Shown here one piece after another: positions 1-64,000 of a stretch of DNA of 64,000 nucleotides (position 1 is the stretch's first letter; every line of letters begins with the position of its first letter). The DNA is taken from assembly GCA_964016885.1 (NCBI GenBank), contig OZ024741.1:35898001-35962000 (forward strand). Direction: 5' to 3'. The stretch is from Eledone cirrhosa. Its lineage: Eukaryota. The notes beneath the pieces were generated by a model. That model saw only the letters and a program-made list of their open reading frames with translations. It did no database searches and was not told the DNA's origin. Both the position numbers and the translations under genes were made by a program.

Positions 1-1079
1 ACTTTGATCAACTGAACATCTGACTCATGAATTAACATGTAAGTGGTTGGATATTCCAAAGACAATGTAATTCTCTAGTAGAATCAGCATGATACAATGT
101 GTGACAAGGCCAGACCTTTGAATTACAGGTATAGTCCATCCAATAGATTTCAGTCTACCCAATTTCACTCACAAGACTTGGGCCAACTCACCGAAAATAC
201 ACTCACCGAAGATAGGACACATCAGGATTAAACTCCAGACCTTATGATTGCAAATAGCACTTCTTAACCATTCAGCTAGGCTGCGTCCACTGACAGATTT
301 ATATCCATGTTTTCAGGTGTTTTGACTCTCAAAATACCTGAAAACTGTAGCTTTTATTTTGGTTTTTGTTTTGACTTTTTAGTTTTTATTTGACATACAC
401 ACAGAATGTTTGCCATATTTCATACAAAGCTGTCAATTTATACTGTAAGCTTATTATCAGGCTATGGACAGAAGAGGAAACAAAGATATTTATCTTGGCT
501 GAAAATGTTTCCCTTTATGACAGGAAACTCTAAGGAGACATCACCAGATTTCAAGTGGAAAATGGGAAAATGTCCCCAACCTCACCCTCAAGAGAGATAG
601 ACACTTATAGTGCTGTGAGGGAAAATAATAACCACAGAGAGAGTGGGGAGAAAGAGAGATGATTGGAGCGCTCTGCAGAAAGCAACATTGAAGAAACAGT
701 AAATGAGCAACTGTATAAAGTATTTTGTACAAGATGCCACACAGTGAGATCAAACCCAAAGCCTTATGATTGCAAAGCAAACTTCTTAACCACTCAGCCA
801 TGCTGTGCCTAAAGATTTAAACACAGAGATTGGCTAAATCCATTCATTCTAATATGGAAAATTAAAATAATAAATGGATGCAAACTTCATGAAAGTAAAC
901 AAGATTAAATAGCATAGCAAAACAGAAATCAATCCTTACCAAAGAAAGATTTAACTGGCAAACAAATATTTATTTATATTTCTATTTTCTTAAAATTTAA
1001 TCTTCCATAAAAAAATTATATCATTTATGATAGAAAACTTTTTATTTTCTAAAAATCATAATAAAAGACTTTGTAATTT

Positions 1080-1481
1080 TTAAACCCTTTCATTAACATA
1101 TTTCCAATGAAAGATACTGCCTACGGTTTCCAAATCATCTTGAAGAAATAAAGAATTTGGAGAGAATTACTAAAATAACTTCCTCATTATTAACTCTTAA
1201 CATGAAGCAACATCATTAGCAAGACATTCTTGAAAAATATAAAACAACATTGCCTGCATTACATTAAAAATTCAATACTGCAAACTTTTACAAAGATCGA
1301 GTATAAAGTTATTATAAAAATTTAAATTAACAAACCTGTTTTTAGATATTTTCTGCTAAATCATTAGAGAATGTTATGAGCTAAGCTGGTGTTTGGTACA
1401 TAACAAATAAGTTCTTACATAAAATTATGATGGAAGAACAAACAGGGGTGGTTTCAGGTGGTTTGATATCAAAAGGGTTAA
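1080..1481. mobile_element. piggyBac-type MITE family 2 (decayed copies near 2441, 12008, 20320, 21431, 25885, 30067, 30746)
   Basis: AACCCTTT...AAAGGGTTAA ends and shared internal ttccaatgaaaga.actgcc. Confidence 0.55.
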
Positions 1482-3034
1482 TCTTCAACTGTAGAAACAA
1501 GAATAAAATGGATCTCCGTCGGTTTCAATGATGAGTGTTCCAGTTGTTTGATCTATGGATAAGCCTGCTCATGAAATTAACATGTAAGTGGCTGAGCATT
1601 CCACAGACACATGAACTCTTAATATAATTCTCAGTGATTCAGTATGACACAATGAGTAACAAGGCAAGCCCTTTAAATCATAGGAACACTCAATCCTGTA
1701 TTATCAGAATATGTGGCTGTGTATTCCACAGATGTTTACTCTTGATGTAATTCTCAGGGATGACCTTTCAACAATCTAGTATCCAGTCTTGTACACTGTC
1801 ATTTAATGTCACATGAACAGATTAACTTTACTGAACTATGGAATTCCATCTTGTACTTTTGGTTACTTAACACCACGTGGAACTGGGATAAGCTTCAGCA
1901 TGATGGACATTCTGGGCTCCAGAAAGACTTACACTATCCAGTTTTAAGCTGATAGGATGTGGGTCAGAGAGAATATATGTCATTTAGATGATATGTCTAG
2001 AATGTTAATCAACCATTAGTGGTTCGCTTGCTTGCTTCTGCATTCATCATCATTATCATCCAGTTTTTGATTATGCAGGACACAATCCCTAAGTAGGGAT
2101 GGGTCCTGTCTGACAGCACTCCTTAGTGTCCCGCTCCATGTGTTTCTGTCCACCGGTCTCACTTGGGCCAGGTCAAGTCTAGCTTTATCCCAACAGCATT
2201 GATGTGTTGAATATATTTATGAGAATAATATTTAACATACCCAGACATAGTATCTAACTGAAAATTTTGGAAGTTTTTAACAGTAAGGACCCACTATATT
2301 ACTGGTACTCAGTAATTTGGGGGAGTGAAATGTTAAGGGGAATGTTATGCCAACCATTGTACAACCTGGAATCTATATTGTAAACTACCAGAACTATCAT
2401 CATTTATACCATCTTTTTTTAATGCCAGAATATGCAGGCTTTAACACTTTCTAATGAAAGACACAGGTTATGGTTTTCAAATGATTTTGAAAATAATCAA
2501 GAATTTAGAGGAAGTTAGTAATATAGCATTTTCCTTATTAGTCTTGTGTTTGGAATAGAACTTAACCAAACCAGCACCTACATATAAAAATACATATACA
2601 CACACATGAATATATACACAGACACACACACCCACACACAAACACACTGATGTTACTCAGTTCAAACTTATGATAAAAGGCAGTCAACATAATGTCATTT
2701 TTGTTCTTTGAATAATTCCTTCAATTTCATGAATCCAGTTCTGAAGAATTCAGTAAAGTATACTGAAATCCTATCCTCTATCCCACTCCCTTCCCTATCA
2801 GAACATAAGGCTACTGTTATTCCAGTTTAGCCCCATGTCAGCTTTGATCAGGCAGACCTATGATCAAATATATTCTAGCTATGACCATCCCATCTTTTTT
2901 TAAGACATGGTGTGTACACTGCAGAATACATTCTCTAACATGTCCCTTTATTTTTCAGACAGTAATATGTAGTTTAAGGAAGATTTGGCTGCTATTTCTA
3001 ACAGATGATGTGACCATGGCAGTAATGTTGATAT

Positions 3035-3320
3035 ACTTCGATCAGTTTTGATAATGAATATCTGACTGATGAATTAACATGTAAGTGGTTGAATATTCCA
3101 CAGGCACATGTACCCCTTAACATAATTCTTAGGCGGACTCAACCTGACAAACATGTGACACAGTTAGACCTCTGAATTACATATACAGCTCCTTTTCCTA
3201 GCTTAATGAACTGGAGCAAAGTGAAATAAAGTGTGTTGCTCAAGGATACAACACGCCACCAGGAACTGAACTGATGGTCATACAATCATAAGCCAAACAC
3301 TAACTGCTAAGTAACACACC
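3035..3320 (-). mobile_element. tRNA-derived SINE family C (tails also at 1-135 and 1510-1690)
   Basis: tRNA-like head plus shared aattaacatgtaagtgg.tga tail. Confidence 0.65.
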
Positions 3321-4445
3321 TTAACTCTGCATTGATATGGCCTGTAATGCATATGGATGATGACAGTTGAGTGAAGAAGTGCCAGGAGTTTGCAAATGAA
3401 AGAAAGTCATTGAACAGAAAGACATAAAAATGCTAAAACTCACAAAGGAGATAACAAAAGAACACAATGTGTGGCAAGACATTGTTTTGTAGAGAACCCA
3501 TCCAACCCATGCAAGCATGGTAGAGCAGGTATAAAGAATATTTTTATAATTGTTGCATTAAATGGATTAAAATTTTGCCAAATATTAGCAGTTTCAATTG
3601 GTATACCAATCTTATCAAATATTAAAAAATAGTTTGATCTCATATTCTGTGGGCAGTTAGAACATTCTAACTACCCACAGAATATGAGAAGTAACTTCTT
3701 GTTTTAACCCTTTAGCATTTACATTACAAGTTAAGGCTTTATCTCACATAATATGGAATCTATGATAATATTTTATTTTGAGAACAATACCTTAATGTCA
3801 GTATGAGTGGCCGGTTATGGCCAGTTTGAACAGAAAAAAAAGTAAAAGAATTATGACCGGAGATGGCCAGTTTAAATGCTAAAGGATTAAAATTTGATAA
3901 TAATATGTGATTTGAGCACATTATAAAACAAATTAGGCCTATTTCTTCTGTTCTTGCTGTTTAAACTGTTTCCACATATCTTTGATTTTAATGCCAGAAT
4001 ATATATGAACAATAAAATCTCTTATGGCTCTGTATTCTCTAATGAGGTATAACATGTTCATATATTTTAATGAAAACTTGTTCGTGTCTAGAGAAGTTGT
4101 AGAATAGTTTTTTTTTCTTATTTTATCTTTTACTGGTTTCATAATCAGTTGTACTTCTGTGGTCAGGTGATCAGCAATTGGGTAATGCATTTGGTGGAAA
4201 ATCTATGTTAGCATCCTATAGAGAACTAGTGGTAGGTGTTGGCCAGAATGAATTGTCTAGTCTGCTTCAGAAGAATTTCTAGAAATCCCTGGCTTGGGAG
4301 AGAAGTGTCGGGGGGGTATTGCCAGTTCAAGACAAATTCTACAGGCATGGAAGTGCTGAACATAAAGGGATGTAACTATATACCACAAAGCATGATCTCC
4401 AACACTCTACCAATACTACTAATCCACTGCCATAAAACTATTAAC

Positions 4446-4664
4446 TGGTGACTTGGCAGTATCAGCAGAGCGTTGGACACCATGCTTTATGGCATATAGT
4501 TACAGCCCTTTATGTTCTGAGTTCAAATCCTGCCATGATTGCCTTTCATCCTTACGGGGTCGATAAATAAAGCACCAGTACTGTACTGGGTTCGATTTAA
4601 TCAACTTTCCTCTCCACTTCAAAATGCTGGCCGTGTACCTATTCTAGAAACAATTATTATTATT
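4446..4664 (+). mobile_element. SINE family A
   Basis: Same head and core, (ATT)n tail. More copies at about 27640, 29187, 36260, 47436 (-), 55420 (-), 59534 and 59760. Confidence 0.8.
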
Positions 4665-5202
4665 TATATACATTTAGATTTATATCTATTTAGTGTAATG
4701 ATGTCAAGTAGGTGTTACTGGTACTTGAAGTGTATTCTTCACTGTTATCTCTACGCCAGTTATACAGTGTAGTGTCTAGTGGTCACTCCTTCTGTTCTCC
4801 ACCAATTTCAGATGGCCTTTTATTTTGTTTTTTTACTGTGTAACTTCTTTATTTAAATAACAAATCTACAATACTGTATAACTTAATGGTATTGTTGTTG
4901 TTCTCATCATCGTGTGTGGGGGGGAGGGGTCTGTCATGGATGTTTTTAAGAGAATCTTTGATCATAATAAAGAAAATGAAAGAAAAACAATGGAAAAAAG
5001 GCAAAAAGGCTTGGGTGGGGGAGTGATAGGGAGGGTAGGAGAAATCTCTGCACACTTTATCTGCCTGGTATATATCAGCTGTGGGCTATGAATAAGATGA
5101 TGAAAGGATTGTGTTGCCAGCAGCATTAGTAATAATACCTGTTGCATTAGGCATTCCACCTTGCAGGAAGTAGGAAGGGGAGCTTCCTTCCTCAGACATA
5201 AT

Positions 5203-5385
5203 TGTTTCTACTTTAGGCACAAGGCCAACAATTACCCAGTACATTACTGGTACTTTATTTTATCGACTCCGTAAGGATGAAAGGCAAAGTTAACCTCGAC
5301 AGGATTTGAACTCAGAATGGCAAGGGCTGTAACTATGCGTCAAAGCATGGCGACCGACCCTCTACCGATACTGCCAATCCACTGC
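5203..5385 (-). mobile_element. tRNA-derived SINE family A (Nin/Deu-like core) with 13-bp TSD
   Basis: B box gagttcaaatcc, core ctttgcctttcatcctt..gg.gtcgataaaat; TSD CCTCAGACATAAT at 5190-5202 and 5386-5398. Confidence 0.85.
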
Positions 5386-5599
5386 CCTCAGACATAATGC
5401 CCTTCTCCTGTAGCTAGGCTTTTTACTGTGAATTTGTGTTAGTTAACTGGCAATGCCACAACACTGTAACGTTTAGCTGTAGTTGTGCCTGTCATCAGTG
5501 TTTGATTGTAATACTGACCTTTGTGTTTGTTAGCTGGGACTTGAGCGGTGTACTAATGAGGAAAGGAGTGTCGCGGAAACTGAAGAGAAAATGTGTATG

Positions 5600-6027
5600 C
5601 TATATGCTTGAGAAGTTCTGTGATTTATGGGAACGAGACACGGATGTGTGATGAACATTGAGCAGCTGAGACAGAAAGAACAGAAATGAGAATGGTCTGG
5701 TGGATGAGTGGAGGAGCATCAGTGAGAGAAGGGAAAGCAAAAAACGAAATGTAGATGATGAAGAGAATAGAGTCAATGATGAATATTGTGAAGAGAAAAG
5801 GATTGAGATGGTCTGAAAGAGATTGGGTGAGAAATATGGTGAAAATGAATGTGGAAAGAAACACTGGAAGGGAAAGACCAAGAAAGACATGGCTTACATT
5901 GGAGCTAAAAATAACAGCCAGTGAGAAGTGAAGAAGGATGCAGAGATGTTTGGTTATGCACACACACATATAAACATATAACCCATGCTAGTGTGGAAAA
6001 TAGACGTTAAACAATGATGATGATGAT
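5600..6027 (+). mobile_element. Old RTE LINE 3' fragment
   Basis: Degenerate gggaaagaccaagaaagacatgg (GRPRKTW) and acccatgctagtgtggaaaatagacgttaaa + (GAT)n end. Confidence 0.65.
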
Positions 6028-6165
6028 ATATATAAACACACATATATATGCACACACACACGTGTGTGTGTGTGTGTGTGTGTATCCCGGGTTCAATCGG
6101 GGGTAACCACAGTAAGTAAGGTACTCAATACATAGCAGAGTATAAATATTTAATATAGAAATGGC

Positions 6166-6210
6166 TTCTACAGGACTAGAACTGTTTCATTCCAAGGAAA
6201 TCATCAGGAA
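6166..6210 (-). ncRNA. Type I hammerhead ribozyme motif
   Basis: ttc CTGATGA t ttcc tt ggaa t GAAA cag-ttctagtc-ctg TA gaa. Confidence 0.65.
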
Positions 6211-6746
6211 AGTTTCCTGATGATTTCCACATACATACACTACCAAGTCAGCCTTCATCTGGGACATAATAGTTATCTGTTAAACTACTACTAGTACCAC
6301 CAACACCACAACTACTGCTACAACCATTATCATTACTACTACTACAATTACTTCTGCTACTAGGTTACCACATATAACTATTAGTTTCAAGGTTTTCTTT
6401 TCTCCATCAGTCATTTGTAAAACTATATTGTTTAATTTATTTCATTATTTTGTGATTGTATAAAATTTCAGGTCTTGGAAGTTGCTTGTCTCTAGTATGT
6501 ATGTCTCTTTGTTTGGTGTTTTTTTGTGTGTTTGTGTTATATGTGTATGTGTATATATCTGTGTATATATGTATGTATCTTTGTATATATGTGTGTGAGT
6601 ATACATGTGTATCTGTGTGAATGTCTGTGTATATATGTATTTTTGTTTGTGTGTGTGTGCACACGTGTATATATCTATGTTTGTGAGCATAAGTTCCTGT
6701 AAGTGTCTGTTTTCAGTGTTTCTGTATGTGTATATATATAAATATA

Positions 6747-7223
6747 GGTGGAAATTGTAGTTTACTTGAAGCATTGCGTAATGAGGTATAAACGTTTGGA
6801 GATAGAAGGCCAAAACAATGCAGGTATGGATATAGAATATAAATACAAATGTAAAAGATATTGCTGACAATTAGTCTTTTACCTTAAATTTATTTGAATA
6901 TCCTTAATTTTCGAGATAATGTCTCTTCTTCCGAGGGATGTAAAGAGGTTAATCCAGTGTTCTAATTAGCTTGCCAAGTCATGTTGACAGGACATTAGAA
7001 ATAGGAAATGGTATAGAAATTCCATTCTGTCAGCATGACTTGGCAAGCTAATTAGAACACTGGATTAACCCCTTTACCTCCCTCCAAAGAAGAGATATTA
7101 TCTCGAAAATTAAGGATATTCAAATAAATTTAAGGTAAAAGACTAATTGTCAGCAATATCTTTTGCATTTGTATTTATATTCTATATCCATACCTGCATT
7201 GTTTTGGCCTTCTAACTCCAAAC

Positions 7224-7230
<7 letters not shown>
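6747..7230. repeat. Fold-back insert: 204-bp inverted arms + 40-nt tail, in (TA)n
   Basis: 6787-6990 / 7027-7230 are reverse complements with a few mismatches. Confidence 0.85.
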
Positions 7231-7282
<52 letters not shown>

Positions 7283-7369
7283 AAAACACTGAAAACAGAC
7301 ACTTACAGGAACTTATGCTCACAAACATAGATATATACACGTGTGCACACACACATATATATATATCCC

Positions 7370-7745
7370 AAATCCCGAGCCTTCTGACTCCTGTTGGAAG
7401 AACCCCTTCACCACTTCCTATCTCTGACCATATTGGGCCATGTGGGGCTGGAGTATCTGGTCAGATCATCAAACCATCTGGTCTTTGGTTAGCCTCTGGT
7501 TCCTCTCCACTACCTTGGCATCCACTCTGTCACTAATAGTCCACCTGTTTCTGAAATAAGAGATGTGGCCAGCCCATCTATGTTTGTCCTTGATGGTTTC
7601 AATTTTGCCATTCACACTAGTCTGCTGTCAAATCCAGGTGTTGCTCTTCCTGTCACATAAGGTGATGCTGAGCATGATTCGCTCCGTTTTACATTGGGTC
7701 ACTGCAAGAGTCTCTGCAGTGGTGGTGTTGAGTGGCAATGTCTAA
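7370..7745 (-). mobile_element. Old RTE-group LINE 3' fragment
   Basis: Minus strand agatgggctggccacatc (RWAGHI) and degenerate KR.RG.P..RW.D. Confidence 0.55.
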
Positions 7746-8088
7746 CTTCCATATATACATACATATATACACCTCCATACATACATATATACATACATAT
7801 ATACACCTATATATATGTGTGTGTGTGTGTATATATATGTGTGTGTGTGTGAGTACACAATAGATGTAGTGGGATCTCAGGAAGTTTAGCTAAGAATGTA
7901 GGCTTTAGATGTAGTGGTTGCACCGGGACAGTAAGCAGCAAATGATAACTATAGGAAACAAACAATATCAAATTCTGGGACGGCTTGGTAGAAACAATAG
8001 ACAGCTTCTGCTACCTGGGTGACCAAATTAGCAACAGAGGTGGGTGTTTTAAATGTACAGTAGCCAGAGTAAGAAGTATGGTGTATAA

Positions 8089-9602
8089 CAGGAGTCAGCA
8101 ACCCTCGGCCTGCGGGCCACATCCGGCCCTTGAGTGATTTTTGTCCGGCCCGCCATCTTACACTGGACACTAATTATCTAATTAGTATCGAATACAGATA
8201 CAGTAGTTCACTTCAAGGTTGTGCCAACATGATGCCCATCACAAATCGCTGCTCATACCGTATATATTTACCTTTGTAACCTTAATATATTTTCCATTTA
8301 TTATTATTTCCTCTTATCCATCTTTTTCTGGGCTTTCCGCCAAGCATTATATCACCTGTATTATTATTTCCTGTGATTTCATGTATGTGTTTTTGTTCCA
8401 GTCAACAAACACAAATGTTGGCTGGAAATATGCATTTTCGCCAGCGACTGGAAGGTATATTACCTTACGGTTCGCATAACTCGCTTTTATACCCATATTG
8501 TCATTCAATAAAATCACTCGTGAATTATTGTCGTCTTCATTTGCCTGACCTTACCTGTGCCCCCTGGCACAAGGTAAAGCTGTCTTTGGAAAAATTACTT
8601 TGTTCCTTCCTCCCCAGAGTATTTTCATTTGAGTTTGTTGTCTGGTGGTATAACAACTATACAGTAGGTATCTTTATTCGATAATAATGTCTATTTAATT
8701 ATTTGTGATAAATTGTGTGAATTATTATTATTAGAATTAGGCCAAAAGTGGTTTAAAAAAACAAATGGCAACCCTGATCTAACAACGTCGTTAGAAACCT
8801 GGTTTTATATAATTTATTCACAATTATCATATTTTATCGCATTACTGTATTTGCATTTACATTTGTTTTCATTGTTTTTTATTTCTTCATTCTGATTATT
8901 ATACTTTTTGTTCTTTTTCCTTTCCATAAATCTTTTTTGTTTGAACAAAAACAAGTCCATGGAAGCTAAGAAAAGAAAAGTCGATTTGGAGTGCCGAACT
9001 TTTAAGAAGAATATCAGTTGGAGTTAATTGACTTACAGTACGACAAATCTTTGAAATCGAAATTTCAGTTCGAATCCACTGCTGACTTCGACAAGAAATA
9101 TATATTGCCAAGCAGAAAATATAAAAACATCTTGACTAATGCGAAACTGATGATATCATTATTTGGAAGTACATATGCTTGTGAACAACTTTTTTCCAAA
9201 ATGAAATATACTAAAAGTCATTTAAGAAAAAGGTTGCGTGACGACCACCTGGTTGATGTTTTGTTCTTGTCATCGACAAATATTTCACCTGATGTGGAGA
9301 AGTTATCGCACAATAAACAGAAACAAGTGTCTCATTAAATCATTTACCATTTCTAACTGTATTTCGTTTGTAGCAAGGAATTTGCTTTTTTTTTTGTTGA
9401 TTGTGTTTGTAGTTTTTTTTTCTTTTTTTTTTTTGTTATTCCTGCAGTAAAATAAGGGGCCTTGTTAAAATAAAATTATATTAAATTCCTTGTTTTGCTT
9501 TAAACCTCCAGAAAATTTATTTACATATTTAATAACATGGCCCTCCTCCATGACACTGCATAGCTGTTTGGCCCTCTCTCTCCAAAAGGTTGCCGACCCC
9601 TC
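8089..9602 (+). mobile_element. hAT (Charlie/GTF2IRD2-like) DNA transposon, internal-deletion derivative
   Basis: TIRs caggagtcagcaacc / ggttgccgacccctc; perfect 8-bp TSD GTGTATAA (8081-8088, 9603-9610); transposase remnants. Confidence 0.9.
8959..9338 (+). pseudogene. hAT transposase remnant: N-terminus joined to C-terminal dimerisation region
   Basis: MEAKKRKVDLECRTF at 8959, then out of frame ELIDLQ...SLFGSTYACEQLFSKMK...RL.DDHL. Confidence 0.8.
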
Positions 9603-12600
9603 GTGTATAATGTATAATTTTACATAGAAATAGTCAAAAGGTTACTGAATGAGCACTTTTGCAGAAAGTAATGGCCCCACTTAATGTATTTCTGTTCTCC
9701 CTACCACAGCATACAAACTTATACAAGTTCTTTAACTTTACTAACTAACCAAACTAGAGTCAGCTAGTGAGTGTTATTTTGTTGGAATTCAGCAATCACA
9801 TCACTAATATCTTGTATACACATTCACCACACCATGTAGATAACTCACTACATTGATGTGTAGATAAGACACACATCACTACATAGATAACACACAACTC
9901 TCTATACAACACACACATACATACCTCACTATAAATTAAGGCACACAACAAACTACAATACACTTACACAGAACATTCACTACACACACACATGCGTGCG
10001 CTTCACCATAAAACATATATACACATACACCCCACCATATAACAAGCAACTTACTACACACACATTGCACCTCACCATAAAACACATTTACACACACCTC
10101 ACCACAGAATACATTTACACACATCTCACCATAGAACACACACATCATCGCAACACCACAACACGTGATGCCAATAAATTGCACAGACATCAAAACCATA
10201 GAACTCAAACCCATAGACCAAGATATGTGATAGTGATGGTGGAGAGGATTAAATAGGAGTGGTATACTTAGAATCTGCCATCTTCACCATTCTCCCCACC
10301 TAAACCACCTACCCCACACCACGTACAGTTTCCTAAAAATCTACAAGTCTGACCAGCCATAAAAACACTAAAGCTTTTATATTAATTACAACACTATTAT
10401 TACAACACCATCCTAGAATTACACATTCTCTCGTGTGACCCAAATAAACAAAACACAGAAAATAGTTCCAGCATTAATTGCCTCTGTAGGTTCAAAGCCC
10501 TCACTGAGTTAGGCAGCCAGCACAACCTTGCTCAGCACAGTCCAGCCTAGCCCAGCCCATTCGAGAAATGGATGCCACCATCATGCTCCTAACTTTCACC
10601 AACACCAACACCATTATCATCACTAATATTTCTGGACATGAGTCAATGAAGAAGCTTCTTTGCAGTCTTCCAATCTGCTAGAAATAATAGCCAAATCCTC
10701 CTCAAATCACACCCCACTATTAATCCTTTGAACCCTGAAACCTCCACTTTGTGTGCAGCCCCCAGCCCTGGACATCCATCCGCACAAAAATCACTGACAA
10801 AATAATACTCATCAATTAAATCTGAAAAGAAAAGATAAACATATGAACTTGACAAAAATGAACAACTCAGACTGAAGCAAGTGTAAAATGGTTGCTGATT
10901 TGTGCAGAAAGCTGTGTGAATAATCATAGCAAATAGAAGTGTACGGTAGAACAGAATACTGGATTAGTAGGATATAGTCATACATTGTCGAAACTGGAAT
11001 ATCATGCTGGTTCAGAGAGTTTTTAGATAAATGTAAACACTTTAACTCTTTAGCATTTAAACTGGCCATATCTCGCCAGAATTCTCACCTCTTTTTGTTC
11101 AAACCAGCCGTAACTGGCCAATCATACTGATGTTAAGGTATTTTTCTCAAAATAAATAATATCAAAACCTTATAGATTCGATATTATGTGAGATAATAAT
11201 TTGAGGTTAAAGCCTTTATCATGAAAATACAATAGTATATATAGAGTAATCATCATCATCATCATTTTATGTCCGCTTTTCCTTGCTTGCAAGGGTGGGA
11301 CGGGTCCTCTTCAGCACAGCATCTCTCCAATAATGTAAATGTTTAATAATGTAAAGCTTTATATTATAAAGCCAGAGACAATTTCAGGTAGTTTGGTATC
11401 AAAATGGTTATGGGAACTTCAAGAAACAACAGCATATCAGATCAAAAGACATCTGACTTGCCAACATTACAAGTATTGAATTGTCTTTCTAGAGTAAGAC
11501 ATTTAACTCTACCTTATGAAAGGCTTCTTGTTTAATGAGGGCAATTATTTCCAAGACTACCACAACTCTTACATCAAGTGCATTTACCATCGGAATATAT
11601 ATTCATGAACAGAAATCTAATCCTTAAAGAAAATTAAATTAACAGCATCCTTACATTACATTATTAGAGTGGTGTAAATGTTCTGTTTGAAGTTTATAGA
11701 AAACCATGAATTTATCTTTAGTCTTTTCTTGAAGTTGCAAACTTTCTGGGTTTCTTAAAATTCCAATGTATATGTTGACTACAAGCAACCATGTTTAACC
11801 CTTTAGCATTTAAACCAGTTGTATCTGGCCAGAATTCTCTCATCTATTTCTGTTCAAACCAGCCATAACTAGTTTCTTATACTGATGTTAAGGTATTGTT
11901 CTCAAAATAAATAATATCAAAATCCCATAGATTTGGTATTATGTGAGATAAGGTTACTCTATATTTACTATTGTATTTTCATGAAAATACAATAGAAAAT
12001 ATAGAGTAACCTTTTTAATACCAACATGCCCCCAAAACCATCATAGAACCAAAACCATTCATTTTAAAGGGTTCTAATTTAAATTAAAATCTCCCTATAT
12101 AATTTGATATAGGAACCATTTGTTATGTTATAAATGCCATCTTAATAATTAAATAATTTTAGTAAGTCCTCCAAAATTCTTCATTAATTAATTGAAATAC
12201 AGTATATGCCAATAGAAATATGGTCATGAAAATGTTAAATACATATCCTCTTTCTTCTTTCATCCTAATCTCTCTCTTTCTCATGTCTTTCCTCTTTCCT
12301 GTTTTCTCAATCTTTTTTTTTTGGGGGGGGGGGGGGGCATTTCTAGGCCTAAAGTTTGTAGTTTCAATTCAACAAACCTCTCATAATTCTTGATTATTTA
12401 GAACACAAAGAATTATGATCAGGAAAAGGTTAATATCAAGCTGATTTATTGTACAGACAATACTTGAAAGGAAAACCAAAAAACAAATTGATTTAGATTT
12501 AGTTTCCTCACAATTGTTGGACAAACAAGTCAATCTAAATATTTTACTTTGATTGAATTTTTTTGAGTGTATCTCAAACTATATATGGATATCAAACTGA

Positions 12601-13152
12601 TCCAATTTTCCAATATGAGCTCGATAATATACTCTATATAGTCATTGAGATTTAGTAAAACTATCTCTCGGTTGGTCATTGACACTCCTATGCCCCCCCC
12701 CCCCCCCCCCCATACACCTACTACACACATATATGTAACTGAATCATTCTTAATCTCAACTGACATCTTGATCACAAATCACAGATGCTGACTGCTTCCT
12801 TTGACCCAAAACACCAATGATTTCTTTTCTTCTTTGCTCTCCTTCATTCACCAACATCAGTCTCTCCCTTACACATACACACACATATGGAACAGCACAT
12901 TAAAAAACAAGTGGATAATGGCATGTCCAAGATCAATTTCTGCTAGTATGTCAGTCTGCAGAATATATGCAATAGTATCTCTTGTGATACTGCATCCTTC
13001 TAATCTTACACATACATACGCGCACATTCACACACAAACATACACCTATATAAGCATACATGTGTTTATGTATGTATGTATATATGAACATATATTTATA
13101 TATATAAGTGTGTGTGTATATATATGTGTATACATGTATATATATATATATA

Positions 13153-13183
<31 letters not shown>

Positions 13184-13184
13184 G

Positions 13185-13389
13185 TGTAGACGCCACAGAA
13201 AAAAAGCACCCAGCAGTCACTGTAAATGAGGTTGGTGTTAGGAAGGGCATCCAGCTGTAGAAATCAAGCCAGAATCATTTCCTGTATGAGCAAGACAAGG
13301 TTAGCCGGCTGGACACTGCCCACAACAGGACAACCCGTCTAACCCATGCTAGCGTGGAAGAACGGATGTAAAACGGTGATGATGATGAT
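13185..13389 (+). mobile_element. RTE 3' UTR fragment (related copies at 14633-14810 -, 24495-24658 +, 47960-48022 +)
   Basis: gttggtgttaggaagggcatccagctgtagaaa...acccatgctagcgtggaagaacgg + (GAT)n. Confidence 0.8.
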
Positions 13390-13400
13390 ACATCTGTGTG

Positions 13401-13434
<34 letters not shown>

Positions 13435-13987
13435 GGAACAAGTAAGACCCTAAGTATTGAGTACTTTGGTGCGTTATGGTCCACCTGGTTCCTTACTACA
13501 TTTCCTTCGTTATATATATATATATAGTTAGGGAAGCAGAAAATTGCTTATTGTAATCCAGTTCGTGGTTAAGAAAGCCATAGGGGTACGCTTAGGGGTA
13601 ACTCCACAAGTTTGTAAGAATCACGTTCAATCTTGGAGTATAAAGGATAAAAGAGAAAACACAGGTAAGCATTAAAAAAAGGATTTTATCCAGGTATTTA
13701 GGACCGTTTCATTGGTAAGTGCAACATTATATTGCTATACTGCAAATAGCAGCCACTCAATAATAATTGTTGTTCACGTCCAAATTTTCAAAATAGTGAA
13801 TAAGTTACTTTTAAAAAGTTCTTAATATATAGAAAAACATTTTTTTGGAATTGTATTTACTAGTATAGAGAGAAAGGAAGAGGAATTAGAAAGTGGATTG
13901 ACAAACGGAGTAAAAAATGTATATAAACATACCAAGATTACGTTTCTACCGCATGGGGTTTCATTCGTTTTTGGAAATATCCGATCA

Positions 13988-14027
<40 letters not shown>

Positions 14028-14258
14028 ATGACTTTGTCTAGTTTGTGTATATGTAAATCTTTATATTTGATAATCTCCCATATGGTTGAGATGCAATTTA
14101 GGCAATATTAGGCTGCGCTTTCTAGCAACCAGCCCACTCACCGTAAAGCACCAATCACATTCTTTCTGACTTGACCACTGCCACGTCACAGTTCTTAGCC
14201 ATTTTGAATTCGTTTCTGGCGGGGATCATTTAAGAAAAATCTTCGTCCAAGTGAGTTT

Positions 14259-14340
14259 GTTTCCTGATGATTTCGAAGCTCGTGAATTTATCCTTGATCG
14301 GATATTTCCAAAAGCGAATGAAACCCCATGGGGTAGAAAC
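14259..14340 (+). ncRNA. Type I hammerhead ribozyme motif, palindromic stem III
   Basis: gtttc CTGATGA t ttcg...cgaa t GAAA ccccatgggg TA gaaac. Confidence 0.75.
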
Positions 14341-14962
14341 GTAATCTTGGTATGTTTATATACATTTTTTCTTCTAACTTTGATTTTATACCTAATTGTG
14401 TATGGTTGACGATATATTTAATCGATTTCCATGTGCTATTGAAATGCTGGGTAAATATTCTATAGCGAATAGATGGCTGTCGTTTATTTATCTATTATTT
14501 CTTCATAGGTGCCTTTTAATCTTATAGCCCGGTTTAGTTGGTTTTTTGTGTGGTTGATTATGCTGATTGGAAGAGGAGATGGTGTATATATTTTATCAAA
14601 TGATTCTATGGACATACTTTATTGTATATATATCATCATCATTTTACGTCCGCTTTTCCCTGCTTGCAAGGGTGGGACGGGAACTGATTCTGGCTTGATT
14701 TCTATAGCTGGATGCCCTTCCTAACACCAACCTCATTTACAGTGAGTGCTGGGTGCTTTTTTTCCGTGGTGCCTACATGTCCACTTTACAATATGGACTG
14801 GGTGCTTCAGTTCTATCATCTCATTTCTACAGCTGAGTAAACTGGAGCAATGTGAAATAAAGTGTCTTGCTCAAGAACTCAACACATCAGCCGGTCTGAG
14901 AATTGAACTCACAACCTTTCGATTGCAAGGCCAATGCTCTAACCACTAAGCCATGTGCCTCC

Positions 14963-15026
<64 letters not shown>

Positions 15027-15084
15027 ATATATATATACATGTATATATATATATATATATATACGTGTATATATATATACGTGT

Positions 15085-15116
<32 letters not shown>

Positions 15117-15124
15117 ATAATATA

Positions 15125-15505
15125 ATAATAAAATGAAAATTATTATTTACAGTGCTCAGGTGCACTACAACTCATCAAAGGTGCATGTATAGTACATAGA
15201 ATAATTTACAAATGTCATGAAAGTGAATAGTGTATGAGTCATGATATACACACAAATATATGCATGCGTAGGCATGAAGGGGGAATATCAGGTGTAGTGT
15301 AGGCGAATTTCAGGAGGCATAGAAGTTCTGAAGGATGCAGTGTCCCGACAGCTAACAACTGATGCAGGTAGTTTGTTCCATGCTTCAGCAACTCTGAGCA
15401 TGAAAAAAATGTTTGCGGAAGTCGTGAAGAAAGTGGTTCCATCACATATTTTTGGGAAGATGTAAGTTTTAGTGGAGACTCTATGCCTCTTGCTACTCAT
15501 TGTGA
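15125..15505 (-). mobile_element. CR1-like LINE 3' fragment
   Basis: FFMLRVAEAWNKLPASVV...SFR, a typical CR1-group ORF2 end. Confidence 0.7.
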
Positions 15506-15735
15506 CAAATTACTTCCTTGGAAAATTAACATCATTAATACAATTATTATTATCACAATTATATGTGTATATACATATATATATATATATATATACATAT
15601 ATATAAGCATATGTATGCATGTGTGTGTTTGTATATATATATACCGAGCTGAGGATCCGAATAAGGTGAAACAATTGTTCTCGGTATAATGAACTAACTA
15701 TTGTGGAACTATTTATATATATAAGCATACATGTG

Positions 15736-15790
<55 letters not shown>

Positions 15791-15799
<9 letters not shown>

Positions 15800-16176
15800 T
15801 AAAAGGAAAAGAAAATGCTGACAAATTGTTCCCAGTGAAAAATAGTTTAATTAGGAATAAGTAAAAATTAGTAATAGTATTGGTTAGTATTCAGTATTGG
15901 TTTTAAGTTTTACCGGTTGCGCATTTCTAATGCTTTTCAAAAATAATTTTGATTAAAGCAAACATCACGGGCACTCTATCTCAAAATTATTTTTGAAAAG
16001 CATTAGAAATGCGCAACCGGTAAAACTTAAAACCAAAACTGAATACTAACCAATACTATTACTAATTTTTACTTATTCCTAATTAAACTATTTTTCACTG
16101 GGAACAATTTGTCAGCATTTTCTTTTCCTTTTACCAATATATCATAACTCATGTGTTACACCTCTATTCTTTTAAA
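15791..16176. repeat. Fold-back insert: about 160-bp inverted arms + about 34-nt tail, in (TA)n
   Basis: 15791-15952 / 15981-16142 are near-perfect reverse complements. Confidence 0.85.
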
Positions 16177-17044
16177 TATATATATATATATATATATAAA
16201 AGGAACGATCGACTTTCGTCAAATCGGACCGAGGAAACAATGTTTCCGTTGGTCTTTCCAATTGCTAATACTATCTATCGGTCGCAACTCCAGGTAGAAG
16301 GAGCAATGTGAAATAAAGTGTCTTGCTCAAGGACATAACGCATCGCCTGGTCCAGGAATCGAACTCACAACCTTACGATTGCGAATCCAATTCTCTAACC
16401 ACTCAGCTTTTTTTTTTAAACATGCAAATTGGTGAGGATGATATATATACACATGCATACAGACATAAATATACACATATCAACACCATTTAACATCCAT
16501 TTTCCCTGCTAATAAGGTTTGGATGGATTGTTACAAACCATGAGAGCTACTGACCTCTTAGACAGATATATTCCTGAACTCTACAGAGAGTATTTTATCA
16601 TGGCACCAACACTAGGGAGGCTGCCATGTCTTTGACACAGCTGAAGAGTTCTCTGAATCCTTTGTTTGGTAGATTTTCCATTCTTAGGTGTGTTTATCAT
16701 GTTGATCACCAACACTTGAGAGGTTGTCATACTTGATGCAACTGAAGAATCCTCATAACCAATTTCTTCTGCTAGATTCCTTCCTAACAATGACCACTTT
16801 ACCGTGTGCTAGCATTTTATTGTGGTACCAGCACTAGGAAGGTTGTCCATCATGGAGTCAACGAAGGCCCTCACTGCTCTACGGGAGGAGGTAGGACATG
16901 GGAGTTAAGAAGAATAAGTATATCATGGGTAAGAAAAGAGAGGTGAAGAGGAAGGGACAAGTTTAATGTCATGGGTGTATGACAGGTGTGTGGGGTTATA
17001 ACAAAAACACATACATATATATCAAAGGCAGGGTATCAAAGAAC

Positions 17045-18030
17045 GTGCGTTGTATATGTGGCCAATGCACAGGTGCAGTAAGTAGCAAGAGCTCTCAGGA
17101 TACTATGTCCTTCAAATGTCCAGAGGCTCTGTAGAAATAGCCAACAGTTTCAGCAGCCTGGGTGACCAAATTAGCAGTGGAGGAGGGTGTTCCAAAAGTA
17201 CAGTAGTCAGAATAAGAGCAGGATGGAAAAGGTTCAGGGAGCTACTACTGCTGCGCTGCTAGCTACAAAAGGTTTTTCTCTCAAATGAAGGGCAGATTGT
17301 ATGATACATGTATACGAACAGCAAAGTTACATGGTAGTGATACCTGAGCACTGCAAAGATTGGAAAGAAATGAAGCCTGCATGCTCCGATGGATGTGTAA
17401 TAGAAATATACATGGAAGGCAAAGTACAAATGAACTGAGAAAGAAACTGGGCATAAGAGGGATCAGATATAGTACGCAAGAGAGGGGACAGGATTTGTAT
17501 GGCCATGTGATGTGTATCAAGGATGACAGCTTTATAAAAAGCTGCAGAGCGATCAAAGTTAATGGAAGGCCTGAAGTCAGAAGACCTGGGAAGTGATGAT
17601 AAAAGCTGACCTTGCACAATTGAACCTCTCAAAGACGATGTCACAGGATCGAGTTCTTTGGAGTTATGCGATAATACAGAAGACCTGGCTTCCTAAGTGC
17701 ATGAGTTGAAGCATACAACTCGTATACACCACTTAACCCCTATCTTCCATACACCTCTCACATCCTAATTACACCACTCTTGTCCCCACACCTGCACCTC
17801 TCCCACTCCAGTCCACACTGTAAAGTGGTCATATAGGTGTCAAGACAAAAGGCACCCAGCACACACTGTAAATGTGGTTGGCATTAGGAAGCGCATCTAC
17901 CCATAGAAATCAAACCAGAAACAGTTCCATATGAGCAAGACTCGGTCACCTGACCTGACTTGCCCCTCAAATGAAATGACCCGTCTAACCCATGCTAGCA
18001 TGGAAAATAGACATTAAACGATGATGATGA
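17045..18030 (+). mobile_element. RTE LINE 3' fragment with 3' UTR
   Basis: ERNEACMLRWMC...YGHVM remnants, the shared 3' UTR and a (GAT)n tail. Confidence 0.85.
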
Positions 18031-18077
18031 TATATGTATGTATGTATGTATGTATATATGTATGTATGTATGTATGT

Positions 18078-18681
18078 CAGGTCACCAGTTGGTGCTACTG
18101 GTAACATGTATCCCAGTATAACCTGCCTCATGGTCGGGTCGTTGGCGACTAAACTGGCAACCCCACCAAGGTTTCTTGGTGAGGAGGGTGACTTTGGACA
18201 TCCTGCAGGACTAAAAACAAAACCTGTCAAAGGGCAAAGGAGCTCTTAAAAGTCAATGGCCATCCAAAATCACAGGGAGAGATGACCCCTTAGCCGTTGT
18301 CAAGGCAGAATTCTAGGAGAAGGAAAACTCTGATATAACACCTGCAACCCTGATGGTATCCAATGATGTTGACTTGTTCTTCTTTTTGGTACATATCATC
18401 TTGGTTAAGAGAGTGGGACTGGCTTTGTGCAGTGCCTTTGCTCACTATAAAAGCTTCACGGCACAGGCATTGCTTTGTATCTGGAGATCTCTCTGCGCTT
18501 GTCGTCGGGTGGTGCCATGGGCCCGGCACTGTGTGTCGGTGGTTGTCAGAAGTGTGGTGTTTGTACCAGAGTTTTCAAGTCGCTGGCTGAACTGGGGGGT
18601 CACACTTGTTCAGCGCATCCGTAGGGGTTCTCCTACATGGATATAAAGTAGTGGCCGTACTCGAAAACGAGTTGGCAGCCA
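18078..18681 (+). mobile_element. Non-autonomous bipartite LINE derivative (5' UTR-like part + 3' end) in (ATGT)n
   Basis: The 3' part encodes a C2H2 remnant (CGVCTRVFKSLA..); tandem partial copy at 18698-19106; older copy on the minus strand at about 24690-25120. Confidence 0.65.
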
Positions 18682-18697
18682 ACATGTATGTATGTAT

Positions 18698-19106
18698 CCG
18701 GGAGAGATGACCCCTTAGCCTTTGTCAAGGCAGAATTCTAGGAGAAGGAAGACTCTGATATAACACCTGCAACCCTGATGGTATCCAATGATGTTGACTT
18801 GTTCTTCTTTTTGGTAAATATCATCTTGGTTAAGAGAGTGGGACTGGCTTTGTGCAGTGCCTTTGCTCACTATAAAAGCTTCACGGCACAGGCATTGCTT
18901 TATATCTGGAGATCTCTCTGCACTTGTCGTCAGATGGTACCATGGGCCCAGCACTATGTGTCAATAATTGTCACAGGTGTCATGTTTGTACCAGAGTTTT
19001 CAAGTCGCTGGCTGGACTAAAAAGTCACACTCGTTCAGCGCATCGGTAGGGGTTCTCCTACATGGATATAAAGTAGTGGCCGTACTCGAAAACGAGTTGG
19101 CAGCCA
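18698..19106 (+). mobile_element. 5'-truncated tandem copy of the 18078 element
   Basis: Matches 18275-18681; encodes CHVCTRVFKSLAGLKSHTRSAHR-stop. Confidence 0.75.
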
Positions 19107-19119
19107 CCATGTATGTATG

Positions 19120-19167
<48 letters not shown>

Positions 19168-19347
19168 GATCCATGTGTATTTGTTTGGAATATATACACT
19201 GTGTCCCAACATAAGAACTAAAAAAGTTAGTGTCAACACCATTTGGCTATAAAACATTTCTTCAAAAGGTTCTGTCCATCTCATGCTATCATGGAAAAGT
19301 TGATGTGATGAGGATAGGCATACATACACATACATACATACATACAT

Positions 19348-19404
<57 letters not shown>

Positions 19405-21273
19405 TACATATATACATATATCATTGTTGTTTTTAACGGCTGCTTTCCCTGCTAGCAAATTATATATACACACACAACACACATACACATACATTATTAC
19501 ACAAACATATATGAGAGAGAGAGAGAGAGAGAGTGAGCAAAAGAAAGCAAGAAAGGATTAACAGTACATGAAGGAAGGCATAACTGATTTAGTGTGATAC
19601 ATCAGATGATAATATTTATTATATTGGCTATTGTTTTGTTAAGCCAGTAAACAACATTAGATTAGCTTTTATTGATAATACTAGGAATGGCTAGAGGGTG
19701 GAAAAAACAAACAAACAAGTGTTTTAAGAAACTTCCCTCTCCCACCCTGACTAAAGCAGGGGTTAACCTTATAGAGACCCCATGATAGACTTCATATTCA
19801 CCATGGGGTTCTTTTGAGGCATTACAGTGTTTTATGAATGGATACTCTTCCTGATGCCAACCCTTTTAGTTGCCTCTTACAACACACATGGATAAGGTGT
19901 ACCCATTCTCAAGAAGATACAGTGGTAAAAAAAATAAAAATAAACATAAAACACTGCACTATATTCCACATTCTTCCTTATGATGATGATCATAGACAGT
20001 AGTATAGCAAAAGTTTGGGGCAGTCACTGAGTTTGCATCCCACCCTCACACACACACACTAGTATAAAAAAAACATTTTTTCAATGTAACATTTTTTCAA
20101 TGTTGCCCCTCCAAAATAGTGCTACACTACTGTATATAGAATGTAATTTCATATATGTACAATCTAACCAACAACAACCACTCAACTTGCTAGAAAAAGC
20201 AGTGAAATCTCCCTCTCTACCACCTTAAATAAAGGACATATGAGATACATCACACCTGGGATATAAAGAAGGTCTTGCAAATCATTCCTAATTACTGCAG
20301 GTCTCATTACCATACATTTTGACATTACTCCATTTCTAATGAAAGGCACTGTCTGCAATTTTTTTTATCATTTTTAGAATAATCAAGAATTTGGAGAGAT
20401 TTAATAATATAAACTAACTTTCTTATTACTAAGTTGGTGTTCAGAACATAAAGGTTATATAAAATTATTAAGAAGGATTTTGGGATAAATATGAACAATT
20501 TTATACCATAGAGCCATGGGCTCAAGTAGTTTGTTATCAAAAGGGTTACCTGGCTTTTGTGACACTTTTTCATCTCTTTCTATAGATATTGACAGAGAGC
20601 AAACTAACTGTTTTTCTATAGCAATTAACAGAAAGTGAGCAGATACTGTCCTTCCTGTCTTTCTACATCTATTCACAGAAGGTGAACTTCAACTTTCCTC
20701 ATACTTCTATTACAAAGCTTTGTTAAGGGAAATTGGGTAGGCAGAAACTGTCTTAAAGCCCATTGGATGGACAGTACCTGGTTCTGTCATGTCACACACT
20801 GTTTCATGTTTATTCTGTCTGATGAGTATATTACGGGTACACAATTGTCTATGGAATACACAGCCACTTATAATACGATTCAATGAATTCTGTGTGATTG
20901 AAAATAAGTAGACAGAAACTGTGTGGAAACCCATTGGATGGACAAGTGCAGGATTGGCCTTGTCAGACACTATAATCAAGTTTCTTCTACCTAAGGAGTA
21001 ACAAAAGTCTATGGAATACTCAGCCACTTATACAATAATGCAATGAGTTTTGTGAGATTGTTTGATTAAACAAAAGAAATATTCATCATAGGTTACTTAA
21101 TACAAGTAAACTGGGTTACTTAATAATCCCTGTCTCACACACACACACATGTATATGCATATGTTATTACTATACATACAGAAATATGATAGAAAGTTTA
21201 TGTAAATCTATGCAGATGTCATAAAGAAATGTCATTGGTGTTTCTTAATTTGTTTTCTATTTTGTGTGTGCGC

Positions 21274-21414
<141 letters not shown>

Positions 21415-21634
21415 CTATTAGGTAGCCCCTTAACCTTTTTGATACCAAGTCACCTAAAACCACACATTTTTCTACAATACAAAACTGTTTATTTTGAAGT
21501 GTTTCTATTTATCTAAAATCCTTCTATTATAATTTTAGATAAAAACATTTAAGTTATGTTCCAAATACAAACTTAATGAAAAAGTTAGTTATATTGTTTG
21601 AAAATAATAATCACCACCATCATCATCATTGCAA

Positions 21635-21980
21635 CTATGGTCGAACATTCCTGACCAAGTCTCTCCATAATCCATGATTTTCCATTGCTCCCTGACACTG
21701 CTCCTCACTGAGGTTTGTATCGACTGAGAGTTGATCGATGACTGTTTGAGCAGGTCTTCCTCTACTGTGTCTACCAGGATAGGCAGATATAAGCACTTGA
21801 GAAGAAGCTAGATGGTGCATACACAAAAATGCTCAGGGTTGTACAAAACAAACTGGCATCAACATATCACAAATGAAAGTTTACAAAGAAACTTGTCCAA
21901 GATAACAACTACAATTGCTCAAAGACAATTATGCTTTGCAGAACATTGCTGGAGAAGTAAGCAAGAAGTTATACACAAGG
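21635..21980. mobile_element. RTE-group LINE 3' fragment with inverted upstream part
   Basis: Minus strand GRHSRGRPAQT.IDQL..DT; plus strand LDGAYTKMLR...RQLCFAEHCWRS. Confidence 0.6.
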
Positions 21981-23106
21981 TGAAAATAATAAGCAACATT
22001 TTTCATTAGAACTATGATAATGAAAGGGTTAAGTATACATATGACATAAAAACAGCCACCAACCAGATACTCAGTTCAAATTGTGCCAATATCCAGGATA
22101 GGCAGATATATGATACTTTGACATCAATTAAGATTAAACTTCAGTATTTGATTTTTATTCAGATCACAGTTGTTTCATCTTAGGGTTGGTAGACATAGTT
22201 ATCAACTGGTGGTAGATATAGTTATCAACTGGTTTAACACTACATCCCCACCTTTGGATGGCTTTAGTGGTATCCATTCTGCTGCAAGTATTCAGATAAG
22301 ATCTCAGGTTTGGAGATACATTATTGTTTCTGCAGTATCTCACCCATGATTTTAGCATTGTCTTTGTTTATGATGACTGATAAAACCCATACTGGCATAG
22401 AAAAACTGATGATGATGATGATGGTGATGATGATTCCCCTCCCACATATCAGCATGGACTGAACCACAAAGGTAGAAATATATAAGAAACACCCAACAGT
22501 AAATATTGAAAACAGAGGATTTAGAATTGAGAAGCTGAAGACAGTTATTTGTAGATAAACTGAGACAAAGCTTGAAATAGAGAATTGTAAATATGAAAAC
22601 AGGGATATATATGGCAGAGAGATAATTGAAAGATGTTACATGAATAAAAGAAATTGCAGGAAGATAAGAACTGATATATTATCAAGCAATATAATTTATA
22701 GTGTGTTTTCTCTGTTAGTCCATCTCCCTTGGAATGCTAAAAATATTCTCACTGAATTAATATATACATACATATACAAACATATACATTATACATATGG
22801 ACATACGCTAACACTGCCAGATACTTTACACACACAAAATAATGCATATATACAGTACACACATTCAACATACAAGTCCACTACTACATACCACACAGAC
22901 ATATGCATAACACACACTAACTGTGATACTTTACACAATATACCTTTTAAAAAACACACATTTAAACATACAGTGAAGTGTTTGTGTGTGAGTGTGTGTA
23001 CCAAAATTGTTACCAAGACTACCTAACGGTTTGTCTTGTTTACTCTATTTTCAATATTTTTTTTTTACTTCACTTGAACTACCTTTTATTTTCTCTATCC
23101 TTTGTG

Positions 23107-23905
23107 ATCCTGTATCTGGAATTCCTCACTAAACTCCATTCCTACTCTCACTTTACTGACAGCACCCCTGTACATAGCTTGCACTGTCCTCACAAGCCAT
23201 TCCTCTACACCTAGTTTCCTTAGGGACCACCAGATGACAGATCGGGGTACCCTATCAAAGGCCTTCTCTTGGTCAACAAAAGCTAAGTATAGTGGCTTAT
23301 TCTTCTCTAAGAACCTCTCTTGTAGTTGCCTCACTAAGAAGAGGGCATCTGTTGTACTTTTCGAGGCACAAAACCAAACTGCATCTCATCTAATTTGACC
23401 CTTTCTCTAATCAGTGGCGCTAATATTCTCTCTGCCACTTTCATAACCTGATCCATCAGCTTTATGCCTCTATAATTGCTCCTCTCCAGAGCATCCCCTT
23501 TACCTTTGTAGCAATTTATGAGAATACTGCTGCACCAGTCTTTGGGTATGACACCACCATATATAGCTTGATTGATGATGTGTGCAACTAGTTTAGTGCC
23601 TACTTCTCCTGATGCCTTCAGCATCTCAGCAACTATCCCAACGGTCCAGCAGCCTTACCATTCTTCATTTCCTTAATTGCCTCTTGTATCCTATATTCAT
23701 CAATCTCAATAGCTGGTCTCTCTGTCGGGTCTACTGGGGGTAATTTCTCTCTGTCCCATTCATTCTCCACATTCATCAGTCTCTCATAGTGACATTTCCA
23801 GGCATCCTTTTTTTTATCATTCGTGACACTAAGTACACCGGCATCATTCCAGACACACTTATCTCCAACAACATCTTGATTTGTACTGACACACTACCTT
23901 GCAAT
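23107..23905 (-). mobile_element. Internal RT fragment of the 48-kb RTE subfamily
   Basis: ORFs 23095-23334 and 23334-23624 are nearly identical to the sequence at about 49410-50190. Confidence 0.9.
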
Positions 23906-24125
23906 GTGTATGCATATGAATGAAGAGGGAATGCTTATAGAGTTTGAACAAAACAATGTTTCTTTTTTCTATTTTTTTCAGTAATGGAATATACAGATAG
24001 AGAAATGTATATTTCATTCCTTAATTTCTTTAATACTATATTTATAGTGTTTAAACATGAGCAAAGTTATGAGTCATTTTAGCCAAATACAACCTTAGTG
24101 AATTATAATATTACACGCATATATA

Positions 24126-24222
24126 CAGGGTGTTCCAAAAAATTGCATACACACTTCAACAGCATTCTAATAAATATTGCCTGTACAGGTAAAGTGTGAA
24201 TACATTTTTTGGGGACACCCTG
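24126..24222. mobile_element. Tc1/mariner-type MITE
   Basis: TIRs cagggtgttccaaaa / ttttggggacaccctg, preceded by TA. Confidence 0.65.
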
Positions 24223-26137
24223 CATATTAAATTGTGTGCTAAGCAGTCAAAGTATATGATGAATTTATATCTGAATATATACAGTGTTGAGGTAACAGAC
24301 TGTATACATTGAGTATTTAGACATGTAAGCATGCCAAAATTACTTATTTCCCAATAAACTGAAAAAAAGGATAAATGTCTTGAATCGATTTTACAACCTT
24401 TTTGGATTCTCGTCAGAAGGCATGTATGTCATCTAAACAAACACAAGGAATTACATAACTGAAGAGCTACGTGTATATATATATGTATGTATATATGAGG
24501 TTGGTGTTAGGAAGGGTATCCAGCTGTAGAAATAAAGCCAGAATCAGTTCCTGTATGAGCAAGACAAGGTCAGCCGACTGGACACTGCCCACAACAGGAT
24601 AACCCGTCTAACCCATGCTAGCGTGGAAGAACGGACGTAAAACGATGATGATGATGATATACATGATGGCTGTAACTTGATTTCAAGTAATGCTATCGCT
24701 TGATACTTAAGAGGATGTCAGATATCAAGTGATGCTTGTGCTTGAAGCTTTTTTTAAGTGAGGAAAGGCTTTGTACAAAACCAATCCCACTCTCAGAACA
24801 TTGAATGCATTTACAAAAAAGTAGAACTGGTCTACATCATTTGATGCAAATGAAGTCGTAGGTTTTACAATTGGGGTAAACTTCTTAATGAAGACTAAGG
24901 GTCTCTCACTCCACTGCCCCTCCCCACCTCACCCACCATAAAAAAAATATTTGGATAGCCGTTGACTCTCCTGAGTTCCTCTGCCCTTTGATGGGTTTTG
25001 TTTTTCATCCCACAAGGTGTCCAAAATCACCCTCCTCACCAAGCAAGCTTGGTGGGGTTGTTAGTTTAGTTGCCGACATACTACACAGGTTATACTGAGT
25101 TACATGTTACCAGTAACACACATATAAGTGTGTGTGTGTGTGTGTGCATATAGATATATTTATATATACCATTTAAGTTATTTTGATTACCTAAGGGTAG
25201 AACTATTGGTTCTGGGAGGCAAACCATATGTAATGAATCAATCAAAGCACTCAACATTATGCAAGTCATCCATCATAGATGTGGTAACTAGTGGTTGGTG
25301 CAGGAACAGAGTAAAATATTTATAAAACAACAACAGAAGGCCAGACTGGAAGATTAAAATTTTACACCATATCTTCCTGTCCAGCCTTCTGTTGTAAACA
25401 TACCATGTTTCTTTAAAAATACGAAATTTCTATACATATCTGTATAAATCTATGCTTGAAGCTAAATCCTATTTCTATATATATATATATATATACACAC
25501 GCACATTTACGTAAGTTATACATACATAGATAGGTATGTATAAGACAGTGAATTATCAGTTACTAGACCATTGGATTGTATGCTGCCACACAGTATGTGT
25601 TCCAGCTGTCAGCACATATTCACTCACCTCTGCTTTACTATCAACGTAATCTAATTGGATCTACCTGGTCATGTCATTTCGACCATGGCAGCTCAAATGT
25701 CCTACCATCTGACTAACAAAAAGAAAGGGATTTCATGTGGATGGATAGGTTGGTACTAGTTTTCTACATCTGAAATAAAGAAAGTTTTTGTGACCAACTG
25801 ATCACATTTGAAAGGTTCTAACAGATCATCAGTTGTTCCTGCTTTTTCATTGATTTATTATTTTACTCCCTCACACACCATTATTAACCTTTTTTTATGA
25901 TATTTCTAATGAAATGTACTGCCTATTTGTTTCCTTTCATTTTGAAAATCACCAAGAATTTGGTGTGATAACTCATCATTAAGTTGGTAATACATACAAA
26001 AATTAACAAAGGTTCATATATAAAGTAAGGATGATGTTTTAATATAAATGTCGGAACACTGCATCCTTCAAAACTTTCATGCTTCCCAAAATTCGTCAAC
26101 ACTACACCTGATATTCCCCTTCCGTACACACACATGC

Positions 26138-26198
<61 letters not shown>

Positions 26199-26201
<3 letters not shown>

Positions 26202-26363
26202 CATGACTCATACACTGTTCACTTTCCTGGCATTTATACATCATTCTATCTTCTATACATACACCTTCACGCAGAAACGCCCGTTTGTACCGTCCTGTGC
26301 TGTCCTTAATGTTATACTTTGTGTCAACCCTTGTGGTTAATAAAGAAAACATTATTATTATTA
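26199..26363 (+). mobile_element. 3' end of a Tx1-like LINE (shorter relative at 59266-59320)
   Basis: Ends gtggttaataaagaaa + (ATT)n, like the 43294 terminus; gtgctgtccttaatgt is shared with 59266. Confidence 0.5.
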
Positions 26364-27386
26364 TAGGAACACTTTAAAATTAGAGGTTTTGTATGATAAT
26401 AACAAATAAGCATGTTAACCTTTTTGACACCAACCAACATGCTTGTTATTAAGACTAAAGTTTTGGTGTGAAAACGAAAATGTTTGAAAATGGGTTTCCT
26501 AGCTAGTTTTCAAGGGAGTGTATCATGAAAGGATTACAGATGTTGGTGATAGGAGAGGTGGGCATATCACAAGCAGGTAGTGGTTCAGGGTAAAGGTTTT
26601 GGATATATCACAATAGAGAATGGTGGGGGGAGATTGTGATAATTGTTTTATTTCAGTTACTAATAAGACCTTGCAAAATATTGATACTATTTCATTTATG
26701 GATATACTAATTAAAAATGTTGTATAATAACTAATTAAAACTTGTTAGTGTTCATCATAAATAGCAACCACAAGTCTGAAAAATTGTTTTCTTATCTCAG
26801 TCTGTTTGTTTTATATCCAGTGGGGTGAGGTGGAGTAGTGAAATGGAATGAAATAAGATAGGTTTGACCATCAGAAGAGAAAGATGAGAAGAGAGAGAGA
26901 GAAACAGGCAGACAGAGTCAGAGATAAGAATGGACAATGTCATAAGTAGTGGTGATGGTGGTCATTGGTTTTCTTCGAGCAGTTGATATCAATGCAAAAT
27001 ATTAACACTAATCCAGCGGTTAGGGTGTTGGACTATAGATCATAAGTTTGTGGGTTCGAATCTTGAACAAGACACTTCAGTTCACATTGCTTTTCATAAC
27101 AGGACTGGGAGCCCCTACCGTTAAACACCAAAGAAACCTCACCTGAGATACAACGAATGAGGCTAGCTAAACCTACATAGGTAAGCTGTAAATTTCATTT
27201 TCAGTTTATCAGTAAAAGAAATATATGCACACACATCAATATACACCCTCACTATTATATATCTGAGAAATGGGCAAAACTCCAAACCTTATTTATGTAG
27301 AATTTGAAGGTGAAAATTGTTAAAATATTGACACCTACTTTCTACAATTGATTTTTTGGTCATATTCCTTGGCTTATATTCAAGTG

Positions 27387-27387
<1 letters not shown>

Positions 27388-27476
<89 letters not shown>
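27388..27476. repeat. Compound (TC)n(TA)n microsatellite
   Basis: Direct observation. Confidence 0.97.
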
Positions 27477-27477
<1 letters not shown>

Positions 27478-27991
27478 TTTTCAATATATCTCTCCAGCCT
27501 AGCTAAGGAACATTTTGCTTTATCACCATTAATGATTATTATTGTTTACTATTAATTACTTTTTTATTCTCACTCATTAATTTTTTAGCTAAATTTCCTA
27601 TGACAGCTAGTCAAATATAAACAAATACTAAGACAAAGAATTGACAGTCGTTAGAACATGGGATAGAATGCTTTACAGAAGTTCTCTCTGTCCGTCTGTC
27701 TGTGTGTGTGTGTTCTGTGCTCTGAGTTCAATTCCCACCAAGATCAACTTTGCCTTTCATCCTTTCGATGTCATTAAAGTACTAGTCCTATACTGAGATC
27801 AATTCTTCCTCCATATCTCTACCTCTTGAAGAAATTGGCTTTTTTTTCAGACCAGAAGGAGGATGGTCTCCAAGTTTAAATACCTAAGTAAATCATTACT
27901 GCAGCCTTAAATTCCATCAAAGGTTTGGAGTCTATGAATGGATAGAAAGAAATATTTCAGTTTCATTTTCTGCATTTTGTGACTTTGTGGT

Positions 27992-28196
27992 TTAACCCTA
28001 TAGCATTTAAACAGGCCATATCCGGCCAGAATTCTCTCACCTCTTTCTGATCAAACCAGCCGTAACCGGCTGCTCATCCAACATTAAGGTATTGTTCTCA
28101 AAATAAATTATATCAAAATCTCATTGATTCGATATTATTGTATTACTGTGAAAATACAATAGTAAATATAGAGTAATGTAAATGATAAAGGGTTAA
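27992..28196. mobile_element. piggyBac-type MITE family 1 (copies at 3704-3890, 11042-11341, 11795-12009)
   Basis: TTAA|CCCT.TAGCATTTA...TAAATG.TAAAGGG|TTAA termini, four dispersed copies. Confidence 0.75.
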
Positions 28197-28344
28197 AATC
28201 TGTTTTTAAAATTTTACTCTAGTGGGTATTTTTTTCAATGTCTCGTGTTTTGACTTGATTTTCCAATACTTATTTTTTGTTTTCTGATCTTCATATGAAA
28301 TAAATGTTTATAAATATGATTAAATATTTCAACATTATGTAAAG

Positions 28345-28605
28345 GCAGGTGGCTTAGTGGTTAGAGAATTGGATTCACAACTGTGAGGTTGCAAGTTCGA
28401 TTCCCAAACCAGGTGATGTGTTATGTCCTTGAGCAAGACACTTTATTTCACATTGCTCCTTCTGTCAGGAGTTGCGACCAATAGATAGTATCAGCAATGG
28501 AAAGACCAATGGAAAAACCAATGAAAACATTGTTTCTTTTGTCAGATTTGACGAGTTCCACCGCACTCTGTAAGGGAACGAGGTCTGGAGTCTTGTCAAT
28601 CAATT
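28345..28605 (+). mobile_element. tRNA-derived SINE family B (minus copies at 16200-16408 and 14820-14962)
   Basis: A box tggcttagtgg, B box gttcgattcc, core tgtccttgagcaagacacttt. Confidence 0.8.
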
Positions 28606-30860
28606 AAATTCCTTTATTTATTCCAACATTTCTAAGATACATATAGCAAAACCTTTTCTCTGGTTTATTTTGTACTCTCCTTAGATTTTAAATAGCCATA
28701 CATTTTGCTATTTCTATTCCATTTCTTAATTAAACTAAAAGGACATGCTTTTTGAACAGGTATATATTTCAATTTGTTCAGTCTTTGATCACATTTTATA
28801 GCAAATTCATTTTACTAGGTAGAATTGAATGTTTAGGATAACATGGTGTGAGGAAAGGATACAAATCTTATAATAAATGTTGGTTTCTATCTTATATAAT
28901 TAATTAAAATGTGTAAAAATGGCAGTTTCTTCTGGTTGAATCCCATTGAAAATTGAATAGTATGGTTTACACTGTTAATCAGATTTTTAAATACTGTAAG
29001 TTTATCAACATTTTCCTGCCACAAAATAAAGTCATTTAGGCAATATTTCCATCTTGTTTTAATATGTAAAATGTGTTTCCAAATATCTGAAATGATTCAT
29101 CATAAATTTTCTTCTAGTGATATCTTATAGCGTTAGGATACCCAATGTAGTTTCTGGTATTTATTAGTACACTTATTTATCAAACAGGCGGTGAATTGGC
29201 AGAGTCATTAGAACGTCAGATAGAATGCTTCATGGTATTTGTTCTGGCTCTCTGAGTTCAAATCCTGCCGAGGTCAACTTTGCCTTTCATCCTTTCAAGG
29301 TCGATTAAAAAAGTACCAGTCTAGTACTGGGGTCGATTCTTCCTCTATATCTCTTTCTCATTTCCTCTCTCTCACTTTCTATCTTTTCTAGAAGAAATCT
29401 ACTGCACTCATGCCTTAACTGAGATGGGCTCCGCTAGGCTCTAAATGCCCAAGAAATGCTGTATGTCAATACAGCGTCCCTATGACTATCAGGAGTTATG
29501 GGACCATATATACAAACATTTATCAAACATAAAATATATAATATCATTCTAATGCCATCAATGGTAAAGTCTTTTTCAATGTGTTTCTGTAATTCAAATT
29601 GATATGTATCCAGACAATATGTAACTGCAACGAGTTCATAGTTGTAAAGGATCTATTTTAAATCAAAAGAAACAATAATTGCATTTTGGTTTACTGTTTT
29701 TTGGTTAAGTGATTAAGTATATCTAGATCATGATCATCATTTAACATCCGCTTTCCCTACTAGTAAGGGTTGGACAGGTCTACATAGATCAAGTCAGTAT
29801 TGAAGCGGGCATCTCAGATAGGCTGGAGAGGTCTGTATCCCGCCTATGTACAGTTATTATCAAGTGCAGAGAAGTTGTGCCTTTTGACACAAACTGAAGG
29901 ATCTTCCTAACCCCTCATTTGGTAAGCTTTCTACAGCTGGATGCCCTTCCTAACACCAACCACTTTACAGCATGTACTGGGTGCTTTTATTGTGTAGATC
30001 ATCATCATTATTTTTACATCTGCTTTTCCATGCCTGCATGGTTTTTAAATAAATATCTACATATTTTAATTCTTTTGCAATCATACTTCCAATGAAAGAC
30101 ACTGCCTATGATTTTCAAATGATTTTGAAAATAATCAGAAAAATGGAGAGATTTAGTAAAGTAACAAAATATTGATGCTTGAAGCCTAAGGTTTTTACAT
30201 AGAATTTCAATGGAAGATCCTTAGATAAATATAAACACTTTTATTTTTGTATCAAAGTGTTTGTATCAAATGGTTTAAGAACATTTTCAATACGATGTCC
30301 AAGAAATTACTCAAACTGTGTTTCACATGCAAGGCCCCCTAAAATCAGCCAAAACTTCAAATCATCTGGAGATGAGATTTTGATATATTTATTTTTAAGG
30401 TTTTTACAAGCCACTTTATGTATTAAAGAGAAACATTAAAATAGCTGATTATGGCAAATATTTTAGTTGTCAAACATTTGCAATGTATATTCAATAAAGT
30501 CAATACATTTCCCATATGACAATCAGCTTGTTACTTTTAAACTTAGTTCTGCCTCCATGTTAATTTTGTTCAGAGACATTTGTTCCCAGAATTTTCCATG
30601 TTGTTCTTTCTGATTTGTCAGCTATTGATTTCAGCAGTATTCAGAGTAAAAATAACATTTGGCTTTGTTCTTTTCATTTTCATTGTATTCCAAAAAGCAT
30701 ATTTTCTTGCCATGAAATGTTTTTTTCAAAATATATCCAAGTCTAGTTGTAACTCTTTCATTACTATATTTCTCATGAAAGACACTGCCATATCATTTCC
30801 AACTAACTTTGAAAATATTCAAGAATCTGGTGTGATTTAGTAATATAACTCTCATTATTT

Positions 30861-31281
30861 AGGGCGGTAGATTGGCAGTATCAGTAAAAGGTCGAATGCC
30901 ATGTTTTGCAGCATAGAGTTACAGCCATATACGATTTGAGTTCAAATCCCGCTGAGGTTAACTTTGCCTTTCATCCTTTCGGGGTCAATAAAATAAAGCA
31001 AGAGTAATGCACTGGGGTAATTTCTGGCATTGTGCCAAAAGTAGAAACAATTATTAAGGGCAGTGGATTGGCAATATCGGTAGAGCATCAGATACCATGC
31101 TTTGTAGCATAGAGTTATGGCCCTTTACGTTCCGAGTTCAAATCCTGCCGGGAGTTAACTTTGCCTTTAATCCTTACAGGGCTGATAAAATAAAGTACCA
31201 GTAATGCACTGGGGTCATTTTTAATTGACTTCTCCCTCACCTAAAATAGTTGGCCTTGTGCCTAAATCAGAAACCATTATT
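30861..31281 (+). mobile_element. Two tandem SINE family A copies
   Basis: 30861-31056 and 31058-31281, each with head, B box, core and ATT tail. Confidence 0.85.
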
Positions 31282-31508
31282 AAGTTCTTACTGAAAATTA
31301 TGATGGAGAGATGGGTTAGGTAACTATAGATACTTTAAACTAAACAGCTTAGTATTGAAGAATAAAAGGCAGTTTCAGATGTTTTGGGGTTGAAAAGCTG
31401 GTCAAGAGAGAGAGAGAGAGTCGGAAGGACAATGTGACATGGGAGGGTGTGTGGTATCTTTGCAGTGGAGTGGTGGGGGCAGGTATACCCAGCCGGACGG
31501 GCCAGCTA

Positions 31509-31540
<32 letters not shown>

Positions 31541-31545
<5 letters not shown>

Positions 31546-34500
31546 GGGTCTGCTAGATTCATTGAGGGTAAAAAACGATGTTATAAGCTTTTCTGGGTGG
31601 GAAACGACGATGGGCTGGGTGGAGTAGGAATCATGGTAGCAGAAAAGTGGGCAGATAAGATAATAGACGTAAATAGAGTGAACGACAGAATAATTAAAAT
31701 AAGACTTGTCCTCAATAGAACTACGGTGACAGTAATATCTGCGTACGCACCCCAATCCGGACTGCCCGGCACTATAAAAGACAGATTCTATGAGACACTG
31801 TTGCTAACTACCTCCCAAATATCTGACAGTGACTATATAATTATTGCAGGCGACCTAAATGGTCACGTTGGACAACATTGTGACGGCTACGACGAAATCC
31901 ATGGAGGCTATGGGTTTGGTACTAGAAATGAGGAAGGCTCCAGAATCCTGGAATACTGTGATGCAAATAACCTAACTATCTGTAACACTAACTTCAAAAA
32001 ACGTGACAATCACCTGATTACCTATAGATCCGGGGAACACACAAGCCAGGTAGATTATATCCTTACCAGAAGACGTGACAGAGTGTCTGTTGTAAACACT
32101 AAATCCCTCCCCCATGAAGAATGCACCTCCCAACATAGACTGATAATTAGCGACCTCATAGTCAGGACGAGACGTACCCGACAGCAGAAGAGGACTATCC
32201 TCAGGAGGAAAATATGGAAACTAAAGGACCCCACAGCCAGAAATAAATTTCAAAGCATATTACTTGATGCTTTCGACAGTAAGGAAGAGCATCTAGAATC
32301 GGACAATATAGAGGGACAGTGGAAATTTCTGAAAGCAAACCTGCTGTTGGCGACAGACGAGGTCTGTGGCTGGAGCAGGCCTGTAGGCAGGAGGAGAGTA
32401 ACATGGTGGTGGAACAATAGGGTGGAGGGGTCAATTAAGGCCAAAAAGCAGGCTTGGAAAGTATGGCGGGATGGGGGAAGTAGAGTAGACTATCAAGTGG
32501 CCAGGAGGGAAGCTAGGAGAGAAGTGTACTTAGCAAGAAGGGAAGCGGAGGAAAGAAAGTTCAAGCATGTTCTACAACGCGATGACCAAAAACGTGAGGT
32601 GTTCAGGATTGCCAGGCAATGCGTCAAGGAAAACCGTGATATTGTCGGGGAGAAGTGTGTACTTAACGATGATGGCATACTTGCCATCACCGACACTGAT
32701 AAGAAGGTAGCTTGGAAGTGTCACTATGAAAGGCTACTAAATGAGGAGAATAAATGGGAGAAAGACAGTCTCCCCCATATCGACCCGATAGAGGGACCAG
32801 CAGTGTTAGTCGAGGGGAGTATAATAAGTAAGGCAATCAAGGATATGAAGACTGGTAAGGCGGCTGGGCCTTCGGAAATAGTTGCTGAGATGCTGAAGGC
32901 ATCTGGCACGGTGGGACACACCATGGTCACCCGCATAGTTAACCAAGTCGTACAGAATGGGGTTGTTCCGAAGGACTGGCATAGCAGCATCATCGTTAAC
33001 TGTTATAAGGGTAAAGGAGACGCCCTAGATAGGAGTAACTATAGAGGCATTAAATTAATCGACCAGGTCATGAAGGTCACGGAAAAAGTAATAGCGCAAC
33101 TAATCAGAGAGAGAATTGATCTAGATGAAATGCAGTTCGGGTTTGTGTCAGGCAAAAGCACCACAGACGCTCTTTTCATAGTACGACAACTACAGGAGAA
33201 GTACCTAGCTAAAGGTAAACCCCTCTACTTAGCTTTTGTCGACCTGGAGAAAGCCTTCGACAGAGTCCCCCGCTCCATTATCTGGTGGGCTCTTAGAAAA
33301 CTAGGCGTTGACGAATGGCTTGTGAGGGCTATACAAGCCATGTATAAAGAAACAGTCAGCAAGGTTAGAATTAACAACGAATATAGTGAAGAGTTTAGCG
33401 TAAAAGTTGGCGTCCATCAGGGCTCTGTTCTCAGCCCCCTACTATTTATTATTGCCCTTCAGGCTATAACAGAGGAGTTCAAGACAGGCTGCCCATGGGA
33501 ACTCCTATACGCAGACGACCTGACACTCATAGCGGAATCAATGGCCGAGCTAGAGAAGAAATTCCAAACATGGAAGCACGGCCTAGAGTCAAAAGGACTT
33601 AAAATTAACCTGGCTAAGACCAAAGTTCTAGTTTGTAGGAAAGAAAACAAGGCGGCGGTCCCTTCTGGGAAATGGTCGTGCTCGGTATGTAGGAAAGGCG
33701 TAGGTAGAAACTCCATCTTATGTCCTAAATGCAAAGTATGGGTGCATAAAAGATGTAGTGGGATCACAGGTAAGCTAACTAAGAACATAGACTTTACATG
33801 TGGCCGATGTTCTGGTGCAATAAGTAGCAGCAAGTGCCCACAAAATACTAGCTCTTTCAATTGCGCAGAGGGTTCTATAGAAATAGTGGACAGCTTCCGT
33901 TACCTGGGCGATAAAATCAGCAGTGGGGGAGGGTGCTCTGAAAGTACTGTAGCTAGAGTCAGAACTGGTTGGAAAAAGTTCAGAGAGCTTATACCACTAT
34001 TAGCTGCTAAAGGGTTCTCCCTAAAAATGAAAGGCAGGTTGTACGATGCCTGCATACGAACAGCAATGTTGCATGGTAGTGAGACCTGGGCATTGTGTGC
34101 AGAGGATATACGCAGACTAGAGAGGAACGAAGCTTGCATGCTCCGCTGGATGTGTAACAGTAATATACGTGAACGGCAAAGCATAAACGAACTAAGGAAA
34201 AAATTAGAGATAAGAGGGATCAGATGTTGTTTACTCGAGAGAAGGCTGCGTTGGTATGGACACGTGATGCGCATGAAAGTCGATAGCTGTATTACAAAGT
34301 GCAGGGCAATAAAGATAGACGGTAGCCACGGAATAGGCAGACCTAGAAAAACATGGGATGAGCTGATAAACTCCAACCTCATACACTTACACCTCTCCAA
34401 GACAATGTCACTGGACCGTGACCTTTGGCGGTACTCAGTAACAGAGAAGACCCGCCTTGCCAGTAGGCATCTCTAACAAACTACACCCCGTCCCGCCACC

Positions 34501-34830
34501 ACCCCCACCCCATCCACACCACCCCGTTCCATGTAAAGTTATGTTGGTGCCGCGCCATCCAGGCCGAAACAAACGAGATCGTGTAGGTGTCACGACAAAA
34601 AAACACACAGTCCACGCTGTAATGTGGCCGTGTAGGCAACACGGTAAAAACCTCCCAGACCCACACTGTAAATGTGGTTGGTGTTAGGAAGGGCATCCAA
34701 CTGTAGAAAACCTGCCAGACAGTCCTATGCGAGCAAGACAATCACTCTTGCCTCAAGTGGGACTACCCCCGTCCAAACCCATGCAAGCGTGGAACACGGA
34801 CGTTAAACGTTGATGATGATGATGATGATG
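31541..34830 (+). mobile_element. RTE-clade LINE, young, 5'-truncated within the APE domain
   Basis: Starts directly after (TA)n in frame (GGSARFIEGKKRCYKLFWVG), has one long ORF, a 3' UTR, a (GAT)n tail and (TA)n beyond. Confidence 0.95.
31597..34476 (+). CDS. LINE ORF: APE endonuclease + reverse transcriptase with inserted PHD-like Cys/His finger
   Basis: 959 aa; GDLNGH, QVDYIL and SQHR (APE); NYRGIKL, FVDLEKAFD, GVHQGSVLSP and LYADD (RT); LRWYGHV and GRPRKTW (RTE C-terminus). Confidence 0.95.
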   Translation: MGNDDGLGGVGIMVAEKWADKIIDVNRVNDRIIKIRLVLNRTTVTVISAYAPQSGLPGTIKDRFYETLLLTTSQISDSDYIIIAGDLNGHVGQHCDGYDEIHGGYGFGTRNEEGSRILEYCDANNLTICNTNFKKRDNHLITYRSGEHTSQVDYILTRRRDRVSVVNTKSLPHEECTSQHRLIISDLIVRTRRTRQQKRTILRRKIWKLKDPTARNKFQSILLDAFDSKEEHLESDNIEGQWKFLKANLLLATDEVCGWSRPVGRRRVTWWWNNRVEGSIKAKKQAWKVWRDGGSRVDYQVARREARREVYLARREAEERKFKHVLQRDDQKREVFRIARQCVKENRDIVGEKCVLNDDGILAITDTDKKVAWKCHYERLLNEENKWEKDSLPHIDPIEGPAVLVEGSIISKAIKDMKTGKAAGPSEIVAEMLKASGTVGHTMVTRIVNQVVQNGVVPKDWHSSIIVNCYKGKGDALDRSNYRGIKLIDQVMKVTEKVIAQLIRERIDLDEMQFGFVSGKSTTDALFIVRQLQEKYLAKGKPLYLAFVDLEKAFDRVPRSIIWWALRKLGVDEWLVRAIQAMYKETVSKVRINNEYSEEFSVKVGVHQGSVLSPLLFIIALQAITEEFKTGCPWELLYADDLTLIAESMAELEKKFQTWKHGLESKGLKINLAKTKVLVCRKENKAAVPSGKWSCSVCRKGVGRNSILCPKCKVWVHKRCSGITGKLTKNIDFTCGRCSGAISSSKCPQNTSSFNCAEGSIEIVDSFRYLGDKISSGGGCSESTVARVRTGWKKFRELIPLLAAKGFSLKMKGRLYDACIRTAMLHGSETWALCAEDIRRLERNEACMLRWMCNSNIRERQSINELRKKLEIRGIRCCLLERRLRWYGHVMRMKVDSCITKCRAIKIDGSHGIGRPRKTWDELINSNLIHLHLSKTMSLDRDLWRYSVTEKTRLASRHL

Positions 34831-34887
34831 ATATATATATATATGTACACGTACATACATATATGTATACCGACGTACAGTAGTATG

Positions 34888-35109
34888 TCATCATCATCAT
34901 CAACGTTTAACGTCCGTGTTCCACGCTTGCATGGGTTTGGACGGGGGTAGTCCCACTTGAGGCAAGAGTGATTGTCTTGCTCGCATAGGACTGTCTGGCA
35001 GGTTTTCTACAGTTGGATGCCCTTCCTAACACCAACCACATTTACAGTGTGGGTCTGGGAGGTTTTTACCGTGTTGCCTACATGGCCACATTACAGCGTG
35101 GACTGTGTG
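34888..35109 (-). repeat. 222-bp inverted copy of the adjacent RTE 3' end
   Basis: Reverse complement of 34604-34825, one mismatch seen. Confidence 0.9.
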
Positions 35110-35967
35110 ATATATATATATACATACATGCACACATATATATATGTACGTATGGATTCACCGAACATTTATTATAATGCTCGGTGTGTTTGTAAACAAA
35201 CATCCCGTATTAAGCCGTAGTGTCCAGTAACCATCGTTGCTCGTTTGTTCAACACTGACAAAGGAATGCTGTACTAGTTTCAAGCTTATTAGCTATCGTC
35301 AGCAACGTATATATATGTGTGCATGTATATATATATACATACTACTGTACGTGTGTATACATATATGTATGTACGTGTACATACTTATATTTAAGTAACA
35401 GCCGTACTAAGAGTGGGAAATGAAATTTCGTTTCATTTTTTCCGTTTATCGTTTTCGGTGCACCCGGCCGATTAACCCACTCGATATGCAAATTGGGCTA
35501 CTCAGCCGTTAATATGCATAAGGTGAGTATATACGTTCAACAATCTGGCAGGAAGGTAAAGCGCGTGTTTGGCCTGCTAGAAACAGCATCCAATTTCACT
35601 CAAATACACCTTTTTTTTTAAAGTAAAACAACAAACATTTTGAGAGACTGGTAGTTCTCGATATACAAAAAGTCGGGATGGTTACGACTGGAACACCTTT
35701 GGTCAAAGGGGTCTTACTCCAGTAAGGTTGACTTGTTAAACATAAATACCTCAAATCTCTAGGATGAGGATGAATCTAAAAACAGACACACACGTGCATT
35801 ACACACACATATACATATGTAGGAAAGAATCTACACATATATAGACACATTTATAGACATACACACATACAAATATACAGGCACACGCAATATATATATA
35901 TTGTGTTTATATATATATAGAGAGAGAGAGACAATATACACACATGATGTACACATACATACACACG

Positions 35968-35999
<32 letters not shown>

Positions 36000-36819
36000 G
36001 AGGTTATATTTAATTTGTTGGGATTCAACAAGCTTAATAAATGTTATAACTGATATAAAGCACTCAACAATTAGTGGAGTAAATACACAATATATTAATA
36101 AATGGAAACTATATTTATAAAACCATATTTATTTTATTTTATTATATATATATATATATATATAAACAATGAGTTATATGGTTTGTTGATTATTATTCAA
36201 CAAAGTTATTTTTATAATAGATTTGAAGCACTCTACAAATTTTATCTGGAGTATTATTAGTGGATTGGCAGTATCGGTAGAGGGTCGGACGCCATGCTTT
36301 GCAGCAAAGAGTTACGGCCCTTTATGGTCTGAGTTCAAATCCCACCGAGGTTAACTTTGCCTTTCATCCTTACGGGGTCGATAAAATAAAGTACCAGTAA
36401 TACACTGGGATAATTGCTGGCCTTGTGCCAAAAGTAGAAACAATTATTAATATTAACAATATTAATAAATGGAAAATATCATTTATAATACCATATTTAT
36501 TTTATTATACGTACTTTATTATACTTATACGTATACAAAGTATACAAAATATAATTATTTCTAATTTTGGCACAAAGCCAGCAATTACACAGAGCGTTAT
36601 TTGGTGTTAAGATATTGACATACCTTAGCGTAGACTTAATAGTATAAGCTCGCTATCGGCAGTGAGGAACAATTCCAATCACAAGTGATATAAGTTAACA
36701 AGGATATATTAAAACAGAAAAGGGCCGTTATTATAGACGCTAGAAAAATTGTGAAAAATAGCGTATTTATATTGATCGTGTGGCGGTGAATAAAGGGTGA
36801 AATATTTAGTGTAGAATTA

Positions 36820-36861
<42 letters not shown>

Positions 36862-36866
36862 CGTGA

Positions 36867-36905
<39 letters not shown>

Positions 36906-37260
36906 ATACGTGAGTGTATATATATATATATACACACAATCCGTGTGTATGTATGTGTACATCATGTTTGTACAAACATGATGTACACATACATACACAC
37001 GTATATATATATATATATATACACACACACAAACCGAGAGGAACAACGCTAAGTGTATTCCTACTAAAATGGTTTAAGATAAACGGGATAATATTTGTGA
37101 GGAGACACGAAAGTAGAACTAATAAATAATCAACAATATTATTCAAACAGTTGAGTAAAAACGTACAAGTTGAACAAAAATTAGAAAAAGGGATCCATAT
37201 ATATACATATACACACACATATATATACATAGATTTTCTTTTAATCCAAGATAAACTTAC

Positions 37261-37348
37261 CTAGAATATCCTCTGAATTATCTTCCGAACTAAACTCCAC
37301 TTGTTCCTCTCTGCCATTTACACGTAAATAAACCGCTTTTGTCGACAT
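37261..37348 (-). CDS. Candidate first coding exon of a PDE9-like cGMP phosphodiesterase (MSTKAVYLRVNGREEQVEFSSEDNSEDIL, phase-1 intron)
   Basis: ATG with A at -3, 29 open codons + 1 nt, then a strong donor AG|GTAAGT (acttac at 37255-37260). The peptide resembles, from memory, the PDE9A N-terminus ([26 protein letters not shown]). No second exon was found in the window. Confidence 0.55.
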
Positions 37349-37468
37349 GATTGGCTTTTCTGACTGTCAAACTCTCTCTCTCCGCGTGTATATATGTTTA
37401 TATAATTATTTGAGCAAGTATATATTGGATATAAATGATATGTGGGGACATATATACGAATTATGTTG

Positions 37469-37500
<32 letters not shown>

Positions 37501-38264
37501 AATAATAATGCCTTTGGCAAAATGTGTAGACAAGTGTTAGATAGGTTGTGTATATATATATATATATGTGTGTGCCCGACAAAATGTTTGTGTGTATATA
37601 TAAATGTTTGTTTAAATGTCTTATATTGTTGAATTCTTCTGAATGTATGTATATTCAAGCAAGACTGTGTGGGTACACAACAGACCATGTGTTTACTTCG
37701 CCGTCTGTGCTTTAAATGTATGTATGTGTTGAAAAAAATGTTTAGTATGCAGACAACTTTGTGTATATATGTTGATGTGTATGAACGTACGCTTCTACTT
37801 CTATTTAACTATCAGGGCCTGTGTATATGTCAAAACTTTGGTATTTTTGTATGTACACGCGCGAGTGCGTGTGTATATGTGTGTGTATATATATGTGTAT
37901 GTATATATATAGAGAGAGAGAGGGAGAGAAACGCGAAATATCGAAGAATACCAGACAGTATGTATATGTATATACTGTATGTTTGATTAAAGGGAACTGT
38001 AAGATATAAATGTGAATCTGCGTGTGTTTATAGTTAAATGTGTTTCAGTGTAGATGTATGTTGAGTGAGAGTCTTTCTCTAAACTTTCTCCTCCACTCTA
38101 TGTTGATGTTAAGCTATCTTCACAGTTCCGCCTCTAAACTGCTTCTTCTCTGGATACGGTAACAACAATATTATTGTTGTTGTTGTTATTGATAATGATG
38201 ATTTCTGATATATATCAAATATATAAGAACCGTAGAGCAAATATTTATTAAAATAACAGATTAA

Positions 38265-38315
38265 AGTTTAAGCAAAGAATCGCTGCTTTCACCCTTAACG
38301 GGATCTTCTGAAACT
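38265..38315 (-). ncRNA. Hammerhead motif with mutated core (CAGAAGA)
   Basis: agttt CAGAAGA t ccc gttaa ggg t GAAA gca...tgc TT aaact; the sister copy at 47838 has CTGAAGA. Confidence 0.5.
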
Positions 38316-38339
38316 CATTTGATCTAGCTTAACATCTAA

Positions 38340-38376
<37 letters not shown>

Positions 38377-38407
38377 AGATCAAAAGATGGTTAAAAGAGT
38401 TCCAAGT

Positions 38408-38476
38408 ATTTTATTATGCGCATTTCAAAAAGAAATATCATCATGTGATGATATCTGCGTTTTCATCAGATAAAAT
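38408..38476 (-). ncRNA. Type I hammerhead ribozyme motif
   Basis: attttat CTGATGA [stem II] GAAA tgcgca TA ataaaat; 7-bp stem I and palindromic stem III. Confidence 0.75.
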
Positions 38477-38930
38477 AGGGATACATGATATGAAGGTTAA
38501 AAAACACTTGTTGAATAGTGAAGTTTTAAATCATTGTAGAGTGCTACTTATCCGATATTTGCGTTGCTTTATTGTGCTACAATAAAACTCACCTACTACA
38601 TATATATATATACACACACGTATATATATATATAGGTGTGTGTATATATATATGTGTGTGTGTGTATGTATATATTAATAAAAGCTGTGAAGTTTCGTTT
38701 ACATGTATTTAGTTTTTTATTGTGTATCGACCTGTTACGCGCGTTTCACAGTATTTCACTGGATCACACACACACTATATATATATATATACATTCTCTA
38801 ATGAATTACGTTTATTACGTTTTCGCACTTTCACATAGATAGGATATAAATAAAATTTTCTATCAGGTTAATCACTACTTTGATTAAATCTTAACCATTT
38901 AACATCTCAGGGTATGTCATGTATCATTAT

Positions 38931-38983
38931 ATTATGTCTGATGAGAACGTACTGTTGTACATCCGAAATATGTATAATAAAAT
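38931..38983 (+). ncRNA. Type I hammerhead ribozyme motif
   Basis: attatgt CTGATGA gaac-gtac tgtt gtac-atcc GAAA tatgta TA ataaaat. Confidence 0.65.
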
Positions 38984-39121
38984 GTAATTGATCAAAAGAA
39001 CATCTATTTTATTAATACTTATATTTTAATATTAATAACTCCAGAAAATTATTTTCGTTGAGTGCTTCCAATCTACTGTAAAACTCATTCTTTGACATAA
39101 TCATTGAATATTGTTTAACAA

Positions 39122-39235
<114 letters not shown>

Positions 39236-39300
39236 GTGTGTGTATATGTGTGTATATAAATATGTATATATATGTGTGTGTATATATATATATATATATA

Positions 39301-39637
39301 TGTAGGAGGTGAGTTTTATTGTAGTACAATAAAGCAATGCAGATATCGGATAAGAAGCACTCTACAGTTTGTAGGACTGGAGTATGCATAATATAAGATC
39401 AAAAGATGGTTAAAGGAGTTCCATGTATTTTATTATGCGCATTTCAAAAACAAACATCATCATGCAATAATATTTGTGTTTTCATCAGATAAAACAGGAG
39501 AACATGATATGAAGGCTAAAAAACACTTGTGGATAGTGCAGTTTTAAATCAACATATGATATGTTGATTTAAATGATGTTTGTTTTTGAAATGCGCATAA
39601 TAAAATACATGGAACTCCTTTAACCATCTTTTGATCT

Positions 39638-39644
<7 letters not shown>
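39301..39644. mobile_element. Fold-back PLE-type insert: 72-bp arms, 88-nt tail
   Basis: 39389-39460 / 39573-39644 are inverted; hammerhead inside; (TA)n flanks; rearranged sister copy at 38371-38600. Confidence 0.75.
39428..39494 (-). ncRNA. Type I hammerhead ribozyme motif
   Basis: ttttat CTGATGA aaacac...tgttttt GAAA tgcgca TA ataaaa. Confidence 0.72.
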
Positions 39645-39717
<73 letters not shown>

Positions 39718-40089
39718 AAATTTCAGGTTATCAATAATGTAGTGATAATATATCGTTACGTTAGAGATGAACAGCGTACGTGCAGGTTTGCTCAACGAGT
39801 ATAAATTATATTCCGGAGAAATGTAGAAAGGATGAATATAAAATGAAAGTGCTTTTGTTAAAAAAGGAATTTATTAGGTATTGACATATGTTTCTGTAAC
39901 AGACCGAATACCTATGTATCGCTGCTTGCGTAATCATATAATGTTAGCAAGTATTCGATAGCAAATGTATAATCAGTTGTCACTTCTTCAGAGATTTTGG
40001 ATAAACTGGATAAAATCAGAAAAATTGAAGTATTTATATTAGTAAAAGAGGAAGGAACAGAGGGGATAGAATCTATAGAGGGGATAGAA

Positions 40090-40430
40090 TCTATCTTTGC
40101 GAACCCAGTAGCTATCATCGAATTTAACTATAGTTTTTCTCGCTTCCATAATAATTTTAATTTCAGCATCCGTAAGGTCGGAATTATCCTTAGCGAACGA
40201 AAGAGCTTCATGTAGAGTATCAGGTGAAATTGAGGAATAATATTCATCAATATCAAACTGAATAAATTTTGATTTTTTTCTTATCAGTAATGTTGTTAAA
40301 CCATCTTATTGCTTCATGAGTGTTACCCCATAGTTTAATCTCTACTTTAACCTTAACTTGGGGGATAATTCTGTCTAGTATATATTTGCTAATTTTACCT
40401 ATATCAGATTTAGAGGGGCATATAAGTCTA
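40090..40430 (-). pseudogene. Inverted N-terminal part of the same PLE RT
   Basis: Minus strand reads RLICPSKSDIGKISKYILD...FIQFDIDEYYSSIS...IIMEARKTIVKFDDSYWVRKDR, overlapping the plus-strand ORF start. Confidence 0.85.
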
Positions 40431-40438
40431 AAATTATT

Positions 40439-41717
40439 ATGGAAGCGAGAAAAACTATAGTTAAATTCGATGATAGCTACTGGGTTCGCAAAGATAGACC
40501 TTCTAATTTTGATATCACTATGGGTTCTAATGATTCGGCGGAAGTAACAGATCTTGTGGGAATTTATATCACCCACAGATTACAAGGAAAATTCAAGGAT
40601 CTCCACGGTGGAATTTACCGTGACGATGCGCTCCTATTAGTTAAGCATATGAATAACCAGAATTTAGAAAGGATGCGTAAAAATATCAGAAAACTTTTTA
40701 AAGAACTAGGATTAAATATTACATTTGAATATAACCTCAAAGAGGTCAATTTCCTTGATGTTACTTTCAATCTCAATACAGATACGATTAAACCGTTCCA
40801 TAAACTAAATGAGAACCTTAAATATGTAAATACGAGTTCTAACCATCCACTCTCTATAATTAAATCCATCCCTAGAAATGTTTCTCTTAGAATCTCCCGC
40901 CTATCGTCCAACCAACAAACCTTCAAAGAACATGCCGAGTATTATGATGATGCACTTAGGAAAGCCGGTCACCTAGATAATATAGAGTATATAGTCAATG
41001 ATCACCAAAACACCCAAAATAAATCACATCGGAGTAGAAATAGCACAGAATCACCACCATACATACACTACCGCAATAGACACAATAATAGTCGCACACC
41101 ACCAAACAGAAGGCGATGTAAGGAGTATATCTGGTACAACCCGGTCTATAACAAATCTATTAAAACCAATCTACCCTCAAAATTCTTTCGATTAGTTAGA
41201 AAACACTTTCCAACATCACATAAATATAATAAAATCTTAAACCCTAACACTATTCGACTTTCATATTCAACCGCCCCTAATATTGAACAACATATAAAAA
41301 AGCTTAACGCAAAACGGTTGTATAAACGCCTTCCAACACATAACAATACACGTAAAACATTAGCTATAACATCACAAAACAACAAACAACATCCTGTCCT
41401 ACATAAGCAACCTCATCAACCCATCCATGGCAATACAACAACGCAAAATTGTAATTGCAACTGTGTCCAACCAGGAATGTGTCCGTTGAACAATCAGTGT
41501 CTTGAACGCAACATCGTATACAAATGTACTATCGAATCGGATAGACAGAAGTGGTACTATGTGGGATCTACAGCCACCTCCTTCAAATCACGCCTTTATA
41601 GACATCGTTATTCGATAAAACATGAAAACCAGCGTTATGTAACAACACTCGCAGACAAGGCTTGGCAGCTGCGTGAAAATAACCAACAATTTCACCTAAA
41701 ATGGGATATAATAGCGT

Positions 41718-41749
<32 letters not shown>

Positions 41750-41910
41750 CATATTTCAATGGACAGGAATTTTGTAAATTATGTAATGTAGAATTATTTT
41801 GTATTATGAAATCCAAAAACATTTTATTAAATAACAGAATAGAGCGATCGTTATACTGTAACCATCGCTTAAAATCTACATTTTCATATTATAAATACTA
41901 CCAGGATTGA
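40439..41910 (+). pseudogene. PLE RT + GIY-YIG endonuclease, frameshifted at a C30 run
   Basis: FDITMGSNDSAE, GIYRDDAL, VNFLDV, IWYNP, CNC-x5-CPL-x3-C, IVY...YVG...FKSR. The C-terminus (CKLCNVE...LLN...CNH) continues in another frame after 41721-41750. Confidence 0.88.
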
Positions 41911-42384
41911 ACGCCTGTCTCTATCCCCGTTTGATTGTCAAAATAGATATGAACATTCTTTATTAGTCTTAATTCTATCAACTCTTCTATTATTTACCTT
42001 TTTAATACAAACTGCTATAGATAAAATGAGATTTCTGATTTCTTGATTCAATTCCCTAGTGCATATACCAGCTGGATACTAGCATTGATGTTATTTAGTA
42101 GCAATCGAAATCTCCCCCTTCCCCTATTGACACTTTATAATTAATACTACTGCACCAAATGACCAGCCCTGTCCACTGTCCAGTTGGTCAAGTAGAGATT
42201 AAAATTGGCACTCCCAAAATTCTTATTTAGATTTACTCATGGTATTCTCATTAAAAACCCATTATATACTTGTTTAGCAGTAAATTATTTTACCATCTGT
42301 CATATTCTATCCCCTCTGTTCCTTCCTCTTTTACTAATATAAATACTTCAATTTTTCTGATTTTATCCAGTTTATCCAAAATCT

Positions 42385-42500
42385 CTGAAGAAGTGACAAC
42401 TGATTATACATTTGCTATCGAATACTTGCTAACATTATATGATTACGCAAGCAGCGATACATAGGTATTCGGTCTGTTACAGAAACATATGTCAATACCT
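42385..42500 (+). ncRNA. Hammerhead-like motif in the PLE pseudo-LTR (mirror copy 39876-39991, -)
   Basis: CTGAAGA a gtgaca...tgttac a GAAA catatg TC; long stem II insert; stem I does not pair convincingly. Confidence 0.45.
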
Positions 42501-42903
42501 AATAAATTCCTTTTTTAACAAAAGCACTTTCATTTTATATTCATCCTTTCTATATATATATGTATATATATGTGTGTGTGTACATATATATATATGTATA
42601 TATATGTGTGTGTGTATATATGTATATATATATATATGTGTGTATATAATATGTGAAGGCGAGACACGTGAAGATTTGTGTCTGTACAAAAGATAATGAA
42701 GTATTTATGCGGCTGTGTCCATGAGTTACGATAGGGGGGGGGGTAGATACATTAATTAGATTAGTGAGAGAGAGAGTGTGATGAGATGTGAAAAGTTTAG
42801 AAGTATCAAGAAAAAGTAAGGAGCTCATATAGGGAGGTAGATCTAAGGAAACATCTATATTGGAACTGATATATATATATATATAACACTTGAAATAGTA
42901 GGA

Positions 42904-42905
<2 letters not shown>

Positions 42906-42996
<91 letters not shown>
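42906..42996. repeat. (TA)n microsatellite (one of dozens in the window)
   Basis: Direct observation. Confidence 0.98.
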
Positions 42997-42999
<3 letters not shown>

Positions 43000-43240
43000 C
43001 GTTTCTGAATTTGTTTAGCAAGATTCTTTATCTGAAAACGTGTGTTGAAACCGATATTGTTATACTTTGGGAGGGTCATGTTGCCAATGGAACCAACCAA
43101 CCAACTGGAAATTTATAAATTCTTAAATTTATAAATTTAATTTATAATAAATTGGAGTGAAATAACTGGTGCGTGTGTTTCTTATTGGCAACATGACCCT
43201 CCCAAAGTATAACAATATATATATATATATAGATAGATAT

Positions 43241-43293
<53 letters not shown>

Positions 43294-43294
<1 letters not shown>

Positions 43295-46200
43295 TTCTTT
43301 ATTTACCATAAAGGCATAAAAAGAAGGGACAAATACAAAGGGGGAGTTTACATATAATCGAGTAAAAAGGGTGTAACATGAAAACAATCGAAAATAACCT
43401 CAAAAAGGAGGGGACGTGATGGGGGTTGCACACACCCCCGAAAAAGTGTGCAATCCTTTGCCCGGGGAGCACATGGAGAAGGTGCTCCCCTCTCCTTTAC
43501 TTCTTTACCTACAGGATGGTATACAGAGAAGGCCCATTTACACGAGCCATTCTCGCCACTATCACCCACCTTTCATAAAACTGCCTGTGGCCAAGCACCT
43601 CTCTCTCCATTCTTATCCTTCTTCCGAAGTGATATCGGAAGAAGTAGACCAGACTATGGCCAGAGAGGAAGTTGCCTGACCTCAGACCTTTCAATCGTGT
43701 CCACCAAACAACCTCTTTCAACATGGCTATTACGCACAGAAAAACCGCCTTTGCTTCCTTTGTGAAGAGGGGGGGGGGGTTGATTGTCATCACGGACTCG
43801 GCGGTCAATTTAATCGGCGCCACCCGCGACAGCAGTCGTTCGGCGTAGCCCCACAGATCAGCCACGCCCGGACATTGCACCAATGCGTGCGCAACGGTTT
43901 CTTCGTGACGCACGCATCTAGGGCAAATCTTTTTTGAGGGATCCCTGCCCGGGCGCCCGTGTCTGTAGAGCCTCTCTCGAACGGGTAGAGCCCCCCGGTA
44001 GCACTGCCAGGCCAGTGACTTCTGGAAGTTGTCCATTGGTCCTGGGCCGAAAGTCCTACCGAACAGGCTGGCCAGTTCGTCTTCTTCCATGTCCAGCGAC
44101 TCTCCAAGGGTGTCATTGCCCCTGCTAGCCACCAGCCCTCTATAGAATGATGAGGTGGATTCTCCACCGATGGCCTGGCCCGCTTGCCAGAGAGCCCTGA
44201 GCGTCTGAGCACACTCAGTGTGCCAGTCTCCCAGTTTTCCGGATCTTTGCTTGACCCAGGACTGTAGCTCGGTGAGCGAGACGAGTCTCGGAAAGGCTCG
44301 TTTCACGAACGGAGCCCACACCGGTTGACCAGTGAGGAATACCTGTAGGTGCCGTAGCCTTAATGCGTGCCTACGCATCATCAACCACGGCATCCCCAGC
44401 CCTCCTTTCGAAGGTTGTTGGCAGCAGATGGATCTTCTCACCATAGGAGGGCGCTTCTTCCAAAGAAATTGGAAGAGCATGCGTTCCATGGTGGTGAGTG
44501 TTTCCTTAGGGCAAGGCACGACAGTCAGGCGGTAGTAAGTGACGGACGCTATGTAAATGTTCGCCACCTCCGCCCGGCCTTTTAGGGACAGCTTACACTT
44601 GGCCCATTTCTGGGTTAGTGCAAACACCTTGTTCGTAACCTCGTTCCAGTTCTTTTCCACCTGGAGGTCCGGTCCAAACCAGACCCCAAGCAACTTTACC
44701 GGGCCCTCCGTCCAGTGTCCGACGACACCGTCAGGAGGCATCGGTCTGCCTCTCCACGTTCCGAGTTGCAGCCCGATGGATTTTTCCCGGTTCAGTTTCG
44801 CTCCTGACAACCTTTCGTACTCCTCCAGTAAGGTACCGATCGCCTCGATCTCCGAGTCGGTCGATAACATTACTGTTACGTCATCGGCGTAGGCCGACAC
44901 CGCTTTGCTCAATCCTGGTTCCAGGGGGATACCCTGCAACAACTCCAACTTCCTCAGTAAAGGCTCGAGAGTCAATACGTACAGAAGGGAGGAGAGAGGG
45001 CACCCCTGTCGAATGGATCGTGTGATTTCGAACGGCTTCGAAAGGTAGCCGTTCACCTTGATCCTAGAACAGATGTGGTTGCTATGTAAGGCAGTTATCC
45101 AGCCTCTGAAAACAGGACCGAACCCAGCCGCCGCTAGCACCGCATCCAGGTAACCATGGTCGACCCTATCGAAGGCCTTAGACTGATCCAAGTTGATCAG
45201 GGCCCCACCGAAGCCGGGTTTGTTGCCAACCCTCTCTATGATGTATCGCATGAGGTGGAGGTTATCGTGAATGGACCTGGATGGGATAGCACATGTCTGC
45301 GCATCTCCCACCAGGCCACCCACGACAAGCGCCAACCTCTTTGCTAACACCTTGGCCAAAATCTTTAACTCTGTGTTTAGCAGGGTTATGGGCCGAAAAT
45401 TATTTATACTATCCCCCTTGTTCTCGTCCTTCCTCACCAGCGTGACTACGCCCTTGGCTACAGAACAAGGAATTCTCCCGTTCTGCTGCCAATTGCAGTA
45501 GACCGCTTCGAGGAGTTCGGAGAAGAAGACCGGCATTGCTAAATAAAGTTCGTAAGGTATACCATCGAGACCTGGAGATTTGCGTCTGCTGCATTGGCTC
45601 AGCGCATCTCCGATCTCATCAGCCGAGATTGGTCCCTCGCAGGACTCTGCCTCTTCGCTCGAGAGACGCGGCAGGCCGTCGAGGTATGGACCGAAATCCA
45701 CGCCCCCGCCCGGACCCTCGCCTCCCCCGAACAATCGGGCAAAGTGCCTTTGAAAGGCCTCGCACATCTGCTTAGGCTCCCGGATCACCCGTCCATCTTC
45801 GTCTTGCAACGACCGGATGGTGGATCGATTTCCACTCTTAGCTTCTGTCACGCGGGCCCAGCCAACGGCTTTGGCCCCCTCATTACCTAGAGCACGTATT
45901 TTACTTCGAATGACGCAGCCTTCGTGCTTTGCATCGAAAAACTGGTTCAAGGCCGTCCTCGATGCCAGCACTCTGGCCACATCTTCGCTCTTGATTGCCT
46001 CTTCTAATTTACCTGTTAATTCTTTCTCGTTTCTATTCCTATCGGCAGCTAACATCTTGCTATAACTTATTGATTCTGTTCTAATCTCTCTTTTGAGAGA
46101 TGCCCTCCATCGGTTGTTGACGATTGCACCCGTCAACCTCTCCTTAACTAATCTGCTAATCCGGTTTCTGTAAGTCTCTTTTGCCGGTAAAGACAAATTA

Positions 46201-46340
46201 AGTTTCCAGTAACCGGGACCCTGTCTATGTGTTTTCTCGAGATTGACCACGCAGGTCACTAATTTGTGATCCGTGTAGCCAACCGTGCGCATTTCTGGAC
46301 AGCTTAATATGTCCCTATCCTTACTTCTAACTAAGAATCT
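43294..46340 (-). mobile_element. Tx1/L1-clade LINE, 5'-truncated, inserted in (GATA)n
   Basis: One 927-aa ORF; the 3' end ggtaaataaagaa runs into (ATCT)n; (TAGA)n on both flanks (43229-43293, 46345-46378). Confidence 0.92.
43509..46292 (-). CDS. Tx1/L1 ORF2 (end of APE, RT, C-terminal CCHC knuckle)
   Basis: TDHK, GYWKLN, KSPGLDG, FRPITLLN, DQSKAFDRV, IRQGCPLS, AYADD, GGLG and CPRC-x4-ETVAH-x4-C. Confidence 0.93.
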   Translation of the reverse strand: MRTVGYTDHKLVTCVVNLEKTHRQGPGYWKLNLSLPAKETYRNRISRLVKERLTGAIVNNRWRASLKREIRTESISYSKMLAADRNRNEKELTGKLEEAIKSEDVARVLASRTALNQFFDAKHEGCVIRSKIRALGNEGAKAVGWARVTEAKSGNRSTIRSLQDEDGRVIREPKQMCEAFQRHFARLFGGGEGPGGGVDFGPYLDGLPRLSSEEAESCEGPISADEIGDALSQCSRRKSPGLDGIPYELYLAMPVFFSELLEAVYCNWQQNGRIPCSVAKGVVTLVRKDENKGDSINNFRPITLLNTELKILAKVLAKRLALVVGGLVGDAQTCAIPSRSIHDNLHLMRYIIERVGNKPGFGGALINLDQSKAFDRVDHGYLDAVLAAAGFGPVFRGWITALHSNHICSRIKVNGYLSKPFEITRSIRQGCPLSSLLYVLTLEPLLRKLELLQGIPLEPGLSKAVSAYADDVTVMLSTDSEIEAIGTLLEEYERLSGAKLNREKSIGLQLGTWRGRPMPPDGVVGHWTEGPVKLLGVWFGPDLQVEKNWNEVTNKVFALTQKWAKCKLSLKGRAEVANIYIASVTYYRLTVVPCPKETLTTMERMLFQFLWKKRPPMVRRSICCQQPSKGGLGMPWLMMRRHALRLRHLQVFLTGQPVWAPFVKRAFPRLVSLTELQSWVKQRSGKLGDWHTECAQTLRALWQAGQAIGGESTSSFYRGLVASRGNDTLGESLDMEEDELASLFGRTFGPGPMDNFQKSLAWQCYRGALPVRERLYRHGRPGRDPSKKICPRCVRHEETVAHALVQCPGVADLWGYAERLLSRVAPIKLTAESVMTINPPPLFTKEAKAVFLCVIAMLKEVVWWTRLKGLRSGNFLSGHSLVYFFRYHFGRRIRMEREVLGHRQFYERWVIVARMARVNGPSLYTIL

Positions 46341-46343
46341 TAT

Positions 46344-46378
<35 letters not shown>

Positions 46379-46529
46379 TGTGTGTGTGTGTGTGTGTGTA
46401 GAAGTTCTATTTAAATTGTTGGGATACAACAAGCAAATATTTTTATAACTGATATAAAGCACTCAACAAATTATTGGAGTAAAAATACGATATATTAACA
46501 AATGGAAACTACATTTATAAAACTATATT

Positions 46530-46594
46530 TATTTCATTATACATATTTCAAGGACACCAAGTTAAATTATGGTGTGCTTTCATCAGATAAAATA
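46530..46594 (-). ncRNA. Type I hammerhead ribozyme motif (mirror copy in the other palindrome arm)
   Basis: Reverse complement of 46724-46788. Confidence 0.75.
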
Positions 46595-46723
46595 TAATAT
46601 AGAGCAGTTTTATAAATAAATATTGACATACCCTTAAAGAATGTGACCATTTCTGTTGGAAACAGAAATGGTCGCATTCTTTAAGGGTATGTCAATATTT
46701 ATTTATAAAACTGCTCTATATTA

Positions 46724-46788
46724 TATTTTATCTGATGAAAGCACACCATAATTTAACTTGGTGTCCTTGAAATATGTATAATGAAATA
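46724..46788 (+). ncRNA. Type I hammerhead ribozyme motif
   Basis: tattttat CTGATGA aag-c-acacca...tggtgt-c-ctt GAAA tatgta TA atgaaata. Confidence 0.75.
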
Positions 46789-46890
46789 AATATGGTTTTA
46801 TAAATGTAGTTTCCATTTGTTAATATATCGTATATATATATATATATATATCATAACACTGTATATTTTTAAAAATAGCATATATTTTCA

Positions 46891-46995
46891 CTAGCTCTGA
46901 CAGTTGGCAGGTGAACAGTGAACTGTACTGATGAAGGGTAATACTCAGAAACATTAGTGTCTGCAGTTCTGTTTACATGCCAACACAAGAGCCAG
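46891..46995 (+). ncRNA. Type I hammerhead ribozyme with long stem I
   Basis: gaactgta CTGATGA a gggt aat actc a GAAA cat ta gtg TC tgcagttc; stem I extends through gtgaaca/tgtttac, gttggca/tgccaac and ctagctct/agagccag. Confidence 0.78.
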
Positions 46996-47143
46996 AATGA
47001 GGGGCTCATTCTACTGACATGGCTTTAAAAATGAGGCTTGTTTGCATAATTGCAAACAAATCGAATATTATTATTAATATTCAAAAAACTCAGCTTACAT
47101 TTATTGTATTCAGTCATGAAGAGCGAAAAAATGTTTTTTTCTA

Positions 47144-47171
<28 letters not shown>

Positions 47172-47174
<3 letters not shown>

Positions 47175-47690
47175 AGGTATTAGGATTGGTGCTCTGTAAT
47201 AGCGATGTATACATGAATGTATGTAGAGTATATTTGGCAATATACTGTATGTTTAATTAAAAACATTTTGAAGACCATACGCTATTGTTTTAAAGTAGTG
47301 ACTATGTCACTTACTTCTTCTCGTCAAAAGAAGAGAAGCTGACAGTCTGTTTCACGTTGTTGGCGATCATCAGAGCCACGCACTCCCTGCTTCCACCGAA
47401 AATTATAGAAGCTGGATTCTTATAGAATTCCAGTAATAATTGTTTCTACTTTAGGCACAAGGCCAGCAATTACCCAGGGCATTACTGGTACTTTATTTTA
47501 TCGACCCCTAGGAGCTGATTATACAGAGCGATTGCCGGTCCACCAAAAATTAGGTATTAGGGTTGGTGCTCTGTAATAGCGATGTATACATGAATGTATG
47601 TAGAGTATATTTTGCAATATACCGTATGTTTAATTAAAAACATTTTGAAGACCATACGCTATCAGTTTTAAAGTAGTGACTATGTCACTT
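47172..47690 (-). repeat. About 141-bp direct repeat flanking a hammerhead motif (partial-tandem pLTR-like)
   Basis: 47172-47312 and 47549-47690 are nearly identical. Confidence 0.75.
47337..47377 (-). ncRNA. Minimal hammerhead motif
   Basis: ggct CTGATGA t cg ccaacaa cg t GAAA cagactg TC agct; stems are short. Confidence 0.55.
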
Positions 47691-47837
47691 CTTTTCGGCG
47701 AAAGATATATATATATATATACATATAGTAATAATAATAAATTTGAAGACTAAAATCCAAAGAGGGCTCGATAAGGATAAATATATATAAAATATATAAG
47801 AACCCTAGAGCAAATATTTATTAAAACAACAGATTAA

Positions 47838-47885
47838 AGTTTAAGCAAAGAATCGCTGCTTTCACCCTTAACGGGATCTTCAGAA
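47838..47885 (-). ncRNA. Hammerhead motif, stem I clipped by a local inversion
   Basis: tt CTGAAGA t ccc gttaa ggg t GAAA gca...tgc TT aaact; inverted arms at 47841-47869 / 47884-47912. Confidence 0.55.
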
Positions 47886-48054
47886 GGGTGAAAGCAGCGA
47901 TTCTTTGCTTAAATCTGTTATTTTAATAAATATATATATAAATATTGAAGAAGTAAAAGTCCCCGTCTAACCCACGTTAGCGTGGAAGAATGGATGTAAA
48001 ACGGTAATGATGATGATGATGATATATATCATTTATATATATATATATATATAT

Positions 48055-51000
48055 CAGCAATAACACTAACCATGTTAGGGCTGCGCACGGTAGTGGGGTG
48101 GCTGGAGCGGCCATGTGCGAGAACCCCCCGACCGTCATCAAGCAATCGCACAACAACAACTGCATAAACAGCAATAACACTAACCATGTTAGGGCTGCGC
48201 ACGGTAGTGGGGTGGCTAGTGAGGCCATGTGCGTCATCAAGCAATCGCACAACAGAAAAAAGAACAAGAATATGAAGACGTCGCATCTCAGAGTTGCCAC
48301 ACTTAATGTTGGCACTCTAACAGGTAGATCTGATGAGATAGTGGAGATGCTGGAGAGAAGGCATATGGATGTGTGCTGCGTGCAAGAGGTGAGATGGAGA
48401 GATGCCTCTGCAAGACTAATCGCAGACAAACATCTTAATTATAAGCTTTTCTGGGTGGGTAATGATGATGGGTTAGGTGGGATAGGCATAGTACTGGCTG
48501 AGAGATGGATCGATAAAACAATAGAGGTAGTTAGAGTTAGTAATAGAATAATTAAGCTTAGATTAGTTGTAGGCAAGAGACTACTGACAATCATCTCTGC
48601 CTATGCTCCCCAGGCAGGCCTAGGTAAAGAAGAGAAAGACTGCTTTTACAAACAACTTTTACAAACAGCCTCAATGACAGAAGACAGAGACATCATTATG
48701 CTAGCAGGGGACTTCAATGGTCATGTTGGACAGGATGGATACACTGGGGTACATGGTGGGCACGGTTACGGCTCAAGAAATGAAGAAGGAGTGAGGCTTC
48801 TTGAATTGTGTGATGCAAGTGCACTAACCATTTCCAACACTAACTTCCAGAAACCTACCAACCACATAATAACCTACAAATCAGCGAGACAGACAGATGG
48901 TGTCAAATACTAAAGCATAACCCAGGGAAGAATGTACCCCCACAACATAGGTCAGTCGTTAGTGACATCTCAGTAAGCAAGAGACAGAATGAGACATACA
49001 GGAAGGTGTGGTAAAGAAAGGTCTGGAAGCTAAAAGACCTTTCACTAAAATATAAATTTAGGAAAGCCCTTCAAGATGTGTATGACGAAAAAGAAGACGA
49101 TTTAGAGTTGTATGACATAGATGATAACTGGAATTTCTTACGTGACAACTTACTGCAGGCTACTGAAGAAACTTGTGGCTGGGGCAGAGCTTCAACCAGC
49201 CAGAGAGTGACCTGGTGGTGGAACAGCACGGTAGATAGGACCATTAGAGACAAAAGACTAGCGTGGAAGGCTTGGAAAAAGGGTGGGAGTAGAGAAGGAT
49301 ATACAGCCGCTAAGAGAGAAGCTAGACGTCAGGTGTACTTAGTATGCAGGGAGGCTGAGAGTAAGAGGTTTGCCAATGTTCTGTGACGGGAAGATCAGAG
49401 ATGTGAGTGTGTCAGTGCAAATCAGGATGTTGCTGGAGATAAGTGTGTCCGGAATGATACCGGTGTACTTAGTGTCACGAATGATCAAAAAAAGGAGGCC
49501 TGGAAATGTCATTATGAGAGACTGATGAATATGGAGAACGAATGGGAGAGAGAGAAATTACCCCCAGTAGACCCGACAGAGGGACCAGCTATTGAAATTG
49601 ACTAATATAGGGTACAAGAGGCAATTAAGGAAATGAAGAATGGTAAGGCTGCTGGACCGTCGGAGATAGTTGTTGAGATGCTGAAGGCATCAGGAGAAGT
49701 AGGCACTAAACTGGTTGCACGCATCATCAATCAAGCTATATAAGGTGGTGTCATACCCAAAGACTGGTGCAGCAGTATTCTCATAAATTGCTACAAGGGC
49801 AAAGGGGATGCTCTGGAGAGGAGCAATTATAGGGGCATAAAGCTGATGGATCAGGTTATGAAAGTGGCAGAAAGGATTTTAGCACAACTAATTAGAGAAA
49901 GGGTCAAATTAGATGAGATCTAGTTTGGTTTTGTGCCTGGGAAAAGTACAACAGATGCCCTCTTCTTAGTGAGACAACTACAAGAGAGGTTCTTAGAGAA
50001 GAATAAGCCACTATACTTAGCTTTTGTTGACCTAGAGAAGGCCTTTGATAGGGTACCCCAATCTGTCATCTGGTGGTCCCTAAGGAAACTAGGTGTATAG
50101 GAATGGCTTGAGGACAGTGCAAGCTATGTACAGAGGTGTTGTCAGTAAAGTGAGAGTAGGAATGGAGTTTAGTGAGGAATTCCAGATACAAGTAGGTGTA
50201 CATCAGGGTTCGGTCCTCAGCCCGCTCTTGTTCATTATAGTCCTCCAAGCCATAACAAAGGAGTTTAAGACTGGCTTCCCATGTGAACTTCTCTATGCTG
50301 ATGATCTGGTTCTTATAGCAGAATCAGTAGAGGAACTAGAGAATAAATTCTGGCTATGGAAACAGCAGTTGGAATCAAGAAGACTGAGAGTGAACATAGC
50401 TAAAACAAAAGTGTTGATGAGTAGAAAAGAGGACAAAACTCTGATTCCGTCAGGGAAATGGCCATGTTCGATATGCAGAAAAGGAACTGGCATAAATTCC
50501 ATAAAATTTACGCAATGCAGATCTTGGGTACACAAGAGATGTAGTGGGATAGCAGGTAAACTAACAGGAAGGGAAAAATACGTATGCAGTAGATGTACAG
50601 GGAAAGTTGGCAGTAGTAATCGCAGTGATAGACACATTTTTCCAATGCAGGTGGGTTCTATAGAAGTGGTTGATAGCTTCCGGTACCTAGGTGATCAGAT
50701 TAGCATGGGAGGGGGTGTTCCGAAGCCATAGTATCTATAATAAGGACGGATTGGAAGACGTTTAGGGAGCTGCTTCCTCTGTTGACAAAGAAAGGTTTCT
50801 CTCTGCGTACGAAAGGGCGGTTATATGATGCCTGTGTGAGATTCGCGATGCTGCATGATAGTGAGACGGCTGGAGAGAAATGAAGCAAGTATGCTCCGTT
50901 GGATGTGCAATGTCAATGTGCATGAACGACCAAGCATAGATGAGTTGAGAAAGCAACTGGGTATAAGAGGGATAAGTTGTAGTGTGCATGAGAGAAGAAT

Positions 51001-51246
51001 GAGATGGTATGGACAAGTGATGCGCATGGAGGATCACCGATGGGTAACGAAGTGCCAAGAAATCCCAGTAGAAGGAAGACCACGAAAAACATTGGTGGGG
51101 GTGGTGAGAGCTGACCTCAGATCGCTGAAACTCACGGAGGAGATGACGAAGGACCGTGACAAGTGGAGAAATGCTGTGCTGAATAGGACCCGTCCTACCC
51201 TTGTAAGCAGAGAAAAGGGGACGTAAAATGATGATGATGATGATGA
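48055..51246 (+). mobile_element. RTE-clade LINE, second subfamily, near full length but inactivated
   Basis: ORF pieces 48098-48913 (VATLNVGTL, CVQEVRW, GDFNGH), 49078-49386, 50093-50731 (LYADD) and 50855-51226, broken by stops and frameshifts; (GAT)n tail. Confidence 0.92.
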
Positions 51247-51333
51247 TCTTCCTACTATTTAGGCGTTAAACTAATATATTTCTTCCATGTACTGTGTCAT
51301 TTGTTTTGTTATTTTTGTTATTTATGTTTTACC

Positions 51334-51408
<75 letters not shown>

Positions 51409-51479
51409 ATCATCGTTTTACGTCCATTTTTCCACGCTAGCATGAGTTAGACAAGTTATCCTAAAGAAAAGCTTAGGTA

Positions 51480-52510
51480 TAATGAAGCCATCATTATCAG
51501 GTTATTCTTTAAATGCATTCAAAGCTGTAGATTGAGCTTTTGCAATAAAGTGGTGCTGTGTAATTTTACAGAATGATTCACACATGATATCAATGAAATC
51601 TGCTGCAGTAGCTTCAAGTGATACAAGCGTTGTTCTATCATTGTGCACCCATTGTTTATATTTAATTATGTCACCTTCATGAAACTCTTGACTATCTAAC
51701 TGACTATTGAGGTACTCTTGTAATGCCTCTTTCCCAGAACACCGTTCACATGCATGCAATATGCTGTTTTATATCCATGCTTTATGACTTAAGTTGATCC
51801 TGTACAAAGCGCTGATAACTGAATTTCTAAAAATTCACAACTCTGAAAAGAAGCTCAGCAACAAAACCAAATTTCTGGCACATCATCTTCAGAAGTATAA
51901 GAATGCATGGTAAAAATTTAAAAATGATAGTGAATTGTCCACATGGTCAACTAAGGGCTTCAAATGGGCATTTTTTGAAATCCCACATATCTCAAAAGCT
52001 TATTCTGACACTCCCATAATAGTAACATGGTTACTGCTCAGAAATCGTCTACTATATGCTAAGTAACAGGAAAAAAATTATCGCTGCTTTATCTAGTGTA
52101 CCTATTGAGATAGAAATACTTAAAAGAAGCATACATTTGCTGTACGTTTAATTCTTGGCAATTTTCAGAGGCCTCTAGATGGAAAGATATACAAAATACA
52201 CTTGATTTGATAAGATATTTGAACTCTACAGAAGAAGTTAGCCCCAAACCCATGATTTCAAAGTTATGCTTACCTTATTAGAGGAGAAATGGCTGTCTTA
52301 AGTTGGTCTGAGAGACTCATTCGGAAAAAAATGTATAATCAATTAATATTTTAAAGGCCTACAATTTCAAAACTATCAAAGATATTGACCTAATACTTGA
52401 TATTTTCCCATCATATAGGTACAGGAGCTAGTATGAATTTTTTCAGGGGGATCTGAGGGGGTGACCTGGAAAATGTTTCTGAAACTGGGTGATTTGATAT
52501 GGAATAACCC
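51480..52510 (-). mobile_element. DNA transposon remnant, possibly Sola2-like
   Basis: ORF 51502-51759 (CxxC...YKQW...DR...HHFIAKAQ) resembles DDD transposases from memory; terminus GGGTTATTCC abuts (TA)n at 52510. Confidence 0.5.
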
Positions 52511-52871
52511 ATATATATATATGTGTACATTCCTGAGCTGTGTTGGTGGGAGGGGGTAACCACAGTTAAGAAAGATACTGAGTACATTGGTAGATTATAG
52601 GCATCTTTATTATATCTTTCTGATGACTCATATGAACCATACAAAACAGTTCTAGTGATGTAGATATATATTTCTAGATAGATATAAAGGTATTTTGTAT
52701 TTTAGTGGAAATTATAACAAGACGATTTCCCTGGACGATTAGTTCTGTCTCCTGGAGCTAGACCAAAATCTATAGTTAGTAATTGATGATCGATTGCTTA
52801 GATCAATTTTCAATCCAGTTCTAGAGGCTATGAAACGGTGCCGTAAGGAATATAATAACTTTTTCACCTTA

Positions 52872-53076
52872 AAGTATGTACTGTTTCCTAAATATTATAT
52901 GCTTTTTATATATGTACAAAATACTATGTGTTTCTCTGATGATATATGGCTATATGCATACATTTTTGAATTTTGAATTTTGAATTATTGAAGCTCTGGA
53001 CAAATGTCCATTGAACTTTTTCTACTGAGAAGCACATTCATCATACATATTATATATGCTATGATACTTTAGATTA

Positions 53077-53147
<71 letters not shown>

Positions 53148-53595
53148 AAAGAAAGGAAAAGAATGACTTCACGTGTAGTGTTAAAAAAATTTATGATTTA
53201 ATATTATAATATTATGAGTTGGTAGAAGTCATTCTTTTCCTTTTTTTCAAATATATATATATATATAAATAAATACTAATCTAAAGTATCATAGCATATA
53301 TAATATGTATGATGAATGTGCTTCTCAGTAGAAAAAGCTCAATGGACGTTTGTCCAGAGCTTCAATAATTCAAAATTCAAAAATATATGCATATAGCCAT
53401 ATATCATCAGAGAAACACATAGTATTTTATACATATATAAAAAGCATATAATATTTAAGAAACAGTACATACTTACCAACTCATAATATTATAATATTAT
53501 AACATTAAATCATAAAATGTTTTAACACTACACGTGAAGTCATTCTTTTTTTTTTTTTCAAATATACCTAACTGTACCAAGGATCTCACACATTT

Positions 53596-53600
<5 letters not shown>
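52872..53600. repeat. Two interleaved inverted repeats around (TA)n, with a 34-nt tail
   Basis: 52872-53080 / 53273-53474 and 53145-53224 / 53474-53566. Confidence 0.8.
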
Positions 53601-53636
<36 letters not shown>

Positions 53637-53639
<3 letters not shown>

Positions 53640-54309
53640 TATTTTCCGTTGTGTTGTAATATAAATATTACACACAGTAGATTATCAGCTCACGTAGAGT
53701 TTGCTCGACGGTTCCAGTTGTAGTTCCAAAAGTAATCCGGAGAAAAATAGAAAGATTTGAATGGATACAGTTTAGTTGAAAGGAATTTATTGACACGTGT
53801 TTCTATAACAGTTACATAACCTAAAACAGCTATCTACAAATTTCTGCAAATTGTGTAATCTTGAGATTTATTACATAATCACACACAAGAAGAAACTGCT
53901 GAATAACAGAATTGAACGAACATTATTCTGCCGTCACAGAACTAAAACCCTTTTTTCCCACTACAAGCCGAATATTACATAAAAGAGGGACATCCCCCAA
54001 CTATATAAACCTTAATCTAGTTAGAAAAATATAAAAACAATCTCTTCTCAACATATATTAATAACCTTAAATTACCATACTAATAATGAAAAGATATGCT
54101 GATGAGAATAGGTACAAATATGCGATAATGAATGTGTCTAAAAACGTCCATAAGTATGTATATATATGTGAAAATGTATATAAATAAGTAAATATATATA
54201 TATGTTTGATGTGTATAGTTAGATGTAAGTGTATTCATGTATTAAAGTGCTTATATGTATATATATATGTATATGTGTGTATATGTATGTTTGTGTATGT
54301 ATGTATATG

Positions 54310-54366
<57 letters not shown>

Positions 54367-55103
54367 GTATATATGTGTGTATATATGTGTATGTATATAT
54401 GTGTATATGGATGTGTATGTATGTGTATGTGTGTACACATGGACTAGAGTATGTATGTATATATGTGTGTGTCTATACGTGTGTATATAAAGATAAGTTG
54501 AGTATGAAAATGTATACACATGAGCGCGTATGTATGTACATAAATACATGTGTGTATATATATGTGTATGCATGTGTATATATATGTAAGTATGAATATG
54601 TGAATTGTGTGTATATGTATTTTGTAGAGGTGTGCAAATATATTTGTGTGTGAATGCGTGGGTGAAAGGATACGTACACTTGAAAGAAAAATTTAAGTCT
54701 GAATGTTAATTAAGTGCAAACACAAAACCAACCACGCATATCTTCACTATCTCTAATCCTTCTATAGATTTAGAAAAATAACCAATAATATATTCTATAA
54801 AAAATGTCAAAACAACAGATGGGAATCTAATTACTCACTGCCACCAAGAATTCTCACTGCTATCGAAAAACCACTCCTTCAACTATTCTTCTAACAACTT
54901 CACCCCTCCCTCCTAATATTCTCTATAAAAACTAAATAGGTCCTCAGTAATATTATTCTGATGAAATGACAGTAAATAATAACATTGAAATATTGAATGT
55001 CTGCATAACTAAAAGTTTGTAGATAGCTGTTTTAGGTTATGTAACTGTTATAGAAACACGTGTCAATAAATTCCTTTCAACTAAACTGTATCCATTCAAA
55101 TCT

Positions 55104-55108
<5 letters not shown>
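53637..55108. mobile_element. Non-coding relative of the Naiad-type PLE with 93-bp inverted ends
   Basis: Inverted repeat 53748-53840 / 55016-55108 and a 111-nt tail. It shares gtttgctc.acg, tccggagaaa, aaggaatttatt and the ctttcta|(TA)n end with 39715-42552. Confidence 0.75.
54953..55069 (+). ncRNA. Type I hammerhead motif with long stem II insert
   Basis: ttatt CTGATGA a atgacag...ctgttat a GAAA cacgtg TC aataa. Confidence 0.7.
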
Positions 55109-55141
<33 letters not shown>

Positions 55142-55677
55142 CTGTCGAAACGGCTGGAGCTCAGCCGTCAGGGTCCTGACTCTTTTCCTATATATATTGT
55201 ATATATAAATATTATATATATATATATATGTGGTAATTGCTGGCCTTGTGCCTAACGTAGAAACAATTATATATATATATATATATATATGTGGTAACTG
55301 ACAAGTAACAACCAGAGTTCTTAAAATATTTAATTTTAACGATTGTTTCAACAGATTGCTCAGTATAATACGCAGCTAAGGTAAACATAACAGAACAAAT
55401 AATAATAATAACAGTAACGTTTTCTGATTTAGGCACAAGGCCAACAATTTGGGGGAAGAGAAAGTCGATGAAATCAACCCTGGTGGGTTACCAGTACTTT
55501 ATTGACCCATAAGGATGATAGGCACACCTAACCTTGGCAGGATTTGAACTCGTAAAGTAAAGGGTAATAAATCTAAAGGGCCATGAAGTTTGTTGTCTGA
55601 TGCTCTACCAATACTATCAAGCCACTTCCCTTCTTTAAAATAATAACGCAAGTATAAAAAAACGGATATAAAAACAT

Positions 55678-55708
<31 letters not shown>

Positions 55709-55970
55709 TTATACTAACATAAGGAATAATATATATGTATTAAAGCTAGCATGTATAGTGAGAGATATATCACTTCAGAAGTAATATATGAATGAAAGTC
55801 AATGAAAAATCCATGAAAGCCATTACAGAAGTCATCAATTGAACATATCCTTATTTCTGTAATGATTTCCACAGACTTTTAGCAGACTTTGGTTGATATA
55901 TTACTTTTGAAGAGATACACCCTCACTATACATTCTCAGTTTAATATATATGTATTCTTCCTTATGTTTG

Positions 55971-58500
55971 TATTATTATTTTTTTTTTTATTATGTTATT
56001 CCATTTAGCTCAGTTCTGTTTCTCTATTGCCGGGTTCAGGCCTTGATGCTAGGGCAATAGATGTTTACATTGTAGAGAGAAAACTCATCTGAGAATGTGT
56101 GCTGTTCCTAATCTTGCAGGAGAGGGTGCTATGGTGCAGGTCTGATGATTTGAGTATTAATCCTAATGCCTCTATTACCACAGAGATAGTGTTTGTGGTT
56201 ATGCTCCACATGCGGTTGATCTCTATTTCCAGGTATTTTGATAGTTTTTCCATTGTTTTTACAGATGTATTCTTGTGAGCTAGTACGGAAATATCTATAA
56301 GGCTACATGTCTGATCTGTTTTGTTTTTTATGATGATATCTGGTCTGTTGGCAGTGATTTCTCGGTCAGTTATCACAGGCATATCCGACAAGATTGATAT
56401 GTTGCCCTTTCCATGACTGTTTTTGTTTGATATTCATACTATTTGTCAGAGGTTTAGATGTCAGGAAAGTAGTAGAGCATTCAGTGCACATATTTGGCAA
56501 TACAGTTGTGTCTTTCTATATCTTCAGTTTTATTATCATTGTGAATTGGCAGTTTTGGTAGGGTGTCAGACACCATGCTTTACAGCATAGAGTTATGGCC
56601 CTTTACGTTCTGATTTCAAATCCTGCTGAGGTTAACTTTGCCTTTCATCCTTATGGGGTCGATAAAATAAAGTACCAGTAATGCACTGGGTAATTCTTGG
56701 CCTTGTGCCAAAAGTAGAAACAATTATTATTTGACTATTTAGGGCGGTGGATTGGCAGTATTGGTAGAGTCAGACACCATGCTTTGCAGCATAGAGTTAT
56801 GGTCCTTTACAGTCTGAGTTCAAATCCCATCGAGGTTAACTTTGCCTTTCATCTTTATGGGGCTGATAAAATAAAGCACCAGTAACGTACTAGGGGTCGA
56901 TTTACTCGACTTTCCCCTCCCCCAAATTGCTGGCCTTGTGCCTATACTAGAAATCATTATTATTTGACTATTTATCACAATCAACTTTGATGTTGCTTTA
57001 GGCTGATTATTTTAGGGAATACCAGGCTACAACTAGTAACCTAAGGTAACTCCAACTACTTCATATCATTCCTTGTCATTTCAGTATAGTTCAGAACCTG
57101 ACTGGTTTACACAAGGTATAACAAATCTCTTGTTAAAATTGACAGAAACAAATATTCCCCAAAACTATCGTCCTATCGCTTACCTTCTCATATAATACAA
57201 AATTGTCACCTCAGTCTTGACTGACACAAATCTCAGAATTGTGCATTATAACACTTTAGCAACATATCAGGAGTACCAGTTAGAAAAGATAACCAGAAGT
57301 TTGGTACTTTATCAATGCCAGAAGATTTCCATTTGTTGGCTTTCTTTAGTCCTAACTCCAGTTCTTCCATAGTCTTGTCAAGTCTTCCTTTCTAATTTAT
57401 TGTATGTTTCTCCCATGTTCTTTATCCATTCTGCATTCTCATTATGATATTTTTCTGTATTCCATACTGTTTTCCAAAATTCTTCAAGTTCATAAGGTTC
57501 CTTTACTTGAATTCTCTCTGTCCCAATTTCCCTGACATAAGCAGCTTATTTTGTCTGTAAAAACTATTTCACTTTTCAAATCTTCTGATTCTTTGAGCTT
57601 TCACTTGTACTTTCTATTTCAAGGTTTCTTTGATTAATGGACTGTCAGGTTTTGAAGTTACTTTGTATTTTTTTATCACTTTACTTCCTTTTCTTGACAT
57701 GACAGATTTCTCAGCACATATTTCATCAAGGATCGATATTTCTCCCTTCAATTTCATTCTCAATTTTTATTTTCCAGAGATTTTTTTTTTGTGAGTGTTG
57801 TGCCCTTTTCATTTTTACCTTAAACCACATTTCTTTTCTATTACCGTTGCTGCTGTATAATTAACCTCATTTAATTCTGATACACCAGGCTCCATCTCTT
57901 CAATTATTGCTTTAACAGCCTGATTTCCAGTTCTTAAGTGTCTTTTGTTCTGGTTGTTGTTTGTCAACTTTTGCAAGGACTCTCTTTCACCCATACTAAT
58001 GTTTTTTTTGTTTTTTTTTCCAAGTCCATTGATAATTTCTTGTTTTATTTGTTCTATATGATTTTTCTGCCCATAAGTAGAAATATCCTCATCTATGTTG
58101 TCAATCTGTTTTTCAGCTACACCCTACTCTGTTGTGTTTCTGATACCTTCAATGTTCTGTGAAATCTCTTCTGGTGTCAACATAGTCAATATGTTTTGTG
58201 GTGTCACTTCTGTCACATATTTATTTCTGTCTCTTTCTGATATTGGTATTCTCAAATCTTTGTCAACATTCTTCTTAATTTCATTTAACTCTGCATCTGT
58301 TAGTCTCTTGTTTCTAAGAATATTTCTTGTTACATATACAAGTTTGTTTTCGTCCCCGTTTGGTCACATTTCTGGATTTCTTTCCCTCCATATCCTAAAA
58401 AAATTCACTCTGTGTTTTGATTCTTATGATTTGCCCAATGAATGATAGAATACGTATATCACTTCTTTATACTCTTCTTGAGTTTATTTGATACATTGAG
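55971..58500 (-). mobile_element. Decayed Dong/R4-clade LINE (restriction-like endonuclease), interrupted by SINEs
   Basis: ITDREITANRPDIII...LIDIS...EKLSKY..EI.RMW...VVI.ALG at 56065-56391; inverted NYRPIA remnant near 57165; 3' end next to (TAT)n. Confidence 0.7.
56540..56964 (+). mobile_element. Two tandem SINE family A copies inside the Dong/R4 element
   Basis: 56540-56731 and 56741-56964; ttatttgactattta recurs after each copy. Confidence 0.85.
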
Positions 58501-58904
58501 TTTTTTGTCTTCCTTGTGGTTCTGAACTTGAAGGGCTTGGGTTGATATTATCTTGTTGAAGTGACCATTCAAGTCCATATTTGGAGAAGATCTCATTTTA
58601 GCTGCAGACTTTTCGACCCTAGGTTGATTCCTCCTTGAGGGAGGTGACATTTGTTGATCCAAGCGTTGACCAATCCGGTATGTACTTTTGTCTGTAAACT
58701 TTGCGGGCTTTTTTTTTTTTGTTTCTCTACCCATGTTAGCATGGAAGATGGACATTAAACAATGATGATGATGATGATGCATTTTATCTTTCACCACCAA
58801 GGGGTAATTTTATTCAAGATACCACTTCTAGGACAATCATCAACCATGAGTCACAGCTACCCCTTGCCGGTTGTCAGCCAGTTATTTCTTGGTCCCCTCT
58901 GACG

Positions 58905-59255
58905 TCACGCAGTAATACAGAAGACCCAACCCCCCATGGGTACAAGCCGAAGCCGAAGCATATAGACAATATGCCCCCACAGCCTCCCACTGCAAAGTGG
59001 TCATAGAGGTGCCACGGCAAAAAAGCACCCAGCCCACACTGTAAAGTGGACGTGTAGGTGCCACGGAAAAAAGCACCCAGCACTCACTGTAAATGAGGTT
59101 GGTGTTAGGAAGGGCATCCAGCTGTAGAAATCAAGCCAGAATCAGTTCCCGTATGAGCAAGACAAGGTCAGCCGACCGGACACTGCCCACAACAGGACAA
59201 CTCGTCTAACCCATGCTAGCATGGAAGAACGGACGTAAAACGGTGATGATGATGT
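58905..59255 (+). mobile_element. RTE 3' UTR fragment
   Basis: Same 3' UTR family as 13185 and 59870, with a (GAT)n tail. Confidence 0.8.
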
Positions 59256-59869
59256 TTTGTAATTAGTGCTGTCCTTAATGTATTCTTCATGTAAACCTTT
59301 TGTGGTTACTAAAGAAATCATTACCACCATCATCACCATCACCACCATCACCACCATCATCACTACCATTACCACCTTTACCACCACTATCATTATCCAC
59401 TACATTATTACCATTATTATGATTGTTGTTGTTGTTAATCTCTGCAGTTTTGTTGTTATCATTGATGCTATTTTCTATTGTTGTTGTTGTTGCTGTTGTA
59501 GCTGTTGTTGTTGATATTATTTTTATTATTATGGTGGTGGATCAGCAGTATCAGTAGAGCGTCGAACACCATGCTTTTCGGCATAGAGTTACGGCCCTTT
59601 ACTGTTTGCATTCAAATCCCACCGTTGTTAGCTTTGCCTTTCATCCTTATGGATACACTGGGGTCGATTTAATCAACTTTCCCCTCTCCCCCAAAATTTC
59701 TGGCCTTGTGCCTATAGTAGAAATCATCATTATTATTATTGTTATTTTTATTTGTTCTAGGGCGGTGGATTGGCAGTATCGGTAAAAGGTCGGACATCAT
59801 GCTTTGCAGCATGGAGTTATGCTCCTTTACGTTCTGAGGTCAAATCCCGCCAAGGTTAACTCTGCCATT

Positions 59870-60335
59870 CGAAGTCGATCGAAGCCGTAGAGTGGGGAGA
59901 CCCAAGAAGACCTGGGATGAGGTGATAAAAGCTGACTTTACGCAATTGCACCTCTCAAAGGCGATGACACATGACCGTGACCTCTGGCGTCATGCAGTAA
60001 TACAGAAGACTTCCCATCGGTAGAAGCCGAAGCTGAAGCATATAGACAATATGCCCTCACCCCCTTCCACTGCAAGGTGGTCATGGAGGTGTCACAGCAA
60101 AAAAATCACCCAGCCCACACTGTAAAGTGGACGTATAAGCACCACGGAAAAAAGCACCCAGCACTCACTGTAAATGAGGTTGGTGTTAGGAAGGGCATCC
60201 AGCTGTAGAAATCAAGCCAGAATCAGTTCCCGTATGAACAAGACAAGGTCAGCCGACTGGACACTGTCCACAACAGGACAACTCGTCTAACCCATGCTAG
60301 CATGGAATCAAGGACGTAAAACGGTGATGATGACG
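59870..60335 (+). mobile_element. RTE 3' fragment nested inside a SINE
   Basis: GRPKKTWDEVIK remnant plus 3' UTR; SINE halves at 59760-59869 and 60336-60454. Confidence 0.8.
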
Positions 60336-60980
60336 ATTCATCCTTACAGGGTCGATAAAATAAAGCACCAGTAATGCACTGGGGTCAATTTAATCGACTT
60401 TCCCCTTTCCCTTCAAATTGCTGGCCTTGTGCCAAATCTAGAAACAGTTATTATTTGTTCTATTGTGTTTGCCCTGTATTATACTAAGGAATGTGTTGAA
60501 ACAATTGTAAAGAATTAAATGTTTTAAGAACTGTTATCTGTCATCTCAATTTGTTTTATATGCTCTGTGTTAAATATGCCGCCTTTCTTCTACTCTTAAA
60601 TGGCATTTATCTATATTTCTATCTATAATGACATAAACACATTCAACTTAAATATTATTGACTTAATTTTATGTGTATGTGTTAATATATATTTACATAC
60701 ATACATACATCATCATCATCATCGTTTAATGTCTATCTTCCATACATACATATGTTCAAACTGCTCCCAAAATATATGAAAAACTTTCTTTAATATTTAT
60801 TATCTAATATTTCATAAAATTGATATATACCAATTGAAACCAGTAATATTTGACAAAATTTAAATCCACTTAATGTAACAATTATAAAATTATTCATCTG
60901 TCAGATCAAAGAAGAATATAATCTTTAAATATAGTTCAGTGCTTTTTCACTTTTACATTTTAACTATATATATATATATA

Positions 60981-63900
60981 TCATCATCATCATCATCATC
61001 ATCAGGTTTAGCGTCCGTGTTCCACGCTTGCATGGGTTTGGACGGGGGTTTTCCCACTTGAGGCAAGAGTGGTTGTCTTGCTCGCATAGGACTGTCTGGC
61101 GGGTTTTCTACAGTTGGATGCCCTTCCTAACACCAACCACATTTACAGTGTGGGGCTGGGAGGTTTTTACCGTGTTGCCTACACGGCCACATTACAGCGT
61201 GGACTGTCTGGCGGGTTTTCTACAGCTGGATGCCCTTCCTAACACCAACCACATTTACAGTGTGGGGCTGGGAGGTTTTTACCGTGTTGCCTACACGGCC
61301 ACATTTACAGCGTGGACTGTGTGTTTTTTGTCGTGACACCTACACGATCTCATTTGTTTCGGCCTGGATGTTGTGGGACCAACATAACTTTACATTGAAA
61401 GGGGCGGTGTGGGTGGGGTGGAGGTGGTGGGACGGGGGTGTGTTTTGATAGAGGTGCCTACTGACTGTAGTAGGTTTTTACTTTGTATTTAGGTAAGGCG
61501 GGTCTTCTCTATTACTGAGTACCGCCAAAGGTCTCGGTCCAGTGACATTGTCTTGGAGAGGTGTAAGCGTGTGAGGTCGGAATTTATCAGCTCGTCCCAT
61601 GTTTTTCTGGGTCTGCCTACTCCGTGGCTACCGTCTATCTTTATTGCCCTGCACTTTGTTATACAGCTGTCGTCTTTCATGCGCATCACGTGACCGTACC
61701 AACGTAGCCTTCTCTCGAGTAAACAACATCTGATCCCTCTTATTTCTAATTTTTTCCTTAGTTCGTTTATGCTTTGCCGTTCGCGTATATTACTATTGCA
61801 CATCCAGCGGAGCATGCAAGCTTCGTTCCTCTCTAGTCTGCGTATATCCTCTGCACACAATGCCCAGGTCTCACTGCCATGCAGCATTGCTGTTCGTATG
61901 CAGGCATCGTATAACCTGCCTTTCATTTTTAGGGAGAACCCTCTAGCGGCTAATAGTGGTATAAGCTCTCTGAACTTTTTCCATCCAGTTCTGACTCTAG
62001 CTACTGTACTTTCAGAGCTCCCTCCCCCACTGCTGATTTTGTCACCCAGATAACGGAAGCTGTCCACTATTTCTATAGAACCCTCTGCGCAGTTGAAGGA
62101 GCTAGTATTTTGTGGGCACTTGCTGCTACTTATTGCACCAGAGCACCGGCCACATGTAAAATCTATGTTCTTAGTTAGCTTACCTGTGATCCCACTACAT
62201 CTTTTATGCACCCATACTTTGCATTTGGGACATAAAATGGAGTTTCTACCTACGCCTTTCCTACACACTGAGCATGGCCATTTCCCCGATGGGACCGCCG
62301 CCTTATTTTCTTTCCTACAAACTAGAACTTTAGTCTTAGCCAGGTTAATTTTAAGGCCTTTTGATTCTAGGCCGTGCTTCCACGTTTGGAATTTCTTCTC
62401 TAGTTCGGTCATTGATTCAGCTATGAGCGTTAGATCATCTGCGTATAGGAGTTCCCATGGGCAGCCGGTCTTGAACTCCTCTGTTATAGCCTGAAGGGCA
62501 ATAATAAATAGTAGGGGGCTAAGTACAGAGCCCTGATGGACACCAACTTTTACGCTAAACTCTTCACTATATTCGTTGTTAATTGTAACCTTACTGACTG
62601 TTTCTTTATACATGGCTTGTATAGCTCTCACAAGCCATTCGTCAACACCTAGTTTTCTAAGAGACCACCAGATAATGGAACGGGGGACTCTGTCGAAGGC
62701 TTTCTCCAAGTCGACAAAAGCTAAGTATAGGGGTTTACTTTTAGCTAGGTACTTCTCCTGTAGTTGTCGTACAATGAAAAGAGCGTCTGTGGTACTTTTG
62801 CCTGACACAAACCCGAACTGCATTTCATCTAGATCAATTCTCTCTCTGATTAGTTGCGCTATTACTTTTTCCGTGACCTTCATGACCTGGTCGATTAATT
62901 TAATGCCTCTATAGTTACTCCTATCTAGGGCATCTCCTTTTCCCTTATAGCAGTTAACGATGATGCTGCTACGCCATTCCTTCGGAACAACCCCATTCTG
63001 TACGACTTGGTTAACTATCCGGGTGACCATGGTGTGTCCCACCGAACCAGATGCCTTCAGCATCTCAGCAACTATTTCCGAAGGCCCAGCCGCCTTACCC
63101 GTCTTCATATCTTTGATTGCCTTACTTATTATACTACCTTCAACTAACACTGCTGGTCCCTCTATTGGATCGATCTGGGGGAGACTGTCTTTCTCCCATT
63201 TGTTCTCCTCATTTAGAAGCCTTTCGTAGTGACACTTCCAAGCTACCTTCTTATCAGCATCGGTGATGGCAAGTATGCCATCATCGTTAAGTACACACTT
63301 CTCCCCGACAATATCACGGTTTTCCTTGACACATTGCCTGGCAATCCTGAACACCTCACGTTTTTGGTCCTCACGTTGTAGAACATGCTTGAACTTTCTT
63401 TCCTCTGCTTCCCTTCTTGCGAAGTACACTTGTCTCCTAGCTTCCCTCCTGGCCACTTGATAGTCTTCTCTACTTCCCCCATCCCGCCATACTTTCCAAG
63501 CCTGCTTTTTGGCCTTAATTGACTCCTCCACCTTACTGTTCCACCACCATGTTACTCTCCTCCTACCTACAGGCCTGCTCCAGCCACAGACTTCGTCTGC
63601 CGCCGTCAGCAGGTTTGCTCTCAGGAATTCCCACTGTTCCTCTATATTATACGACTCTAATTGCTCTTCCTTACTGTCGAAAGCGTCAAGTAATTTGCTT
63701 TGAAATTTATTTCTGGCTATGGGGTCCTTTAGCTTCCATATTTTTCTCCTGAGGATAGTCCTCTTCCGCTGTCTAGTACGTCTCGTCCTGACTATGAGGT
63801 CGCTAATTATCAGTCTATGTTGGGAGGTGAATTCTTCATGGGGGTGGGATTTAGTGTTAACAACAGACACTCTGTCACGTCTTCTGGTAAGGATATAATC

Positions 63901-64000
63901 TACCTGGCTTGTGTGTTCCCCCGATCTATAGGTGATCAAGTGATTGTCTCATTTTTTGAAGTTAGTGTTACAGATAGTTAAGTTATTTGCGTCGCAGAAT
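60981..64000 (-). mobile_element. RTE-clade LINE, second young copy of the 31.5-kb family, runs off the window end
   Basis: Highly similar protein and 3' UTR to the 31541-34830 copy; (ATC)n tail abuts (TA)n at 60981. Confidence 0.95.
61489..63939 (-). CDS. LINE APE-RT ORF (partial; the element continues past the window end)
   Basis: 816 aa with QVDYIL, FVDLEKAFD, LYADD, the PHD-like finger and GRPRKTW. Confidence 0.93.
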   Translation of the reverse strand: MITYRSGEHTSQVDYILTRRRDRVSVVNTKSHPHEEFTSQHRLIISDLIVRTRRTRQRKRTILRRKIWKLKDPIARNKFQSKLLDAFDSKEEQLESYNIEEQWEFLRANLLTAADEVCGWSRPVGRRRVTWWWNSKVEESIKAKKQAWKVWRDGGSREDYQVARREARRQVYFARREAEERKFKHVLQREDQKREVFRIARQCVKENRDIVGEKCVLNDDGILAITDADKKVAWKCHYERLLNEENKWEKDSLPQIDPIEGPAVLVEGSIISKAIKDMKTGKAAGPSEIVAEMLKASGSVGHTMVTRIVNQVVQNGVVPKEWRSSIIVNCYKGKGDALDRSNYRGIKLIDQVMKVTEKVIAQLIRERIDLDEMQFGFVSGKSTTDALFIVRQLQEKYLAKSKPLYLAFVDLEKAFDRVPRSIIWWSLRKLGVDEWLVRAIQAMYKETVSKVTINNEYSEEFSVKVGVHQGSVLSPLLFIIALQAITEEFKTGCPWELLYADDLTLIAESMTELEKKFQTWKHGLESKGLKINLAKTKVLVCRKENKAAVPSGKWPCSVCRKGVGRNSILCPKCKVWVHKRCSGITGKLTKNIDFTCGRCSGAISSSKCPQNTSSFNCAEGSIEIVDSFRYLGDKISSGGGSSESTVARVRTGWKKFRELIPLLAARGFSLKMKGRLYDACIRTAMLHGSETWALCAEDIRRLERNEACMLRWMCNSNIRERQSINELRKKLEIRGIRCCLLERRLRWYGHVMRMKDDSCITKCRAIKIDGSHGVGRPRKTWDELINSDLTRLHLSKTMSLDRDLWRYSVIEKTRLT

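Follow-up and report, generated by a model that had tools for sequence, protein, structure and literature searches.

Two questions are open for Penelope-like elements (PLEs), the sister group of telomerase: how an internal start is chosen, and what causes the one-sided tail on their inverted inserts. Both are raised by a 64,000-nt stretch of the Eledone cirrhosa genome (GCA_964016885.1, contig OZ024741.1, 35,898,001-35,962,000, forward strand), hereafter the window. Judging from their sequence features, four inserts in it are (TA)n-embedded, inverted, 5'-truncated PLEs of the Hydra clade.

Inserts in the window

A first, sequence-only reading had described one arm of each insert as bearing an unpaired tail and the other as running into (TA)n just short of a CTC/GAG motif. 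This geometry was borne out in all four cases, with tail bounds within 1 nt (Table 1). The inverted arms lie at 39388/39645 in family A, 39821-40072/42304-42555 in B, 46485/46833 in C and 53747-53843/55013-55109 in D. The tail-less arms lead into (TA)n, and their last matched base is 6, 6, 6 and 5 nt ahead of the motif. Independent sequencing reads also show these (TA)n junctions; in this check the most prominent read ends were disregarded, being library cut sites.

The motif that had been placed at 39038-39065 is real (39039-39062), and the tail there meets (TA)n at about 39127. An arm at 14370, said to stop just before actccg, fared differently: it does not reach (TA)n, and no 3' half goes with the four letters that follow its partner. 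Part of a neighbouring repeat, fused to the 5' end of a different element, makes up the 76-nt repeat at 14370; the true hairpin of that element lies at 13602-13638. The fold-back of family L is absent from the sequence-only reading. The bare motif is frequent by chance: the window has 43 structure-class matches, of which just 10 have a microsatellite 80-112 nt downstream.

Table 1. Elements and inserts in the window, in window coordinates.
Feature	Position	Strand	Remarks
Family E solo tailed copy	13527-13912	-	hairpin 1 at 13602-13638
Two solo tailed copies	35991-36259	-	hairpins 36063-36079, 36231-36251
Second family A insert	38343-38601	.	minus site-1 arm and plus tail-only site-2 arm (38535-38601)
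Family F solo tailed copy	38938-39130	+	hammerhead core; hairpin 1 at 39039-39062; tail stops 6 nt short of hairpin-2 position
Family A tail, between start sites 1 and 2	39301-39388	-	hairpin 1 at 39360-39382
Family A inverted arms	39389-39645	.	tail-less arm meets (TA)n at 39645
Hammerhead core in family A arms	39442-39488	-	by pattern
Family B tail	39716-39823	-	hairpin 1 at 39791-39818
Family B insert	39821-42555	.	short inverted arm 39821-40072; long plus-strand arm to site 1 (42552-42555)
Hydra-clade RT + GIY-YIG frame, 5'-truncated	40379-41791	+	frameshift at C run close to end
Family C tail	46399-46484	-	hairpin 1 at 46462-46479
Family C palindrome, near-perfect	46485-46833	.	hammerhead cores 46586 (-), 46732 (+); tail-less arm end 46833
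Family L fold-back	47725-47933	-	hairpin 1 at 47767-47810, U-A closing pair; partner arm stops 4 nt before hairpin
Family D tail	53637-53746	-	hairpin 1 at 53704-53742
Family D insert	53747-55109	.	inverted arm 53747-53843, GIY-YIG C-terminal remnant, 3' UTR, arm to site 1 (55109)

Assignment to the Hydra clade

The assignment rests on motifs and features of the frames. A single 760-aa frame ends in a GIY-YIG domain, as read by eye; it has the RWK motif, DKT in place of DKG, a CxCX5C linker, no CCHH, and CxxC and CxH near its end (the last three by eye). Insertions are in (TA)n. Hammerhead cores were found by pattern in families A, C, D and F, family B having no compact core, and the unit lengths of 3.12 and 3.02 kb stand at the edge of the range given for the clade, 'generally under 3 kb'. 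These elements share with the EN+ PLEs of the Hydra clade, as described in Craig et al. 2021 (PMC8557442), the C-terminal GIY-YIG, RWK, DKT, CxCX5C, (TA)n targets, both tandem and inverted inserts and, by pattern, hammerhead cores, the clade having a canonical hammerhead in its pLTR; RWK and DKT for DKG are given there as features of that clade.

Searches of the protein against Pfam and PDB sequences returned no family, and GIY-YIG gave no Pfam match. The best matches of the predicted structure are telomerase reverse transcriptases (Z 17.9, rmsd 3.5, 285 aligned). One protein homologue is labelled Hydra vulgaris. A homodimer prediction for residues 1-480, made without an alignment, scored 0.00 and speaks neither for nor against a dimer.

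Twin hairpins between putative ribozyme and start codon

The hairpin consists of a 3-bp CTC/GAG stem, a 2-nt bulge, a closing pair and a variable upper stem. The stem proposed initially is real but not a plain one: it has the bulge and a covarying closing pair. It does mark an end, as supposed, but not the second site only: hairpin copies are present at both ends. Each element carries two, 68-144 nt apart in the host families, between the putative ribozyme and the start codon, and in the source elements hairpin 2 lies just past the tail end in every family checked.

In family B, where the twin hairpins were seen without selection for them, a 3.1-kb unit contains only two hairpin matches, 108 nt apart. 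The twin arrangement was predicted from this family and then found in families C, D and A (45/46, 100/100 listed and 95/100 listed cases at one spacing, respectively), the copies of family A being located by pattern matching. The 3' half is intact in 10/10, 8/8 and 9/12 loci of these series. Twin hairpins also occur in seven further families. A search with the two-hairpin pattern gave 890 forward matches, versus 43 with a reversed control. In other pattern counts, those on the reverse strand were set aside because overlapping matches inflate them.

The core letters are nearly invariant, and recognition may thus be largely sequence-based. A number of hairpins are weak: folded alone, 2/29 give no structure, and others adopt a different fold. 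A model built from 16 equal-length hairpins of distant relatives matched hairpin 2 in 9/9 host references (E 4e-5 to 0.86) and hairpin 1 weakly (2/10 window copies, E 6-8). Rfam returned miRNA-type chance matches alone among the rows listed, with no hammerhead in the 150 rows listed. Apparent first hairpins at four loci (L251, L254, L257 and L259) have unpaired closing bases and were dropped as junction or chance matches; the true hairpin of L259 is found 60 nt upstream of the dropped match, and the ends are in register with it.

Both ends lie in register with a hairpin

The sequence-only reading had asked whether endpoints scatter across many copies. They do not: in loci fetched by DNA queries, most of them with tail-bearing queries, 231/237 microsatellite-abutting ends lie at most 16 nt upstream of a hairpin. 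Ends without an abutting microsatellite (49/328) were left unclassed. Tail-less and tailed ends alike are mostly 4-9 nt upstream (-4 to -9 in 320/363, all loci), and 19 ends at -1 in families A and E are alignment overrun, which stricter trimming moves to -6. All 16 candidates of family D were scored; 10 stop at query base 97 and 6 at 206-207. Unlike the defined site proposed in the sequence-only reading, the exact end base is variable, shifting to whichever T or TA is closest in a range of about 4-11 nt.

Across 10 families, 98 of 99 head-to-head pairs combine one site-1 end with one site-2 end, and the sole exception carries duplicated host flank. In these 98 pairs the extension is one-sided, on one inverted arm. 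Of 30 family B loci picked on their tail-less end, the partner end could be seen in 18; it was at site 2 in 17, within the tail in 1 and at site 1 in none. Solo copies, which may end at either site, are frequent (11/30).

Distant relatives and families without a frame

A metagenome scan with a single protein query found no relatives; with an alignment query, distant ones were recovered. As to whether the motif is conserved beyond the first examples, a structure-only search found the hairpin in 38/52 of these distant loci, mostly twinned, against 0.9 in shuffles; 8/52 had no hairpin and 14/52 only one. The closing pair is kept in 70/75 distant hairpins (C-G 47, U-A 19) against 52.6 in shuffles, and the next two pairs in 50/75 and 49/75 against 30, while the third upper pair and the second flank pair exceed shuffles hardly or not at all; because the families are related, the shuffle p values are optimistic. 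By this sequence comparison, pairs covary, the closing pair among them, and compensatory pairs occur. The hairpins are 52-83 nt apart, 11/16 informative 3' ends fall 2-8 nt ahead of a hairpin, and in most loci hairpin 2 is about 33-70 nt upstream of the start codon. Inspection by eye shows the hairpin in consensi of Craig et al. 2021 (PMC8557442); the same inspection of the published consensus Hydra-1_Obim turned up none.

Three families, N1, N2 and N3, have no Hydra frame within 700 nt and keep both hairpins and the same ends. N1 and N2 form tandem units of about 480-520 bp. The hammerhead core heptamer is present, by pattern, in N2 and N3, and none was found in N1.

Proposed priming at two starts on one RNA

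To these positional data the arms of 29 family B pairs add a record of copying. The site-1 arm reaches further in 12 and the site-2 arm in 15; since either arm may be longer, both were probably copied from RNA. The two arms of an insert share a haplotype, divergence being 0.66% within inserts versus 1.95% between inserts. Arms that exceed one unit imply that the template was tandem or circular. Simple arm junctions overlap by 2-22 nt in 15/21 cases.

Our preferred reading, to which we give a probability of roughly 0.65, is that each hairpin binds one reverse transcriptase and that both cut ends of the (TA)n are primed on the same RNA, one per site. Binding is suggested by the position and conservation of the hairpins, and the RNA strand would be the one recognised. 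Each hairpin would set a window about 4-11 nt upstream, within which pairing of 1-3 nt between the (TA)n primer and U or UA would select the start base. Synthesis of the two cDNAs would then stop, microhomology would join them head to head, and the tail would be the stretch lying between the two starts. By analogy with the dimer predicted for PAc, discussed below, the protein may work as a dimer.

A more specific version, which we put somewhat short of even odds, has a reverse transcriptase dimer docking on the twin-hairpin module (~100-170 nt) of one, possibly circular, RNA and making two first strands at once, one per end of the (TA)n break. The module would be portable and sufficient for the mobilisation of any RNA, as the families without a frame suggest, and the hairpin would be a telomerase-like element that positions the enzyme, conserved across animal phyla.

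The hairpins could also be RNA start signals without a dimer on one RNA: a single enzyme might act two times in succession, or one donor might supply two transcripts. Positional and covariation data fit this equally, and the many solo copies, with an end at one site or the other, speak for it. One dominant donor would also give the haplotype sharing between arms, from which one RNA molecule and two transcripts of one donor are indistinguishable. Free choice of site on two molecules predicts same-site pairs, however, and these amount to 0/18 in the site-1-selected series and 1/99 overall; we consider this alternative unlikely.

More improbable still is that a single cDNA folds back and copies itself, and that GIY-YIG nicking of the hairpin, as DNA, trims the second arm at site 1. 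Self-priming has been proposed for rotifer PLEs (PMC3846280), and PMC11167929 reports that plasmid DNA must contain the tail for the D. virilis endonuclease. Perfect palindromes, equally compatible with fold-back, exist in 2/29 family B pairs and at 46485-46833 in the window. Yet a copy cannot outrun its template, and the tail-less arm is the longer in 12/29 pairs; nor could a copy carry a tail absent from its template, and three site-2 arms are tail only, with nothing in common with the partner arm. Hairpin 2 is never within the terminal copy and therefore acted before or during copying. Junction bases track T/TA matches to the target, and on the sense strand G-U exceeds A-C at the variable pairs (12 versus 4 over three positions), a weak difference. 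Of priming and nicking, both offered at the outset, the genomic record favours the former, on RNA.

Least probable is that the hairpins steer RNA processing or translation, through RNA 3' ends at two sites or ribosome entry on ribozyme-cut or circular RNA, which has no cap, the genomic ends following indirectly: in most distant loci hairpin 2 does lie a short way upstream of the start codon, but families without a frame keep both hairpins and the same ends, and ends move with target microhomology, as a fixed RNA end would not. PAc, moreover, starts internally on a longer RNA (PMC11167929).

Relation to known systems

The inverted arms and tail layout of PLEs are already known; of the twin hairpins we found no account in the literature searched. 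In L1 twin priming, two DNA ends prime on one RNA and the inversion is joined by microhomology. There the arms have no overlap and the second start is opportunistic, whereas both starts described here would be programmed and one sequence is copied into both arms.

According to PMC3846280 and PMC8557442, PLEs with inverted pLTRs likewise have one tailed and one tail-less arm joined head to head, and these papers explain the tail by endonuclease resolution or the inversion by self-priming. The tail in those accounts is 30-40 bp, against 68-144 nt between hairpins here, where both borders carry a repeated structured signal; the likeness to the Penelope tail drawn in the sequence-only reading was right, the tail being longer. 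For the Hydra clade, the available part of Craig et al. 2021 (PMC8557442) describes no twin hairpin, two-site rule or tail length.

In PAc (Poseidon, Anolis), two internal starts bound the tail in vitro (Frangieh et al. 2024, PMC11167929). As proposed here, there are two internal starts; both strands are cut and extended, and a dimer is predicted. Initiation in PAc takes place in the ORF, inside an AC-rich stem loop, whereas the starts proposed here lie upstream of two copies of one hairpin in the 5' UTR. Both PAc strands used both starts alike in vitro (PMC11167929), in contrast to the strict one-of-each seen here in the genomic footprint. Animal non-LTR retrozymes (PMC7229834; bioRxiv 10.64898/2026.07.22.740005) are ORF-less tandem units for which mobilisation by PLEs has been proposed; families N1-N3 add a candidate cis signal for it.

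For animal retrozymes the twin hairpins provide a candidate cis signal, and they offer a boundary rule for annotating Hydra PLEs in genomes. A repeated, covarying RNA signal in register with both ends makes the choice of internal start and the cause of the one-sided tail open to experiment, with an assay that exists for another clade. Starts set by hairpins, if true, would account for the long-puzzling asymmetric ends of these elements.

Results

Inserts of the window

The four inserts of the window, which lies in a host genome of 3.0 Gb, are inverted pairs embedded in (TA)n. Inverted arms of which only one bears a tail are an established signature of Penelope-like elements (PLEs) according to PMC3846280 and PMC8557442. 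The RWK, DKT and CxCX5C motifs, which PMC8557442 gives as defining the Hydra clade of PLEs, were found in one frame and in full-length relatives elsewhere in the genome. The best structural matches to the predicted reverse transcriptase (RT) structure (pLDDT 87) are telomerase RTs.

The sequence-only reading had proposed that one arm of each insert carries a tail and that the other stops just short of a CTC/GAG motif. Tails and motif were indeed found at its coordinates, with the tail-less arms stopping 5-6 nt short of the motif; further members of the hairpin family had been overlooked (Table). The arm at 14370, offered as another example, is instead a 5' junction with a neighbouring repeat, lacking (TA)n and the 3' half of the motif.

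Table. Features of the window, in window coordinates
Position	Feature	Observation
13638	Overlooked hairpin-family member	
36079	Overlooked hairpin-family member	
36251	Overlooked hairpin-family member	
38343-38601	Overlooked hairpin-family member	
47810	Overlooked hairpin-family member	
53359	Overlooked hairpin-family member	
53338-53359	Hairpin	Hairpin of the member at 53359; U-A closing pair, perfect 4-bp upper stem
52872-53636	Local inverted duplication	Contains another tailed copy
40379-41791	Frame with Hydra-clade motifs	
46380-46399	(CA)n run	
42387-42490	Apparent hammerhead, family B	Very long stem II, 80-90 nt insert; stem I unpaired
54958-55075	Apparent hammerhead, family D	Very long stem II, 80-90 nt insert
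14026-14633	Dispersed repeat	Weak hairpin-2-like match at 14075-14090 (E 0.33); hammerhead-like core at 14264
6650-7355	Multi-copy (TA)n fold-back without this hairpin class	Probably another PLE clade
15740-16198	Multi-copy (TA)n fold-back without this hairpin class	Probably another PLE clade
43054-43218	Multi-copy (TA)n fold-back without this hairpin class	Probably another PLE clade
31543-34476	Long LINE-type RT frame	977 aa
43509-46406	Long LINE-type RT frame	965 aa
61489-63948	Long LINE-type RT frame	819 aa

Two of the three LINE-type frames are inverted copies, 95% identical. Stem I of the apparent family B hammerhead is unpaired although B is a young family with many near-identical copies.

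Two hairpins per element

Where copies of family B extend beyond the tail, another instance of the motif follows after 5 nt. A 3.1-kb tandem unit of this family contains exactly two instances, separated by 108 nt, and the start codon lies 42 nt downstream of the second. A second copy was predicted for families C, D and A, with patterns demanding its first four letters; a single spacing was found in 45/46 matches (C) and, among the matches listed, in 100/100 (D) and 95/100 (A), and the 3' half was present in 10/10, 8/8 and 9/12 loci checked, respectively. The two-motif search gave 890 forward matches, versus 43 for a reversed control. The pair also occurs in more families, including three without a Hydra frame within 700 nt. 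At L080 5601, 60-70 reads per run join the family B tail to different upstream sequence, that is, another family with the same module.

Three ORF-less families (those of L252, L269 and L259, with more than 1,700 first-look candidates each) retain both hairpins and the end rule. Tandem units measure about 523 bp in N1 and 480 bp in N2, and hairpin 1 of both has an A-U closing pair. These families are candidate Hydra-dependent retrozymes.

Conservation of the hairpin

Of 29 hairpins from the host, 27 are closed by C-G and 2 by A-U. Pairing is present at the outer flank in 22 (16.1 in shuffles) and at the first upper position in 20 (13.3 in shuffles); the second upper pair shows no excess over shuffles, and 2 of the 29 form no fold alone. 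A 64-protein alignment used as query retrieved 78 metagenome loci at 32-41% identity, and the structure search was limited to the 52 with a frame start and upstream DNA. Searching by structure only, the same hairpin ranked first, in 38 loci versus 0.9 in shuffles. When short loops were permitted, two hairpins were found in 26 loci, one in 14, three or more in 4 and none in 8, the spacing being 52-83 nt. The closing pair is kept in 70 of 75 distant hairpins (C-G 47, U-A 19) versus 52.6 in shuffles, and the next two pairs in 50 and 49 versus about 30; for the third (33 versus 26.4) the excess is not clear. In an equal-length subset, two-sided changes number 6 versus 1.8. Relatedness among the sequences renders all p values from shuffles optimistic.

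Among the 30 repeat ends listed for the distant loci, 11 are contig ends and 3 read through. Of the remaining 16, 11 precede a hairpin by 2-8 nt; 6 run into (TA)n, and for 4 of these the position is -5 to -8. By eye, among the six published Hydra consensi, sea cucumber Hydra-1_Ajap has both hairpins at its start and a 3' end that keeps the register, a single hairpin stands near the 3' end of Hydra-2_Ajap and of coral Hydra-2_Amil, the copepod consensus has a looser variant, Hydra-1_Amil ends too early to reach the hairpin, and none was recognised in Hydra-1_Obim.

Register of the ends

From the loci that DNA queries retrieved, we scored 328 distinct ends. Microsatellite-abutting ends lie within 16 nt before hairpin 1 (site 1; 88) or hairpin 2 (site 2; 143), with 6 elsewhere, site 2 being favoured in the B, C and D sample because those queries contained the whole tail; queries for N1, N2, N3 and G ended short of it. 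The remainder comprises 49 ends without abutting microsatellite, 37 read-throughs and 5 at a locus edge. Across all loci, pattern-selected ones included, 320/363 ends lie at -4 to -9 relative to the hairpin. All 16 candidates of family D were scored; their ends fall at one base (10) or at the tail end (6).

Junction positions spread in elements without TA at -7/-6. Counted by eye in the rows listed, 19 B2 ends span positions -5 to -15, 11 of them (one ambiguous) falling at -8, and of 26 family A ends 16 are at -8, 7 at -6, 2 at -11 and 1 is unclear. In family L, 25/30 partner arms end at -4. For one B copy, other sequencing runs contain (TA)n loose ends at site 1 (at least 93 reads in one run and at least 5 contigs) and at site 2 (at least 11 contigs, and one from another organism).

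At tailed ends of families C and G, rarely at site 1, (CA)n runs occur (also L001, L004, L376, L382), and the template has CA near site 2. Such runs may stem from copying that is repeated at initiation, as telomerase does, or from slippage at a later time.

Pairing of ends

Head-to-head pairs join one site-1 and one site-2 end in 98 of 99 cases, in 10 families; the exception has a duplicated host flank. Because most loci had been selected on the tail, we additionally chose 30 B loci by their end without a tail. The partner end, visible in 18, lies at site 2 in 17, within the tail in 1 and at site 1 in none; 11 loci have no partner and 1 was unscored. Arms diverge by 0.66% within inserts versus 1.95% between them, and 15/21 simple junctions overlap by 2-22 nt. 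Certain arms extend through more than one unit, for which the template must be tandem or circular.

The 5' stop points of both arms are often near each other (L092, L179, L195, L235, L242), as if both copying events ended together. Metagenome contigs L421, L423, L428 and L450 repeat their first bases exactly (55 nt), which would fit unit-length elements in tandem arrays or in assembly circles.

Discussion

The most likely reading, to which as a whole we assign a probability of about 0.65, is that two RT subunits would each hold one hairpin of a single RNA. The endonuclease would cut both strands within (TA)n; each DNA end would pair by 1-3 nt directly upstream of its hairpin and be extended; both cDNAs would then stop and anneal head to head. 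Tail length would equal the inter-hairpin distance. Where the ends lie, how they pair, the covariation and the independent templating can be read in the sequences or follow from them; RNA binding by the RT, the single template and the dimer are what we infer.

Priming that is sequential, or on two RNAs, is an unlikely variant. Less probable still is fold-back copying with a DNA nick. Of 29 B pairs, 12 have the farther-reaching terminal segment in the site-1 arm, 15 have it in the site-2 arm and 2 show no difference; 3 site-2 arms consist of tail only. Since a fold-back copy can neither outgrow its template nor acquire a tail, both arms were probably copied from RNA. That the hairpins serve RNA processing or translation is the least probable explanation.

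In PAc, a Poseidon-clade PLE of Anolis, RT starts at two internal sites bounding the tail, in a stem loop that is rich in AC, according to PMC11167929. We found no description of a twin hairpin in PLEs in the literature searched, which lay outside subscription journals and Repbase notes. The element type and insert layout are already known; the apparent start signal, conserved across hosts and twice repeated, appears new to the literature. With this signal, a direct test of how the PLE tail arises becomes possible.
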